Assembly (NCBI GenBank): GCA_036488735.1
Contig: DASXHC010000031.1
Location: 27,479-91,478, forward strand
DNA length: 64,000 nt
Origin: Terracidiphilus sp.
GTDB lineage: Bacteria; Acidobacteriota; Terriglobia; Terriglobales; Acidobacteriaceae
Direction of reading: 5' to 3'
The position numbers were made by a program, and so were the translations under genes. The notes under the pieces are model-generated. The model had not been told where the DNA came from and searched no databases. It saw nothing but the letters and a program-made list of their open reading frames with translations. Shown here piece after piece: positions 1-64,000 of this stretch. How positions within the stretch are numbered: the first letter of the stretch is position 1; each line of letters starts with the position of its first letter.

Positions 1-200
1 GAAACCGTAGTGAAGGCGATCGCTGAGTTCTTGAATTGAAGAAGGGCGGTGCTACGCCTTCCTTCGATACGAATTTAGTAGACTTCGCCGCTCGCGTTGA
101 ACGATTACCCCAAATGATACCCCTCGTATGTGCGAAAGCTCCCCCAAGGAGGGCCCGTGACAGCGTTGCCGAGGCTTAGCCCATTTATTGTCAACTGAAC

Positions 201-249
201 TTGACATAATCGCGAGGAATGGTGTAATGTTTACTTGTCATAAAGTAAA
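201..249 (+). promoter_or_regulatory. putative sigma70-type promoter plus palindromic operator upstream of the membrane-protein/XRE operon
   Basis: TTGACA at 201-206, an 18-nt spacer, then TAATGT at 225-230. A perfect 7-bp inverted repeat TTTACTT(230-236)-N6-AAGTAAA(243-249) runs into the AAGGAG RBS (248-253) of the GTG start at 261. A second, imperfect IR TTGTCAA(188-194)-N6-TTGACAT(201-207) overlaps the -35. Confidence 0.4.
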
Positions 250-260
250 GGAGACTAACC

Positions 261-665
261 GTGATTTGTTCTTCAACGAATCAGGCTCAGCGCCGGTTTG
301 TGAGGCGTATGTGGGTGGCCGCTCCGCTGTGCATTCTGTTTTCGCTTGCTGCAGCCCTCGCCGTTCGGCACGGCCACGTAACCGGCGTCCCGGCCTACCT
401 GATCGCGGTGTTTTCCGCGCTGCCCATCCTTGGCGCCATTGTGGTGACCGGGCTGTATCTGGAGGAAGAAAAGGACGAGTTCCAGCGCAATCTTCTTATT
501 CAATCTATGTTGGCTGGGATTGGGGCAACCCTGGCCGCGACCGAAATCTGGGGCAACCTGGAGAACTTCATCAAAGCACCGCACCTCGACCCGATCTGGG
601 TCTACCCGATGTTCTGGGTCTTCGTGCTGCTTTCTTATCCGGTGGTCCGGCTGAGGTACCGATGA
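261..665 (+). CDS. small integral membrane protein, first gene of a two-gene operon with an XRE regulator
   Basis: 134-aa ORF with a GTG start 8 nt after AAGGAG. Hydrophobic segments include VAAPLCILFSLAAALAV, AYLIAVFSALPILGAIVVTGLYL, MLAGIGATLAATEIW and IWVYPMFWVFVLLSYPVV. Its stop overlaps the next start (ATGA at 662-665). Confidence 0.6.
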   Translation: MICSSTNQAQRRFVRRMWVAAPLCILFSLAAALAVRHGHVTGVPAYLIAVFSALPILGAIVVTGLYLEEEKDEFQRNLLIQSMLAGIGATLAATEIWGNLENFIKAPHLDPIWVYPMFWVFVLLSYPVVRLRYR

Positions 666-880
666 AGAACAGGCTACGAGTATTGCGCGCGGAACGGGAG
701 TGGTCGCAAGCCGACCTTGCCCAGCGTCTGGAGGTCTCACGACAATCCGTAAACGCCATCGAGACGGGGAAGTTCGACCCCAGTTTGCCGTTGGCGTTCA
801 AGCTGGCACGGTTGTTTGAGATTTCGATTGAAGAGATATTTACGGATGAGAGTTCGGGTGCTGAGCTAGAGGTTCGCTGA
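662..880 (+). CDS. short XRE-family helix-turn-helix transcriptional regulator
   Basis: 72 aa reading MKNRLRVLRAEREWSQADLAQRLEVSRQSVNAIETGKFDPSLPLAFKLARLFEISIEEIF, a typical Cro/C1 HTH. I used the internal ATG at 662 of ORF 188..880; the upstream part of that ORF overlaps the membrane-protein frame. Confidence 0.85.
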   Translation: MKNRLRVLRAEREWSQADLAQRLEVSRQSVNAIETGKFDPSLPLAFKLARLFEISIEEIFTDESSGAELEVR

Positions 881-931
881 TTGTCGCTGCGCAGGATGCC
901 GGTCAGTTGGATGGCTTAAGATCGATCCAGC

Positions 932-1408
932 ATGAAGTGTCCATATTGCGGGTTTGCCCAGGATCGGGTGGTCGACTCGCGCGAGAGTAAAGAGGCCGAT
1001 TCAATCCGCCGTCGGCGCGAGTGCGAGCGCTGCAATCGGCGCTTTACCACCTACGAACGCATCGACGAAATTCCTTACATGGTGGTGAAGAAGGATGGGC
1101 GGCGGGAGCGGTTTGATCGCCAAAAAATTCTGAGCGGCCTGTTGCGCGCTTGCGAAAAACGCCCGGTGGCATCGAAGAAGCTGGAAGCCATTGTCGATGC
1201 GACCGAGTCCTACCTGATGGATGCGCCGGAGAGGGAGCGCACCACGTCGGAAATTGGCGAGTTGATCATGAGCCATCTGAAGGGTCTGGATACGGTTGCT
1301 TACATACGATTCGCATCGGTTTACCGCGATTTCAAGGACGTTCAGGAGTTCAAGGAAGAACTCGAAGGGTTGCTGGAAGGGCATAGGAAACCGGGGATCA
1401 GGGATTAG
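932..1408 (+). CDS. nrdR: transcriptional repressor NrdR (Zn-ribbon + ATP-cone)
   Basis: N-terminus MKCPYCGFAQDRVVDSRES...RRRRECERCNRRFTTYERI is the canonical NrdR zinc ribbon; 158 aa. Confidence 0.95.
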   Translation: MKCPYCGFAQDRVVDSRESKEADSIRRRRECERCNRRFTTYERIDEIPYMVVKKDGRRERFDRQKILSGLLRACEKRPVASKKLEAIVDATESYLMDAPERERTTSEIGELIMSHLKGLDTVAYIRFASVYRDFKDVQEFKEELEGLLEGHRKPGIRD

Positions 1409-1432
1409 GAAACAGGAATTGGAAAAGAGAGT

Positions 1433-2446
1433 ATGGGAGACAAGAAGACGCATAAAGTAACGCTAATTCCCGGCGATGGGATTGGGCCGGAAGTGACGCA
1501 GGCGGTCGTGCGCATCCTGGAAGCAACAGGCGTGCAGTGGGAATGGGATCGCTATGCCGCGGGCGCCGAAGCATTCGAAATCTTCGGCGAATACATTCCA
1601 GCTGCGCTCTACGAGTCGATCGAAAAGAACAAAGTTGCGCTGAAAGGCCCGGTTACGACGCCCATCGGCGGCGGATTCAAAAGCATCAACGTCACGCTGC
1701 GAAAGAAATTTGATCTTTTCGCCAATTTCAGGCCGATCAAGAATCTCCCCGGGCTGGAGTCAAAGTGGCCGGGCGTGGACCTGATTATCGTGCGGGAAAA
1801 TACGGAGGGTGAGTACGTCGGCCTGGAGCACGAGGTGGTGCCGGGGGTGGTTGAGAGCATCAAGGTCATAACCGAGAAAGGATCCACGCGCATTGCGAAA
1901 TTTGCGTTTGAATACGCGCGGAAGCATGGCCGCAAGAAGATTCATTCGATTCACAAGGCGAACATCATGAAGCTCTCCGACGGGCTGTTCCTGCGCTGCG
2001 CGCGCAAGGTGGCGGAGGGATTTCCCGAAATCTTCTACGGCGAACACATCATCGACAACACCTGCATGCAACTGGTGATGAACCCTTACCAATATGACAC
2101 CCTGCTGCTGGAGAACCTTTACGGGGATATCGTGAGCGATTTGTGCGCCGCCTTCGTCGGTGGGTTAGGGCTGGTGCCGGGCGCAAACCTGGGTGTGGAC
2201 TGCGCCATCTTCGAAGCCGTGCATGGCTCGGCTCCGGACATTGCGGGGAAAGATGTTGCCAATCCCACTGCCTTGCTGCAGTCGGCCATTCTGATGTTGC
2301 GTTACCTGGATGAAGAGGCAGCCGCGGACCGAGTACAGAAGGCCCTGGAGACGGTGTATACCGAGCGCAAGTCGCTCACGCGCGACGTAGGGGGAAGCGC
2401 GGGAACGACTCAATTTGCCGAAGCCGTGTTGGCGGCGATGGCGTAA
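1433..2446 (+). CDS. isocitrate/isopropylmalate dehydrogenase family enzyme, most like NAD-dependent isocitrate dehydrogenase
   Basis: 337 aa. Contains LIPGDGIGPEV, FANFRP, IVRENTEGEY and NLYGDIVSDL motifs of beta-decarboxylating dehydrogenases. Confidence 0.85.
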   Translation: MGDKKTHKVTLIPGDGIGPEVTQAVVRILEATGVQWEWDRYAAGAEAFEIFGEYIPAALYESIEKNKVALKGPVTTPIGGGFKSINVTLRKKFDLFANFRPIKNLPGLESKWPGVDLIIVRENTEGEYVGLEHEVVPGVVESIKVITEKGSTRIAKFAFEYARKHGRKKIHSIHKANIMKLSDGLFLRCARKVAEGFPEIFYGEHIIDNTCMQLVMNPYQYDTLLLENLYGDIVSDLCAAFVGGLGLVPGANLGVDCAIFEAVHGSAPDIAGKDVANPTALLQSAILMLRYLDEEAAADRVQKALETVYTERKSLTRDVGGSAGTTQFAEAVLAAMA

Positions 2447-2630
2447 AACGTTGCGCAAGGTGATTCGAATTGCTCGAAAGGGACTGGGCAATACTGCCTG
2501 GTTATGTTTTCGAATCAATAAAAATTGAAAGGTCTTGGATTTTTAAATTGCTGGTTGCAAAGCGAATGTTCCAAGTGGAACAATCGGAATCTAGCAACCG
2601 CCTCGCCTCGCCTAGACAGGAATTGAAAAA

Positions 2631-3671
2631 ATGCAGCGTTCGAACGCAGCATTCTGGTTACTCTTGGCTCTCGTGACCCATCCGGCCTTTTCCCTTGTGG
2701 GAGAACGGCTGAAGGTGGAGGTCGTGCAGACGCATGCGGGTGTGAGACTTGGAGATGCGCAAACAGGCAGAGATTCCGAGGACACCGTGACGCGCTGTAA
2801 TGGCGTCTCGGGGACCTATACCAGGGAATTTGGCTATCACTGCTGCAAACCGGGACCGCAGGCGGATGCACAGAACCTGCACAGGTCTTCGATTTTTTAT
2901 GATGTGGACGTCATCATGCCCAATGACGCACACATGATTCTTCACTGCTCCAGTGAGATGGGAAAAAACTGCGCCACATTCCCTTCGTATCCTGAGGGAA
3001 CAACCGTAGCCTGCAGCGACTTCGCGACGGGCAAAGCCGCGTATGAAGACTGCACCGCTTCGGGTAGTTCGGCGGGTGGCATCGGTATATACGAGGCGTC
3101 GCTTCATGGGGACAAGGTCACGATCTTCGGCGCCAGTTGGAAGCGCGTTTACGTGAAATATGGAACGTGGCAGGAAGCATCCCCGGCGCAAAAACCGCCG
3201 GCCGCCTCAGATACCAAGCTACCGGCACTGGCCCCGGACGGAACCACGATCGATCCCCAACTCATCGAGCAGGCCAAAGGCGGGGACGCGGTCGCCCAGT
3301 ACAAACTCGGCTACGACTATTATCTGGGCCGCGGTATCGCACAGGACTTCGCACAAGCCGCAGTGTGGTGGAAAAACGCCGCCGACCAGGGCTATGCCGA
3401 CGCACAGAACAACCTGGGCGTACTCTACAACAGCGGCAAAGGTGTTCCGCAAAGTTTCTCTGAAGCTTATTTCTGGCAGAATCTGGCGGCCGCCCGGGCC
3501 AACGGGTCATTGCAGACCCAGTTTGCCAAAAATCGCGACGACTCAGCCTCTAGGCTTACCTTCTTTGAAAAGCTAAGGGTGCAGAAGCGGGCGTCGAAGT
3601 GGGCTGCGGACCATCCGGTAAAGCCAACCGCTACTGAGAATGCCGGAGAACATCCTGCAGACAGGCCTTAA
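2631..3671 (+). CDS. exported Sel1-repeat protein with a Cys-rich N-terminal domain
   Basis: Signal peptide MQRSNAAFWLLLALVTHPAFS. C-terminal Sel1-like repeats read AQYKLGYDYYLGRGIAQDFAQAAVWWKNAADQGYADAQNNLGVLYNSGKGVPQSFSEAYFW. Confidence 0.75.
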   Translation: MQRSNAAFWLLLALVTHPAFSLVGERLKVEVVQTHAGVRLGDAQTGRDSEDTVTRCNGVSGTYTREFGYHCCKPGPQADAQNLHRSSIFYDVDVIMPNDAHMILHCSSEMGKNCATFPSYPEGTTVACSDFATGKAAYEDCTASGSSAGGIGIYEASLHGDKVTIFGASWKRVYVKYGTWQEASPAQKPPAASDTKLPALAPDGTTIDPQLIEQAKGGDAVAQYKLGYDYYLGRGIAQDFAQAAVWWKNAADQGYADAQNNLGVLYNSGKGVPQSFSEAYFWQNLAAARANGSLQTQFAKNRDDSASRLTFFEKLRVQKRASKWAADHPVKPTATENAGEHPADRP

Positions 3672-3699
3672 ACAACGTCGCCGACAGCCGTTCGTGGTG

Positions 3700-4212
3700 T
3701 TAGATAGGCCTCGGATTGGTGAGATGAGCGTTGGTTACGTTGTCGGCCGTATCCGTGAATGATTTGCCCCGCTGGTAGGCAAATTTCTGATAGTTGGGCC
3801 CGACCTTGCGGATCGCGTCCATAGCCCCGTCGTCCCAGGTGATGCGGGCTTCGCCGTTCACAAACTCCCAGCGACCACCCACTTCGCGCAACGACCGCCA
3901 TGCCTCGCCATTTTCCTTCAGCGTGATGTAGAAATTGTTTCCGTTGCCGTCTCCCACTTCCCACTTTCCGACGAAATGGCCGCGCGGAGGTGCTGTGGAA
4001 TTGAGCGGAGCCGTTTCGCTTGCCGTCATGGCAGAAGTGGGAAACTCGACGCGCTCAATGTCGGCGAGGTTGTAGGTTTGCCGATGGCCGTCCTTGAACA
4101 CAATGACGATGGCGCCGCCATTCTTGGCGGGCACCGGCGGCTTGGCGAAACCGTTGGGAACAGCGAGAAGAAACGCTAGAGTCAAGCAGGCGAAAACGGC
4201 GGTCTTGCGCAC
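3700..4212 (-). CDS. exported hypothetical protein
   Basis: 170-aa ORF with signal peptide MRKTAVFACLTLAFLLAVPNGFA. I recognise no family. Confidence 0.6.
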   Translation of the reverse strand: MRKTAVFACLTLAFLLAVPNGFAKPPVPAKNGGAIVIVFKDGHRQTYNLADIERVEFPTSAMTASETAPLNSTAPPRGHFVGKWEVGDGNGNNFYITLKENGEAWRSLREVGGRWEFVNGEARITWDDGAMDAIRKVGPNYQKFAYQRGKSFTDTADNVTNAHLTNPRPI

Positions 4213-4460
4213 GGAAATCTCCTTTTACGGAACCAGGCGATGGCTGTCCACTAAATCAAGTCAGTGGTATCTACGCGGGCGGGGCGTCGATTGTTCCCCG
4301 CCCGGCACCCGATTGCTCTTGGCGGTCGCTTGCTTCGTCGCGGGGTTGAAGTAAGTATGGACCCGGTACCGTGCGGCGGAACCCCTGATCGAATCGGTAC
4401 CGGCATCGGTCGGCGACCGCATCCGCGACTGAAAGCCGTGTAGTACTCCTGTACACTGGA

Positions 4461-5546
4461 ATGTTTACTGCCATGCAAACCAAATATCCAATAGGCATCC
4501 TGGGTGCGACCGGTATGGTCGGCCAACGCTTCATTCAATTGCTCGAGAATCACCCATGGTTCGAGGTGACGTGGCTGGCCGCAAGCGACCGTTCCAGCGG
4601 CAAACCCTACGGCGCGGCCGCGAAATGGCGGCTGGATACGCCGCTCCCCGACCGCATTGCCAGAATGGTAGTTTCTCCGGCAGAGCCCGAGGGCGCGCCG
4701 AAGGTCATTTTTGCATCGATCGACGCGGCGATTGCACGCGAGATGGAACCCAGGTTCGCTGCGGCCGGCTGCGCGGTGCTCTCCAACTCCTCGGCTTTCC
4801 GCATGACCCCCAATGTGCCGCTGGTGATTCCCGAGGTGAACGCCGATCACCTCCACCTGATCGAGGAACAGCCGTGGCGCAAGGAGTCGGGCGGCTACAT
4901 GGTGACCAACCCCAATTGCTCGACCATCGGCCTGGTCATGGCCCTCAAGCCGATCGAAGAGCGGTTTGGCATCGATCAAATTTTCGTGACCACGATGCAG
5001 GCGGTCAGCGGGGCAGGCTATCCCGGCGTGGCCTCCATGGACATCCTGGACAACGTGGTGCCGTTCATCGGCGGCGAAGAAGAAAAGATGGAAGCGGAGA
5101 CGCTGAAGCTGCTGGGCAAGCTGGAAGGCCACGGTGTCACGGCTCTGGACGCACGGATGACAGCGCACTGCAACCGGGTTCCGGTGGTCGACGGGCATAC
5201 GGAGTGCGTCTCCATCAAGCTGAAGAAAACTGCGACGCAGGAAGAACTGCTGGCAGCGTGGTCGGAGTTCCAGCCGCTGAAAGGCCGCGATCTGCCATTT
5301 GCTCCCGATATTCCGGTACAGTGGACCGAGCAACCCGACCGTCCCCAGCCGCGACTGGATCGCAACCGGGGCGCCGGCATGGCGGTAACCGTGGGCAGGC
5401 TGCGCCCGTGCAAGCTGCTGGACTGGAAGTTTGTGCTGCTGTCGCATAACACGGTGCGGGGCGCGGCGGGGGCGACGATTCTGAATGCAGAACTGCTGGT
5501 CAGTTTAGGAAAACTCGATCCGCTGGGAGCACCGGCGGGGGTTTAG
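4461..5546 (+). CDS. asd: aspartate-semialdehyde dehydrogenase
   Basis: The N-terminus IGILGATGMVGQRF is a Rossmann motif, and the active-site region reads NPNCSTIGLVMALKP. 361 aa. The alternative ATG at 4473 is equally possible. Confidence 0.9.
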   Translation: MFTAMQTKYPIGILGATGMVGQRFIQLLENHPWFEVTWLAASDRSSGKPYGAAAKWRLDTPLPDRIARMVVSPAEPEGAPKVIFASIDAAIAREMEPRFAAAGCAVLSNSSAFRMTPNVPLVIPEVNADHLHLIEEQPWRKESGGYMVTNPNCSTIGLVMALKPIEERFGIDQIFVTTMQAVSGAGYPGVASMDILDNVVPFIGGEEEKMEAETLKLLGKLEGHGVTALDARMTAHCNRVPVVDGHTECVSIKLKKTATQEELLAAWSEFQPLKGRDLPFAPDIPVQWTEQPDRPQPRLDRNRGAGMAVTVGRLRPCKLLDWKFVLLSHNTVRGAAGATILNAELLVSLGKLDPLGAPAGV

Positions 5547-5611
5547 AGCGGCGAGGAGCCGGTACGAGTGAAAAGCGAACACAGGCATAGATCAACGATG
5601 AGATATATGGC

Positions 5612-7036
5612 ATGAGCCTGGTGGTAATGAAATTCGGCGGCACGTCGGTTGAAGATCAGGCTGCCATCGACCGAACCGCATCGATTGTGGCGGGGCGCGT
5701 GGCCATGGGTAAGAATCCCGTGGTCGTGGTCAGCGCCATGGCCAAGGTCACCGATCAACTGCTGCGCGCGGCAGGCGCTTCCGCGAAGGGCGACCGCACC
5801 GGTGCGCTGGCCATCAGTTCGCGCTTGCGCTCGCGCCATCGCGACACAGCGTGCGCCCTGATCAAGGATGCCAAGGACGCCGCCACGCTGGTCACCTGGA
5901 TCGACCAGAAGTTCGACCAGCTTGACGAAGTGCTACGCGGGTTGGCGGCTATTCTTGAGCTCACCCCACGCATCTCCGACCTGATCGTAAGCTATGGCGA
6001 GCGCCTGTCGAGCCGCATGATCGCCGCGGCGTTTCGTGAGCGCGGCATCAACGCCGCTCATGTGGACGCACGCGAAGTGGTGATCACCGATTCGCAGTAT
6101 CAGAAGGCCATCCCGATCGACGCCATCATCGAAAAGCGCGCCAACGAAAAGGTGCGGCCACTGTTGAATGCCGGCAAGGTTCCAGTGATGGGCGGCTTCA
6201 TTGGCTCCAACGAGGCAGGCATCACCACCACGCTGGGACGCGGAGGTTCGGACTTTACCGGGGCACTCATCGGGGGGGCGTTGGCCGCCGACGCTATTGA
6301 AATCTGGACCGACGTGGACGGCATCATGACCTCCGATCCGCGGGTATGTCCCGATGCCCTGCGCGTGAAGGTCATCAGTTTTGAAGAGGCGGCCGAGCTG
6401 GCCTACTTCGGCGCCAAGGTGCTGCACCCGGCGACGATTCTGCCGGCGGTCCGGAAGAACATCCCCGTGCTGGTGCTGAACAGCCGCAACGCATCGAACG
6501 AAGGCACGCGCATCACTTCCCTGGCACCGCACTGCAAGAGCCCGTTCAAGTCGATCGCAGTCAAGAAAAAGCTGAGCATTATCGACGTGGTCGCCAGCCG
6601 CATGCTGATGACGCATGGATATCTCAAGGCCATCTTCGACATCTTTGACAAACACCAATGCCCGGTAGACATGGTTTCGACCAGTGAAGTATCCGTGTCG
6701 CTCACGGTGGACTCGAACGAGAAGCTGCCCCTGATCGCTGCCGACCTGAGCAAGCTGGCCGACGTGAAGTACGAAGGCAAGAAGGCCCTGGTATGCATGG
6801 TGGGAGAAGATATTCGCGGCCAGAGCGGCATGGCCGCCCAGGTGTTCGGAGCGATCCGGCACATCAACGTGCGCATGATCTCGCAGGGCGCGAGCGAAAT
6901 CAACATGAGCTTCATGATCGACGAGGAAGATGCGGACGAGGCGGTGCGTTCGCTGCATGCGAAGTTTTTCCAGGATCCTGATCCCACGATTTTCGATGTG
7001 GAAGCGAGAAAGCCACTTCTAGCTTCCAGCTCTTAG
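5612..7036 (+). CDS. lysC: aspartate kinase
   Basis: MSLVVMKFGGTSV start, GRGGSDFT motif and C-terminal ACT-type region; 474 aa. Confidence 0.95.
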   Translation: MSLVVMKFGGTSVEDQAAIDRTASIVAGRVAMGKNPVVVVSAMAKVTDQLLRAAGASAKGDRTGALAISSRLRSRHRDTACALIKDAKDAATLVTWIDQKFDQLDEVLRGLAAILELTPRISDLIVSYGERLSSRMIAAAFRERGINAAHVDAREVVITDSQYQKAIPIDAIIEKRANEKVRPLLNAGKVPVMGGFIGSNEAGITTTLGRGGSDFTGALIGGALAADAIEIWTDVDGIMTSDPRVCPDALRVKVISFEEAAELAYFGAKVLHPATILPAVRKNIPVLVLNSRNASNEGTRITSLAPHCKSPFKSIAVKKKLSIIDVVASRMLMTHGYLKAIFDIFDKHQCPVDMVSTSEVSVSLTVDSNEKLPLIAADLSKLADVKYEGKKALVCMVGEDIRGQSGMAAQVFGAIRHINVRMISQGASEINMSFMIDEEDADEAVRSLHAKFFQDPDPTIFDVEARKPLLASSS

Positions 7037-7139
7037 CTGCCAGCGGTGTCAGTGCCTGGATTGGTTTATGATCCGCGCCAATAGAAACAGCGCCGCAAGT
7101 GCACGCCCATCGTGAAGTGGAAGCTAGAAGCTAGGAGCT
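7021..7139 (+). promoter_or_regulatory. bipartite intergenic RNA element (left arm 7021-7038, right arm 7122-7139) able to pair across the lysC-dapB spacer and cover the dapB SD
   Basis: Left arm AGCTTCCAGCTCTTAGCT overlaps the lysC stop at 7034-7036. Right arm AGCTAGAAGCTAGGAGCT contains the AGGAG 8 nt before the dapB ATG. The arms pair at 14 Watson-Crick + 2 G-U of 18 positions. The same two arms recur at the gcvH-gcvPA junction. Confidence 0.4.
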
Positions 7140-7145
7140 CGCAAA

Positions 7146-7823
7146 ATGTTGTTTCTTGTTCTGGGTAAAGGGAAAACCGGAAGCCTGGTAGCTGAGGTGG
7201 CGCGGGAACGCGGCCATGGAGTCCGCGCGCTGGATGTTGGCGAGAACAACCGGGCCTCGGCGCTGACAGCGCCAACTCTGGCGGGCGTGGATGTGGTCAT
7301 CGACTTTACCAACGCGGAAGCCGCAATCGAGAACATGCGCGCGGTGCTGGCTCTCGGTTGCCGCATCGTGGTGGGCACCACGGGGTGGTATGCGCATCTT
7401 GATTCCATGAAAGCCATCGCCGAGAGGCGCAATGGCGGTTTGCTCTACGGCAGCAACTTCTCCATCGGTGTACAGAAGCTGTTCCGACTAACGGCCGAGT
7501 TGGCCGAATTGGATGGGTACGCGTTCTCTGTCACCGAGACTCACCATACGACGAAGCTGGATGCGCCATCGGGAACAGCGATCACGCTGAAGCAAATCCT
7601 CCAGTCGGCCAACCCGGATGCTGAAATTCCGGTCACGTCGCATCGCGTGGGGGACGCCAACGGCGAGCATGTCGTGACCGCGAAGAGCGAAAACGATGTG
7701 TTGGAACTGCGCCACGACGCGCACAGCCGTCGGGGCTTCGCTCTGGGCGCGGTGCGCGGCGCGGAGTGGCTGGCCGGCAAATCCGGTGTATTCGACTTCC
7801 GCGAAATCTTTGACCAATTGTAA
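7146..7823 (+). CDS. dapB: 4-hydroxy-tetrahydrodipicolinate reductase (short form)
   Basis: The signature ETHHTTKLDAPSGTA matches the DapB E-x-HH-x-K-x-DAPSGTA motif. 225 aa, following lysC. Confidence 0.85.
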   Translation: MLFLVLGKGKTGSLVAEVARERGHGVRALDVGENNRASALTAPTLAGVDVVIDFTNAEAAIENMRAVLALGCRIVVGTTGWYAHLDSMKAIAERRNGGLLYGSNFSIGVQKLFRLTAELAELDGYAFSVTETHHTTKLDAPSGTAITLKQILQSANPDAEIPVTSHRVGDANGEHVVTAKSENDVLELRHDAHSRRGFALGAVRGAEWLAGKSGVFDFREIFDQL

Positions 7824-7860
7824 GAGCACGTGCCACAGCCAGGCGGTAGTCTGTGAAGGC

Positions 7861-8424
7861 ATGGATACCGCTTACATTGGTATGGGTTCGAACATGGCCA
7901 GCGCGGCGGGATCGCCGGACAAAACGCTGGCGGCTGCGGCATTGCGGCTGGAGTCACTCGGTGAAGTGGTCGCGCTTTCTTCGCTCTACTCAACGGAACC
8001 CGTGGGATTCACAGACCAGCCACGGTTTCTGAATGCGGTGGCCGCGCTGAATACAGAGCTGGAACCTCACGCCCTTCTGCATGCATTGTTGCAAATCGAG
8101 AAAGATTTCGGGCGAGACCGGTCGGCGGGCATTCCCAATGGGCCGCGCACCCTGGACCTGGATATCCTGGTCTACGGCGATCTGAACATTCGCGAAGAAG
8201 GCCTGGAGATTCCCCATCCCCGGATGAGCGAACGAAAATTTGTGCTGATACCTTTGGTCGAAATCGCATCCAATTACAAGAGTCTCGACCCGCCCAAGGC
8301 CGTGATAGAACTGACTCAAGCATTCCCCGAAAGGTCCCCGGAAAAAACTAATGCTGTCGTTCTTGTCCAAAGCGATGTTTGGCGTGCTCGCGGTATCCGG
8401 AATGCTGGTTCCGGCAAAGCTTAG
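7861..8424 (+). CDS. folK: 2-amino-4-hydroxy-6-hydroxymethyldihydropteridine diphosphokinase (HPPK)
   Basis: From the internal ATG at 7861: MDTAYIGMGSN...LSSLYSTEPVGFTDQPRFLNAVAAL...GPRTLDLDIL...IPHPRMSERKFVLIPL, which are typical FolK motifs. Confidence 0.85.
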   Translation: MDTAYIGMGSNMASAAGSPDKTLAAAALRLESLGEVVALSSLYSTEPVGFTDQPRFLNAVAALNTELEPHALLHALLQIEKDFGRDRSAGIPNGPRTLDLDILVYGDLNIREEGLEIPHPRMSERKFVLIPLVEIASNYKSLDPPKAVIELTQAFPERSPEKTNAVVLVQSDVWRARGIRNAGSGKA

Positions 8425-10630
8425 GGCACAAGCGCCGGTACCTCTCACGGTTACGGTTGAGGACGGTGCGGGGGCAGCAGTCTCTGCCGCTACCGTGAAG
8501 CAGGCTTCCGGCGAATTGCTGGGACGTACGGATTCCAGCGGACGTCTTACGGTAGAGTGCCATCCCCCTTGCCAGCTTCGCATCGACGCTCAGGGATTCA
8601 AGGGCAAGGATGTCGAGATCAGCGCCAACACTACCGTTCAACTGGAACCTGCCGGGGCTGCGGAGATGGTCACGGTGACGGCCTATCGCGAACCGCTGGG
8701 CGAGCTGGAGAGCCCCGTGACCACTCGTACCTTGTCTGAGACCGCGCTCGAAACCTCAGCATCCATCTCGATGGACGGGCAGGTACGGCAAATCCCAGGG
8801 GTAGAGCTGTTTCGCCGTTCTAGTTCGCTGGTGGCCAACCCTTCTTCGCAGGGAATCAGCCTGCGCGGGCTGGGGTCAACCTCCGCAAGCCGCACCCTGG
8901 TCACCATGGACGATGTGCCGCTCAATGACCCCCTGGGCGGATGGATTCACTGGGAAGAACAACCCGAGCAAGCCGTAAAAAGCATTGACGTGGTCCGGGG
9001 CGGGGCCAGCGATCTTTATGGTTCGAGCGCCATCGGTGGGGTGGTGAATGTTGGGCTGGCGCGGCCTTCTGCGAACCTGGCTGAGCTGCGGTCGAGCTAT
9101 GGCATGCTGGGCACCTACGACGACAGCCTGCAATTGCAAACTGCCCACGGGCCGTGGGGAGCCCTGATCACCGGTGGAGCACTGGGCACCGACGGCTACA
9201 TCCAGGAGGCGCCGTGGCAACGGGGCCCCGTGGACACGGTATCCAATGTGCACGCGCAGAATGGATTGCTGCTACTGGAGCATCGGGCGGGGCCTTTGCG
9301 GCTCTTCGTGCGCGGCAGCGGGTTTAATGAAGCACGCGCCAATGGCACTCCCTACCAGACCAATGGGACGCGCCTCTGGCGCTATGCAACCGGTGGCGAC
9401 TGGCAGGGCCCGCATGAAGGTTCATTGGCGTTGCGGCTGTATGGGGCGGCCGAGCATTTCCGCCAGACGTTCTCCAGCATCTCCAACCTGCCCAGTTTCG
9501 GAAATACCAGTTGCTCCTATCGATGCGGAGAGATCCCGTCGCGCTTCGTGCTCATCCCCGATAACGAGCTGGGCGCGGCGGCGCATTGGACCCAGCCGCT
9601 CGGTGCGGGCTTTCTGCTGCTTGCCGGTTCCGATGTCCGCGACGTGCGAGTGTGGGACCGGGAACAGACCTTTTCGGGCGCGGGTGCAATTACCAACCTC
9701 TCGGTGCACCAGCGCGATTCCGGCGCTTACGGCGAGTTGATGTGGATACGCGGCGGATGGACGGTAGCCGGATCAGGCCGCGTCGACTGGTTCCAGAACT
9801 ATGATCCGAGGCAGTTGCAGCTCATCAAGGGCCTATGGACGCCTACCGCGACGCAGCCTCCGCAGTTCGAGCAAACCGTTTTCGATCCGCGCCTTGGCAT
9901 ATCGCGCAAGCTATTCGAGCATTGGGCGCTCTCGGCTTCCGGCTTCCGCGCGTTTCGTGCACCGACCCCCAGCGAGTTGTACCGGTCCACCCAGGTCGGA
10001 AACCAGCTTACCAAGCCCAACGGATCGCTGAAGAGCGAGCGGGCGACAGGCTGGGAAGCGGGAGTCGCCAGCCAATGGCGATGGGGCACCGTGCGCACCA
10101 GCTACTTCCTCACCCAGATCAATCGGCCAATTGCTGCCGTCACGGTCAACCCAACTTCTTCGCCGATCCTGCTGCTACGTGAGAATCTCGGCCAGATCGA
10201 AAGCCGCGGTGTGTCCGTGGACTTTGAAGTTGCGCCACAGCCCTGGCTGGCTCTCGATGGCGGCTATCAATACGCGCATGCCACCGTGACGCGCGGCGCG
10301 CAGGACCTCGGCAACTGGATCCCCGAGGTGGCCCGCAACATGGCCACACTGAATCTGCGCGCTTTCAAGCCGCGCATGGGAACTCTCAGCCTGCAGAGCC
10401 GCTTGAGCGGCCATCAATTCGATGACGACGCCAACGCTTCCCTGCTACACGGCTATTTCCGCCTCGATGCCTATGCGTCGCATGATTTCGGATCACGGCT
10501 GGAACTCTTCGCTGCCGGAGAGAATCTCTTTGACCGCGACATCGAAGTGGCCAAGACTCCTACCACCACGCTGGCCATGCGCCGCGTCGCGCGCATCGGC
10601 TTCCAGGTGAAGCTGGGCGGCGCTCGCTAA
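8351..10630 (+). CDS. TonB-dependent outer-membrane receptor with N-terminal carboxypeptidase-regulatory-like domain
   Basis: Signal peptide, then LTVTVEDGAGAAV...GRTDSSGRLTV (CarboxypepD_reg-like), then a plug region (RGLGSTSASRTLVTMDDVPLNDPLGG), then a long beta-barrel. 759 aa. Confidence 0.85.
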   Translation: MLSFLSKAMFGVLAVSGMLVPAKLRAQAPVPLTVTVEDGAGAAVSAATVKQASGELLGRTDSSGRLTVECHPPCQLRIDAQGFKGKDVEISANTTVQLEPAGAAEMVTVTAYREPLGELESPVTTRTLSETALETSASISMDGQVRQIPGVELFRRSSSLVANPSSQGISLRGLGSTSASRTLVTMDDVPLNDPLGGWIHWEEQPEQAVKSIDVVRGGASDLYGSSAIGGVVNVGLARPSANLAELRSSYGMLGTYDDSLQLQTAHGPWGALITGGALGTDGYIQEAPWQRGPVDTVSNVHAQNGLLLLEHRAGPLRLFVRGSGFNEARANGTPYQTNGTRLWRYATGGDWQGPHEGSLALRLYGAAEHFRQTFSSISNLPSFGNTSCSYRCGEIPSRFVLIPDNELGAAAHWTQPLGAGFLLLAGSDVRDVRVWDREQTFSGAGAITNLSVHQRDSGAYGELMWIRGGWTVAGSGRVDWFQNYDPRQLQLIKGLWTPTATQPPQFEQTVFDPRLGISRKLFEHWALSASGFRAFRAPTPSELYRSTQVGNQLTKPNGSLKSERATGWEAGVASQWRWGTVRTSYFLTQINRPIAAVTVNPTSSPILLLRENLGQIESRGVSVDFEVAPQPWLALDGGYQYAHATVTRGAQDLGNWIPEVARNMATLNLRAFKPRMGTLSLQSRLSGHQFDDDANASLLHGYFRLDAYASHDFGSRLELFAAGENLFDRDIEVAKTPTTTLAMRRVARIGFQVKLGGAR

Positions 10631-10661
10631 TCTCGTCGACTCGACTCGCTACAATCGAAGT

Positions 10662-11819
10662 GTGGGGCTCAACTTCAATTTGATCGAAACCACTGCCGCG
10701 GGAGGACGCCGCGCGCAAATCGAGCTGCCTCATCAGGTGGTGCAGACGCCGGTATTCATGCCGGTGGGCACAGCGGGCTCGGTCAAAGCTGTCGCGCAGG
10801 ATGTGATCGAGTCGCTGGACGCGCAGATCATTCTCGGCAATACCTACCATCTCTACCTGCGGCCCGGGCATGAAGCGATCAGGCGCATGGGCGGATTGCA
10901 TCGATTTATCAGTTGGCCGCGCGCCATGTTGACCGACTCGGGCGGCTTTCAGGTTTTCAGCCTGAGTGCGCTGCGCAAGGTGAGCGATGAGGGCGTGCGC
11001 TTCCGTTCGCATCTCGACGGCAGCAGCCACTTTTTCACTCCTGAACATTCCATGGATGTACAGATCGCCCTCGGCGCCGACATCACTATGGCCTTCGACG
11101 AGTGCACCGAATACCCGGCTGAGCGCAGCCGTGCGGAAGAAAGCCTGCGGCTCACCATGGCGTGGGCGCGCCGATCGCTCGACCACTTTCGTGCGCACCG
11201 CGACGAAGTGGCGTGGCGCGAGGAATTGGGCGGCCGCACGCAAAGCTTGTTCGGTATCGTGCAAGGCGGCATGTACACCGACTTGCGCAAGGAGAGCGCT
11301 GAACGCCTGGTGGAGATGGACTTTGACGGCTACGCCATCGGGGGCCTGAGCGTCGGCGAGCCGCGCGAGCTGACACTGGAAATGATCGCCGAAGTGCTGC
11401 CGCTGTTGCCCGCCGATAAGCCACGCTACGTGATGGGCGTCGGCTATCCTGACGAGATCGAGAATTATGCGCGCATCGGCGTGGACATGATGGATTGCGT
11501 CCTGCCTACGCGCGCGGCACGGCACGGCCTTTTGTTCACGAGCGAGGGCCGGCTCAACATCAAGAACAAGCGCTATGCGGAGGACCAGGGTCCTCCGGAT
11601 CCGGCCTGCGATTGCATGGTCTGCCGGCGTTACTCGCGCGCGTATCTGCGCCACCTGATGCAGGCGGGAGAAGCCTTGTCAGGCACGTTGAACACCATTC
11701 ACAATCTGGCTTACTATCTCGGCATCATGCGGCGCGTGCGGGCCGAGCTTCAGTCTGGCGGGGTCGCGCCTTCGTCCCATACAGCCGAGATGGCCGAAAC
11801 CACCGAAGATCGTCGATGA
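10662..11819 (+). CDS. tgt: tRNA-guanine transglycosylase (queuine tRNA-ribosyltransferase)
   Basis: TPVFMPVGTAGSVK, LGNTYHL, DSGGFQV and the Zn site CDCMVCRRYSRAYLRHL. GTG start. Confidence 0.95.
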   Translation: MGLNFNLIETTAAGGRRAQIELPHQVVQTPVFMPVGTAGSVKAVAQDVIESLDAQIILGNTYHLYLRPGHEAIRRMGGLHRFISWPRAMLTDSGGFQVFSLSALRKVSDEGVRFRSHLDGSSHFFTPEHSMDVQIALGADITMAFDECTEYPAERSRAEESLRLTMAWARRSLDHFRAHRDEVAWREELGGRTQSLFGIVQGGMYTDLRKESAERLVEMDFDGYAIGGLSVGEPRELTLEMIAEVLPLLPADKPRYVMGVGYPDEIENYARIGVDMMDCVLPTRAARHGLLFTSEGRLNIKNKRYAEDQGPPDPACDCMVCRRYSRAYLRHLMQAGEALSGTLNTIHNLAYYLGIMRRVRAELQSGGVAPSSHTAEMAETTEDRR

Positions 11820-13920
11820 CGCGCTCGAGCACCCCGGCCCAGCCGCCCGGCAGGCCCTGGCGCATGAGCCTCGCGGTGGGGTACCACGGGGTCGTGTCGG
11901 TGCCTTCCATCCAGCGCCAGTCGGCAAGACAGGGCAGCAGGATCCATACCGGCTTGCCCATGGCTCCCGCCAGATGAGCAATGCATGTATCGGTGGTGAT
12001 GACTAGGTCGAGCGAAGCAATCAAGGCTGCCGCGTCGGCTAGATCGCGGTCGCTGCTCGCGCCATCCCAGACATGAATATCGACAGGCAGAGAGGACAGC
12101 TGCGCCGCCGCCTCGCCTCTTTGCAGAGAAATCCATTCGATACCGGCGGTCCGCAGGAGCGGCAGAAGCGTTTCGAGCTTTGTAGATCGATGTTGGTCGG
12201 CCTTGTAACGTGGATTGCCCGCCCAGGAGATCCCGATCCGCAGGTCGGCATCCCGGCCGCGCAACATAGGAATCTGAGCGCACTTCTCCTCGACCAGTGC
12301 GCGTTCGGCGCCGAGATATGCCCCCCGCCAGGGTACCGTTTCGATGGTAGTGCCAAAAACGGCCGGTAAGCTCATCAGCGGGCACTCCACATCGAAGGAC
12401 GGCAGCGGGTCTCCCAGAAGGGCGATCTCGGCTTGTCCCGCATGCACGATGGGAAGCGACCGCAGCAGACGCGCAAGCGGTGATTGTACCTGCAGAACGG
12501 GGATGCCCCCCCGGGCAGCCACCTGGGTGGCAAAGCGGCAAAACTGGATGGTGTCGCCCAGGCCCTGTTCCGCGTGCAGCAGGACCCGGCGCCGATTGAG
12601 CTGTTCCCCCTGCCAGCGGGGCTTGTCGAACTCGCGCGGCCGGCGGTGGACTTCGCGGAAGTTCCAGCGCGCTTCGTATGCCTGCCAACCGTTTCTCCAG
12701 TGCCCCAGGCGCAACTGGGTCAGGGCGAGGTTATAGCGAGTGCCGGGATTGAGGGGATCGCGCGCCACGGCCGCCTCGTGCGCCTTAAGAGCGTCAGAGT
12801 GACGGCCCGCGTCGAGAAGCGCATTGCCGCGATTCGAAGCGGCAGGCAGGCTGCCGAGGGCTTCGGCCCGCTCAAAGGCGGCCACGGCTTCATCAAAGAA
12901 ACCTCGCGCGTGAAGCAGGATGCCATGCATATTTGCGGCCTCATCGTTCTCCGGATTTCGCGCCAGGGCCCAGCGCAGCCATGCCCAGGCGCCTGCCATG
13001 TCGCGCTCGGCCGCGCGAAACTGGCACCACGCGACCTGCGTTTCCACTTGTTCGGGATTCAACTCGAATGCACGGCGCAGGCACGCTTCGGCGCGATCGG
13101 GATGGCGCCGTTCGCGTTCCAGCAGGCCCAGGTTGATCCACGCGGCAGTCATGTCCGGCCGCAATTGGGTGGCGCGTCGAAGTGCGGCCTCTGCATAGAA
13201 GTCCTGGCCCTGTTCGCGCAGCAGCGAACCAAGGTTCATCCAGGCGTCTGCAAAATCGGGGCGCAGCGTGAGGGCGCGGCGATAGCGCGTCTCGGCCTCT
13301 TTGGGCCGTCCCAGGCGGGTCAGGGCAAACCCCGCGGCAAACTCCGCTTCCGCGAGCCGCGGGCACAGTTCCAATGCCCGTTCATAGTGGCTCAGCGCGT
13401 CAGCAAAGCGAGACAGCAGGCCCAGCGCGTACCCCTTCCCAAGATGTGCAGCTACAAGCGTCGGGTCGCTCTGTAACGCCAGGTCAAATGCGCAGATCGC
13501 GTCCGCAGGCCGTCCGGATGCGATCAACAGCTCGCCCACTCCCATGCGAGCCAGAGGATTGACACCCTTGAGAGAGATAGCTTTTTGATAGGCCGCTTCC
13601 GCCTCTGAAAAGCGTTCGGCGGCTTTGAGCGCCTGGCCGAGCGCCACCCAGGCCACATTGGCCTCCGGAGCGGAACGGACGGCCGCCGCGGCCATTTGTA
13701 TGCCTGCTTCCGTCTGCCGGCTCGCCAGGGCCACCAGGCTCATGCCGATGAGAGCTTCCGTGTCGCCAGGGTTCTGAGCCAGTCTTCGCTGATAACCCAG
13801 CCCGACTTCAGAGAGCCGCCCCAGCAGCGAATCACCCGAACAACCCTGGCGGCCCTCACCAGTCAACGCGTCGCAGTTCACAAACAGTGTCCCCACGGAT
13901 CGAGCAGTCTGCTCCCCCAC
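11725..13920 (-). CDS. TPR-repeat protein with C-terminal glycosyltransferase-family-9-like domain
   Basis: The N-terminal two thirds are TPR repeats (AWVALGQALKAAERFSEAEAAYQKAI and similar). The C-terminal section GLGDTIQFCRF...ISWAGNP...LVITTDTCIAHLAGAMGKPVWILL is heptosyltransferase-like. GTG start; the start position is uncertain. Confidence 0.8.
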   Translation of the reverse strand: MGEQTARSVGTLFVNCDALTGEGRQGCSGDSLLGRLSEVGLGYQRRLAQNPGDTEALIGMSLVALASRQTEAGIQMAAAAVRSAPEANVAWVALGQALKAAERFSEAEAAYQKAISLKGVNPLARMGVGELLIASGRPADAICAFDLALQSDPTLVAAHLGKGYALGLLSRFADALSHYERALELCPRLAEAEFAAGFALTRLGRPKEAETRYRRALTLRPDFADAWMNLGSLLREQGQDFYAEAALRRATQLRPDMTAAWINLGLLERERRHPDRAEACLRRAFELNPEQVETQVAWCQFRAAERDMAGAWAWLRWALARNPENDEAANMHGILLHARGFFDEAVAAFERAEALGSLPAASNRGNALLDAGRHSDALKAHEAAVARDPLNPGTRYNLALTQLRLGHWRNGWQAYEARWNFREVHRRPREFDKPRWQGEQLNRRRVLLHAEQGLGDTIQFCRFATQVAARGGIPVLQVQSPLARLLRSLPIVHAGQAEIALLGDPLPSFDVECPLMSLPAVFGTTIETVPWRGAYLGAERALVEEKCAQIPMLRGRDADLRIGISWAGNPRYKADQHRSTKLETLLPLLRTAGIEWISLQRGEAAAQLSSLPVDIHVWDGASSDRDLADAAALIASLDLVITTDTCIAHLAGAMGKPVWILLPCLADWRWMEGTDTTPWYPTARLMRQGLPGGWAGVLERVIDDLRWFRPSRLYGTKARPRQTEARPARAA

Positions 13921-14080
13921 TGATTCACTCGAACTTAAAATGCAGGGCCCTCCCTATTCCATCGCTAAACGTGCGGAATCAACGAATGCGGCCGGCGAAT
14001 TCCCGTTACTGGATCAAGTGCTGATTCGGGAAAGCACTGCCGCATTTAGACTGACCTGTGTCTTTATCAGGAGCCATCGC

Positions 14081-14638
14081 ATGACAACTGTACCGACTCC
14101 CGCCCGCGTTCCCCTTGCCGAACGCAACCAGGTTCCCGTCGAGGTCGCCATTCTCTACGACAAGCTGTTGGCCGATCGCGGCGTAGTACCCAACATGTTC
14201 AAGGCGCTGTCCAACGTGCCGGATCTGGTGCTGGGAATCGCCGCGCTGCTGAAGGGCCTCATGGGCGAGGGTGCGCTCCGCGGCTGGTACAAAGAGCTGA
14301 TCGCCACCCGCGTTGCCTCTCTCAACAACTGCGAGTACTGCATCAGCGCACATCGCTATCTGGCTTCGCAGCGGGGAGCCACGCCGCAACAGGTCGATAG
14401 CTACGACGCCTATGAAAGCGGCCCGTTCAGCGAAAGGGAAAAGGCTGGTTTCCGTTTTGCCGACCTGCTGCACGTCTCAGGCCACGCGGTAGACGATGCG
14501 GCCTTCGCCGCGGTCAGCGCGCACTTCAATTCCCCGGAAATCATCGAACTCACCGCGGTAGCAGCGGCCTTCGAGTTCTTCCCCCGCATCAACACCGCGC
14601 TGCACATTCCGGTGACGCCGCTGCCGGTGAACAAATAA
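14081..14638 (+). CDS. carboxymuconolactone decarboxylase (AhpD-like) family protein
   Basis: ATG at 14081 is preceded by CAGGAG. The CEYCISAH motif (CxxC + His) is typical of the AhpD/CMD fold. Confidence 0.85.
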   Translation: MTTVPTPARVPLAERNQVPVEVAILYDKLLADRGVVPNMFKALSNVPDLVLGIAALLKGLMGEGALRGWYKELIATRVASLNNCEYCISAHRYLASQRGATPQQVDSYDAYESGPFSEREKAGFRFADLLHVSGHAVDDAAFAAVSAHFNSPEIIELTAVAAAFEFFPRINTALHIPVTPLPVNK

Positions 14639-14675
14639 GACATCCGCCACGAAGCGTTGAATCGTGCTCTGGCGC

Positions 14676-15764
14676 TTACCTGGCCAGTTGCTTCACGAAG
14701 AAGTCGGCCATCATCTGGTTGGCTTCGATGGCTTCGGGCAGGCGCGGGTCGTACCAGAACGCATGCGGCAGGGCGTCGAAGACCACCAGCCGCGCGTCCA
14801 CGCCGGCATGCAGATAAGCGCGATGCAGGTTGACGGTTCCGCTCAACAGGAGGTCGCGGCCGCTGGTAATGAACAAGGTCGGCGGCAGGCCGTGCAGGTC
14901 GGCATTGATCGGCGAAAGCACCGGATCCTTGGCATCGGTCGACGCCGCATACGCCAGATCATGAGTTCCGGGCTCAGGTGGATCGAGGTGTCCCGCAAGC
15001 CCGCGCAGCGCATACATGGCGATGGAGTCTCCGGGATGCGCAAAGTCGCCCATGCCGCTGAAGATGCCCAGCGCCGCGGGCTGCGGCAACCCGAGTTGCT
15101 TAAGCTTAACTGCCACTTCGGCGGTAAGAATGGCGCCGGCTGAGGTGCCGTAAATCACAATGTGGTCCGGCTTGTAGGTCTTCAGCAGTTCCTTGTAAAC
15201 CGCCACGGAATCATCGACAGCGGCAGGAAACGGATGCTCCGGAGCAAGCCGGTAGAGAACCGCGACCACCTTGATCTTGCTGTAACTGGCGATGGGAATC
15301 GACTCGGTATACGAGCCGGAATCGGAATTGAAACCGCCGCCGTGCAGGTTCAGCAAAACCTTGTCGCGGTTGGCTTCGGGCATGCCGTCCGGGGTGACGA
15401 TGTGCACCGGCACCCCGGCCATCTTGTCGTCCACCAGTTGATTGGGGCAGAGCCGCGTCCACGCCACCCGCGCCCGCGCCGTATACGCGTCCGTCTTCTG
15501 GCGCCGTTCTTCCAGCGGTTCAGGCGGCCCCTGATCGGGCTCGCCATGGCCGAGCGCCAGTTGCGCCTGCGAACTGATGTCATCCGGAACCGGAACCACG
15601 CGCGTGACATGCGCCGTGCCCTTCTCGTCAATGTAGCTGGTGTCGCTTTGGGGCGCTTCAGCCGCCGTGGTCGGTTTGGGCGAAGGCTTGTCCGCCGGCT
15701 TTTGCGCAGCAAGGGAAACAGAAACCGCGAGAAACAGGGCGACGGCCTGAGAAATTGGGCGCAT
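14676..15764 (-). CDS. exported alpha/beta hydrolase (hormone-sensitive-lipase-like esterase family)
   Basis: Signal peptide, the HGGGF oxyanion motif and the nucleophile elbow GTSAGA. 362 aa. Confidence 0.85.
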   Translation of the reverse strand: MRPISQAVALFLAVSVSLAAQKPADKPSPKPTTAAEAPQSDTSYIDEKGTAHVTRVVPVPDDISSQAQLALGHGEPDQGPPEPLEERRQKTDAYTARARVAWTRLCPNQLVDDKMAGVPVHIVTPDGMPEANRDKVLLNLHGGGFNSDSGSYTESIPIASYSKIKVVAVLYRLAPEHPFPAAVDDSVAVYKELLKTYKPDHIVIYGTSAGAILTAEVAVKLKQLGLPQPAALGIFSGMGDFAHPGDSIAMYALRGLAGHLDPPEPGTHDLAYAASTDAKDPVLSPINADLHGLPPTLFITSGRDLLLSGTVNLHRAYLHAGVDARLVVFDALPHAFWYDPRLPEAIEANQMMADFFVKQLAR

Positions 15765-15901
15765 GAAAGGCTCCTCAACAAGGCAAAACGATTTTAGCGC
15801 GGCCAGGGCATCCCACCTGTCATTTGGGAAAGCGCGTGTCCCTGGACGCCGCCACTTTCCTGCTGCCGGAAGACCGCTCGCTGCGGTACATTGAAGTTCC
15901 T

Positions 15902-17377
15902 ATGACCACTCTCACCACGACCGAAATTCGCAACTTCATCGGCGGCCGATGGGTCGCCCCGACCAGCGATGCAGGCCTCGAACTCACCAATCCGGCCACC
16001 GGCGAACCGCTGGGCCGCTCACCGGAAGGATCGGCCGTCGAGGTGGACGCCGCGGTGCAGGCCGCCCAGGCTGCATTTCCTGCGTGGCGAACCACTCCTG
16101 CGGTTGACCGCGTGCAGTTTTTGTTCAAGCTCAAGGCCATCCTCGAAGACCATCTGGATGAGCTGGCCGCGCTGATCACCACCGAGAACGGCAAGACCCT
16201 GGGCGAATCGAAAGGCGAGTTGCGGCGCGGAATCGAAAATGTCGAAGTGGCGTGCGGGATCCCGGTGCTGATGCAGGGCTACTCCATGGAGGACGTGGCC
16301 CCCGGCATCGACGAAATCATGGTGCGGCAGCCGCTGGGCGTGGCTGCCGTCATCACCCCCTTCAATTTCCCCCTCATGATTCCGCTCTGGTTTCTGCCTT
16401 ATGCCATTGCCACGGGGAACACCGTGGTGCTGAAGCCCAGCGACCGCGTGCCCTTCAGCGCGGCGCGCCTGGTGGAATTGATACACCAGACCGGCCTGCC
16501 TGCGGGCGTAGTCAACCTGGTCAACGGCGGCAAACAAGCAGTCGATGCGCTGCTCGATCATCCCTTGGTCCGGGCTGTGAGCTTTGTAGGATCTACGCCG
16601 GTGGCCAAATATGTATATGCGCGCGGATCGGCGAGCGGCAAGCGCGTGCAATGCCAGGGTGGCGCCAAGAATCACGTCGTGGTATTACCCGATGCCGATC
16701 GGGAGACGACCACACGGATCGTTGCCGACTCCGCCTTCGGATGTGCCGGCCAGCGTTGTCTCGCCGTCAGCGTTACGGTCACCGTCGGCGAAGCGAAGGA
16801 TTGGTTTGGCGAATCGATCGCCGCGGCCGCGACCGGTTTGAAAGTCGGCAACGGACTTGATTCGGCCACGCAAATGGGCCCTGTCATCACGCGCGCCAGC
16901 CGCGAACGAGTTCTTTCGTTGATCGGCCAGGGAGCTGACCAGGGCGCCAAACCGATTGTTGACGGTCGCGGCATTCAGGCTGCCGGCGGTTCGTTCGTCG
17001 GCCCCACCGTGCTCGATGGATTACCCGCTTCAAGTCCCCTCATGGAAACCGAGATCTTCGGCCCCGTTCTCTCCGTCGTGCATGCCAACACGGTGGAAGA
17101 AGCCATCGAGATGATTGAAAAATCGACCTATGGGAATGCGAGTTCGATTTTCACTGCGTCGGGAGCGGCCGCGCGCAAATTCAGAAATACGGTTTCGACG
17201 GGGAACGTCGGCGTCAACATCGGCGTGCCCGCGCCTATGGCTTACTTTCCGTTCTCAGGATGGAAGGGCAGCTTCTTCGGCGTAATGCATGCGCAGGGGC
17301 GCGATGCCATCGAATTCTTCACGGACAAGAAGGTGATCGTGGAACGCTGGCCGCGTGAATGGACGCGCAAGTTCTAA
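15902..17377 (+). CDS. mmsA: CoA-acylating methylmalonate-semialdehyde dehydrogenase
   Basis: Aldehyde dehydrogenase fold (FNFPLMIPLW, GQRCLA catalytic Cys). The C-terminus PFSGWKGSFFG...FFTDKKVIVERW is typical of MmsA. I prefer the ATG at 15902 (MTTLTTTEIRNFIGG). Confidence 0.9.
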   Translation: MTTLTTTEIRNFIGGRWVAPTSDAGLELTNPATGEPLGRSPEGSAVEVDAAVQAAQAAFPAWRTTPAVDRVQFLFKLKAILEDHLDELAALITTENGKTLGESKGELRRGIENVEVACGIPVLMQGYSMEDVAPGIDEIMVRQPLGVAAVITPFNFPLMIPLWFLPYAIATGNTVVLKPSDRVPFSAARLVELIHQTGLPAGVVNLVNGGKQAVDALLDHPLVRAVSFVGSTPVAKYVYARGSASGKRVQCQGGAKNHVVVLPDADRETTTRIVADSAFGCAGQRCLAVSVTVTVGEAKDWFGESIAAAATGLKVGNGLDSATQMGPVITRASRERVLSLIGQGADQGAKPIVDGRGIQAAGGSFVGPTVLDGLPASSPLMETEIFGPVLSVVHANTVEEAIEMIEKSTYGNASSIFTASGAAARKFRNTVSTGNVGVNIGVPAPMAYFPFSGWKGSFFGVMHAQGRDAIEFFTDKKVIVERWPREWTRKF

Positions 17378-17509
17378 TCCACATCGTTGCGCATGGCGCC
17401 GCGTCTTCCAGGAGCGGCCGCCGGGAGATCCGATAGTCCGGACTCGCCGACGGTCGCAGCCTGTTTTTTCTGTTTTCACAACGCGAAGTCAGCTTATTTT
17501 TTCACCGCG

Positions 17510-18025
17510 TCACCGAGGTAGTAGCAGTAATCCGGCGTCGAGCAATAACTGTGTCAGCCGGTCAAGGGCCCGTGGAAATTTGTATGAAATAGTTCGAACC
17601 GCCATCCCCAACAATGCAGCAGCTTCCGCCTGGGTGTATTCCTGCAAGACAATGCGGCTCAGCATCTGCCGATCCAGGGCACCCAGTTTGTTGATGCACG
17701 TTTCCACGTCCAGCACAAAAATCACAGCATCTTCGAATGTGCGGACCGGCCTGCTCGAAACCCACCCTCTTCCCACCGAGTCACTCAGCACAGATGGTGC
17801 GCGGCCCACTTGCATCGATGCATACAAGTAGCGTCGCAACATGCTCTCGGTGTGCTTTCGGTAAAAGGCCAGGCTCGCATCCAACTCCGGTTGCGGAGCC
17901 GGATTGACCGCCTTGGACTGCTGCAGCGACCTTGATTTCCTCTTTTCTGTTGCGTTGAATTCAGCCCATACTGCCTTGCTGATTGCGGCTCCCCACACCA
18001 CCGGCAATTGAATCGCTGCGCTCAT
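17510..18025 (-). CDS. sigma-70 region-4-only (HTH) protein
   Basis: C-terminal LGALDRQMLSRIVLQEYTQAEAAALLGMAVRTISYKFPRALDRLTQLL looks like sigma region 4.1/4.2, and I see no recognisable region 2. The ATG at 18025 overlaps the stop of the upstream Zn-ribbon ORF (ATGA). Confidence 0.6.
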   Translation of the reverse strand: MSAAIQLPVVWGAAISKAVWAEFNATEKRKSRSLQQSKAVNPAPQPELDASLAFYRKHTESMLRRYLYASMQVGRAPSVLSDSVGRGWVSSRPVRTFEDAVIFVLDVETCINKLGALDRQMLSRIVLQEYTQAEAAALLGMAVRTISYKFPRALDRLTQLLLDAGLLLLPR

Positions 18026-18231
18026 TCGATTCCCCCTGCAGCTTCCGCCATTGCCCAAGCACTGACTAATGGTTTACGGACAGGACGTCCGCGCCTCTTG
18101 CGGCTCTGTGGGGACGGAAATTCCTTCAGTTTCGTCTCACAACGTTGGCAATAAACACTACCGTGATTCAAGGCGCGGTACCAGAGGCAGCCGCAGCCCT
18201 CGCAAATTTTTAATTGCACACGCAAATCCAT
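18022..18231 (-). CDS. small zinc-ribbon protein
   Basis: 69 aa with CEGCGC...(17 aa)...CQRC followed by a basic tail RKRRGRPVRK. Translationally coupled to the sigma-4-like gene. Confidence 0.5.
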   Translation of the reverse strand: MDLRVQLKICEGCGCLWYRALNHGSVYCQRCETKLKEFPSPQSRKRRGRPVRKPLVSAWAMAEAAGGIE

Positions 18232-18720
18232 GAAGCTTTCACCCTGCTTTCGTGATCTCCCAGCACTTTTTTTGCTCTGTTCTTGGCTGGGGCAGAAGGA
18301 CGCAGCCTTATTCTTGAGATTCTTTCGTTCTCTTGAAGAGTTGCGGCTGCCATCCCCGTTCTAAACATGTTTTAGCGCGCAGATCGTGGAATTCGCATGG
18401 ACTGTCCTGAGCGCCCTGCCGGGCACTTGGACAGGAATCCAGTGGTGCGGACGCTGGTCCGCGAGACGTTCACTTCGATAATGGGAGGCAAAGCAATTCC
18501 CCCGGCTCATCTGTGCAGAGATGACACGTTTCCCGATAGATTCCCACAAATCGATACGAGTAAGTGAAACCAATCTAGGAATTTGTATCTCCAGCGTCAA
18601 TGACTCCGAGCCGAAATCTACATCTCTGCTTTGCAATCCAGACGTAAACCTCGAAAATGGTGTGAAATACGCCAGAAGAGTTTGCTGTAAGAAACGGCGG
18701 GACAGCCGGGGTCATGGCTC

Positions 18721-19443
18721 GTGGCGGATTTTTCACAGATGAATTTCTTGCAGATGCATGAGCGCCTCCGCCTGGAGCTATTACGCAGGATTCAGCGCGG
18801 TTCACTCAGCGTCTCATTGCTGGCAAGACAAACAGGGTTTGGCCAGTCTCATCTCTCTAACTTCCTGCACAATCGGCGACAACTTTCGTTGGAAGCGATG
18901 GACCGGGTACTTACCGCTCAACATATCGCTACTTCCGATTTACTTCCCGCGCAATCGAAGGCACCCGACTTCCTGCGTAATGGGGATGAATCCCAGGTCC
19001 CCCTCGTTTCGCACAATTCGGCGCTCTTTGAACCCTACATCCGTCCATCCGCGGTGCGCATGATGTTACGCTTTCCCCATGCCGTGCTCGAGTCTGCGCG
19101 GGCCCGAGCCTCCAATCATCGGCGTAACTGGCAGCGCTTTGTCGCTGTTTCGGTTGCGGCAGCTGATGCACTGCCTATGGAACCTCTCGTCTTTCCAGAT
19201 GCAATTGTGCTCATCGATCGACACTATAACTCGCTGATCGCCTACCGGCCGAACCGGCCCAATCTCTACGCAGTTCGAAATGGAAACCACCTCGATTTGC
19301 GCTATCTCGACTTTCTTCTCAATCGCCTCGTGCTGCGACCGCACAACATAGCATTTCCAATCGAATTGCTCGAACTGGGGCCAGGGGAGACACCAGCCGA
19401 TTTGATCGTGGGCCGCGTCGCGCTCATCCTGAATGAACTTTAG
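18721..19443 (+). CDS. XRE-type HTH repressor fused to a degenerate peptidase-S24 (LexA/CI-like) domain
   Basis: HTH reads LLARQTGFGQSHLSNFLHNRRQLSLEAMDRV. The C-terminal segment ...ALPMEPLVFPDAIVLID...GRVALIL resembles the S24 GDSMEP/GD.V.VD/GRV pattern, but Ser is replaced and the whole C-terminal half contains no Lys. Start is uncertain: GTG 18721, ATG 18739 or ATG 18754. Confidence 0.7.
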   Translation: MADFSQMNFLQMHERLRLELLRRIQRGSLSVSLLARQTGFGQSHLSNFLHNRRQLSLEAMDRVLTAQHIATSDLLPAQSKAPDFLRNGDESQVPLVSHNSALFEPYIRPSAVRMMLRFPHAVLESARARASNHRRNWQRFVAVSVAAADALPMEPLVFPDAIVLIDRHYNSLIAYRPNRPNLYAVRNGNHLDLRYLDFLLNRLVLRPHNIAFPIELLELGPGETPADLIVGRVALILNEL

Positions 19444-19655
19444 GCCTGGCCCAACCACTCTGCCCGCGACTCGGCGGGCAGCGACCTGAACTTTGGCTTA
19501 ACTCAGGCTCCCTACAACTAGGGTGTTAGTCCCTCTCAACAAAGTATCTGGAAGAACGCTTTCGTGGCATTTCCTGCCCACTCGTGGTCTGTCTAGGATT
19601 TGAATATTCGCGAGAATCGTTCGGAAATCTGAGCATCCCCGCTGAAAGGCCCGTC

Positions 19656-20087
19656 ATGCACATTTGCCAACAGACTTATTCAGGTGCTTCCCGGAGGATC
19701 GAAGTGTCATCTACGCATTCCTCGAACGCCGATGGATCAGGTGCATTTGGTACTCCTGGCGCGCCCGGCTGGGCTGAACGCAGTAGAGCGGCGTCGAATC
19801 CTGCTATATCCAATCAGGCCATCAGGGATTATGCACACGATCCGCATTACTTCGTTCGGGTCGCAGTCGCAAAGAACCCGGCTGCCACAGACGTTCTCCT
19901 GTCTTTGCTGGCTGCCGATCAAAGCCGCCTGGTCCGTGCGTCCGTAGCTTTCAATCCCAATGTCAGTCTCGATCTCTTCGCTGTGCTTCAACGGGACTCA
20001 GACTTCTGGGTACGCCAGGCTGCACGAGAAAACTTCGAACGCGTCCTGACGGGGAGTTCGGCAGAGGGCACTGAAATTGCTGCTTAG
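19656..20087 (+). CDS. leucine-rich-repeat-variant / HEAT-like repeat protein
   Basis: Repeats of the form D.....VR.AVA.NP: DPHYFVRVAVAKNPAA, DQSRLVRASVAFNPNV, DSDFWVRQAAREN. The ATG at 19656 follows GAAAGG. Confidence 0.6.
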   Translation: MHICQQTYSGASRRIEVSSTHSSNADGSGAFGTPGAPGWAERSRAASNPAISNQAIRDYAHDPHYFVRVAVAKNPAATDVLLSLLAADQSRLVRASVAFNPNVSLDLFAVLQRDSDFWVRQAARENFERVLTGSSAEGTEIAA

Positions 20088-20163
20088 TGCTTGATCGATT
20101 CAAACCTGTTCAGCCGAATTGAAAGTAAACGCGGAAATGCGGCTGAACCATGGGGATATATAA

Positions 20164-20316
20164 ATGCATCTCAGCCTGGTCTCGTTGATTCGGAGTGGTG
20201 TCGTACAAGCGGTCATCATAACCGCCGGAGCCGCTGTGCTAATCGCATGTTGCGTGTGCTGCACCAACTGCCGTTGTCGAGCCAAAGATTCCATCTTTCG
20301 CCGCGACTGGGTTTAG
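20164..20316 (+). CDS. possible 50-aa Cys-rich single-pass membrane peptide (below the ORF-track length cut-off)
   Basis: The ATG follows GGGGATATATAA. Translation is MHLSLVSLIRSGVVQAVIITAGAAVLIACCVCCTNCRCRAKDSIFRRDWV, one hydrophobic helix followed by 7 Cys in 11 residues. I have no homology evidence. Confidence 0.25.
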   Translation: MHLSLVSLIRSGVVQAVIITAGAAVLIACCVCCTNCRCRAKDSIFRRDWV

Positions 20317-20367
20317 TTCCCTGCCGCCCGCTGGCACTCGCGTCGTTTCTCCCTGCAGCCGTTTCGG

Positions 20368-21756
20368 CTATACGTCGTGCGCCTGTTCGGGATTTTCAAA
20401 ACGCGTGAAGTGCGAAATGAAATTCAAATGGATCGTTTCTGTCGGGCCGTTGCGCTGCTTGGCGATAATGATTTCCGACTTGGCCTTATCGGCTTCAGAC
20501 ATTTCCTCGGTGCGGTTGTAATATGCCTCGCGGTGAATAAAAGCCACCACGTCCGCATCTTGTTCAATCGAGCCCGATTCGCGTAGATCGCTAAGCAGGG
20601 GGCGCTTGTCGTCGCCGCGCCGTTCGCTCGATCGCGATAGCTGCGAAAGCGCCACCACCGGTACTTCGAGTTCCTTCGCCAGCGCCTTGAGACCCCGCGA
20701 GATGGCAGAGACTTCCTGGGTGCGATTCTCATAACGCTTGCCGCCGGCCGAAGGCAGCGTAGCCGACATCAATTGCAGGTAGTCGACCATCACCAGGTCC
20801 AGTTTGCCCACCGTCTGCTTCAGCCGCCGCGCCTTGGCGCGCATCTCCGCCAGGGAAATGCCCGCCGTGTCATCGATGAAAAGCTGCGACTCGACCAGGT
20901 CGTTCAACGCCTTTTGCAACTTGTCGTGGTCTTCCTTGCGAATGAAGCCGGTTTGCAATTTGCGCTGATCAACCCAGGCCTGCGACGCCAGCATGCGTCG
21001 CAGCAGCGACTCCTTGCTCATTTCAAGGCTGAAGACGGCCACAACCGCACCATGGTTGACCGCCGCATTCTGGCAGATATTCACCGCGAAAGCCGTTTTA
21101 CCCATCGATGGACGAGCGGCGATGATGATCAGCTCGCCCTTCTGAAAGCCGCTGGTGCAGCGGTCGAGCGCATAGAAATCAGTGGCGAGGCCGGTCACCT
21201 CCCGGCTCTGCTGATACAGATTGTCAATGGTTCCGAAGGAGCCCGCCACGATCTGGTCGAGGCTCTGGAACCCGCCGCTCAAGCCTCTCTGGCTCACATT
21301 CAGCAGATCCTGTTCCGCGGATCCAATCACCTCCAGCGCGCTCTCGGTCTGGTCGGCAGCGCGCGCGATGGCGGCTGAGCAGATCATCATGAGCCGGCGC
21401 AACAGGCTCTTGTCCTTGACGATCTTGATGTACTCCTCGATCACCGGCCGGCGCGGCAATCCCTCCGTGAGCGACGCCAGGTAAGCGACTCCACCCACCG
21501 ATTCAACTTCCTTGTTGCGCGCCAGTTCGTTGGCGAGAGTGACAATGTCGACCGCGCGCTGCTCGTTCATCAACTCGCTCATGCGCATGAAGATGCGGCG
21601 GTGCGAATCGAGCGAGAAGTCTTCTGCTTCGATCTTCTCCGCGGCCTCCGAGTGCGCCGCGTTGTCCAGCAGAATCGCGCCCAGAATCGTTTTTTCCGCG
21701 TCGATATTTGCCGGTAGACCGGTGTCGAATCCGGTCAGGTTGGAGATGGTGGCCAT
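20368..21756 (-). CDS. dnaB: replicative DNA helicase DnaB
   Basis: N-terminus IDAEKTILGAILLDN, Walker A ARPSMGKTAF, Walker B VMVDYLQLM, and ISRGLKALAKELEVPVVALSQLSR. 462 aa. Confidence 0.97.
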   Translation of the reverse strand: MATISNLTGFDTGLPANIDAEKTILGAILLDNAAHSEAAEKIEAEDFSLDSHRRIFMRMSELMNEQRAVDIVTLANELARNKEVESVGGVAYLASLTEGLPRRPVIEEYIKIVKDKSLLRRLMMICSAAIARAADQTESALEVIGSAEQDLLNVSQRGLSGGFQSLDQIVAGSFGTIDNLYQQSREVTGLATDFYALDRCTSGFQKGELIIIAARPSMGKTAFAVNICQNAAVNHGAVVAVFSLEMSKESLLRRMLASQAWVDQRKLQTGFIRKEDHDKLQKALNDLVESQLFIDDTAGISLAEMRAKARRLKQTVGKLDLVMVDYLQLMSATLPSAGGKRYENRTQEVSAISRGLKALAKELEVPVVALSQLSRSSERRGDDKRPLLSDLRESGSIEQDADVVAFIHREAYYNRTEEMSEADKAKSEIIIAKQRNGPTETIHLNFISHFTRFENPEQAHDV

Positions 21757-21872
21757 GCATTCAGTGTAGGTGGATTGGGACTCGGAAGGGTGGTGTGGAT
21801 TGCCGCTCGGATGTGTGGAGAATCCGCCCGATCAATGCAGGCGGTCCGCTCTGCCTAAGCGCAGGCAACCAC

Positions 21873-21919
21873 AAAAATCCCCACATCTATCCACGTAACC
21901 ATTGATAGATGTGGGATTT
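21873..21919 (-). terminator. rho-independent terminator after gcvPB
   Basis: On the minus strand: AAATCCCACATCTATC - 12-13-nt loop - GATAGATGTGGGGAT followed by TTTTTGTGG. About 14 bp of stem with one bulged base, starting 27 nt after the gcvPB stop. Confidence 0.7.
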
Positions 21920-21945
21920 AATGAACACTGCAATCGCCCGCTGCT

Positions 21946-23520
21946 TTACGCCGTGGGCTTGTTCTCCGGCTCGCCGCGCAAAGGCTCGGCGGGTGCGGCA
22001 GCCGTCTGATTCGGCTTCCAGCGCAAAATTGGTTTCCGCGCCGCGGTCACCTCATCCAATCGTGAAACACGCGTCGAGTGCGGTGCCGTCTTCACCAGTT
22101 CCGGCGTCTCTTCCACTTCCTTCGCAATCGACCGCATGGCCTCGATGAACAAATCCAGTTCCTCAACCGACTCGCTCTCCGTAGGCTCGATCATCAGCGC
22201 TCCCGGCACGATCAGCGGGAAGCTCACCGTGTAGGGATGGAACCCATAGTCAATCAAGCGTTTGGCAATGTCGCCAGTCTTCACGCCCTTCGCTGCCTGC
22301 CGCTTGTCGCTGAACACGACCTCGTGCATCGACGGCGTTTTGTACGGCAATTCGTACAGGTCTTCCAGCTTCTTGCGGATGTAGTTGGCGTTGAGCACCG
22401 CGTCTTCCGTGGTCTGGCGCAGGCCGTCCGGTCCGTTGGCCAGGATGTAAGCCAGCGCTCGGATGAACATGCCGGTGTTGCCGTAAAAAGCGCGCACGCG
22501 GCCCACCGATTGCGGCCGGTTGTAATCCCAGTGCTTCGCACCCTCTTTATCCTGGACCAGCACAGGGGTGGGGAGAAACGGCTCCAGGAATTTCTTGCAC
22601 GCCACAGGCCCCGAGCCCGGTCCGCCGCCGCCATGAGGCGTCGAGAACGTCTTGTGCAGGTTCAGATGCATCACGTCCACGCCGAAGTCGCCCGGGCGCA
22701 CTTTGCCCACCAGCGCATTCATGTTGGCGCCGTCCATGTAGAGCAGCGCGCCCTTGGCGTGCAGAATGTCGGCGATCTTGTGAATCTGGTTCTCGAACAC
22801 GCCGATGGTCGAGGGATTGGTCAACATCAGCGCCGCCGTGTTTTCGTCAACCTGGCGGGCGAGGGCTTCGAGATCGATGCCGCCGTCGGCGTTCGATTTC
22901 AGATTCTCCACCTGGTAGCCGCAGATGGCCGCCGTCGCAGGATTCGTGCCATGCGCGGAGTCGGGAATCAGCACCTTCTTGCGCGCATTGCCCTGCGACT
23001 CGTGCCACGCCCGCACCAACAGGATGCCGGTGAACTCGCCATGCGCGCCGGCCGCGGGCTGCAGCGTAATCGTGTCCATCCCGGTGATGTCGATCAGGCA
23101 ACGCTGCAGCAGGTCGATGACTTCGAGGACACCCTGCGCCAGCGAGTCGGGCCGGTACGGATGCGCCTCGGCCAGGCCTTCAATGCGGGCCACAAACTCG
23201 TTCACGCGCGGGTTGTACTTCATGGTGCAGGATCCCAGCGGATACATGCCGAGGTCGATGGCGTAGTTCCACGTGGAGAGCCGTGTGAAGTGGCGAATGA
23301 TCTCGATCTCGCTCAACTCCGGAAGCATTCCGGGCGTCTGCCGGTGCGTGTCGCCCAACAACGCGGCCGCATCCACGGCGGGCACATCGAGCGGCGGCAT
23401 CTTATAAGCCCGCTTGCCGGGCGAGGACTTCTCAAAGACCAGCCCTTCGTTCTGGGTCTGGTGAGGGCGAACTTTCCCCGTCGTGCGAGGACCGGTGTGA
23501 TTTTGTGAATTCGTCGCCAT
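21946..23520 (-). CDS. gcvPB: glycine dehydrogenase (decarboxylating) subunit 2
   Basis: The ATG at 23520 (MATNSQ...) lies 2 nt after the gcvPA stop. PLP region reads MHLNLHKTFSTPHGGGGPGSGP. The upstream 56 codons of ORF 21946..23688 overlap gcvPA and are rejected. Confidence 0.95.
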   Translation of the reverse strand: MATNSQNHTGPRTTGKVRPHQTQNEGLVFEKSSPGKRAYKMPPLDVPAVDAAALLGDTHRQTPGMLPELSEIEIIRHFTRLSTWNYAIDLGMYPLGSCTMKYNPRVNEFVARIEGLAEAHPYRPDSLAQGVLEVIDLLQRCLIDITGMDTITLQPAAGAHGEFTGILLVRAWHESQGNARKKVLIPDSAHGTNPATAAICGYQVENLKSNADGGIDLEALARQVDENTAALMLTNPSTIGVFENQIHKIADILHAKGALLYMDGANMNALVGKVRPGDFGVDVMHLNLHKTFSTPHGGGGPGSGPVACKKFLEPFLPTPVLVQDKEGAKHWDYNRPQSVGRVRAFYGNTGMFIRALAYILANGPDGLRQTTEDAVLNANYIRKKLEDLYELPYKTPSMHEVVFSDKRQAAKGVKTGDIAKRLIDYGFHPYTVSFPLIVPGALMIEPTESESVEELDLFIEAMRSIAKEVEETPELVKTAPHSTRVSRLDEVTAARKPILRWKPNQTAAAPAEPLRGEPENKPTA

Positions 23521-23522
23521 GC

Positions 23523-24872
23523 TTATGCCTCCACCAGCCCCGCTGCCAATACCTGCGCCGCGGTATCGATCTGCTCGCGTGTGACCATCTCTGTCGCACA
23601 CCACAGCGTTGCATTCCCCAGTTCCGGATACCAGCGGCTTAGTTCGATACCACCGACGATCTTGTTCTCGAGCAGTCGCTTGCTCCACAGCGCCGGAGAT
23701 TCTTCCGTCTGCAGCACGAACTCATGGAAGCGCGGCGCGCCATTGAACAGAAGCTTCGCGCCATGCTGGTGGCTCAACGTCTCCGCCGCATACGCAGCCT
23801 TGGCCAGGTTGTGCTCGGCCAGTTCACGAACGCCTTCCTTCCCATACACAGTGAGAAAGATGGTTGCCATCAATGCCACCAGTGCCTGGTTGGTGCAGAT
23901 ATTTGAAGTCGCCTTCTCACGCCGTATGTGCTGCTCGCGCGTCGAGAGCGTGAGCACAAATCCGCGATTGCCGTCATGATCCGTAGTCTGACCCACGAGC
24001 CTTCCGGGCATCTGGCGCAAGTACTTTTCTTTGGCCGCAATCACGCCGCAAAACGGCCCGCCGTAGCTCAATGCCACTCCGAACGACTGCGCTTCCATGC
24101 TCACGATGTCGGCTTCTACAGGCGGACGCACTACGCCCAGCGAAACGGCCTCTGCAATCGAAACGATAAGCAGCGCCCCCTTGGCGTGAGCGATCTGCGC
24201 AATGGCAGGAATATCTTCGATGACGCCGAAGAAATTCGGGCTTTGCACCAGCACTGCCGCAGTCTCGCTGGTAACCGATTCTTCGAGCCCGGCAAGATCG
24301 ACGCGGCCGGTCTTCCTGTCGTAACCCACCAGGGTCGTCGGCAAGCCCTGGTGCTTCGCATAAGTTGCCAGTACTTCGCGGTACTCGGGATGCACGCTGG
24401 TGGCAACGACGGCCTTGTGGCGGCCGGTCACGCGCACCGCCATCATCACCGCCTCGGCCGCGCCCGTCGAACCGTCGTACATGCTGGCGTTGGCCACGTC
24501 CATGCCCGTAAGTTCCGCGATCATGGTCTGGAACTCGAAGATCGCCTGCAGCGTGCCTTGCGTGATCTCCGCCTGGTAGGGCGTATAGCTGGTCAGAAAT
24601 TCGCCGCGCTGCACCAACGAATCGATGATGACCGGGCGATAGTGGCGATAGGCGCCCGCACCCAGAAAGCTGGCATAGTCGGTAGCGTTCTTCTGCGCCG
24701 CGGCGCGGAAATAATTGATGATCTCGCTTTCGGCCTGCTGGCGCGGCACATCCAGATCGCGGGTCAGGCGGTACTCTGCGGGAATGGTTGAGAACAGGTC
24801 GTCAATCGACGACACACCGATCTCCGCCAGCATTTGTTCGCGTTCCGCGGGAGACTTGGGTAAATAGCGCAT
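23523..24872 (-). CDS. gcvPA: glycine dehydrogenase (decarboxylating) subunit 1
   Basis: [20 protein letters not shown]... is the canonical GcvPA N-terminus. 449 aa. Confidence 0.95.
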
Positions 24873-24883
24873 ATTTGGCTGTT

Positions 24884-25032
24884 AGCTCCTGGCTTCTAGC
24901 TTCAGGCTGAATGCGGTGCGTCCGGCCTCAGGGCGGCCCGACGAAGTAGGCTTGAAATCAATCGATGCAGCTTTCCAACTTCTCGACGAGCTAGAGACTG
25001 GAAGCTAAAAGCTGTCTCAGCTTCCAGTCTCT
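24884..25032 (-). promoter_or_regulatory. second copy of the bipartite element (left arm 24989-25006, right arm 24884-24901) plus a competing 14-bp perfect hairpin over the gcvH stop (24993-25006 / 25019-25032)
   Basis: Minus-strand left arm is AGCTTCCAGTCTCTAGCT. Right arm AGCTAGAAGCCAGGAGCT lies 13 nt before the gcvPA ATG. The arms pair at 13 WC + 2 G-U of 18. The left arm can alternatively pair perfectly with AGAGACTGGAAGCT, which encodes the last gcvH codons. Confidence 0.4.
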
Positions 25033-25406
25033 TCCGTGACAAACTTCTCGTACGTCGCCGCATCCAGCAGAGCGTCGAACTGAGCCGGATCCGACAACTC
25101 CACCTTGATGATCCAGGTATCGTGCGCCGCGGCGTTGATCTTGTCCGGCTCGTTCTTGAGCACTTCGTTCACTTCGGTCACCGTGCCGCTCACCGGGGAG
25201 TAGAGATCGCTCACAGCCTTCACGCTCTCGACAGAGCCAAAGGTGGTGTTAGCGGTAACAGAATCGCCCACCTTGGGCGCGTCCACGTAAACAATGTCGC
25301 CAAGAGAATTCTGGGCGTAGTCGGTGATGCCAATGGTTCCAATGTTGCCCTCGACCGCGATCCACTCATGCTCGCGGGTGTAGCGGTAGTTTGTGGGGTA
25401 AGCCAT
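25017..25406 (-). CDS. gcvH: glycine cleavage system H protein
   Basis: From the ATG at 25406 (GAGGAGCCTCC upstream): MAYPTNYRYTREHEWI...SVESVKAVSDLYSPVSG, including the lipoyl-Lys motif. Confidence 0.95.
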   Translation of the reverse strand: MAYPTNYRYTREHEWIAVEGNIGTIGITDYAQNSLGDIVYVDAPKVGDSVTANTTFGSVESVKAVSDLYSPVSGTVTEVNEVLKNEPDKINAAAHDTWIIKVELSDPAQFDALLDAATYEKFVTEETGS

Positions 25407-25513
25407 GGAGGCTCCTCGTTCTTGAATTGGCACAACACTTCAGTGTAAGGGGTCTGCCTCTTCGGGGCGAATGCCGGCTGTGCAAGACACAGCCTCGCGA
25501 ACACGCCAGGGGA

Positions 25514-25807
25514 CTATTTCGACGGCCCAAAACCGGGGTACGGTTTCAGTGGAACCAGCGCCAGGATTTCGAGCATTCCGGCCTTGAAGATGGGAAGACT
25601 GTCGAGCGCTTCCCTCACCTCGGCTCCGCTTCCCGCTTCCCACAATATGGATGCCCCCGGCATATCTCCCCGCATCCAGATCTGCCGCAGGATGCCAGCC
25701 GCATACAGTTCCCTGACCCGGTTGCTCTCATGGGCAGAGAGTTCCGGCGTAAAGGCTTCGGGCGGAAAAACATCGGTCCGGCGGCGCGAGAGGGTGAGAA
25801 ATTGCAT
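25514..25807 (-). CDS. muconolactone delta-isomerase-like small protein
   Basis: About 97 aa from the ATG at 25807 (MQFLTLSRRR...). The length and the pattern ...ELYAAGILRQIW...SLPIFKAGMLEI..VPLKPYPGF resemble the MIase family. This assignment is from memory of the family. Confidence 0.55.
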   Translation of the reverse strand: MQFLTLSRRRTDVFPPEAFTPELSAHESNRVRELYAAGILRQIWMRGDMPGASILWEAGSGAEVREALDSLPIFKAGMLEILALVPLKPYPGFGPSK

Positions 25808-25854
25808 ACTCAAATTGTAAGACACCTACTGCTTTCTCATCCCGGATCTATGCC

Positions 25855-27192
25855 CTACTTGTCGAAGAACTCTCCATGTCCCCCGTTAGCCCACGGATCG
25901 TACTGTGCCGCAAAGTTCGCCCGGTTCTTCACCGACGGGTGGTTATAGGTCCAGAACTCAATGAATGGGTTTGGGTTCGGATCCTCGAGCCACGCCTCGC
26001 CCAGGTGGTTGAATCCAGAGACCGCCGTCTTCTGCGGATCGGCCACCAGACCATGAATCGCTTCCTGTCCGTACACATCCGCCTCGTGCTCAAAGTGGCG
26101 GCTAAACGTGTTACCCGCCGGAGCCAGGATGAAACCTGCAATCGACAGCGCAAAGATCAGCGTCAGAAAACCCGCCCGGCTGGCCACCGAGTCGATCTGC
26201 CATTTCGCTCCAAACCGCCTCACGAGCCACCCCGCAAACACTGCGCACGCCCAAAACACAAAAAACAAGCCCACTGCCATGCCGGTCAGCATTTTAGGAA
26301 TGTGATTCAGCACGTAGTGGCCGCTCTCGTGGCCGAAAACAAACAGCACTTCATCGTCGGGCAGCCGGTCGGTCGCCGTATCCCACATCACGAAGCGCTT
26401 CGTGGAGCCCAGCCCGGTCACATACGCGTTCAGGCCGTTGCTCTTCTCACTGGCCTTCATCAGGAACATCCGCTCCGGCGGAATCTGCGTGCCGGTCTTC
26501 GCCACTACCGTTTCAAGTTTCGTGACCAGCGCCGGATGCGTCTTCACCAGAGGTTCGAACTTGTTAAACAACGGATCGATCACAAGGGGTGTAACGAAGA
26601 CCGATATCAAAATGAGCGGCAGCGAAATGAGCCAAAGCCAGAACCAGTAGCGCCGCGGCGATACCCGTACAATCCGGTTGAACAACAGCAGGATCAAGCT
26701 TCCGAAAATCAGGGTGATCGCCAGCGACTTGCCCTGGTCTCCAAACCATCCACCCCATCCCTGTACGCTGATGCCGTAGTGGCGGCTAACCGAGTGGCCG
26801 ATCATGTCGAGCGGCAGCCCCGCAATCTCGGTGATCACAAAAAACGCCGCAAAAAACAGCAGTCCCTGGATCCAGCGCATACGCACCGTGCGCTCCGTCC
26901 AGCGGTTCAATCGAGTCGCCGCCCGCGATGCCAGCAGCCACCACAACACCGCCAGCCCCCAAAGCATCCCCGCAATGTCGAGGGTCAGGCGAATCTTATT
27001 CAGCGTGATTGCCTTGGCCAATTTGTCGGGGGGCAGCGAATAGGCCTGCTCCGTATGCGGCTGCGGCTGAGCGGTTTGCGGCGCCGGTTGAGTTGGCCCT
27101 GGCGCTGCCTGCGCACTGCCAACCCTGGCCCACAAACCCAGGATCACGATGACAATCGAACCAATAACTCGAAAGCGGGACGTAAACCCCAT
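25855..27192 (-). CDS. membrane M48-family zinc metallopeptidase (Ste24/HtpX-like)
   Basis: HESGHYVLNH (HExxH) and a downstream HEADVYG, with multiple TM helices. I prefer the ATG at 27192 (AAGGGAGAAACTC upstream). The track start at 27228 is TTG. Confidence 0.85.
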   Translation of the reverse strand: MGFTSRFRVIGSIVIVILGLWARVGSAQAAPGPTQPAPQTAQPQPHTEQAYSLPPDKLAKAITLNKIRLTLDIAGMLWGLAVLWWLLASRAATRLNRWTERTVRMRWIQGLLFFAAFFVITEIAGLPLDMIGHSVSRHYGISVQGWGGWFGDQGKSLAITLIFGSLILLLFNRIVRVSPRRYWFWLWLISLPLILISVFVTPLVIDPLFNKFEPLVKTHPALVTKLETVVAKTGTQIPPERMFLMKASEKSNGLNAYVTGLGSTKRFVMWDTATDRLPDDEVLFVFGHESGHYVLNHIPKMLTGMAVGLFFVFWACAVFAGWLVRRFGAKWQIDSVASRAGFLTLIFALSIAGFILAPAGNTFSRHFEHEADVYGQEAIHGLVADPQKTAVSGFNHLGEAWLEDPNPNPFIEFWTYNHPSVKNRANFAAQYDPWANGGHGEFFDK

Positions 27193-27285
27193 GAGTTTCT
27201 CCCTTATGTGCGACATATTCTGAGACAATCGGGAATACCGATGGATTTATATGGATTTTTCCCTTTGAAGCCTCAGGTGTCCCGG

Positions 27286-29031
27286 ATGACGTGCGCTTTT
27301 GTTAGACCGGCACTCCTGCGACTCGGTGTGGTCCTGTTTGTCTTGATTGTTACCGGAACTCTAACTTCCCAGGCAAGTGCGCAGCAAGCCCCGGTGCTCC
27401 TCGACGCCATGACAACCGAACTGCATCGGGCGTTCGCTTCGCTCGGCAAGTCCGGCTCGGACGAAAAACAGCCGCCTCCCTATTTCCTCAGTTATTCGGT
27501 CAGCGATGCCGACATGGTCTCGATCCGGGCCCAATACGGTGCCCTCGTCGACAGTTCCACCAACCGCGTGCGTGTGGCCGACATCCAGGTGCGGCTGGGC
27601 GATCCCAAGCTCGATAACACCCACGGCGCGCATCGCGGCTCCGCTGTCAACAGCCTGCAGCTTCCTCTGGTCGACGACCGCCAGGCCCTGGCCCGCACGC
27701 TGTGGCTGGCCACGAATACCGGCTATAGCTCCGCGCTCGACAACTACCTGCGCGTCAAGACCGAGTCCCAGGTCCGCGCCAAAGAAGAAGACTCGTCTCC
27801 CGACTTCAGCAAGGAAGCGCCGCAGACCGCTATCGGCAAGCCGGCTCCGCCGGCCAAAGTCGACAAACCTGCGTGGGAGAAGCACGTTACCGAACTGTCA
27901 AAGATCTTCCGCGATTATCCCGACGTGTATCAAAACGTGGTCATGCTCACGGTGCAGAACGAGACCGACTACTTCGCTTCCTCCGAAGGTTCGCAGGTGG
28001 TCGCGCCCCATGTCGCCGCGCGCCTCGTAGTGTTTGCCGTAACCCGCGCCGAAGACGGCATGGACCTGTTTCGCGCCCAGACATTTGAAGCCGAAACTGC
28101 GGCCGGCCTTCCCCCGCAGGCCGAACTCGCCTCGGCCATGCGCGAACTCGGCAAAAGCCTTGAAGAACTGCGCAAGGCGCCGGTAACCGAGCCCTTCAAC
28201 GGACCTGCGATCCTGTCCGGGCGCGCCGCTGCGGTGTTCTTTCATGAGGTGCTCGGCCACCGCCTCGAGGGCCAGCGCCAGCGCGGCGACGAAGAGGGCC
28301 AGACCTTCACCAAGGAACTCAATAAACAGGTGCTGCCCACCTTCCTCTCCGTCAAGGACGACCCCACCCTCACAACCTTCGGCAACACCTGGCTCAGCGG
28401 AAGCTATGAATATGACGATGAAGGCCAGAAGGCACGGCGCGTGGACCTCATTGAGGACGGAGTGTTGAAGACGTTTCTCATGTCCCGCCTGCCCATCGCC
28501 AGCTTTGCCGCCTCCAACGGCCATGGCCGCGGGCAAACAGGCCGCATGCCCACCGGCCGCCAGGGGAACCTGATCGTCACCTCCACCAGGACCGTCTCCG
28601 ACGCTGAGCTACGAAAGCAGCTCATCGAGGAAGCAAAGAAACAAGGCAAACCCTTCGGTCTCTACTTCGAAGACATCTCTTCCGGGTTTGCGGTCACGAC
28701 GCGCAGTTCGCCGCAGGCATTTCAAGTCATACCCCTCGTGGTGTACCGCGTCTATGTAGATGGCCGACCCGACGAACTCGTCCGCGGGGTCAGCATCGTG
28801 GGCACGCCCCTCGCCGCCATGAAGCGCATCCTCGCCACCAGCGACAAGAGCGAAGTCTTCAACGGCGAGTGCGGCGCGGAGTCCGGTACGGTTCCCGTCA
28901 GCGCCGTAGCTCCCGCCATGCTGGTCAGCGAAATGGAAACGCAAAAACAGGCCCAAGGCACATCGCGTCCGCCCATTTTGCCCATCCCGGGCGCCCCCGC
29001 GGCGCCTCGGGCCGCCAAGGAGGCGCAATGA
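27286..29031 (+). CDS. exported TldD-like metallopeptidase (catalytic subunit)
   Basis: The ATG at 27286 gives signal peptide MTCAFVRPALLRLGVVLFVLIVTGTLTSQASA. The HEVLGHRLEGQRQ motif (HExxxH) matches TldD. The 5' 470 codons of ORF 25876..29031 are antisense to the M48 gene. Confidence 0.85.
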   Translation: MTCAFVRPALLRLGVVLFVLIVTGTLTSQASAQQAPVLLDAMTTELHRAFASLGKSGSDEKQPPPYFLSYSVSDADMVSIRAQYGALVDSSTNRVRVADIQVRLGDPKLDNTHGAHRGSAVNSLQLPLVDDRQALARTLWLATNTGYSSALDNYLRVKTESQVRAKEEDSSPDFSKEAPQTAIGKPAPPAKVDKPAWEKHVTELSKIFRDYPDVYQNVVMLTVQNETDYFASSEGSQVVAPHVAARLVVFAVTRAEDGMDLFRAQTFEAETAAGLPPQAELASAMRELGKSLEELRKAPVTEPFNGPAILSGRAAAVFFHEVLGHRLEGQRQRGDEEGQTFTKELNKQVLPTFLSVKDDPTLTTFGNTWLSGSYEYDDEGQKARRVDLIEDGVLKTFLMSRLPIASFAASNGHGRGQTGRMPTGRQGNLIVTSTRTVSDAELRKQLIEEAKKQGKPFGLYFEDISSGFAVTTRSSPQAFQVIPLVVYRVYVDGRPDELVRGVSIVGTPLAAMKRILATSDKSEVFNGECGAESGTVPVSAVAPAMLVSEMETQKQAQGTSRPPILPIPGAPAAPRAAKEAQ

Positions 29032-30683
29032 ATACGCTCCGGCCAGTCGTCACCATCGTTTGCGCCGCACTGCTTGGTGGAACCCTCCACGGTCGCGCTC
29101 AGACCACCCGCGCCGATGCCGAAAAGGATCCCGTCCTGAAAGCCATGCTGACTGAGCTCGACCGCAGCAAGAGCGACCTCCAACTCAAAGGCTTCGAGAA
29201 GCCCTTCTTCATCCAATACCGCATCGAAGACGTCGATACCTTCGACACCCGCGCCGAATATGGAGCCACCGAAGGCTCCACGCACAGCCATCAGCGCGTG
29301 GCCCGCGTCACGGTCCGCGTCGGCGATTATAAAATCGACAGTTCTGGCCAGCGCGGCGACGGCGCTCTGCAGATGACCGCTCTCGATGATGACCCCGTCG
29401 CCATCCGTTCTGCCCTGTGGTCGGCTACGGACCAGGCTTATAAAAACGCCATCTCCTCCTACGCTCAGAAGCAAGCCGAATTGAAACAGGTGCAGACGCC
29501 TCCGCAGTCCGACGACTTCAGCAAGGAAAAGCCCGTCATCCTGCTCGAAAACCCGCGTTCTCTCCAGATCGACGAGCAGCTGTGGGTTCAAAGAGTAGCT
29601 CGCGACAGCGGCCTCTACCGTACCGAATCCTCTGTAAAGCCCATTGCGAAAGATGTGCAGTACGCCACTGACTCCTTCCACGGCCGTACCATCACAACCT
29701 GGCTCGTGAACAGCGAAGGAACCATCGTTCGCAAAGCGGCGGAAGATTACCAGGAAGTCTTCGCCGTAGGAACCCAGGCTCCCGACGGCATGCGCCTCGA
29801 CCGCTCCTATGCCACCAGCGGCGTCACCCTCAAAGATCTCGACGCCCCTGACACTTTCACGAAGCACGCCGTGTCCCTGATCGCTTCACTCGCCGACCTG
29901 CGCAATGCCCCGTTGGTCGAGGAGGAATATCACGGCCCGGTGCTGCTCAGCTCCGACGCCAGTTCCGACATCATGGGCGCCCTGGTAGCAACCGGCGTGG
30001 CAGCAACGCGGCCGCGCATGGGCACCGAGGCACGCACCAACGGCGCCTTCGCATCCAGCTTTCATGCCCGGGTGCTGCCCGATTTTCTCGATGTCGTCGA
30101 CGACCCCGCGCTCAAAAATTACGAAGGCAAAGCCCTGGTCGGCGCCTACGACGTCGACGATGAAGGCGTTCCCGCGCAGGCCGTCAAACTGGTTACCGCC
30201 GGTAAGCTTGAAAACTACCTGCTCGGCCGCGAGCCGGTGCGCGATTTCACTAACTCCAACGGTCACGGCCGCGCGGCAGTCGCCGGCGCTGCCCGCGCCT
30301 CTATCGGCGTCATGAAAGTTTCCGCCGCTAACGGCATCGGTGACGATGAGCTGAACAAGAAACTTCTCGACATGGCCAAAGAGCGCGGACTGAAAACCAC
30401 CTATTACGTGCAGACGTTGGGCGGCCCGCTCACCCCGCGCCTCCTTTACCGCATCGGCCTCGACGGCAAGCGGGAACTGGTGCGCGGCGCCGCACTCGAT
30501 GATCTCGACCTCCGCGCGCTTCGGTCCAGTGTCGAAGCCGCCGGCAAGGATCTCTGGGTCGCGAATTACATGGGCGAGGTGCCGCAAACCGTGCTCGCTC
30601 CCGCGCTGCTCCTCAGCGACGTCACCATCAAGCGCGCCAACGAAAAGAATGAGAAGCTGCCCTTCTATCCCCCACCCGAATAA
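29028..30683 (+). CDS. exported TldD/PmbA-family protein lacking the HExxxH motif (PmbA-like partner)
   Basis: The ATG at 29028 overlaps the previous stop (ATGA). Signal peptide is MNTLRPVVTIVCAALLGGTLHGRAQ. It is collinear with the preceding protein but I see no HExxxH. Confidence 0.8.
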   Translation: MNTLRPVVTIVCAALLGGTLHGRAQTTRADAEKDPVLKAMLTELDRSKSDLQLKGFEKPFFIQYRIEDVDTFDTRAEYGATEGSTHSHQRVARVTVRVGDYKIDSSGQRGDGALQMTALDDDPVAIRSALWSATDQAYKNAISSYAQKQAELKQVQTPPQSDDFSKEKPVILLENPRSLQIDEQLWVQRVARDSGLYRTESSVKPIAKDVQYATDSFHGRTITTWLVNSEGTIVRKAAEDYQEVFAVGTQAPDGMRLDRSYATSGVTLKDLDAPDTFTKHAVSLIASLADLRNAPLVEEEYHGPVLLSSDASSDIMGALVATGVAATRPRMGTEARTNGAFASSFHARVLPDFLDVVDDPALKNYEGKALVGAYDVDDEGVPAQAVKLVTAGKLENYLLGREPVRDFTNSNGHGRAAVAGAARASIGVMKVSAANGIGDDELNKKLLDMAKERGLKTTYYVQTLGGPLTPRLLYRIGLDGKRELVRGAALDDLDLRALRSSVEAAGKDLWVANYMGEVPQTVLAPALLLSDVTIKRANEKNEKLPFYPPPE

Positions 30684-30800
30684 GGCTCCGGCAAATGGGC
30701 ACCCGATCCACGTCGCTCATCGGATTCACCGGACTCTACTTCTGGGGAGCTGGGGCCTTGAAACTACCCTGAATTCGTTTCGAGATCCGATCTTCTAGTG

Positions 30801-30833
30801 TGGTTGAACCAAGATGGTTGAATAACTGGTTGA
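30801..30833 (+). repeat. three direct TGGTTGA(A) repeats in an AT-rich putative promoter region
   Basis: TGGTTGAA at 30801-30808 and 30815-30822, and TGGTTGA at 30827-30833 (spacings 14 and 12 nt). They lie about 230 nt upstream of the RcnB-like gene. Confidence 0.35.
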
Positions 30834-31063
30834 TATGAACCTAATTTCGCAATATTTAAGACATTTTCACTTGTCTCATAACTGCTTCAAGGACATGGGC
30901 TTTCAGGACCGTTCACGATCTCTATCAATGAAAAATTCAGGATGTGGTTGCGCCAATCCGCCCTCGGCATTCGTCTGGGGTGAAAGCGGGCTTACGCAGG
31001 AGGTCCGGCGTTTGCGAAGACTCACCGCTTATCTCTTACGAATTGAATTCGCGAGGAGTATTT

Positions 31064-31390
31064 ATGACACGGTTCCACAGAGCACTAGCCATCGCGGCGC
31101 TGGCCGCAACGACCCTTGGCGGCACAGCCTTTTCCCAGGATCACCACGACGACCGAGACCGCGATCACCACGATGAACATCACGCCTACGTTCACCACGA
31201 CGAATGGAGAAAGGGTGCCAACATGCGCCACGAAGACTGGGATCGCGGCGCGCGCGTCGATTACCGCACATACCACCTGCGGCGCCCACCGCACGGCTAT
31301 GAATGGCGCGAGGTCGACGGCAACTATGTCCTCGCGGCGGTCGCCACTGGCCTGATCGCATCCGTAGTCGTGGCGTCAACAGTCCACTAG
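31064..31390 (+). CDS. His-rich exported RcnB-like protein
   Basis: The ATG at 31064 follows GAGGAG. Signal peptide, then the His/Asp-rich stretch QDHHDDRDRDHHDEHHAYVHHDE. C-terminal RRPPHGYEWREVDGNYVLAAVATGLI matches the RcnB/YohN-type PP.GY.W....G.yvL....tG.I motif as I remember it. Confidence 0.6.
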   Translation: MTRFHRALAIAALAATTLGGTAFSQDHHDDRDRDHHDEHHAYVHHDEWRKGANMRHEDWDRGARVDYRTYHLRRPPHGYEWREVDGNYVLAAVATGLIASVVVASTVH

Positions 31391-31418
31391 CTCTATCCGT
31401 CCCCTGAGAGCGGCATAG

Positions 31419-31454
31419 GAAGAGCGCGGCTGAGGCCGTGCTCTTCGTCTTTGT
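31419..31454 (+). terminator. putative rho-independent terminator
   Basis: GAAGAGCGCGGC-TGAG-GCCGTGCTCTTC (one mismatch) followed by GTCTTTGT, 29 nt after the stop at 31390. Confidence 0.5.
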
Positions 31455-31629
31455 ACCAGTCCCCCGGAACACAATCCTTCGAATTGATTCTTGTTCGATG
31501 GCCAGTTTGGTCGGGGTCACCGAGATGTGTCCCAAGTCGCATTCTCCCGTTGGACAGGCTCGTTCACCGGGGAGTAACATCACGCGCAAATCTCAATTCA
31601 CCCCGGAACTTCAATGAAAGGAAAAGAAC

Positions 31630-32046
31630 GTGTGTAAGATCGCGCGTCCAATTTGGATTTGCTTTTGCCTTGTCGCCCTCATGCTGAATGCCCAAACAAC
31701 CAGCGCCAGCGTCCGCATCGGCGGTGAATCGCTGCGCGCCAACGGACAACTCGCTCACGGCTTCGAATACACCGGCCCCTGCCCCGTCGATCTGCAATTC
31801 GGTTGGGGTGTGATCGCCACTCAACCAACTTCGATCAACTACTATTTTCAGCGCAGCGACGGCGGCCGTTCGTCGCGCAGCCAGGCCGCCGATTTGCCAC
31901 CCGGCCGCTCCGTCCCGATTTACCAGAAGTGGACCCTCGGCGCCAACAAGCCGCAATTCGCCAATTACACCGGATGGGTGAACGTGGTGATCGACTCGCC
32001 CAATCGCCTGGAAGGGAAAATCAAGTTCACCCTGCACTGCCAATAA
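31630..32046 (+). CDS. exported hypothetical protein
   Basis: 138-aa ORF with a GTG start after GAAAGGAAAAG and signal peptide ...IWICFCLVALMLNAQT. I recognise no family. Confidence 0.5.
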   Translation: MCKIARPIWICFCLVALMLNAQTTSASVRIGGESLRANGQLAHGFEYTGPCPVDLQFGWGVIATQPTSINYYFQRSDGGRSSRSQAADLPPGRSVPIYQKWTLGANKPQFANYTGWVNVVIDSPNRLEGKIKFTLHCQ

Positions 32047-32066
32047 CGTCGTCATCTCCATACGCA

Positions 32067-32099
32067 GAAGAGGCCGTCCGCAATGCGGACGGCCTCTTC
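32067..32099. terminator. bidirectional hairpin between convergent genes
   Basis: Perfect 15-bp inverted repeat GAAGAGGCCGTCCGC-AAT-GCGGACGGCCTCTTC between the stops at 32046 (+) and 32124 (-). Confidence 0.7.
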
Positions 32100-32123
32100 G
32101 TTCCTCAACCACATTGAGATGAA

Positions 32124-34235
<2,112 letters not shown>

Positions 34236-34496
34236 TTTTTGGGTATATCTCCTTCGAATTTTCGCCGGCTATCCTGCCCCGGCCGCTTCCCGGATCGCGA
34301 GACCCCAGGCGGAAGAATGCATGGCTAGGGTACCCGGCCACCCCGCTCTACCCAAATTCCCTGCAGCGAACGGCGATTACGACGGTTGAATGGTGCCTGC
34401 GCGCAGCGAACGGGGAGGAACAGCGGAGCTTCGGGAGCGAGTATCGCCTGCCCCGAAACTCCTTGCCGCCAATGGCTTAACCGCTGTCGACCTCGC

Positions 34497-36917
34497 TCAG
34501 TTCAGTGTCAGAGTGAGCGTCGACGTGTGCTGGAAGGTTCCCGACGTCGCCGTGACCGTGACCGTGGATGTCACCGGTTGAGGCGGCACGGTGCTGGCAG
34601 ACCCACCGCCGCTACATCCGCCGCAGAGTGTAACCCCGACAGCAGCCATGCTCAACAGCAGAAACATGTGAAGACCGCGCCGCTTCCTCAGGCCAAGGCA
34701 ACATAAAATGGCGGCCAAAGCTGCTTCAGGCACGATGGGGATGCCGCGGTGATTCGCGGAGGCGCTCAACTTTGCCGTAGACACAGTGAGCGTTGTCGAA
34801 GCCGGTGCGCCCGACGGAGTCACGGTCGCGGGAGCGAAGCTGCACGAACCTCCCGATGGCAATCCCGAACAACTGAAGGAGACTGCCGAATTGAAGCCAT
34901 TCTGGGGTGTAATCGTCGCCGTTGTGGTCCCGCTTTGGCCGCCGGTCATGGTGAGCGATGCGGGCGAAACTCCGAAGGAAAAGTCCGCCGGGGGCAGGTT
35001 GATGACATAGCTCGCGCTCGCGACCGCGCTGGGGGCAAAACCACTGGCCGTCGCGATAGCCTTCAGTGTCTCGGTAGCCGACACAGTGACTGGAGCGGTG
35101 TAAACAGAGGAGGAAGCCGTCGGCGCCGCTCCGTTCGTCGTGAAGTAGATCGTTGCGCCCGGCGTTGCGTCGGAAATAGTCACCGTCTGTGCCGCGCTGT
35201 AGGTGCCGCCTTGGACACTGAACGTTGGAGTAGCCGCGGGCGGCGCAATTGTATAGGTCGCCCAAGCGAGTGGGCTGGTGGAAAAGCCGTCGGCTGTAGC
35301 AATCGCCTTCAGCGTCGCTGTAGACGAGATGGTGATAGCAGCCGTGTATGGGGTGGACGAAACCGTCGGCGTCGTCCCATCGGTGGTGTAGTAGATGACT
35401 GCACCGGTGGTCGTATCTGAGATCGTGACCCCCTGTGCTGCACCATAAATGCCGGTGGTCACGCTGAATGAAGGCGTGGCAGCGCGAGGAACGGTGGTCC
35501 CCGACGGACTGAATATCCAAAAGTCGTTGAGGTAGCCGTAGTACGCGACACTACTATAGCCTTCCCCTCCAAAAAGCCAAAAATTGCCGCTCGCATCAAC
35601 CCAGTCGGACGACGAGTCTCGAGCGCCAGGGATGTCTCCAGCGGCGGGAAAACCCATAGTGCCATAGACACCGCTGTAGCCATAGCCGGTAAGTTGGCCG
35701 GGGCCGCTCACCCATGCCCATTCTTTTGAGGAGGGGTTGAATACCCACAAGTCGTTCATTTCGGGTCCCCAGAGTGATACGGAGACTCCACCGAAAAGCC
35801 AGAGCTGGCCCGCACCGTCTGTCCAGCTCGTGGCTTGCCAGCGGGCTGCGGGAACAAACCCATTAACGGCGCCGTTCGTTGCCAAGTCGCCACAGGGCTC
35901 GTATGTCAGGCCAGCATCTCCTGGCGCGTTACTGCCGCACACCCACGTCCATTCACCTGTCGACAGTGTGAACTCCCAGAGGTCATTGAAACGGCCGTTG
36001 TTGTTTCCGGAATTGCTGGCTCCCCCGAACAGCCAGAGGTTGCCGCTGCTGTCCGTCCAAGCATTAGCACCTTGCCTGCCCCCAGGGATGTTCCCGGCTG
36101 CCGGCGTACCCCGTGTGCCGTACACTCCAGGCTGGCTGCCCGAGCCATCGCTCGTCTTCCGCACTGTACTGCTTCCACCCATCCACGCCCATTCATTCGT
36201 AGTCGGGTTGAACTCCCAGAGATCGTTGAGACTGCCGAGATTCCCGCCGGCATCGTAGCCCAGGCCGCCGAATAGCCAGAGATTGCCGCTGTTGTCGGTC
36301 CAGGTAACGGCGCCCATCCTGCCACCGGGAGCGTTCCCGGCAGCGGGGGTACCTTGGCTCCCATATACCCCCGCCAGGACACCCGTTCCCACCGCATTGC
36401 TCCCGCCCATCCATGCCCATTCATTCGTGAATGGATTGAACTCCCAAAGATCGTTGAGATAACCGTTGTCGCCGACGCCATCGAAGCCGTTGCCGCCAAA
36501 GAGCCAGAGATTGCCCCTTTTATCGACCCAACTCGCGGAGTTATAACGGCCTCCGGGGATGTTTCCTTCTGCGGGCTCGCCCAATGTGCCGTAAGCTCCC
36601 GGCTGAACGCATCGATATCCTGTCGTTCCACAATTGACTAAGTCGTTGCCCCCCATCCAGGTCCACTCCTGGTTGGAAGTATCGAATTCCCAAAGGTCGT
36701 TTAGATCGTGCGGAAAAGTGCCGGATTCATTCGCTGGATAAACCTTTGAATCGTAGCCTGAACCGCCAAAGAGCCAGAAATTGCCGCTGCTATCGGTCCA
36801 GCTTGTGGCGCCCTCGCGGCCCCCGGGAACGTTTCCGGCGACCGGTGTGCCCAACGTGCCATAGACTCCGGGCTGACCACAATTATCCGCGCAGGGGAGT
36901 TTGCTGCTTCCCCCCAT
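34497..36917 (-). CDS. Kelch-repeat surface protein with chitobiase/FN3-associated-type and Ig-like domains (body; no signal peptide in this frame)
   Basis: About 8 repeats of the type GG....W.D..GN.WLFGG......LNDLWEF....EW.WMGG. These are followed by TPTFS...TISDAT.GATIYYTT.G repeats, then an Ig-like domain, then a hydrophobic tail. The first ATG in this frame is at 36917, directly downstream of an in-frame TAA. Confidence 0.8.
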   Translation of the reverse strand: MGGSSKLPCADNCGQPGVYGTLGTPVAGNVPGGREGATSWTDSSGNFWLFGGSGYDSKVYPANESGTFPHDLNDLWEFDTSNQEWTWMGGNDLVNCGTTGYRCVQPGAYGTLGEPAEGNIPGGRYNSASWVDKRGNLWLFGGNGFDGVGDNGYLNDLWEFNPFTNEWAWMGGSNAVGTGVLAGVYGSQGTPAAGNAPGGRMGAVTWTDNSGNLWLFGGLGYDAGGNLGSLNDLWEFNPTTNEWAWMGGSSTVRKTSDGSGSQPGVYGTRGTPAAGNIPGGRQGANAWTDSSGNLWLFGGASNSGNNNGRFNDLWEFTLSTGEWTWVCGSNAPGDAGLTYEPCGDLATNGAVNGFVPAARWQATSWTDGAGQLWLFGGVSVSLWGPEMNDLWVFNPSSKEWAWVSGPGQLTGYGYSGVYGTMGFPAAGDIPGARDSSSDWVDASGNFWLFGGEGYSSVAYYGYLNDFWIFSPSGTTVPRAATPSFSVTTGIYGAAQGVTISDTTTGAVIYYTTDGTTPTVSSTPYTAAITISSTATLKAIATADGFSTSPLAWATYTIAPPAATPTFSVQGGTYSAAQTVTISDATPGATIYFTTNGAAPTASSSVYTAPVTVSATETLKAIATASGFAPSAVASASYVINLPPADFSFGVSPASLTMTGGQSGTTTATITPQNGFNSAVSFSCSGLPSGGSCSFAPATVTPSGAPASTTLTVSTAKLSASANHRGIPIVPEAALAAILCCLGLRKRRGLHMFLLLSMAAVGVTLCGGCSGGGSASTVPPQPVTSTVTVTATSGTFQHTSTLTLTLN

Positions 36918-36949
36918 CCAAGTCCATTCATCGCTGCACTCGTCTGTGC

Positions 36950-37033
36950 TTTAGCAGCGGGGCTTGAATTACCAACAACGAGCAGGCAAAAGCAGCCCGC
37001 CAGAGCGAGCAGACGACGGTTTCCCAGAGACAT
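36950..37033 (-). other. out-of-frame 5' fragment encoding the signal peptide of the Kelch protein
   Basis: The ATG at 37033 follows AAGGAAAG and encodes MSLGNRRLLALAGCFCLLVVGNSSPAAKAQ. The body frame reads (TAA)STDECSDEWTWMGG. One extra A in the A3 run at 36950-36952 would fuse the two frames. Confidence 0.6.
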
Positions 37034-37204
37034 GAATGGCTTTCCTTAGCTTGGTGATTGACCAGGAGCATAGCATAGTCTCGGTCTTTTGCTCCTGAAG
37101 GTGATCGTCAATACAGCGTCTGGAACGCAGAGGCGACGTGATCCTCTTGCAATGACTCGGCGCCGCGGGAACCGCCGCTCGCGTCAACGAACCGAGGCCA
37201 ACGG

Positions 37205-38134
37205 CTACGGCTGTCCGCCCTCATTGCGCGCCACCTGGTTGATGATGCGCTGAATCACCACCACCTGGACGTGGATGCGCCGCGCAACATCGGGCAGGAA
37301 TTCCGTGATGAAATTGCCGATGGGCGCAGACGCCAGGCCGATCACGTAGCGGGAAGCCTGGGCGTCCGCATTGGTCTCGCGCCCCGGCACATACAGATTG
37401 CTGATCTGGTCATCGATGGCGAACCCCACCAGGTTGGCGTAGTTCGGCATGCCCCTGCCGTTATCCCCCTGCGTCCAGACCACCTGGTACGCCGCATGCA
37501 GAATACGGCGCGGAATCTTGGCATTGGGCATGCGGTGGTAGTGAGGATCCTGGTGCGCAATCGTGGGGATCAGAAACGTCCCGAAGAACTCGCCGGTCAG
37601 GTCCTGGGTAAAGCTCACGCCTACATAACGCCCATAGCCCGGCATCCCCGGACCATACGGCGAATGCGAATCCGAACCGACGGAGATGGCCGCCTCTCCC
37701 AGAATTGTGATGGTATTGAACGGGTCGACCATGTTGCGGGCGGCCAGCCACGCCTTGTCCTTCGGTGTTAGCGGCTTGTCCTGGGGTCCCCGCACGAAAC
37801 GCTGATACCAGTTCATCGCAGGCGGTACGCACCTTGGCTGTGCCGCCGGTTGTCCCACTGACGACCCGTCGGACGGAGAGGCTGATACCGTCGCCCCCGG
37901 CCCCGCGCCCTTCGTGTCCTTGGGAACCGGGCACGGTCTCGGTCTGGGCTCCAGGCTCGCGGCCGTGGTCTGTGCGGCAGGCGCATCGGGAAGCGCCGCC
38001 TCGGCCGCCGGGCTCTCATTTCCCTGCGCCCACAGGCGGCTGCAAGGAATCGCCAAAGCCAGAAGCAAACCGGCAAGACGCAGATTTTGTCCCGACCCGC
38101 GGGCTCGGTTGCCCCTGGTATGCGCTAAGATCAC
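37205..38134 (-). CDS. exported hypothetical protein with Pro/Ala-rich linker
   Basis: 309-aa ORF with a GTG start, signal peptide LRLAGLLLALAIPCSRLWAQ and a conserved-looking C-terminal domain (HQDPHYHR...). I recognise no family. Confidence 0.6.
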   Translation of the reverse strand: MILAHTRGNRARGSGQNLRLAGLLLALAIPCSRLWAQGNESPAAEAALPDAPAAQTTAASLEPRPRPCPVPKDTKGAGPGATVSASPSDGSSVGQPAAQPRCVPPAMNWYQRFVRGPQDKPLTPKDKAWLAARNMVDPFNTITILGEAAISVGSDSHSPYGPGMPGYGRYVGVSFTQDLTGEFFGTFLIPTIAHQDPHYHRMPNAKIPRRILHAAYQVVWTQGDNGRGMPNYANLVGFAIDDQISNLYVPGRETNADAQASRYVIGLASAPIGNFITEFLPDVARRIHVQVVVIQRIINQVARNEGGQP

Positions 38135-38475
38135 AACCCTCCCAAACGTAATTTCCCGGTACTCGAATTACATAGATGAACAATTGCCTCTGAATGTTTG
38201 ACCCGCCTCACAGAATGGCAGGCATCGAGCATACTCGAAACACCCGACAACCAACATTGACGATAGACAGTCTTACTCGTTGTGGTCAGTGACGAAATCG
38301 AACCGCAAAATGTCACACGCCCGTCCCGGCGCGGAAACACCGGGCGCGCAGGTCACGTGACCGGCGAGAGGTGACCAGGGCGGCACACCTTGAGCGCCAG
38401 CCGTTGACGCCCGCATGGCCTCGCCGCAGACTGAGAACGGGTCGCAAGCCCACGCGACGCCAACGAGGTTATGAC

Positions 38476-38727
38476 ATGAACACGAATACGCCTCCCGGAC
38501 CGGGCCCAGGGCCAGCCAGAGACACCTGCGGCCGGCGCATTGACGAGGCCGTCGAATTGATCGAGATGGAACTCCGGCACGCCGTCGCCTACGTCAATGA
38601 TGCGGTCATACCCCAGGTCCGCCGCGAATCCATCTCGGCGATGCGCAACCTGTCCGACACCCTGCGCAACCTTGCTGACCGCTTTGAGAACAGCGCTCAT
38701 CCGCCCAAGGGTCCCCACGCCGGATGA
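38476..38727 (+). CDS. small hypothetical helical protein, translationally coupled to rlpA
   Basis: 83 aa from the ATG at 38476 (GAGG upstream). Its stop overlaps the rlpA start (ATGA at 38724-38727). Confidence 0.45.
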   Translation: MNTNTPPGPGPGPARDTCGRRIDEAVELIEMELRHAVAYVNDAVIPQVRRESISAMRNLSDTLRNLADRFENSAHPPKGPHAG

Positions 38728-39536
38728 GTGGATTCTCTCCAGCCAATGGTGTCACGCGCAGGACAGCGCCCGCACTCCTGGCTCTCAGCGTCTTGTTTGT
38801 CGCCGGTTGCTCGCATCATCCCAAAACTGCCTCCCGGCGACAGCCGACCGCGCCCGTGATTGAACCTGCTGCGCCCCCCCTGCCCGCGCCCCCGCCCACC
38901 AGCGGGACGACCGCCCGGATTCCCCCCACCCCCGTGCCGCCCGGCGGAGTGAGCGCGGAAGATATGCGCTTTGTCAACACCCATCCCCCGCTGCGGACTG
39001 AGGTGGGATTAGCCACCTGGTACACCGCGCCCTACAAGGGCCGCCGCGCCGCCAACGGCGAAGTATTCGACGACGACGCATTCACGGCCGCCCACCGCAC
39101 TCTGCCCATGGGCTCCCTCGTCGTCGTCACAAATCTCAAGACCGGGCAATACGCCGCCATGCGCATCACCGATCGCGGCCCTTTCGTCGACGGCCGCATC
39201 GTCGATCTCACTGAAGCATCGGCCAAGGCCACGGGCATCTATCGCGCCGGCATCGTGCGCGTGCGCCTCGATGTCTACCAGACCCCCAAGCCCATCGAGA
39301 CCGGCGGCCGCTGGTGCGTGCAGATCGGCGCCTTTCACAGCCAGCGCCAGGCCCTGAAGCTGAAATCGCAGCTCGTCAGCGAATATCCCGGCGCCAGTGT
39401 CATCGAATTCCCCGGCCAGGAAAGCAGCTTCTGGGTGCGCATCCGCCCCCAGGGCGACAACCGCGAGCAGGCTGAAGTGATCGCCCGCAGTCTGCGTCCC
39501 GCGGAAGGCGAAGCCTTCCTGACCCGCCTGGATTGA
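38724..39536 (+). CDS. rlpA: septal-ring lytic transglycosylase RlpA (DPBB + SPOR domains), lipoprotein
   Basis: Lipobox LFVAGC. DPBB region reads GLATWYTAPYKGRRAANGEVFDDDAFTAAHRTLPMGSLVVVTNLKTGQYAAMRITDRGPF. The C-terminal SPOR-like segment reads WCVQIGAFHSQRQALKLK. Confidence 0.9.
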   Translation: MSGFSPANGVTRRTAPALLALSVLFVAGCSHHPKTASRRQPTAPVIEPAAPPLPAPPPTSGTTARIPPTPVPPGGVSAEDMRFVNTHPPLRTEVGLATWYTAPYKGRRAANGEVFDDDAFTAAHRTLPMGSLVVVTNLKTGQYAAMRITDRGPFVDGRIVDLTEASAKATGIYRAGIVRVRLDVYQTPKPIETGGRWCVQIGAFHSQRQALKLKSQLVSEYPGASVIEFPGQESSFWVRIRPQGDNREQAEVIARSLRPAEGEAFLTRLD

Positions 39537-39656
39537 TGCCGGCTCTTTCCTGGCCGCACTCCCAGCCCCCTCCGGATGCCTTCCGGTTTCCTCCTTCCTT
39601 CACGCGGTCTATGATGGGAGACGCATACAGCTCCCATGTTCCGCCAGGAGATATCC

Positions 39657-40733
39657 ATGAACGATCACGATGCCCTAACCAGCGGCCGCGGCCGCCGCGA
39701 CTTTCTTAAGGCCAGCGGCGCCGTCACCGCCGCCCTGCTGGCGCCTTCCGCCTTTGCCGTCACTCCCAACAAATCATTGCCGGCGCTGCCTTCCAATCCC
39801 GTTACGCAAAAGGCGATGCCCACCCGCAACCTCGGCAAGACCGGCTACAAGGTCGGCATCTTCTCCCTCGGCGGCCAGGCCTCCCTTGAGAAAGCCAACA
39901 ACTTCGATGTCGCCGTGCCCATCATCGAGCGCTCTCTCGATCTCGGCGTCAACTACATCGACACCTCCTCCATCTACGGCGGCCCGCTGCGCTGGAGCGA
40001 GCAATACGTCGGCAAGGTCATGGCCACCCGCCGCCATGAAGCGTTCCTCGCCACCAAGACCAAGGAGCGCACCCGCGACGCCTCCCTGCGCATGATTGAA
40101 AAATCACTGCAGCTGCTGCAAACCGATCACGTCGACCTGTGGCAATTGCACGACGTCGGCACCCTGTTCGACGTCAACGAGATCTTCGCCAAGGGCGGCG
40201 CCATGGAAGCCCTGCTCGAAATGCAGGATCAGAAAGTGGTGCGCCATCTCGGCATCACCGGCCACTACCGTCCCGACGCCTTGATGGAGTGCATTCATCG
40301 CCACGACTTCGACACCATCCTCATGGCCATGAACGCCGCCGATCCCCACCACTACAGCTTCAACGAAGCCCTCCTGCCTCTCGCCGTCGAAAAGCAAATG
40401 GGCATCATCGGCATGAAGATCCCCGGCCGCGGCCGCATTCTCGCGTCATGGAACCCGCCGCCCATCGAACAGCAGAAAAAATCCTGGGAAGGCATGACCA
40501 TCCAGACCAGTAATCCCGGCACCCTCACCATGCGCGAAGCCATGTACTACACCCTCTCGCGCCCCGTAAGCACCGTGATCATCGGCTGCGACACCATCGC
40601 CCAGCTTGAAGAAAATGTACAACTGGCCCGCGACTTCAATCCCATCACCGACAAGCACGCCGGCGAGCTTGTCGCCCGCGCCGAGCCATGCGCCAAGCCA
40701 TCGCTCTTCTTCCGCTTCTACGACCGCCCCTGA
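39657..40733 (+). CDS. Tat-signal aldo/keto reductase
   Basis: The ATG at 39657 follows AGGAG. Twin-arginine leader is GRGRRDFLKASGAVTAALLAP. The AKR core contains GVNYIDTSSIYG, DHVDLWQLHD and GITGH. Confidence 0.85.
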   Translation: MNDHDALTSGRGRRDFLKASGAVTAALLAPSAFAVTPNKSLPALPSNPVTQKAMPTRNLGKTGYKVGIFSLGGQASLEKANNFDVAVPIIERSLDLGVNYIDTSSIYGGPLRWSEQYVGKVMATRRHEAFLATKTKERTRDASLRMIEKSLQLLQTDHVDLWQLHDVGTLFDVNEIFAKGGAMEALLEMQDQKVVRHLGITGHYRPDALMECIHRHDFDTILMAMNAADPHHYSFNEALLPLAVEKQMGIIGMKIPGRGRILASWNPPPIEQQKKSWEGMTIQTSNPGTLTMREAMYYTLSRPVSTVIIGCDTIAQLEENVQLARDFNPITDKHAGELVARAEPCAKPSLFFRFYDRP

Positions 40734-40859
40734 TCGCCGGCGGCGCCGGCTTGCGGAAAATGCAAGCCGGCAAACCCGCGGGGAGCAGGAAATGTCCGCG
40801 GCATGACTGCTAAGTCGTGCCGCGGCACTCGTTCGGTCTGGAACTCGTGCGCTCTTTGC

Positions 40860-41252
40860 TTATTTCGCCGTTCGCCGGCGATTCCCAAAAACAATCAGGG
40901 CCACCCCGCCCCCGCCGACTGCGGCTCCGGCTCCCATGCAGGGTGCCGCAGCGTTATGAAACCAGGAATCGTTCGTCGCCGCAACCCCGGCTACGAAAAC
41001 CAGGGTGCCGACGGCAATGAGCCCAATCCCCACGCCCGTCATGACCTTCCCACCGGATGTCATGTGGCTTTGCGGGCGCGTCTGAATAGGTGCCCCCGCC
41101 GCGTTATTTTGGGCGTCTTGCCACGGAATCGCCGCCGCATAGGCGCCCCCGTTTTTGGCCAATGCGCTAAAGGGGATGGGGCCCTCCGCAAGCGCCAGCG
41201 TAGAACTGGATAGCATGCTCAGGATCAATATCGACAACGCGAATAACTTCAT
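40860..41252 (-). CDS. small exported/membrane Gly-rich protein
   Basis: The ATG at 41252 follows AAGGAG. Signal peptide MKLFALSILILSMLSSSTLALA, two Gly/Ala-rich hydrophobic segments and a basic C-terminus. Confidence 0.55.
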   Translation of the reverse strand: MKLFALSILILSMLSSSTLALAEGPIPFSALAKNGGAYAAAIPWQDAQNNAAGAPIQTRPQSHMTSGGKVMTGVGIGLIAVGTLVFVAGVAATNDSWFHNAAAPCMGAGAAVGGGGVALIVFGNRRRTAK

Positions 41253-41475
41253 CGACAACTCCTTACGGTCCGATAAATTCAAACGCAAGCCGAAATTAAG
41301 GTTTTGAAAACCCCTCCATCTTCCATCCCCATCGGAAGTAACGTCAAACCATTTCGGTAGCCGGTCAGGCCATTTGTCGATATTTTTCATGGCACACGTC
41401 TTCGCGCTTCCCCCACGCCCTGTACGTCGAGGGCTCACACCGGCCAAACGCGGCCCGCCCCGGCCGCACGTTAAC

Positions 41476-42231
41476 ATGGAATGGAAGAATTTTTGGCGTT
41501 GGTCCGTCATGACCCTGGGTGCCTGCCGCGTGCCGATCCCCGAACCGTTCCGAATTCACATCGCCCCTGGCTGGTTCTTCATGGGGTCCGACGCTGGTCA
41601 GGCCGTGGAAAGCCCCGTTCATCGCGTCTGCCTCGAATCCTTTGCCATGGCGGCCACCCAGGTTACCGTTGCGGAGTACGCGCGTTTTCTGGACGCCACT
41701 GGAAACGTGCCGCCCCCTTACTGGAACGACCCCCGCTTCTCTCACCCCCGGCAGCCTGTGGTGGCGGTTTCCTGGTTTGACGCTGTGGCCTATTGCGCGT
41801 GGCTTTCCTCCATGACCGGCTCGCACTATCGACTTCCTACAGAAGCCGAGTGGGAGCGGGCCGCCCGCGGCGATGCCCAGGGAATGTCATTCCCTTGGGG
41901 CAATGATCCGCCGATGTCGCGCCCCGGCTACCACGCTCGCTGGAACACCGGCCCTGAGCCAGTCGGCCAATCCAGGCCGAATGACTACGGCTTATTCGAC
42001 ATGTGCGAGAACGTGCATGAGTGGTGCAGCGACTGGTTCGCGGCCGACTACTATGCGATCTCCCCTGAGCGGAATCCACAAGGACCGGAAGAAGGCAAGA
42101 GAAAAGCTTCGCGCGGAGGCTCCTGGCGCCACCAGATCAAGATTTCACAATGCTCGGCACGTTCCAGCATCCCGCCGGAATTCAAATACGCTGACTATGG
42201 CTTTCGAGTCGCTTGCAACGGCGCTGGCTGA
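41476..42231 (+). CDS. formylglycine-generating-enzyme (SUMF1/FGE-sulfatase) domain protein
   Basis: GWFFMGSD, VSWFDAVAYCAWLS, YRLPTEAEWERAARG, NVHEWCSDW and RGGSWR motifs. The start is uncertain: 41374, 41476 or 41509. Confidence 0.8.
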   Translation: MEWKNFWRWSVMTLGACRVPIPEPFRIHIAPGWFFMGSDAGQAVESPVHRVCLESFAMAATQVTVAEYARFLDATGNVPPPYWNDPRFSHPRQPVVAVSWFDAVAYCAWLSSMTGSHYRLPTEAEWERAARGDAQGMSFPWGNDPPMSRPGYHARWNTGPEPVGQSRPNDYGLFDMCENVHEWCSDWFAADYYAISPERNPQGPEEGKRKASRGGSWRHQIKISQCSARSSIPPEFKYADYGFRVACNGAG

Positions 42232-42288
42232 AACATGACCGCAATGATCCGCCCCAACCAGACATCAATCGCGTTCACCCTTAGAGGC

Positions 42289-42487
42289 GTCATCCCGCAG
42301 CGAAGCGGAGGGATCTGCGGCTGTTCTTGCCTTTGCTGTTGAAGCTTCCCAATCGGCGGTCACTCGACCGCTTCGAACATTTCTTGAAGCTGCGAGATGT
42401 GCTCACAAGAGGCACGGAGTGTCAGGGCACGAATTCAGTCGTGCCGCCAGAGCCCGCCCTGATAATCGGGCTTCAGCCCCTGAGGGA
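42289..42487. repeat. REP-like structured intergenic elements
   Basis: GTCATCCCGCAGCGAAGCGGAGGGATCTGCGG... at 42289-42341. GGCACGAATTCAGTCGTGCC hairpin at 42426-42445. GCCCGCCCTGATAATCGGGC hairpin at 42452-42471. When translated (SGHEFSRAA...APEG) they resemble dispersed elements I recall from Acidobacteria. Only one copy of each lies in this window. Confidence 0.4.
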
Positions 42488-42550
42488 TGTAACTTCCGAG
42501 CAGGCGGTCACCCGCCCCGAAAATCAGAAATCGACAGCGCCATCGACGGA

Positions 42551-42666
42551 GACGGAGCCAGGGTCGCCGGCGGAGACGGAGCCAGGGTTGCCGGCGGAAA
42601 CGGAGCCAGGGTTGCCGGCGGAGGGAGCAAAGGTCGCCGACGGAGGGAGCAAAGGTCGCCGACGGA
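42551..42666. repeat. tandem minisatellite: 3 x 24-nt units then 2 x 22-nt units
   Basis: GACGGAGCCAGGGTCGCCGGCGGA at 42551-42574, with near-identical copies at 42575-42598 and 42599-42622. GGGAGCAAAGGTCGCCGACGGA at 42623-42644 and 42645-42666. Followed by the hairpin AGGGGCC-TTCA-GGCCCCT at 42673-42690. Confidence 0.85.
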
Positions 42667-42944
42667 GGGAGCAGGGGCCTTCAGGCCCCTGAACGCAAGG
42701 TTGCAATCAGAGCGGCTTTAGCCGCGGGTCTTTCGTTCATGCTTCTCGTCTCCAAAGGGCTACGCAGGAAACCCGTGATTTCGGCGGTGACTCGGGAATT
42801 ATGCGGCTACAATTCTAGGCGTGATCATTCCCGTTGCGAAATGGCCGACTTGGGCACGCTATTCTGCTGGGAATTTTGACTTGGGCGCGCCACCTTCACT
42901 CCAGATTAGCGGTCCGTCCGCAAGAGCCTGCGAGGAGGAATCCC

Positions 42945-43586
42945 ATGGCCGAGAGTCCCAACAAGGAAGACACGATCCATTTTGTAGATGCTATTCTGCG
43001 GAGCCTGGAGAAGGAGTCCGCCAAAGCCAAGAAGCGCTTCGAATTGCTCACCCGCATGCCGCGCGAGCTTCCCGAGGAATGCAAGTCAATCTGGCATGAC
43101 ATGGCTTTCTGCTTCATTTTCAACCAGGATTTTGCTGCACTTTGCCTCTGCGGCGCCTTCGTGGAATCTTTCCTGGCGACCACCATCCCTCATTTTGAGA
43201 AGAAGAATCGTCAACCCCAGAGGGCGCTTCCAAGCAACCTCTACGGCTTGATCGAGCGCGCAAAACGAATCGGCTTGATTTCGGAGAGCGAAAGGGAAAT
43301 CATGCAGGATTTTCGCAAGTTTATCCGAAATCTCTATGCGCATGGCGATACCAAGGCCGCTGCCGACCTGCTGTCCGCCATTAATGCCGGAGGGCGCGTC
43401 GTGATCGAAGATGGCCAAGTGACTGTAACACCGCTTTCCGAGAAGCAAATTGAAGAGCTGCGCCGCGACACCATCAAGGCGCGCCTTGACTACACCACCG
43501 AAAAGTTCGCCGAGCCCGTCATCCGCTGGACCGCACACTGGGCCAGACAATGCGCTCTGAACGCCTATCGGCCGCCCAAGGCATAG
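42945..43586 (+). CDS. orphan hypothetical protein (possible DUF4145/Abi-like helical domain)
   Basis: The ATG at 42945 follows GAGGAGGA. 213 aa, no signal peptide. The IRNLYAHGD motif resembles the RN..AH motif of DUF4145-type domains (weak, from memory). Confidence 0.55.
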   Translation: MAESPNKEDTIHFVDAILRSLEKESAKAKKRFELLTRMPRELPEECKSIWHDMAFCFIFNQDFAALCLCGAFVESFLATTIPHFEKKNRQPQRALPSNLYGLIERAKRIGLISESEREIMQDFRKFIRNLYAHGDTKAAADLLSAINAGGRVVIEDGQVTVTPLSEKQIEELRRDTIKARLDYTTEKFAEPVIRWTAHWARQCALNAYRPPKA

Positions 43587-43633
43587 GCGGGTGGCCCCGG
43601 TCCCGGATCTTTCCAGACCACATATGAGGGTGC

Positions 43634-43662
43634 CCCCGGTCCCTCGCATTTGGGGACCGGGG
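43634..43662. repeat. REP-like GC hairpin
   Basis: CCCCGGTCCC-TCGCATTTG-GGGACCGGGG, a perfect 10-bp stem. Confidence 0.5.
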
Positions 43663-43899
43663 ATGTTACCGACTCAACCCTGAATCCGCTCGGCGATGAT
43701 GTTCCTCACTGGTTCGAGCGTCAGGACATCAAGTGGTGGGGGAAGCAGATATGTCGCGAACGTTACAGGAGCGAGTACGAGCAAAAGAAGTAGCCGCCGC
43801 CAAAGAGTTTTAAACCCCAGTTCGGAGGAAATTGTGGATCCTCTCGGAAGTTTGGTTGCCCATACTTCATTCGACGAGGACAGGAATCTCGCTTCTCCA

Positions 43900-44574
43900 T
43901 CAGCCTCGTTCCTGACTAGCGATTCTCTTCCGCAGCACCCACGTCGTCATGCACCGGTAATCCTGCACGATCGTCGTCTTCAGCGGATCGACCAGCACTG
44001 CATTCATCTCCTCGGTCAGATCCATCAGCATGTCCTCATCCACCAGGAACCACTCCGAGCCATCGCCAACTATGAACTTGTGCCCGCGCACCGGCTGGAA
44101 ATCCATGCCGATGCGCGAACCCAGCCGGCAGAACAACATCCCTCCGGGTTTCACCACCCGCCACAACTCCGACACCATGGCGAGAAAATGATCGTCGTCG
44201 CGCGCGAAGTGAAGCACTGAAGAACACAGCACCACATCCGCGAATCCATCGGCGAACGGCATGGCCTCGATGGCGCCCACTCGAAAATTTTCCGCCGGCA
44301 GTCCGGTGTCGAGCGATGCCGAGAGCTGGCGCACATGCTCCACGCCCCCGGCATCCTGGTCCAGCGCAAACACATTGCACCCTGCGCCCAGCAGGTAAAC
44401 CAGATTGCGCCCGAAACCGCAGCCCGCATCCAGCACGCGCATGCCCCCTGCGATATTCCCCCGCAGTATCTGGTCGAAGACGTAAATGTCGATCTGCCCG
44501 AATTGCTCTTGAACGCTTAACGCCACCGTCGTCCCTTCACTGCTTCCCCGAGTCGGGTGTTTGCCGCTAAACAC
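43900..44574 (-). CDS. class I SAM-dependent methyltransferase (small-molecule type)
   Basis: Motif I VLDAGCGFGRN, post-I FALDQD, and motif II/III DVVLCSSVLHF...LWRVVKPGG. GTG start. I see no DNA-methyltransferase motifs. Confidence 0.8.
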   Translation of the reverse strand: MFSGKHPTRGSSEGTTVALSVQEQFGQIDIYVFDQILRGNIAGGMRVLDAGCGFGRNLVYLLGAGCNVFALDQDAGGVEHVRQLSASLDTGLPAENFRVGAIEAMPFADGFADVVLCSSVLHFARDDDHFLAMVSELWRVVKPGGMLFCRLGSRIGMDFQPVRGHKFIVGDGSEWFLVDEDMLMDLTEEMNAVLVDPLKTTIVQDYRCMTTWVLRKRIASQERG

Positions 44575-44969
44575 GCAACCTCGTGTGCCGCGGTTGTCTC
44601 TTCAATATTTCGCCCTGAAAAGCATGAAAAATCGCTGCTGTTATTGCGCTGTGCAAGCTAGCGTATCTCGATTGGAATCATAAGGATACACGTGCAAATT
44701 CGCGCCTGAAGTAACCAAAAATCAAGAAATACGCTAAAATCACTGTTTTTAGACACCGTCGAAATCGCTCATATCTTCAACGTATAAAAGGATTTACATC
44801 CAATTATCCAATGTTAGCCAAAAACCCGTTTGCCCCAACTCGGCAAAAAAGACTCTCGCTCTGCACAAAGATCTGCACGCCTCGTTTTGGGCGCCGTTGT
44901 TACTACAAAGTAACTCTGCGCGTCCCCCATTCTTGACCTGAATCATCCACATTTTTCCGGCGCTGCCTC

Positions 44970-46799
44970 TCAGCCTTCGGCGTTCAGATACAAGCCGTAG
45001 TGTTCGTCCCGGATCGCTGCGAATGGCCGCAGCGTCATGGGCTCGGCCTCCGTCTTCACCTGCCAGTCGGTTGATCCCGCCGCCACCTGCGTCGCGCCCA
45101 GCAAGTCCTGGCGCCGCACCATGGCCGGCACCGCGCCCACTGTGAACAGCGCCAGCGGCCCGTGCACCGGCGCAACCATGCGTGGATGTTGGGGATCGAC
45201 AGCCTCGAGCGCCGTCGGCATGTCGAATTCCATCTCCATGCGATCGCCGTTCTTCCACGTGCGCTTGATCTGCGCGAACTTGCCCGGCTCGATCGTTCCA
45301 TCCATCCGCTTTCCGTTCACCGCGATCGTCGTCTTCGGACCCGCCCACGCCGGCACCCGCAGATACACGGCAAACGCAGCCTGCCTGTCTGTTTCCACCA
45401 CGATCTCCGTCGCCGGCGTGTGCGGATAATGGGTCTTTTGCGTCAGCGCGATGCCCGCCCCGCCACGGTTCCACCTCACGCGCGAAGGCACAAAAAGGTT
45501 TACGTATACACCATCATCGTCGTGGAAGTACGAACTGATCCCATAATCCGCCGTCACCTGCGAATAGGTGCCGGTGCAGCAGTGCCACTGATACGGGTGA
45601 TACACCTTGGAGCCGTCGCGGTTGTAGTCGGAGTAGTAGAAGCCGCGGCCGTCTTCCTGGATGGGTTTCGCTCCGAGGATGCAGTTGTAGAGCACCCTCT
45701 CCATGCTGTCGCCATAGCGGCTGTCGCGCGTCACGCGGGTGAGGTAGCGCGTGATTTTGAAATGCGCGTAGGAACCGCACGGCGTCTCAAAGCTGGAGTG
45801 CGTCTTGTCCAGGCTCTGCCCCAGTTCGCCGCTGCCCGGCTCGCGAAAACTTTCATCCGGCCCCCATCCGCCAGTCGCAAAGCTCTGAGCGCGAACCAAG
45901 TCGAACCCGTTGCGCGCCGCGCGCAAGTGCTTCTCGCTGCCCAATACGAGATAAGCCTGCATAGCGCTGCCCATCGCGTTCACATGGCTGTAGGCATGTT
46001 TGCCGGGCAGGACATTTTGCCCATTGGCAAGCGGGTCCCAATACCAGTCATCGGCAAGAAAGCGGACAGCGAGATCTTTGTAACGGCTGCCTGCACCACG
46101 CTGAAACGCGATGAACGCGTTCTCGGAAATTGTGTACGGCTCGTCCCAGCAGAACGAGTCGTCCTTGTGGGGTCGCGCGTATTGCTGCGCGCGCGAAATC
46201 CCGCCCGGCGGCAGGTGGGACGAAACCGAATCCAGCGTTTTGTCGAGAACTTTCAGCGCATCCGGCGCACTCGCGAATTGATGCGCGTCGAGCAGTCCGA
46301 TCGAGATTTTGTCGTAGGTGTAGGCGGGGAACCGGTTGTCGTCCCAGAAATGCGGTGAAATGGCAGGGGCGAAGTTGCGAACCAGGCGATGGACTTTTTC
46401 CTGCGTTGCCTTGTCGCCGGTGGCGGCGTAATCCCGCGACAGTCCGGAAAGGTATTGCCCGAAGCTGTGACCGGGGGCAAATCCGTTATTGGGCCGTGCG
46501 TCCAGATCGCTGAGCGGCGCCCAGCTATACCAGCCTCCCATGTCATCTCCGGGAGCAGGAATTCCGCCGCGCTGACGAAACGGTTTTAAGAGCCGGTCTT
46601 CATCGAGGCCGGCGTAGAAGGCATGGTTGGTTTGAAACTGCTGACGTAACGGGCCTTCGAGGAGTTCGACTTCGCTATAGTTGAACTGCTGAAGGGGTGC
46701 GGCCGTCGCGGCTTCGGCGAGCGATTTGCGGGAACAAAGCACGGATGCCGCAGCCAGAGCAGTGCCGGCCTTGAGAAAATCTCTGCGCGAAGATTTCAC
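44970..46799 (-). CDS. Tat-signal glycoside hydrolase family 127 (beta-L-arabinofuranosidase-like, DUF1680)
   Basis: Leader MKSSRRDFLKAGTALAAASVL. The size (609 aa) and the WHCCTGT Cys pair are typical of the GH127 Zn/Cys site. Confidence 0.75.
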   Translation of the reverse strand: MKSSRRDFLKAGTALAAASVLCSRKSLAEAATAAPLQQFNYSEVELLEGPLRQQFQTNHAFYAGLDEDRLLKPFRQRGGIPAPGDDMGGWYSWAPLSDLDARPNNGFAPGHSFGQYLSGLSRDYAATGDKATQEKVHRLVRNFAPAISPHFWDDNRFPAYTYDKISIGLLDAHQFASAPDALKVLDKTLDSVSSHLPPGGISRAQQYARPHKDDSFCWDEPYTISENAFIAFQRGAGSRYKDLAVRFLADDWYWDPLANGQNVLPGKHAYSHVNAMGSAMQAYLVLGSEKHLRAARNGFDLVRAQSFATGGWGPDESFREPGSGELGQSLDKTHSSFETPCGSYAHFKITRYLTRVTRDSRYGDSMERVLYNCILGAKPIQEDGRGFYYSDYNRDGSKVYHPYQWHCCTGTYSQVTADYGISSYFHDDDGVYVNLFVPSRVRWNRGGAGIALTQKTHYPHTPATEIVVETDRQAAFAVYLRVPAWAGPKTTIAVNGKRMDGTIEPGKFAQIKRTWKNGDRMEMEFDMPTALEAVDPQHPRMVAPVHGPLALFTVGAVPAMVRRQDLLGATQVAAGSTDWQVKTEAEPMTLRPFAAIRDEHYGLYLNAEG

Positions 46800-46929
46800 G
46801 ATGTCTCCCTCAACTACGGGTGCTGACCGAACCCCTCATTCAAACACACTTCGAATGGCTCTGAGAACCCGGCACGCGGCTGGGTTGGCTTTGAGACAAT
46901 AGCCTCGTGGAGGCATTCGGCACAACGAT

Positions 46930-48177
46930 ATGGCTACCCTTGCTCAACAACTCACATTCGCACAAAAGCTTGACCAGCTGGCACGCGTAGCTGTCGAAGT
47001 TGGACTTGGACTCAAAGCGGGCCAGGAACTGCTGATGACGGCGCCCCTCGAAGCAGTCCCCCTGGCGCGGCGCATTACCGAACAGGCCTATCGCGCCGGC
47101 GCATCGCTGGTGACCACGCTCTACAGCGACGACGAGGCGACCCTGATGAGGTTCCGGCTCGCACCCGAGGAAGCCTTCGATCATGCGGCAGCCTGGCTCT
47201 ACGACGGAATGGGATCTGCCTTCAAGAGCGGCGCGGCGCGGCTGGCGATCACCGGGGCAAGTCCCTTGCTGCTGTCGAATGAGGATCCCGCCAGGGTTAG
47301 CCGCGCCAACCGTGCGGTTTCAAAAGCATATCGGCCCGCACTTGAATTGATTACCCGGCATGAGATCAACTGGACCATCGTGGCCTGCGCTACGACGGCA
47401 TGGGCAGCCGCGATGTTTCCGGACGACCCGCCCGACGTGGCTCTCGCCAAACAGTGGGATGCGATTTTCTCGACGTCGCGCGTCGACGTAGACGACCCGG
47501 TGGCCAACTGGAAGGCGCACGATGCGGGATTGCACAAGCGCGCGGACTATATGAACGCCAGGCGCTATGCCGCTTTGCACTACCGCGGTCCGGGAACGGA
47601 TTTTCGCCTGGGACTGGCCGACGATCACATCTGGATGGGCGGCGGCACCACCGCGGGCAACGGGCTTTATTGCATTCCCAATCTCCCCACGGAAGAGATT
47701 TTCTCCGCCCCCCACAAGGATCGCGCCGACGGCACGGTTACCGCGACCAAGCCGTTGTCCTACCAAGGCACGCTGATTGAGGGCATCCGGGTGCGCTTTG
47801 AGCACGGACGCATCGTGGAGGCCAAGGCCACGCGCGGGCAGGAAGTGCTGCAGAAACTCATCGACACCGACGACGGAGCGCGCCGGTTGGGAGAGGTCGC
47901 GCTGGTACCCCATTCGTCGCCCATTGCTGCCAGCGGATTACTCTACTTCAACACCCTCTTCGACGAAAACGCGGCTTCGCACATCGCCCTCGGCCAGGCC
48001 TACACCTCGTGCCTGCGGGAAGGAGACAAGATGTCGCCGGAACAACTAGCCGCGAAGGGCGCGAATGACAGCCTCATTCATGTGGACTGGATGATTGGGT
48101 CGAACCAGCTCGACATCGATGGCATCACGTCGTCGGGCACAGCCGAGCCGCTGATGCGCGGCGGAGAGTGGGTGTAG
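46930..48177 (+). CDS. M29-family aminopeptidase (AmpS/PepS/aminopeptidase T type)
   Basis: 415 aa. N-terminal KLDQLARVAVEVGLGLKAGQELLM and C-terminal ALVPHSSPIA...FDENAASHIALGQAY...HVDWMIG are typical of M29. Confidence 0.85.
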   Translation: MATLAQQLTFAQKLDQLARVAVEVGLGLKAGQELLMTAPLEAVPLARRITEQAYRAGASLVTTLYSDDEATLMRFRLAPEEAFDHAAAWLYDGMGSAFKSGAARLAITGASPLLLSNEDPARVSRANRAVSKAYRPALELITRHEINWTIVACATTAWAAAMFPDDPPDVALAKQWDAIFSTSRVDVDDPVANWKAHDAGLHKRADYMNARRYAALHYRGPGTDFRLGLADDHIWMGGGTTAGNGLYCIPNLPTEEIFSAPHKDRADGTVTATKPLSYQGTLIEGIRVRFEHGRIVEAKATRGQEVLQKLIDTDDGARRLGEVALVPHSSPIAASGLLYFNTLFDENAASHIALGQAYTSCLREGDKMSPEQLAAKGANDSLIHVDWMIGSNQLDIDGITSSGTAEPLMRGGEWV

Positions 48178-48336
48178 ATGGAGCGTACGGTTTTCTCTAC
48201 AACGTTTCAGGACATTCGCTGCCGGGCAGGGCAGGCGCATCCAAGTGGAAGCGGACCATTTGCGGAGAACGATCTGCGCCGATCGACCGCCCCTGCTGTT
48301 CACTCGGGAGCTCGTACGAGCAAAGAGAGCAAACCC

Positions 48337-49011
48337 ATGCAAATTCTCCAAGCTGGTTTGATTTTGACGCTGACTCTTACGCCGATCATACTGCGCGGTC
48401 AGACAAATGCCGCCGCACCGCAACCGGAGGCGCCGGCCGCCGTGGCCTCGGCGCCGGTAACGGCATCCTCCGTGTTGGAACCCGTGTTGACGCAGGTGCA
48501 GACCACTCTCACGTCTCTGAAGACAGACAAGTGGAAGAAGGGATCAGTGCGCGACGAGGCGGCGGAAAACGTTAAAGACGTACTCCACGATCTGCAGACC
48601 AATCTGCCGCCGCTGGTCAACGCGGCTGATGGAGCGCCCGGTGCGCTGAGCAAGGCCATTCCCCTCATGAAGCATCTTGACGCGCTCTACGACGTCATTC
48701 TGCGGATTGAGGAGGGGAGCCGCGTCTCTGCTCCCAGCGACCAGATTGACTCGCTGGAGCAGACGCTCAAGAGCTTCGGGACCGCGCGGATTACTTACTA
48801 CGACAGCCTGCAGCAGAGTGCGTCGGGCCAGGAAAAACAGGTCGTCGATCTGCAAGCCACGCTCAAGGCCCAACAGGCGGCAGCCCAAGAGGCCAAGCCG
48901 GCGCCGGCTCCTGTGCCCTGCACGCCGCCCAAGCCAACAGTCAAGAAAAAGAGACCTGCCCCGGCGAAGGCGCCGCCCGCAACGGCTCCCGCGCAGCCGA
49001 AAACTCCGTGA
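48337..49011 (+). CDS. exported hypothetical protein with Pro/Ala/Lys-rich C-terminus
   Basis: The ATG at 48337 gives signal peptide MQILQAGLILTLTLTPIILRGQT. The upstream 53 codons of ORF 48178..49011 have no signal-like or conserved character. Confidence 0.5.
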   Translation: MQILQAGLILTLTLTPIILRGQTNAAAPQPEAPAAVASAPVTASSVLEPVLTQVQTTLTSLKTDKWKKGSVRDEAAENVKDVLHDLQTNLPPLVNAADGAPGALSKAIPLMKHLDALYDVILRIEEGSRVSAPSDQIDSLEQTLKSFGTARITYYDSLQQSASGQEKQVVDLQATLKAQQAAAQEAKPAPAPVPCTPPKPTVKKKRPAPAKAPPATAPAQPKTP

Positions 49012-49021
49012 TGTATGCGGA

Positions 49022-50035
49022 CTAGCCTAACGGGCTGAATTTCACTGCGAGCTTGTCGAAGTCCACCGTGCCCAGGCCGCGATTCGCAGCCATCTGCAAG
49101 TAAGGCAGATGACCAGCATCGAGGTTCCAATATGCCTTGGCAACATAGGCGTCGAGAGCGACAGGGTCGGTGCTCGCGACGACGGTCTTCTTAAGGGCCA
49201 CGTCTTCGAGGTTGCCGCCGGTGGGGCCGTTACGAAGCAGGATGCGATAGCAGTCCATGATGGTAAGCGTCGGCAGCATGAACGCGGCAAGGTCGGCGAG
49301 GCTCTGGTGAATCTGCTGGTGGAGGCGGTTGCGTTCGCCACCGAGAATGCCGTACCAGTTCTTCATGCCCAGCGTGCAGCCGGTAAGACCGTGATGCTTG
49401 GCGATGGGCAGGTTGAGGATTTTGTCGGCCTCGAGAAACGGCGCGAACACTGGCCAGCTCTTCAGCGCGACTCCGCCCATATCGACTTCGCGGAAGAGTT
49501 CCGGATCGGGAAGGATCACTTCCGCACCTTCGGCCCGCGCGGCAGCCTGGATGCCAGAGCGCTGGAAACAACGGCGCGGCTCGTTGCAACTGACGTCTGT
49601 AACGATGACGCGTTTGGCGCCCGCCTGCCAGCATTGGCGCACCACCTCCGCGACCAGTTCAGGGTTGGTATTGGCAGCCTGCTCGGGTGTGCGATCCCAG
49701 GCAATGTTGGGCTTGATGACGACCACATCCTGGCGGGCGATGAAGCGGGACATCCCGCCGAGATCGGCTAACGCGCGTTGAACCAGAGCCCGGGGCTCAC
49801 CGCCCTGCACCACGCTCATATGCGGCAGTTGCGGATTTGCGGTTGTGCGATGATCGCGGCGGGCCTGTTCTGCCAGCGCAGGAACCGGGCGGGCGCTGCG
49901 GGTGCTGAGCCAATAGCCGCCGCCCGCGGCCACAGCCGCGATGCCGCCCGCGCGCAACACGTGAAGCATGGCTTCACGACGGGTGAGGCCCTGCGGCGGA
50001 TTCGGCACGTCGGATGTTTGGTTTTCCTTGGCCAT
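49022..50035 (-). CDS. Tat-signal DUF362 domain protein (paralogue B)
   Basis: From the ATG at 50035: MAKENQTSDVPNPPQGLTRREAMLHVLRAGGIAAVAAGGG, then the DUF362 pattern VVIKPNIAW...LPIAKHHGLTGCTLGMKNWYG...IMDCYRILLRNGPTGG...ASTDPVALD. Confidence 0.8.
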   Translation of the reverse strand: MAKENQTSDVPNPPQGLTRREAMLHVLRAGGIAAVAAGGGYWLSTRSARPVPALAEQARRDHRTTANPQLPHMSVVQGGEPRALVQRALADLGGMSRFIARQDVVVIKPNIAWDRTPEQAANTNPELVAEVVRQCWQAGAKRVIVTDVSCNEPRRCFQRSGIQAAARAEGAEVILPDPELFREVDMGGVALKSWPVFAPFLEADKILNLPIAKHHGLTGCTLGMKNWYGILGGERNRLHQQIHQSLADLAAFMLPTLTIMDCYRILLRNGPTGGNLEDVALKKTVVASTDPVALDAYVAKAYWNLDAGHLPYLQMAANRGLGTVDFDKLAVKFSPLG

Positions 50036-50126
50036 GGAGTTTCTTTTCACGCTGCCTTCGTTTTTGCGTTTCCACATCGTATTCGCCGAAGCAAACGCAA
50101 ATGGGGGCTCTCTTCCTGGTAAGCCG

Positions 50127-51134
50127 CTAGACCTCGAGCAGATGGATCTTCTGCGGGTCGTTAGTGCCGAGATTGTGCGCGGCATCGGCGGCCGTGGCAA
50201 TGTAGCGCGGCGGACGCCCAGCAGCCTCAAGTGTCTGGAAGCCGGACTCGGCGCGCTTGCGCTCGATCATTTGCCAGGCGGTGTGGTCGATGGCTACGCG
50301 GTCTTCGCCCACGACCAGCGCATTGGGGTACCACAGGCGCTCGGGATGAAAGCTGGGACCGCCATCGTATACAGACGACATGGCATCGCCGATGGTGAAG
50401 CGAACCTTCTCCCGGATCACCGGGATGCAATTGAGGTCGGCAACTCCGGGATTGCAACCCCCCGCATGCAGGTCAAAAGGCCGATCGACCACGCCGTACA
50501 TGTTCTTCATGGCAAAGGTCACCCCTGACATCTGGTGATCCTTGAGGATCGGCAATCCAATGACCATGGCGCATTCGCGCGTGAGTATTTTGGAGAGTTT
50601 GATTTTTGCGCTTCCCCAGCTTTCCTGATTGTCTTCGTATCCGGAGACATCGGAGCCGAAACAACGAACGCGGCTGGGGTCGGTGTTGAGGGTGAGGCCG
50701 CAGACCTGGAGGTCGCGGGCGTTGCGATCCCATACCAGGATATTGCCCGGCTTAACGCCGGCCTGCTGTAACCGCTCCGCGACGGCGAACACCAGGGCCG
50801 CGTGCGTAGAAATGCCCTTGCCGCCGAGCCCATTGGTCTTGAGACCGATGACCTTGCCCTCGGCATTGCCTTGCGCGATGATATGCTGCCAGGCTTCAAC
50901 AGGCTTGACGCGCCCGGTGTAGGAAGCGATGGCGCGGTCGAGAAGCTTCGCCACGCGCTTCTCATCGAGTTGGCCGGACCCATCATGCAGGGCAGCATCG
51001 CGGGCGATCACGACGCGCGATTTTCCCGCATCGGCATGCGCCTCAAGGGTTTTAGCCAGCGCCCATTTCCCTTGCGTCCCCAGTACCAGGGCCCCTGTGG
51101 CTGCTTCTTTCAAGAATTCACGGCGGCTTTCCAT
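50127..51134 (-). CDS. Tat-signal DUF362 domain protein (paralogue A)
   Basis: From the ATG at 51134: MESRREFLKEAATGALVLG (consensus S-R-R-x-F-L-K), then VIGLKTNG...LPILKDHQMSGVTFAMKNMYG...IGDAMSSVYDGGPS...GEDRVAID. Confidence 0.8.
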   Translation of the reverse strand: MESRREFLKEAATGALVLGTQGKWALAKTLEAHADAGKSRVVIARDAALHDGSGQLDEKRVAKLLDRAIASYTGRVKPVEAWQHIIAQGNAEGKVIGLKTNGLGGKGISTHAALVFAVAERLQQAGVKPGNILVWDRNARDLQVCGLTLNTDPSRVRCFGSDVSGYEDNQESWGSAKIKLSKILTRECAMVIGLPILKDHQMSGVTFAMKNMYGVVDRPFDLHAGGCNPGVADLNCIPVIREKVRFTIGDAMSSVYDGGPSFHPERLWYPNALVVGEDRVAIDHTAWQMIERKRAESGFQTLEAAGRPPRYIATAADAAHNLGTNDPQKIHLLEV

Positions 51135-51183
51135 GGCGAACCTCGCGATCGGTTGGCGGCGAGCGACTCCTCGCCGGGCGGTT

Positions 51184-51681
51184 TTACAACTTGGCTTCGA
51201 CAGCGTGAGCCAGGGCCAGCAGTGCCTGTTGCGTATCCGCTCCTCCCTGATAACCAACGATGCGGACAAGATATGGGCCCTTGCGGAAAGCGACACTTTG
51301 CGCGTAGGCGAAACCGCCATCGCCAAGCTGCACCGTCTTCCCGTCGGCCGATTGGGCATTCTTCAGAATTTTGACCGCACCCGCGTCGTCCTTCATGGTG
51401 TTCACGTCGACCACCGCTTCGAGCTTGGACTGGTAGTTGTAATCGGACGTGGACGTGGAGACGACGCCCGCCTGGATGTACTGCTCCGAATCGCCGTCGA
51501 TATATTGCCACAGGTCCTTGGCATCAAAGACGCGGGTATCGCCGCTCTTCTGCCAACCGGAAACTTCGCCCGACGCGGGAAATGGATTCACGACATGTTT
51601 CTTGCATGCAGACAAACTGAAAGCGGCGACCAAGGCCAGCGCGACAACACCGAGTTTCAAACCATGGGAATGAATGTGCAC
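51184..51681 (-). CDS. lipoprotein of unknown function
   Basis: GTG start 8 nt after AAGGAG. Lipobox AAFSLSAC. 165 aa. Sits 29 nt after the polyferredoxin gene. Confidence 0.65.
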   Translation of the reverse strand: MHIHSHGLKLGVVALALVAAFSLSACKKHVVNPFPASGEVSGWQKSGDTRVFDAKDLWQYIDGDSEQYIQAGVVSTSTSDYNYQSKLEAVVDVNTMKDDAGAVKILKNAQSADGKTVQLGDGGFAYAQSVAFRKGPYLVRIVGYQGGADTQQALLALAHAVEAKL

Positions 51682-51710
51682 GAAACTAACTCCTTTGACC
51701 CGTAGGCCCC

Positions 51711-53447
51711 TTACTTACGGTTAAGCAGAATTTGGCTGCTGGGGGAGCGGCTTTCGCCGATGCTGGTGACGTAGACGGCGGGCCTCTCCTGCAGTGGGCA
51801 GGCATACTCGCACGCGCCACAGCCGACACAACGGCTGGGATCGACGCGCGGCTGCTTGAGGCGTTTGGTGTTGCCCGCGGAGTCGATGACATCGGCTTCC
51901 TCGACATAAATTGCCTTGGGCGAAACGGGGCACCATTCTTCGCAGACGATGCACTCGGTGGCCTCGCCCCAGGGCAGGCAGCGCCCGCGGTCGTAGAAGG
52001 CTGTGCCGAGGCGAACCGGCTGACCGGCCTGCGCATTCACCCCTACCACCCATCCTTTTTCCCGGGCCGTGATCTGCCAGATGGCGCCGGTTGGGCAAAC
52101 GTCTGAACAGAGCACGCAGCTGGGCTCGCAATAGCCGATGCGCGGCACCAGCATGGGCGTCCACAAGCCCTGCAAGCCGGCTTCATCGAGGGTCGGATGG
52201 AGCGAATTGTTGGGACACACCTTCATGCACTCGCCGCAACGAATGCAGCGAGAAAGAAATTCCGTCTCATCGAGTGACCCCGGCGGACGCAACAGGCGGT
52301 CATGACGGCCCTTGCCCAAGCCGGTGTTGGCACGCATCAGCGGAACCGCGGCGGCTCCCGCAGCCAGCCCGGTAAGGGTCTTGCGGCGATTGAGGTCGGG
52401 CGAAGCCACCTCGCGCTCGTTGCGGAAGAACTTGAACTTAAGGCTTTGATCCGGACAAGCGCCCACGCAGTTCATGCACATGAGGCACTCGGACTTGCGC
52501 CACGGCACGCCGCCAATGGGATCGTCGCCGCCCTGGCAATTCAAGAGGCAGCGGTTGCAATGATTGCAAGTGGTTTCGTCCTTATGCAGACCCAGCAGCG
52601 AAAAACGCGAGGCGACGCCGAGCAATGCTCCCAGCGGGCAGATGGAGCGGCACCACAGCCGCGTGACGCGCAGGCTGGCCGACAGGATGACAAGGAAAAG
52701 ACAGCCAAGCACGAGGCCCTGGGCGAAGTGGGTTTGACGGAAATCGAGAATCGTGGCCTGCAACACGCTATGCGCCACCGTACCCGTTGTCTTGATCGCC
52801 GCGACGTGACTGTGTTCGAGCGGGGCGAGCACGGCGCGCGCCGCGAAGTTGAACGCGGGCAGAAGCGCCAGCCCGACCGAGCGAACGAGGAGACTGAAAG
52901 GATCAAGCCAGCCCAGCGCCATGGACCCAAAGCAGGCGGCCACCAGGCCGGCAATCAGGACCACATACTTCACCGTCTGCCAGCCTTTGTAGCGATTGGA
53001 TTCGATGCGCTGCTTTCCGCGTTTGGCTTCGGAATGCATAGTGCCGATCCAGTGCTGCATCGTGCCCAGGGGACAGATCCATCCGCAGAAAAAGCGGCCC
53101 AGAAGGATGGTGGGGACCAGGACGACGAGACTCAACAGCAGGCCGCGATAGAGAGCGTGGCTGGCCAGCGCGTTGGAGAGGGCGACCAGCGGATCGATCA
53201 GAAAAAACAGGCGAACCGGGGCGCGCAGATGGATGTCCCCGGTCCCGCCCGGGGAGGGACGCAGGGAAGTGAAGATGAGCAGGGCCATGAAGACCAACAG
53301 AAAGAAGATCTGCGAGATCCTGCGCCACCGCGGCAATCGGGAACGGGCCACGAAACTCCTCCGCGCAGATCTTGCGCACGAAGCCAGTCTGAATGCGCCG
53401 GGAAGACTCCTGCGAGTGATCCAACGAAATCTCGAGGCGCATCGCAT
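51711..53447 (-). CDS. membrane polyferredoxin: NapH/MauN-like integral-membrane domain fused to a NapG-like 4x[4Fe-4S] domain
   Basis: TM helices carry CGWICPLG and CRSICPLG (CX3CP) motifs. Next come the clusters CNHCNRCLLNC and CLMCMNCVGACP. An internal NRRKTLTGLAAGAAAVPL segment follows. The C-terminal part holds CIRCGECMKVCP, CVLCSDVCP, CIVCEEWCP and CVGCGACEYACP. Confidence 0.85.
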   Translation of the reverse strand: MRCASRFRWITRRSLPGAFRLASCARSARRSFVARSRLPRWRRISQIFFLLVFMALLIFTSLRPSPGGTGDIHLRAPVRLFFLIDPLVALSNALASHALYRGLLLSLVVLVPTILLGRFFCGWICPLGTMQHWIGTMHSEAKRGKQRIESNRYKGWQTVKYVVLIAGLVAACFGSMALGWLDPFSLLVRSVGLALLPAFNFAARAVLAPLEHSHVAAIKTTGTVAHSVLQATILDFRQTHFAQGLVLGCLFLVILSASLRVTRLWCRSICPLGALLGVASRFSLLGLHKDETTCNHCNRCLLNCQGGDDPIGGVPWRKSECLMCMNCVGACPDQSLKFKFFRNEREVASPDLNRRKTLTGLAAGAAAVPLMRANTGLGKGRHDRLLRPPGSLDETEFLSRCIRCGECMKVCPNNSLHPTLDEAGLQGLWTPMLVPRIGYCEPSCVLCSDVCPTGAIWQITAREKGWVVGVNAQAGQPVRLGTAFYDRGRCLPWGEATECIVCEEWCPVSPKAIYVEEADVIDSAGNTKRLKQPRVDPSRCVGCGACEYACPLQERPAVYVTSIGESRSPSSQILLNRK

Positions 53448-53667
53448 GGAATGCGTTTTATTCAGGCCCGTTGAAAAACGGCATTGTGCCTGCCAATCGA
53501 TAGGCGATGCTTAAGAAAATCGATTTCCTGCGCCGGAATCACACGAGCGCACGCTGTCCATGTACTCAATATGATTGAGGTTTGAGCAGCCCGCAGACAG
53601 TGATGGTCATCACCTGGAACCGCTGTGTCAGGAGCGGCAGCACCCGATCTTCGCTCGAGCTCACAGC

Positions 53668-54414
53668 TCAGAGCCGATTGATCAGGGTGGCGATGCAGGC
53701 GGCTCCGAAACCATTGTCGATATTGACCACGCAGACATTGGGCGAGCAGGTGTTCAACATGCCGAGCAGTGCGGCAACCCCGCCAAACGACGCTCCATAG
53801 CCAACGCTGGTAGGCACTGCCAGCACCGGCGCATTGACCAGGCCGCCCACCACTGTGGGCAGGGCGCCTTCCATGCCGGCGCACACGATGAGAACGCGCG
53901 CCGACTGCAGCGATGTGCGCTGTGCAAGCAGGCGATGAATGCCGGCCACGCCGACGTCGGCGATGAGTTCCACGGTGTTGCCCATCAGGCGGGCGGTAAC
54001 CACCGCCTCTTCCGCGACCGGAAGATCGCTGGTGCCGGCGCAGACTACCGCGATCGTTCCCTTGCCCGGCGTGGGCGGCGCCTGTTCCAGCGTAATGGCG
54101 CGCGCGGTTTCGTGGTACGTGGCGCGCGGTTCGAGAGCCATCACGGCATCGAAGCACTCACGGGACGCGCGCGTGGCCAGCACATTGCCTCCGGCCTGCG
54201 CCATGCGGGCAAAGATCGCGGCCACTTGCGTTGCCGTTTTACCCGACGCGAAGATGACCTCCGGCATGCCGGTGCGCAGGGCGCGATGGTGGTCCAGCTT
54301 GGCAAACCCGAGATCCTCAAACGGCAAGTCGCGGAGGCGGTCCATGGCATCCGGCACCGGGGTGCGTCCTTCGCGCACCTCATTCAAAAGCGCCTCGATC
54401 TGTGCGCGATTCAT
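53668..54414 (-). CDS. larB: nickel-pincer cofactor biosynthesis protein LarB (PurE-like carboxylase/hydrolase)
   Basis: From the ATG at 54414 (ATGA overlap with the larC stop): ...FAKLDHHRALRTGMPEVIFASGKT...IAVVCAGTSDLPVAEEA...VCAGMEGALPTVVGGL...AVPTSVGYG. Confidence 0.9.
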   Translation of the reverse strand: MNRAQIEALLNEVREGRTPVPDAMDRLRDLPFEDLGFAKLDHHRALRTGMPEVIFASGKTATQVAAIFARMAQAGGNVLATRASRECFDAVMALEPRATYHETARAITLEQAPPTPGKGTIAVVCAGTSDLPVAEEAVVTARLMGNTVELIADVGVAGIHRLLAQRTSLQSARVLIVCAGMEGALPTVVGGLVNAPVLAVPTSVGYGASFGGVAALLGMLNTCSPNVCVVNIDNGFGAACIATLINRL

Positions 54415-55871
54415 CAGCGATCCTTCCTGACTGTTGCGGGGAGTGCAGCGAAGAGGCGCGCGGCCTCTTGCATGACTTGCTTGAGCGGGAGAGAGTGTTG
54501 CGCGGCGAGCTTGCGGCAATCTTCGTACTCGGGAGACGCGTTGGCAATTTCACCGGAGGGCCAGCGCGCGATCTTGATCTGCACCGGACCCCATGCCGTT
54601 TCCACTGCGGCGAATTCACGCGCCAAGGCAATTTTGTTCTCGATGCGCCAGTGCAGGCCGATGGTTGTGGTTTCGCGAAACAGGATATCGCGCATTGCGG
54701 GCACCAGTTCGGGACTGGCCAGCACGGTTAATTGGATGCCGGTGCGGCCCTTCTTCATTTGTACTGGGATGCGATAAACATCCCAAGCGCCGGAGGCAAG
54801 CAACAATTCGCTGACATACGCCAGCACTTGCGGAGTGGAATCGTCGATCACTGTCTCAATGATCGCGATGGGCGCAACGGCGGACGTTTCTTCGCTTGCT
54901 TCGCCAACCAGAACACGCACCAGGTTCGGCTGGCCGGGCGTGTCGCGGCCCCCGGCGCCGTATCCCCTGGCTGTGACGCGCATGGCAGGCAAGGATGCAT
55001 ATTCCACGTTGAGCATGCGAAGAAGAGTGGCTCCTGTGGGCGTGACGCGCTCCATGGGAGGTCCGGCTGCATAGACGGGCGCATTGCCTAACAGCGCGAG
55101 CGTGGCGGGAGCAGGCACGGGCAGTGTGCCATGTGCGCAATCTACTGTGCCGCTGCCCACGTTGAGCGGTGAGGCGAGCCAGCGGTCGACACCCAGGTAT
55201 ACGGCCGCCGCGGCTGCGCACACGATGTCCACGATGGTGTCGACGGCGCCGACTTCATGGAAATGCACGCGCTCAACCGGAATGGAATGGATCGCAGCCT
55301 CGGCCTCGCCCAGCATCTGGAAAGCGCGCGCCGCGTTGCCCTTCACTGCATCGGGGAGAGATGCGTCGCGAAGGATGGCAAGAATCGTCGAGAGGGAGCG
55401 ATGGTGCCCATGTTCATGCGCATGAGTATGTGTATGGGAGTGAGTATGCGTATCCGCCGGCCCGTGCGTGTGCTCGTGCTCATGCGTGTGCTCGTGCGTG
55501 TGCTGGTGCAGGGGCGCAGGAGCATCCTCATGCAAATGCGCGTGCGAGTGTTCATGGGTATGTTCATGCGCATGATGGTGAACATCAGAATCCGCATGCG
55601 CATGGGTGTGCGCTTCGTGGGTGTGTTCTCCCGATGCGGAGTGGTCATGCGCATGATTTGCGTCATGCGCCTGGTCCTCCGCGGTAATGACGTCGACCTT
55701 GGTCCCGGTCAAACCGCCGCGCATCACTTTGCGGGATTCGAGACGAGCGCCGACATTGAGCGAAGCGGTAATTTCCGCAAGATGACTGAGGGGAACTCCG
55801 GCGTCGACGAAAGCTCCCAGCAGCATGTCGCCGCTGATGCCGGAAAAGCATTCCAAATATCCAATACGCAT
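54414..55871 (-). CDS. larC: nickel insertion protein LarC (DUF111) with a greatly expanded His-rich region
   Basis: MRIGYLECFSGISGDMLLGAFVDAG N-terminus and HFHEVGAVDTIVDIV. 485 aa. Residues about 68-157 contain 36 His. Confidence 0.9.
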   Translation of the reverse strand: MRIGYLECFSGISGDMLLGAFVDAGVPLSHLAEITASLNVGARLESRKVMRGGLTGTKVDVITAEDQAHDANHAHDHSASGEHTHEAHTHAHADSDVHHHAHEHTHEHSHAHLHEDAPAPLHQHTHEHTHEHEHTHGPADTHTHSHTHTHAHEHGHHRSLSTILAILRDASLPDAVKGNAARAFQMLGEAEAAIHSIPVERVHFHEVGAVDTIVDIVCAAAAAVYLGVDRWLASPLNVGSGTVDCAHGTLPVPAPATLALLGNAPVYAAGPPMERVTPTGATLLRMLNVEYASLPAMRVTARGYGAGGRDTPGQPNLVRVLVGEASEETSAVAPIAIIETVIDDSTPQVLAYVSELLLASGAWDVYRIPVQMKKGRTGIQLTVLASPELVPAMRDILFRETTTIGLHWRIENKIALAREFAAVETAWGPVQIKIARWPSGEIANASPEYEDCRKLAAQHSLPLKQVMQEAARLFAALPATVRKDR

Positions 55872-55916
55872 CGAGGCTGATTTTACGGTATTTGGAACGG
55901 TAGTGTGTAGAGGGGA

Positions 55917-56789
55917 TCAGGCGCCGCGCCGCAACAAGACATCGGCGGGCAGAATGGCGTTCATCGAACCGGAACGAAATCCAGCGCAATCCAGGGTCAC
56001 ATACTTGAAGCCGAGATTGCGCAGGTTCGCGGTGATGGCGTCGAGCGTTTCCATGGTCAGCGCGCGCGGCATCTCCGCGCGGGCTATTTCGACGCGGGCC
56101 AGCTCCCCGTGGTGTCGTACGCGAAATTCCCGGAAACCCAGTTGCCGCATGCTCTCTTCGCCACGCTCCACCTGCTCCAGAACTTCGCGAGTTACGGTAC
56201 GGCCATACTCTACTCTTGAAGAGAGACACGGCGCAGCGGGACGGTCCCACAGCGGATACCCCGCAGCTTTGGCGAGGGCGCGCACTTCAAGCTTGGTCAA
56301 GCCCGCATCCGCCAGGGGCGCAAGCACTTCGTGCTCCTGCGCGGCACGCTGGCCGGGCCGAAAGTCGCGCGTGTCGTCCACGTTCATGCCATACGCGATA
56401 TTGGTGAAGCCAAGTTCGGCTCCCAAGGCTTTCATGCCGTCGAAAAGCTCCGTCTTGCAGTGGAAGCAGCGGTTGGCATCGTTGCGCTGATATTCGGGCT
56501 TCTCGAGTTCTTCGGTGAGGATGACGCGCAGCGGCATATTGATCGAGACGGCGAAGGCGCTGGCCTGTTCCATATCGCGGCGCGCGAGGCTGGGCGAGTC
56601 GGCCAGCACGGCAAGCATGCGGTCGCCGAGCACGCGATGCGCAGTGGCCGCAAGATAAGCCGAATCCACGCCGCCCGAATAGGCAACCATCACGCTGCCC
56701 AATCGCTGAAGCTCACTCTCAAGCGCTTGGAGCTTGCTTGTTGTGTCGGTTGATAACTGGGGAAGACCGGTTTGCGCAGGCGCCGCCAT
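55917..56789 (-). CDS. larE: ATP-dependent sacrificial sulfur transferase LarE (PP-loop ATPase)
   Basis: PP-loop VAYSGGVDSAYLA and a conserved Cys in AAPCLSSRV. 290 aa. Lies 45 nt upstream of larC. Confidence 0.85.
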   Translation of the reverse strand: MAAPAQTGLPQLSTDTTSKLQALESELQRLGSVMVAYSGGVDSAYLAATAHRVLGDRMLAVLADSPSLARRDMEQASAFAVSINMPLRVILTEELEKPEYQRNDANRCFHCKTELFDGMKALGAELGFTNIAYGMNVDDTRDFRPGQRAAQEHEVLAPLADAGLTKLEVRALAKAAGYPLWDRPAAPCLSSRVEYGRTVTREVLEQVERGEESMRQLGFREFRVRHHGELARVEIARAEMPRALTMETLDAITANLRNLGFKYVTLDCAGFRSGSMNAILPADVLLRRGA

Positions 56790-56879
56790 GGGGCCGATTA
56801 TACCTGCAGACAGATGCCAAACGCACGAAAGCCGGGAGGCCCTCCCGGCTTTCGCCGCAGTTGCAGCGCGCTGAAACGT

Positions 56880-57869
56880 CTACTTGTGCGCACCTACCAG
56901 CATCTGGCTTTCGATCCATTGGTAGGTTTTCGCCATGCCTTCCTTGAGGCGGATTGAAGGCTCCCAACCCATGAGTTGCAGGATCTTTGTGTTGTCGCTG
57001 TTGCGCCCGTTGACGCCTTTGGGTGCATCCAGCTTGTACTTGCGCTCCAGTTTGATGCCGGCGATCTCTTCCACGATGTCAACCAGTTGATTGATCGTGA
57101 CCAGTTCGTTGGAACCGAGATTGAGCGGTTCATGGATATCGCTCGCCATGATCATTTGCGTGCCCTGAGTGCAGTCGTCAATGTACATGAAACTGCGGGT
57201 CTGCTTGCCGTCGCCCCAGATTTCAATATCATGCTTGCCGGACATCTTCGCTTCCAACACTTTGCGAATCACGGCGGCGGGAGCCTTTTCGCGGCCGCCG
57301 GTCCAGGTGCCCAGCGGCCCGTACACGTTGTGATAGCGCGCCACCCGGCATTGCAGGCCGAAGTCCTCTTCGAAGTGGCGGCACATGCGCTCACTGAACA
57401 GCTTCTCCCAGCCGTATCCGTCCTCGGGCAGGGCGGGATAGGCATCTTCTTCTTTCAGGGCCACGACGTCGGCGCTCTTCTGCTTGTCGCCGTTATAGAC
57501 ACACGCCGAGGAGGAATAGAAAAATCGCTCCACTCCTTCTTCACGGGCAGCCATCAGCATGTGCGTATTGGTTAACACACTAAGCATGCACAGGGCCTTG
57601 TTGTTCTCGATAAAGCCCATCCCGCCCATATCGGCGGCGAGTTGAAAGACCACCTTCGCCCCCTTGGCGGCGGTATGACAGTTGTCCTTGTCTTTGAGAT
57701 CGAGGCTCAGGCTTTCCACATCGCGAGACACCTGGTACCACTCATCCAACGGCTTGATATCGATAGCGCGGACAACGTCGACTCCGTTCTTAAGAAGAGC
57801 TTGCACGAGATGCCCGCCTATAAATCCACCGGCGCCACAAACAACAGCTTTTTCATTTCTAAGGTTCAT
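56880..57869 (-). CDS. GDP-mannose 3,5-epimerase-like NAD-dependent epimerase (extended SDR)
   Basis: GAGGFIGGHL. ADMGGMGFIENN...RFFYSSSACVY...DGYGWEKLFSE...RYHNVYGPLGTWTGGREKAPAAVIRK closely follows the GME pattern as I recall it from plant GME. Confidence 0.75.
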   Translation of the reverse strand: MNLRNEKAVVCGAGGFIGGHLVQALLKNGVDVVRAIDIKPLDEWYQVSRDVESLSLDLKDKDNCHTAAKGAKVVFQLAADMGGMGFIENNKALCMLSVLTNTHMLMAAREEGVERFFYSSSACVYNGDKQKSADVVALKEEDAYPALPEDGYGWEKLFSERMCRHFEEDFGLQCRVARYHNVYGPLGTWTGGREKAPAAVIRKVLEAKMSGKHDIEIWGDGKQTRSFMYIDDCTQGTQMIMASDIHEPLNLGSNELVTINQLVDIVEEIAGIKLERKYKLDAPKGVNGRNSDNTKILQLMGWEPSIRLKEGMAKTYQWIESQMLVGAHK

Positions 57870-58233
57870 TGATTAGGCTCCTAAAGTCAGAACGGTGGTC
57901 GGCATTACCGACACATGAATGTGAGTAAGCGGTCCCTTCGAACCCAGGCTTCACGTTGGTATTTCAGTTTGAATTCCGGGCCGATCTGGGACGAACGTAT
58001 TTATCGCAATAGTATAAGACGGTCTGATGCCGGGGCGACGGAAAAGGTTGACGGCTGTTAAAAGTTCGCGCAAGAGTAACAGACTGCACCGGCCAGAAAG
58101 ACCAGCACAGTTATAATGAAGAGACCTTAGTTCAAAGCTGATCCACAGGCTCTCATACTTCATCGGCCCTTTATAAAATGCCGAGTCGAGTTTCAGCTCT
58201 GCCGCACGGAGCAAAAGGAGATATCACCACCGC

Positions 58234-59649
58234 ATGGTAAAGCCAGTTTCCATTTGTGTGATTGGATCGGGTTATGTCGGTCTCGTGGCTGCGGTTTGTT
58301 TCGCCGAGATGGGCCATCAGGTCACTTGCGTAGACAACGATGAAGCGAAGGTGAAGACCCTGCGTGAAGGCGGGGTCCCGATTTTCGAAGAGCATCTGCC
58401 TGAACTGCTGGGGAAGCACCTGGGCCGCGGCGTCGATTTCACCTCGGACCTGAGCGGAGCGGTGGAACGTAGCGAAGCAATCTTTATTGCAGTAGGCACG
58501 CCCCAGGGCGATACCGGCGCAGCCGACCTTTCGTATGTCGAGGCAGTTGTCTCTGAGATCGCGCGAGCGATCAAGAGTTACAAGGTGATCGTCGAGAAGA
58601 GCACGGTGCCGGTCTACACCAATGAGTGGATTCAGCGTGTGCTGCATCGGCGCGGCGTCGATCCGGACCACTTCGACGTCGTATCGAATCCTGAATTTCT
58701 GCGCGAAGGCACAGCAGTCGGCGACTTCCTGCACCCCGATCGCATCGTGGTCGGCGCCGGCACTGAGCGCGCATCAGACTTGCTGCGGCGCATCTACGCA
58801 CCTCTCACAGGCGGCAGCTATTATGACCGGGTCGATGCCCTTCCCGGCGCCTGCAATGCGGCTCATCCCGCGCAGTTGCTGGTGACTTCACAACAGAGCG
58901 CCGAGATCATCAAGCATGCCTCGAACGCCTTCCTGGCGCTGAAGATCTCGTTCATCAATGCGGTTGCCAATCTGGCTGAGAGCGTGGACGCGGACATCGA
59001 AGACATCGCCGCCGGAATCGGCCTGGATAGCCGCATCGGTCCGAAATTCCTGCGCGCCGGACTCGGGTACGGGGGCTCCTGCTTCCCCAAAGACGTAGCA
59101 GCGTTTCACTGGGTGGCGCAACAACAGGGTTTGAACTTCCAACTGCTCGAAGAAGTACGCCGCATCAACGACGCGCAGAAAGATGTCTTCTACAACAAGG
59201 TGCGCGCGGCGCTGTGGACTCTGCGCGGCAAGCGGCTCGCGGCCCTGGGACTGGCATTCAAATGCGATACGGATGACATTCGCGAATCGCCGGCATTGGA
59301 CGTGATACGCAGGCTGATTGAAGCGGGGGCGACTGTGACCGCCTACGATCCCGCCGCAACCGAGCGCGCCAAAGCAGTGCTGCCGCCGTCTGACCAGATG
59401 CGTTACGCCGCCAACGTGTACGAGGCCGCGAACGAAGCGGATGCAGTGCTGATTCTGACCGACTGGAAAGAGTTTGCCGAGATCGACTTGGTCGAGCTGA
59501 ATCGCGCCGTGCGTTTCCCCATCGTGATCGACGGACGTAATTTGTATAAGCCGCAGCACATGGCCGACCATGGCTTCACCTACGTCAGCATCGGCCGTCC
59601 GGCGAATTACACCGCACAACAAGGCAAGCCGCGCAAGCTCCTTCTGTAG
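58234..59649 (+). CDS. ugd: UDP-glucose 6-dehydrogenase
   Basis: ICVIGSGYVGLV, NPEFLREGTA and catalytic GYGGSCFPKD. 471 aa. Confidence 0.9.
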   Translation: MVKPVSICVIGSGYVGLVAAVCFAEMGHQVTCVDNDEAKVKTLREGGVPIFEEHLPELLGKHLGRGVDFTSDLSGAVERSEAIFIAVGTPQGDTGAADLSYVEAVVSEIARAIKSYKVIVEKSTVPVYTNEWIQRVLHRRGVDPDHFDVVSNPEFLREGTAVGDFLHPDRIVVGAGTERASDLLRRIYAPLTGGSYYDRVDALPGACNAAHPAQLLVTSQQSAEIIKHASNAFLALKISFINAVANLAESVDADIEDIAAGIGLDSRIGPKFLRAGLGYGGSCFPKDVAAFHWVAQQQGLNFQLLEEVRRINDAQKDVFYNKVRAALWTLRGKRLAALGLAFKCDTDDIRESPALDVIRRLIEAGATVTAYDPAATERAKAVLPPSDQMRYAANVYEAANEADAVLILTDWKEFAEIDLVELNRAVRFPIVIDGRNLYKPQHMADHGFTYVSIGRPANYTAQQGKPRKLLL

Positions 59650-59653
59650 ACAC

Positions 59654-59846
59654 GGTGAAGAAAGTGAAAGACCGAAGAAGTGAATGAATGGAAAGGCCCA
59701 ACGACCGGGGCTGCTCCAGGCTGCTTCGAAGGAAATCGGGATGCACAGCGAACGCTTTGCATCCCGATCACTTTAGATACGCGCACTTCACTCTTTCACT
59801 GCTTTACTTTTTCACTGCTTTACTTTTTCACTCCTTCACTGATTCT
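59654..59846. repeat. structured repeat-rich spacer between convergent ugd and GH31 genes
   Basis: Perfect 11-bp hairpin ATCGGGATGCA(59735-59745)/TGCATCCCGAT(59758-59768). Tandem 16-mer TCACTGCTTTACTTTT x2 at 59796-59827. The purine-rich GTGAAGAAAGTGAAAGACCGAAGAAGTGAATGAA on the left is loosely complementary to the TTCACT-rich right side. Confidence 0.6.
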
Positions 59847-62648
59847 CTACTTCCCTGCCTCGCTCACCTGTTTCTGTGCCTTGGCCATGGCATCGAGGCG
59901 ATGCTGCTTCTGCGCCTCCGCATCTTGCAGCTTGTTGTTGCCCATGTGTTTCAAGGCATCGTCGAGGCGCTGGGCAAACGTCTGGCCGATGGTCTCCACC
60001 GCGGACTGCGCTTGCGGCAGCACCTCGTGAAAGTGTGCAATCTCTTCAGTGGCCTTCTCCGGGTGATAGCCCAGCCGGTCGCCCGCCTGCATCGCATCCA
60101 CCAGGATGTCCGGTGGCGACGACACAGGCCAGGTCTGGTGCATGGCGTCGTAAGCGCCGCGCAGGCGGGTCATGGCGCCGGGAAAGCCGTCGAGTTCGCC
60201 GCGGCGCGCAGTAAGCCCCTCCGCCCGGCGCACTTCCACGGTCACCGCAGAATCAACCGCGGCAGCCGGTACCGGTATCACAGTCGTCAATGTATTGCCT
60301 TCAAAACTCCAGCCGCCCGCGCCCGTCGGTCCCGCCTTTTGAACCGGCGTTCCGTTGACTGTCACGGAAGAGGGCGGCCAATCCGCGGCCAGCCGCAGTT
60401 CATAGCCGCGCGCCTTCATCATGCCGGGATAGCTGCCTTCAACCGGTCCGATTTCAACCCGCAGTGTGTCGCCGGTTTGCGATGCCTTGATGGGCGTGCG
60501 CGCGAAGACCCCCTTTTCGTATTCGACGGCAACCCCCGAATCTTCGTAGACCGAGTAGCTCGAAGTCCCGCCAGGTTGCAGCGGCCACAGGTTGACGATA
60601 AGGGGATCGACCGGCTTTTCGCCCGTATGAGACATGGGCGGCTGCATGGGAACGATGGCGCCCGCCTTCACATAGACCGGCGTTTGCTCGATCGAAAAAC
60701 TGCGCTCGGCTGTGATGGGGCCGTTGAAGTGCTTGCCGGTAGGCCACTCGATCCACTGGCCTTCCGGGAGCCACACTTTCTCTGTCGCCAAGCCCGACAT
60801 CTTCTCCGCGGGTACGACCACGGGCGCCGCCAGCATCTGGTCGCCGAACAGGTACTCCCCTTTGCTGGTGTACGCCTCGTTCGTCTCCGGCCAATCGTAA
60901 TAGAGCGGCCGGAAGAAGGCGACGCCGCTGTCGTAGGTACGCCGCGCTTCGGTGTAGATGTAAGGCTGCAGCGCATAGCGAAGTTGGAACGTCGAACGCA
61001 GGATGGCCGAAAACGGCTCCGGGTAGGCCCAGATGCGGCGTTCCGAATCGGGGTTCTTGGTGGTGTGGGTGCGCAGGATCGGGCTGAAGGCGCCGAACTG
61101 GACCCAGCGCGTAAACAATTCCGGATCGACAGCGCCGGGCATGTGCCCGCCGATGTCGTGGCTCCAGTAGGCGTAGCCGACGTTCGCCGCGGTGGCCGTG
61201 AACCAGGGCTGGAAGGCCAGGGAGGACCACACCGAAACGCTGTCGCCCGAGAAGCCAATCTGGTAGCGGTGGTTGCCGAGGCCGCCCCAGCGATGGAACA
61301 GGAGGGGGCGGTGGCCTTCGCGTTCCTGATCCGTAAAGTGAACGTAATTCAGCCAGAAGGTCGGGCTGACGCCCGTCATCCTGGTGTTGGCTTCCTGTTG
61401 CCAGTCGAGCCACCAGAAGTCGATACCCTGCTTCTCCAAAGGGTGAAGAATCAGGTTCATGTAGTTGGTAGCGAATTTCTTGTCGGTCAGGTCGAAGGGA
61501 ATGTACTGCTTGCTGGCCGGATCGACACCCATGGCTCGCGCCATCTCCGGATAACGGTCTTCCCACGGCTGGATTCCGGAAGCGGGATGCAGGTTCAGAC
61601 TGGTCTTCAAAGAATCGGCGTGCAATTTGGCCAGGAATTGATCGGGATCCGGAAAGAGCAGCTTGTTCCAGCTATACCCGGTCCACCCCTTGGCGTGACC
61701 GCTGGCATCCATGGTGCCGAATTGCATGCCGAACGTGGGATGCCAGTCCATGTCGATGACGAAGACATCGAGCGGCACATCGTTTTCATGGAAGCCGCGA
61801 ATGATCTCTTCGATCTCCTGGTCGGAATAGGCCCAGTAGCGCGACCACCACGCGCCAAAAGCGAAGCGCGGCGGTAGCGGAATGCGGCCGGCCACACGCA
61901 CATAGTCGCCCAGAGCTTTGCGGTAGTCATGGCCGTATCCGAAGAAGTACCAATCCTGGCGCTCGCCGGCCGGGCGCTCCATCACCCACGGCCATGGACT
62001 TTTCTCGCCCTCTTTGAAACTGAAATCGGCGGAGTCAAATAGCGGGCGCGACGAGTCATCGACGATCGCCCATCCCGAGCGTGACACAAGCCCCTGTTCG
62101 ATCGGCTCCTTGGTCTTTTCACCCACCGCGCCGTCCAGGGTGCGGGTGGTTCCCTGCAAATTCTGATCGTCCGACTGACCTGGATGCCAGGTGACAGGCT
62201 TGCCATCAACGGTCAGTTCGATGGTCAGGTCTTCCGGCGTGAAGCGGCCATCTTTGCCGGGAGCGTAACTCAACGAAAGTGCGCTGGTCTTGAGTGTGAG
62301 CTTGTGACCGTGTTCCGTTTCTGAACGCGTGAATTTCGGGACCGGCATTTTGCGATTGAGAAAGACAAACGAGGCGTGGTCTTCAAACTTTCCATCCGCA
62401 GCCCATTCCATGCGGATCAGTTCGGGTGTGAGCACCGTGAAGCGTGCTTTTCCCATGACGACTACGGCTTTGGGATCGGCCACCGGGTCAGTGGCAGCTT
62501 CTCCTTGCGAAGGTTGGTCACTTGGGTTACTAACTGCCGCGGCCGGCGCCACTTCCGCGGCTCGCGCCGGCGGTTGCTGGCCCGCCATCCCCAATGTCCA
62601 TCCCACTACGGCTCCGATTACTGCAAAGTACTGCAAGGTATTTCGCAC
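59847..62648 (-). CDS. exported glycoside hydrolase family 31 (alpha-glucosidase/alpha-xylosidase type) with a C-terminal accessory region
   Basis: WWSRYWAYSDQEIEEII..F.ENDVPLDVFVIDMDWH and GIDFWWLDWQQE (nucleophile region). 933 aa. GTG start with signal peptide. Confidence 0.85.
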   Translation of the reverse strand: MRNTLQYFAVIGAVVGWTLGMAGQQPPARAAEVAPAAAVSNPSDQPSQGEAATDPVADPKAVVVMGKARFTVLTPELIRMEWAADGKFEDHASFVFLNRKMPVPKFTRSETEHGHKLTLKTSALSLSYAPGKDGRFTPEDLTIELTVDGKPVTWHPGQSDDQNLQGTTRTLDGAVGEKTKEPIEQGLVSRSGWAIVDDSSRPLFDSADFSFKEGEKSPWPWVMERPAGERQDWYFFGYGHDYRKALGDYVRVAGRIPLPPRFAFGAWWSRYWAYSDQEIEEIIRGFHENDVPLDVFVIDMDWHPTFGMQFGTMDASGHAKGWTGYSWNKLLFPDPDQFLAKLHADSLKTSLNLHPASGIQPWEDRYPEMARAMGVDPASKQYIPFDLTDKKFATNYMNLILHPLEKQGIDFWWLDWQQEANTRMTGVSPTFWLNYVHFTDQEREGHRPLLFHRWGGLGNHRYQIGFSGDSVSVWSSLAFQPWFTATAANVGYAYWSHDIGGHMPGAVDPELFTRWVQFGAFSPILRTHTTKNPDSERRIWAYPEPFSAILRSTFQLRYALQPYIYTEARRTYDSGVAFFRPLYYDWPETNEAYTSKGEYLFGDQMLAAPVVVPAEKMSGLATEKVWLPEGQWIEWPTGKHFNGPITAERSFSIEQTPVYVKAGAIVPMQPPMSHTGEKPVDPLIVNLWPLQPGGTSSYSVYEDSGVAVEYEKGVFARTPIKASQTGDTLRVEIGPVEGSYPGMMKARGYELRLAADWPPSSVTVNGTPVQKAGPTGAGGWSFEGNTLTTVIPVPAAAVDSAVTVEVRRAEGLTARRGELDGFPGAMTRLRGAYDAMHQTWPVSSPPDILVDAMQAGDRLGYHPEKATEEIAHFHEVLPQAQSAVETIGQTFAQRLDDALKHMGNNKLQDAEAQKQHRLDAMAKAQKQVSEAGK

Positions 62649-62754
62649 AGGTATTCTCCTGATTTTGGGTACTTCGGAAGGCTATCACTTGAGGCTGGGA
62701 CGAGGGAGTATCGCGCGTCGCACCGCGGCCGCGATGGGATAGTATGCTGCGGAA

Positions 62755-63798
62755 ATGACGATGCGCAATCCGGCCCGATCCAGCGACTCAATTCGGGGCA
62801 AGTCCCTGTTGAAGATGCCTTTTCCGCGACTTGCTTCGTTGGGTCTGGTTCTCATCGCCGCCACGGCATGTATCGCCCAGTCGTCGCACGATGCGGAGCC
62901 CGGTGCGCCGGGGCCAAAGCCCGCTGTTCCCCTGCCGCCCCTCGATGCGCACCCGGTGATCGCGTTGACTTTCGATGATCTGCCCGCCGCGGGGAGTCTC
63001 CCTCCCGGAGAGAACCGCACCAAAACAGCAACGGCGCTGGCCGCCGAATTGAAGGCCAATCATCTTGAGGGCACATACGGCTTCGTGAACGCCGCCAAGC
63101 TCCAGAACGATCCCGACGCGCAGCAGGCTTTGCGCGTATGGGTCGACGCGGGCATGAACATCGGTAGCCACACCTGGTCGCACATGTCGCTTACCGCGAA
63201 TTCCGCGGAAGCATTCGAGCGCGACATCGCGCAGAACGAACCTGCCCTGGCCGAGTTTGCCGGCCGCCGCGACTGGCATTGGTTCCGCTATCCGTTTCTG
63301 TGGGAAGGCGACACCCTCGACAAACGCCGCGCCGTGCGCAGTTATCTTCGCGAACATGGCTACCGTGTTGCCCAGGTTTCGCTGGACTTCGAAGACTATG
63401 CCTGGAACGATACTTATGGACGCTGCGTGGCCAGGCAGGATCAGGCCGCCCTCGCATGGCTCAAGCAGAGCTACCTCGCAACGGCCGTCGAGTACATCCG
63501 GCTGGGGCGCGAGGAGGAGCAGATCGCGTTCGGGCACGAGATACCCAACGTGATCCTGCTGCATGCCACTCCGTTTACCACGCTCATGCTGCCCGATTTG
63601 CTCAACCTGCTGCGTACGCAAGGCTTCCAGTTTGCATCTCTACCAGAGGTGGAGAAGGATGCGGCGTACGCGCTCGACCCCGATGCGGCTCTCAAATATG
63701 GCGGAACGCTTCCTGATCAATTCATGGACTCGCGTCACCTGCCGTATCCGGCGTTCATGCCGAAACCCTTCGACAAGTTGAAGAGTCTGTGTCAGTAG
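62755..63798 (+). CDS. exported polysaccharide deacetylase (CE4 / NodB homology domain)
   Basis: ALTFDDLP motif 1 and GSHTWSH motif 2. A signal peptide is clearer from the alternative ATG at 62815 (MPFPRLASLGLVLIAATACIAQ). Confidence 0.8.
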   Translation: MTMRNPARSSDSIRGKSLLKMPFPRLASLGLVLIAATACIAQSSHDAEPGAPGPKPAVPLPPLDAHPVIALTFDDLPAAGSLPPGENRTKTATALAAELKANHLEGTYGFVNAAKLQNDPDAQQALRVWVDAGMNIGSHTWSHMSLTANSAEAFERDIAQNEPALAEFAGRRDWHWFRYPFLWEGDTLDKRRAVRSYLREHGYRVAQVSLDFEDYAWNDTYGRCVARQDQAALAWLKQSYLATAVEYIRLGREEEQIAFGHEIPNVILLHATPFTTLMLPDLLNLLRTQGFQFASLPEVEKDAAYALDPDAALKYGGTLPDQFMDSRHLPYPAFMPKPFDKLKSLCQ

Positions 63799-63869
63799 CG
63801 GCGGTCGCATGCGGGATTGCCGTAAACCTCAGTCCCGCTTGCAGGATCGAACCGTACATCGGAGGAACC

Positions 63870-64000
63870 ATGAAATCAGATCGCCTGGTGATTGGATCTG
63901 TCGTTTTTCTGGCAGCCGGATTGGGGCTCATCTTCTATTTCTGCCACGGCTCTACGGCTTTCAATCTCGCCTATCCCGTCTCCGGCACAAGCATCCATTT
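63870..64000 (+). CDS. 5' end of a membrane protein (truncated by the window edge)
   Basis: The ATG at 63870 follows GGAGGA. MKSDRLVIGSVVFLAAGLGLIFYF... is hydrophobic. Confidence 0.4.
   Translation, partial: MKSDRLVIGSVVFLAAGLGLIFYFCHGSTAFNLAYPVSGTSIH

Follow-up and report, generated by a model that had tools for sequence, protein, structure and literature searches.

Introduction

Do two DUF362 proteins that are encoded beside the genes for synthesis of the nickel-pincer cofactor NPN hold this cofactor themselves? The genes lie in a 64 000-nucleotide stretch of a Terracidiphilus sp. genome (assembly GCA_036488735.1, contig DASXHC010000031.1, positions 27 479 to 91 478 of the forward strand), which we refer to as the window. 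Around 15% of analysed genomes contain larB, larC and larE with no LarA homologue (mBio 2024, PMC11796402), and by mid-2026 use of pincer cofactors had been reported only for the LarA family, for one ornithine cyclodeaminase and for the NphT aldo-keto reductases (PMC13524815). The NphT study (Nat Chem 2026, PMC13524815) deliberately searched for proteins without homology to LarA, and DUF362 was therefore outside its scope. It is already known that Pfam puts the large DUF362 family into one clan with LarA; this clan, CL0471, contains DUF362 and the LarA N-terminal family DUF2088 (PMC11770544). In the literature that we searched, DUF362 appears only as a phylogenetic outgroup and is never reported to bind a nickel-pincer cofactor, and no functional study was found for DUF362, PF04015, DUF6599 or CL0471. 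To our knowledge, no DUF362 structure has been solved.

An earlier note, made from the letters of this DNA, had pointed out that both DUF362 proteins carry a His-x9-Lys motif resembling that of LarA. The analysis described below leads us to regard the two proteins, paralogues A and B, as good candidates for nickel-pincer enzymes of a new kind.

Results

The DUF362 pair and its neighboring genes

The features of the locus are listed in Table 1. Both proteins belong to DUF362 by the Pfam model PF04015 (gathering threshold 24 bits), with scores of 68.6–69.3 bits for paralogue A and 177.8–178.4 bits for paralogue B; for the latter, gene callers take a start at 50077, which gives 351 aa. In a BLASTP comparison of A with B, the only common stretch was the 30-residue motif region. 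We located both motif strings on the minus strand with the spacings that the earlier note had given, namely 10 from His to Lys in both proteins and then 13 (paralogue A) or 14 (paralogue B) from Lys to a further His. The codons concerned are 50535–50537 (H200), 50505–50507 (K210) and 50466–50468 (H223) in paralogue A and 49391–49393 (H215), 49361–49363 (K225) and 49319–49321 (H239) in paralogue B.

Table 1. Features of the locus in window coordinates
Feature	Position	Strand	Description
Tat-signal aldo-keto reductase, NphT type	39636..40733	plus	Pfam PF00248 + TAT_signal
DUF362 paralogue B	49022..50035	minus	337 aa; Tat-like T-R-R-E-A-M-L (predicted), LarA-like fold (modelled)
Paralogue B motif	49319..49399	minus	K213-H-H215-x9-K225-N-x2-G229-x5-R235-x3-H239; KHHGLTGCTLGMKNWYGILGGERNRLH
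DUF362 paralogue A	50127..51134	minus	335 aa; Tat signal (predicted), LarA-like fold (modelled)
Paralogue A motif	50466..50543	minus	K198-D-H200-x9-K210-N-x2-G214-x8-H223; KDHQMSGVTFAMKNMYGVVDRPFDLH
DUF6599 protein	51184..51681	minus	165 aa; Pfam PF20244; predicted lipoprotein, lipobox L-S-A-C at residues 23-26
Membrane polyferredoxin	51711..53288	minus	Pfam Fer4_5 + Fer4; NapH-like N-terminal part fused to NapG-like part
Terminator-like hairpin	53479..53495	minus	Between larB and polyferredoxin gene
larB	53668..54414	minus	NCBIfam LarB equivalog, 291.9 bits (cut-off 175)
larC (LarC1 + LarC2 domains)	54414..55871	minus	NCBIfam LarC1 196.8 bits, LarC2 137.5 bits, above cut-offs; Pfam Ni_insertion
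larE (sulfur transferase)	55917..56789	minus	NCBIfam TIGR00268, 317.6 bits (cut-off 150)

Both N-termini combine a twin-arginine pair with a hydrophobic stretch and are predicted Tat signals: MESRREFLKEAATGALVLG in paralogue A, which begins MESRREFLK and carries S-R-R-E-F-L-K, and TRREAMLHVLRAGGIAAVAAGGG in paralogue B. At an E-value limit of 0.01, the Pfam TAT_signal model scored neither protein. Of 127 relatives of paralogue B (defined in the next section), 119 retain the arginine pair, which fits export after cofactor loading.

The larE, larC and larB genes are directly upstream of the polyferredoxin, DUF6599 and DUF362 genes (the DUF362 module) on the same strand. The terminator-like hairpin, a consensus match only, lies in the ~220–380 nt that separate larB from the polyferredoxin gene, whose reading frame could start as far upstream as 53447, and suggests that the two groups of genes form two tandem transcription units. 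A scan of 48000–58500 against Rfam detected no riboswitch and no other RNA family.

In the polyferredoxin, 4–5 transmembrane segments are accompanied by six Cys motifs of the [4Fe-4S] type, a pair of Cys-x2-Cys-Pro motifs and an RR-hydrophobic segment inside the chain. With ferredoxins of the NapG/NapH, MauM/MauN and NosR type it shares a membrane part that resembles NapH and bears the Cys-x2-Cys-Pro motifs of Fer4_5, and its four-cluster part, preceded by the RR-hydrophobic segment, resembles NapG. Unlike in NapG/NapH, both parts are in one chain, there are no nap genes and the partner is a DUF362 protein; the scores were well below the NCBIfam equivalog cut-offs for both NapH (94.9 versus 234 bits) and NapG (93.9 versus 269 bits).

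Conservation of the motif residues

A bare H-x9-K pattern is expected 0.27–0.55 times in a protein of the composition of A or B, and paralogue A contains a second one at residue 84; by itself the pattern carries no weight. What exceeds chance is the position of the His and Lys residues and the degree to which they are retained. Among the relatives of paralogue B (127 representatives of 50%-identity clusters, 35–60% identical to B where the match is full-length), K213, H215 and G229 were each kept in 126 sequences, K225 and R235 in 125 and H239 in 122. Among 50 orthologues of paralogue A (39–76% identical), K198, H200 and K210 were each kept in 49 and H223 in all, and in a joint alignment of A and B the K, H, K and G positions were invariant. 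Across 127 + 50 + 4 sequences, among them members from Streptomyces, Parabacteroides and Clostridia, the Lys and His hardly vary, so the lack of conservation that the earlier note had named as an argument against its reading was not observed. The wider context that it had described, G-x-[ST]-x3-K, held in the B family for the Thr/Ser (125 of 127) and failed for the Gly (only 40 of 127).

Cytoplasmic DUF362 proteins fused to a ferredoxin, found in Clostridia and archaea, have the same K-x-H-x9-K-N-x2-G motif with a His at Lys+15 and share the link to 4Fe-4S clusters (PMC7955657). They differ from the window proteins in having no Tat signal and in that the Fe-S domain is fused, whereas it is a separate membrane protein in the module. 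The Pfam entry mentions DUF362 'in some iron-sulfur proteins'.

Fold and homology with LarA

The LarA sequence given in the earlier note is identical at every residue to chain A of PDB 5HUQ, in whose numbering H174, K184 and H200 lie at spacings of 10 and 16. We searched the PDB with AlphaFold models of paralogue B (pLDDT 94.2) and paralogue A (pLDDT 90.4) by Foldseek. The top 19 matches of B (E 1.6e-6 to 4.6e-5; next 3.5e-3) and the top 10 of A (E 4.2e-6 to 4.4e-4; next 0.097) were all members of the LarA superfamily, represented by the entries 5HUQ, 6C1W, 2YJG, 6D6Z, 9EIA, 9Q3J and 4NAR. Every match at E <1e-3 for either model, and every significant one, was a LarA-superfamily chain, with a query-normalised TM-score of 0.34–0.48. 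The models thus predict the fold of the LarA N-terminal domain for both paralogues, and the families share the clan CL0471.

At the sequence level, the Pfam DUF362 model scored true LarA proteins at 22.5–26.1 bits, around its own cut-off of 24, over LarA residues 82–245. With paralogue B as the query, phmmer found nothing in the PDB at E up to 10, and hmmsearch of the PDB with a DUF362 profile built from 115 sequences returned only chance matches to pectate lyases and did not reach LarA. Neither Lar_N (PF09861) nor LarA_C (PF21113) matched A or B at E up to 10, whereas true LarA shows both, and by this two-domain definition the paralogues (335–337 aa versus 424 aa) are outside the LarA family proper. 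Judging from the models, the two proteins, ~90 residues shorter than LarA, are abridged relatives of the LarA fold that have no LarA C-terminal domain.

The earlier note had allowed that the resemblance could be chance, which is countered by the Foldseek matches, the DUF362 model on LarA and the near-invariance of the residues. Given that Foldseek matched LarA structures only, that the Pfam DUF362 model recognizes LarA and that the best local match between DUF362 and LarA lies at His174/Lys184 (see below), we concluded that the His-x9-Lys likeness reflects shared ancestry, not chance.

Residue-by-residue correspondence

We aligned the DUF362 profile by hhalign with both a shallow and a diverse LarA alignment, and in each case the DUF362 His and Lys were paired with His174 and Lys184. 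This profile–profile comparison gave the expected pairing, but its score of 20.3 was within the null of 100 column shuffles (16.2 ± 2.5; 9 shuffles as high), and since it was not significant we did not count the pairing as independent proof. Of 19 LarA sequences searched with a DUF362 HMM, 15 returned an alignment, and among these the best local match covered His174 in 10 and Lys184 in 9. In the reverse direction, the LarA HMM matched a DUF362 member reading 'KHHVLVGFSGGMKN' and aligned with ferredoxin-fused DUF362 over LarA model positions 36–189. The counterpart of the NPN-tethering Lys184 is K225 in B and K210 in A by hhalign and both HMM directions, for which the alignment statistics alone are weak, and that of the second catalytic His174 is H215 in B and H200 in A by alignment (kept in 126/127 and 49/50, respectively).

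The first catalytic His of LarA, His108, which two-base racemisation requires, has no conserved counterpart: no conserved His follows the strand ending at D147 of B, where columns 148–152 vary and none has His in more than 15 of the 127 sequences. For this reason the DUF362 proteins would not be racemases. The downstream His (H223 in A, H239 in B) may not be the equivalent of the nickel ligand His200. It is invariant at Lys+13–15, compared with a Lys-to-His spacing of 16–26 in LarA; hhalign pairs H239 of B with LarA H217, and its partner in a gapless HMM alignment is a His at Lys+14 of one LarA homologue; both alignments are statistically insecure.

In LarA, Asp72 contacts the ribose and Arg75 the phosphate of NPN (PMC12611868). 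Correspondences in this region, namely a strand-loop motif that follows the first strand (KPN with SSD) and an Arg (R115 with Arg75), were of low confidence in hhalign. It placed K108-P109-N110 opposite LarA I69-S70-S71, one position short of Asp72, and aligned R115 with Arg75; R or K occupies the R115 position in 106 of 127 sequences.

Gene neighborhoods and the client of the lar genes

Using a four-sequence alignment as the query, we collected 80 related loci from species-level genomes and read their neighborhoods within 10-kb flanks. The polyferredoxin gene adjoins the paralogue B orthologue in 67 of these loci, and DUF6599 accompanies the module in 51, as well as in L062, L097 and L102. 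In 15–16 of the 80 genomes, all in one clade, larE-larC-larB immediately precede the module on its own strand. An independent cluster was found in another phylum, the Actinomycetota, where larC-larB-larE of Streptomyces sp. NBC_01450 are ~3.8 kb from a DUF362 gene that has no Tat signal. In L102, 7.6 kb separate the module from a LarC2-like gene. A plasmid collection contained a DUF362 relative in four records only, too few for statistics.

The main rival to NPN binding by DUF362 is that the lar genes serve the Tat-signal aldo-keto reductase encoded 13 kb from them. NphT itself (PDB 9YEB; PMC13524815) is a non-LarA protein encoded beside larBCE in genomes without LarA; in it, a Lys tethers the cofactor and a His ligates the nickel, and its TIM-barrel fold is unrelated to that of DUF362. 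The window reductase has NphT as its best PDB match (9YEB, E=8.6e-34) and, by alignment, keeps the equivalents of His144 and Lys200, the NphT-type motif, as well as Asp47 and His106. On this explanation, DUF362 would have inherited a LarA-type fold and the Lys/His site, with some other ligand or metal or none, and the module would be the electron-transfer or accessory partner of the reductase. It would account for the loci without lar genes, since most module loci have none within 10 kb (many of them with the full 10 kb upstream available) and since the Parabacteroides and L099 loci consist of the DUF362 and polyferredoxin pair only. It would also agree with the reductases that accompany the module: orthologues of the window reductase are downstream of the B gene in eight loci, six of which also have lar genes, and in the distant lineages L097 and L062 the module is in one operon with a Tat-exported aldo-keto reductase bearing the NphT His144/Lys200. 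NphT-motif Tat-exported aldo-keto reductases are also near the module in L056, L057 and L075, so that reductases of this type adjoin it in several lineages; one module-associated reductase with the NphT motif is fused to a 4Fe-4S domain.

Against this stands the arrangement of the lar genes, which abut the module on the same strand in every locus that contains them, including at least six with the full 10 kb downstream and no reductase. The Streptomyces cluster likewise joins larCBE to DUF362, with no LarA and no aldo-keto reductase within 8 kb in Pfam scans of the larger open reading frames, and the invariance across DUF362 of the Lys equivalent to the NPN tether, and of its partner His, would be left unexplained. 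We consider the reductase to be a serious contender as the sole client of the lar genes, with a probability clearly short of even.

DUF362 could instead bind NPN and convert no substrate, carrying, protecting or re-oxidising the cofactor for periplasmic NPN-dependent reductases. Such a role would suit its recurrence in operons with His/Lys-motif reductases and a LarA-like protein that has neither the C-terminal substrate-binding domain nor a His108 counterpart. We consider it unlikely, in that many module loci have no reductase within 10 kb, the Streptomyces DUF362 has neither a Tat signal nor a reductase partner, and NPN is covalently held in both NphT and LarA, which makes transfer between proteins hard to picture (PMC13524815). 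A chance match of a short motif without structural equivalence would agree with the expected frequency of H-x9-K, its second copy in A and the hhalign score inside the shuffle null, but is already contradicted and very improbable in view of Foldseek matches to LarA structures only for both models, LarA scores above the DUF362 cut-off, independent alignments that consistently map the same residues, and the near-invariance of His and Lys.

Discussion

Returning to the DUF362 proteins as NPN enzymes, we infer cofactor binding from their gene context: the lar genes upstream here and in the related genomes, the Streptomyces cluster, the LarC2-like gene of L102 and the recurrence of the module with Tat-exported reductases that carry the NphT His/Lys motif. 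LarB, LarE and LarC, encoded directly upstream, would make NPN in the cytoplasm, where it would be attached to the folded DUF362 proteins before their export by Tat. Once in the periplasm, these would join the DUF6599 lipoprotein and the Fe-S domain that the NapH/NapG-like polyferredoxin would expose on that side of the membrane, as an oxidoreductase linked to the quinone pool. NPN might accept a hydride from a substrate or donate one to it, with the single conserved His as the acid/base, and electrons would travel along the Fe-S chain; the further invariant His (H239 in B, H223 in A) could complete the nickel coordination. For complex formation, the direction of electron flow and the substrate of the system, this is again what we infer. 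NPN is a two-electron hydride carrier and Fe-S clusters are one-electron carriers, and we know of no precedent for coupling between the two.

We give even chances to the reading in which the DUF362 pair, NPN from LarB/LarE/LarC, the polyferredoxin and the DUF6599 protein constitute such a quinone-linked periplasmic oxidoreductase. The confinement of lar adjacency among the relatives to one clade, the NphT-like reductase nearby in six lar-containing loci and the hairpin between larB and the module all speak against it. The bolder proposal, that Tat-exported DUF362 is a further NPN scaffold which, with the polyferredoxin, DUF6599 and often an NphT-type reductase, forms an Fe-S/quinone-wired periplasmic oxidoreductase, is made tentatively, as something possible rather than probable.

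The DUF362 pair has lar genes adjacent to it, as LarA does, and unlike LarA is predicted to be Tat-exported and is genetically tied to a membrane polyferredoxin, not to genes of hydroxy-acid metabolism. What is new here is that DUF362, as far as the alignments indicate, retains the cofactor-tethering Lys and its partner His, that it is found beside the cofactor genes in two unrelated phyla and that it travels with Fe-S proteins and NphT-type reductases. If the proposal is true, this would be the first nickel-pincer enzyme with net redox chemistry through an electron-transfer chain, and it could explain why some organisms make the cofactor without LarA. A cofactor would be assigned to an entire DUF family, and nickel-pincer chemistry would reach the periplasm, tied to Fe-S/quinone electron transfer.

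A conserved His/Lys motif in two DUF362 paralogues

A twin-arginine export motif stands at the N-terminus of each DUF362 paralogue (SRREFLK in A, TRREAML in B). The residues of the His/Lys motif are H200, K210 and H223 in A and H215, K225 and H239 in B. The strings quoted for both in the earlier note were found verbatim in the window sequence, as were its spacings, with 10 residues from His to Lys in each paralogue and 13 (A) or 14 (B) from Lys to the next His. Its sequence of Lactobacillus plantarum lactate racemase (LarA) agreed residue for residue with PDB 5HUQ, with the catalytic His174, the Lys184 that tethers the nickel-pincer cofactor (NPN) and the nickel ligand His200 where claimed. 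The bare H-x9-K pattern is uninformative, since 0.3–0.5 copies are expected per protein and a second copy is present in A; the weight is carried by conservation.

Conservation across Tat-DUF362 homologues, which the earlier note had left to be checked, proved nearly complete. Among 127 representatives of 50%-identity clusters of B relatives (full-length matches, 35–60% identical to B), K213, H215, K225, G229, R235 and H239 were each conserved in 122–126, and K198, H200, K210 and H223 of A were conserved in 49–50 of 50 orthologues from species-level genomes (39–76% identical). BLASTP aligned A with B over only 30 residues around the motif, the paralogues being otherwise strongly diverged, and the joint alignment of A and B families showed no variation at either Lys, at the first His or at the Gly that comes after the second Lys. 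K-x-H-x9-K-N-x2-G followed by a His at Lys+15 was also present in remote DUF362 proteins of Streptomyces, Parabacteroides, Acetoanaerobium and Subdoligranulum.

Gene neighbourhood in the window

Features of the window around the DUF362 paralogues
Feature	Position	Strand	Remarks
Tat-signal aldo-keto reductase	39636-40733	plus	top PDB match NphT (9YEB, E=8.6e-34)
FGE-sulfatase-domain protein	41374-42231	plus	near cluster
GH127 beta-L-arabinofuranosidase-like protein	44970-46799	minus	Tat signal; near cluster
277-aa ORF	48178-49011	plus	Pro/Ala-rich tail; directly downstream of B on opposite strand; no Pfam match
Paralogue B, DUF362 (PF04015)	49022-50035	minus	337 aa; Pfam 177.8 bits; gene callers favour start at 50077
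Paralogue A, DUF362 (PF04015)	50127-51134	minus	335 aa; Pfam 68.6 bits
DUF6599 protein	51184-51681	minus	lipoprotein lipobox; upstream of A/B
Polyferredoxin	51711-53288	minus	upstream of A/B
Terminator-like hairpin and T run	53479-53495	minus	
larB	53668-54414	minus	above NCBIfam equivalog cut-off; upstream of A/B
larC	54414-55871	minus	above NCBIfam equivalog cut-offs; upstream of A/B
larE	55917-56789	minus	above NCBIfam equivalog cut-off; upstream of A/B
729-aa ORF	59688-61877	plus	no Pfam or NCBIfam match

The polyferredoxin resembles a fusion of NapH and NapG, with four to five membrane segments, two Cys-x2-Cys-Pro motifs, and two cluster motifs ahead of and four behind an internal RR-hydrophobic segment. 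Its gene and larB are 220–380 nt apart with the terminator-like hairpin between them, and the lar genes may be transcribed separately from the DUF362 module, in two tandem units. Among the larger ORFs scanned in ∼39.6–64 kb of the window, none encoded LarA. In the 485-aa LarC of the window, the match to NCBIfam LarC1 starts only at residue 158, as do most tblastn alignments with other LarC proteins, while the Pfam model covers residues 5–467 with 375 model positions. Either the N-terminal stretch is divergent, by implication, or the protein has a large insertion. The FGE-sulfatase-domain and GH127 proteins, both exported or periplasm-oriented, may point to a carbohydrate as the substrate context.

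The window reductase retains equivalents of His144 and Lys200, the NphT motif that binds nickel-pincer mononucleotide (PMC13524815, a 2026 paper), together with Asp47 and His106. Given this motif and NphT as best PDB match, it is predicted to be a periplasmic NPN-dependent reductase, encoded 13 kb from larBCE.

Homology of DUF362 and LarA

The DUF362 and LarA families are homologous on four independent lines of evidence. The relationship is already on record in Pfam clan CL0471, which unites DUF362 with the LarA N-terminal family DUF2088, and DUF362 has served as an outgroup in the LarA field (PMC11770544; PMC7955657). Genuine lactate racemases scored 22.5–26.1 bits with the Pfam DUF362 model (cut-off 24) across LarA residues 82–245, a span that includes His108, His174, Lys184 and His200. 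PDB searches with the AlphaFold models of B (pLDDT 94.2) and A (pLDDT 90.4) gave only LarA-superfamily structures at E < 1e-3 (19 chains for B, 10 for A), and the next hit was worse by two to three orders of magnitude for both. In light of the Pfam cross-score, these exclusive structure matches and the near-invariant residues, the earlier note's caveat that the resemblance may be chance no longer holds, and pure chance is a very improbable explanation.

In a profile–profile comparison of the kind that the note had proposed, hhalign placed LarA D163, H174 and K184 opposite D204, H215 and K225 of B, but its score of 20.3 was not significant (column-shuffled controls 16.2 ± 2.5, with 9 of 100 reaching 20.3). 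LarA was not reached by hmmsearch with the DUF362 profile. When the DUF362 HMM was run against 19 LarA sequences, 15 gave a reported alignment, homologues just 27–36% identical to L. plantarum LarA among them; the best local match fell on His174 in 10 of these and on Lys184 in 9. In the reverse direction, the LarA HMM picked a DUF362 member reading KHHVLVGFSGGMKN and aligned a ferredoxin-fused DUF362 over model positions 36–189. Since the hhalign score was non-significant and hmmsearch did not reach LarA, the residue map rests on the concordance of weak alignments within a homology established by other evidence.

The best LarA HMM hit on any DUF362 protein (P0354, residues 32–82 against model positions 235–286, 13.4 bits) set the start of the LarA C-terminal domain opposite the DUF362 N-terminal strand-helix-strand (VVVKPNIGW versus DIVITTNGGY), which hints that the domains may correspond in another way or that LarA contains a repeat.

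Departures from LarA

A and B lack the C-terminal domain of LarA, and neither gave a Lar_N match. The first catalytic His of LarA, His108, has no conserved counterpart in either, and a racemase mechanism is unlikely because one acid/base residue is present rather than two. For the third His, hhalign set LarA H217 opposite H239 of B in a weak alignment scoring within the column-shuffle range, and a gapless HMM alignment set H239 opposite a His at Lys+14 of one LarA homologue. The nickel ligand lies at Lys+16 in all 19 LarA sequences aligned and at Lys+26 in two solved homologues (PMC12611868), so the Lys-to-His spacing is not diagnostic for it.

Neighbourhoods in other genomes

In 80 species-level GTDB loci, mostly from Acidobacteriota with a few from Myxococcota, Gammaproteobacteria and Verrucomicrobiota, the B orthologue adjoins a polyferredoxin in 67, DUF6599 in at least 51 and paralogue A in 57. 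The core unit is thus DUF362 with a polyferredoxin, usually with DUF6599, and was also found in Parabacteroides and three metagenome lineages (L097, L099 and L102). Adjacency to lar is confined to one clade: larE/C/B lie immediately upstream on the same strand in 15–16 of the 80 loci, all Acidobacteriaceae/Terracidiphilus. At one acidobacterial locus (L065) the B orthologue is followed, ∼3 kb downstream, by a true LarA homologue (14026–15057; 34% identity to the L. plantarum protein). In L102, an unrelated lineage, a stand-alone 151-aa LarC2-like protein (16347–16802, 31% identical to window LarC residues 338–466) is encoded 7.6 kb from the DUF6599, DUF362 and polyferredoxin module.

Tat-exported aldo-keto reductases with the His144/Lys200 motif are repeated companions of the module. 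The same four genes form an operon in two distant lineages: DUF6599, DUF362, polyferredoxin and reductase, with overlapping genes, in L097 (2811–7882), and polyferredoxin, DUF362, DUF6599 and a reductase with a C-terminal 4Fe-4S dicluster domain in L062 (8311–13162). If of the NPN type, the latter reductase would be an enzyme fused directly to Fe-S clusters. Similar neighbours occur in four further loci (L056, L057, L075 and L037), a canonical reductase in L037 being without the motif.

In Streptomyces sp. NBC_01450 (NZ_CP109481.1; locus L094, 1035–9140), larC-larB-larE are followed by genes for a chorismate-binding enzyme and a DAHP synthase and then, in divergent orientation, by genes for a cyclase and for a DUF362 protein of 418 aa that has a Cys-rich C-terminal extension and retains H162-x9-K172 and H187. 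Pfam scans of the larger ORFs found no LarA or aldo-keto reductase within 8 kb. A LuxR regulator and a BAHD-type transferase are encoded close by, and the cluster looks like one for secondary-metabolite biosynthesis. Together with the NphT-type companions, it ties the DUF362 family to pincer chemistry.

Does DUF362 use the cofactor?

We put at about even the chance that A and B bind the cofactor, which would be attached at K210 of A and K225 of B, are Tat-exported in the folded state and, with DUF6599 and the polyferredoxin, act as a periplasmic oxidoreductase coupled to quinone. The main rival, which we hold to be less likely, is that the cofactor serves the reductase alone, with DUF362 as a partner protein that has some other ligand. 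Adjacency to lar is on its own no proof of cofactor use by DUF362, because a known client type is encoded just 13 kb away in the window, and reductase orthologues are present at 6 lar-containing loci. However, at the lar-containing loci the lar genes always abut the DUF362 module, no reductase lies within 10 kb at six or more of these loci, and none was found in the Streptomyces cluster. These observations favour DUF362 as a cofactor client, as do loci such as L062, which have a His/Lys reductase and no lar genes within 10 kb, so that missing nearby lar genes are not evidence against pincer use. That DUF362 is instead a carrier or re-oxidiser of the cofactor seems improbable.

No study assigning a cofactor or function to DUF362 was found in the literature searched, which excluded most subscription journals. 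The 2026 NphT study lists as pincer users only LarA homologues, an ornithine cyclodeaminase and NphT-type reductases, and its search was aimed deliberately at proteins without LarA homology (PMC13524815). What appears to be new is the combination of retained Lys/His residues, lar and NphT-type neighbourhoods, Tat export motifs and an Fe-S partner, which makes DUF362 a candidate nickel-pincer protein.
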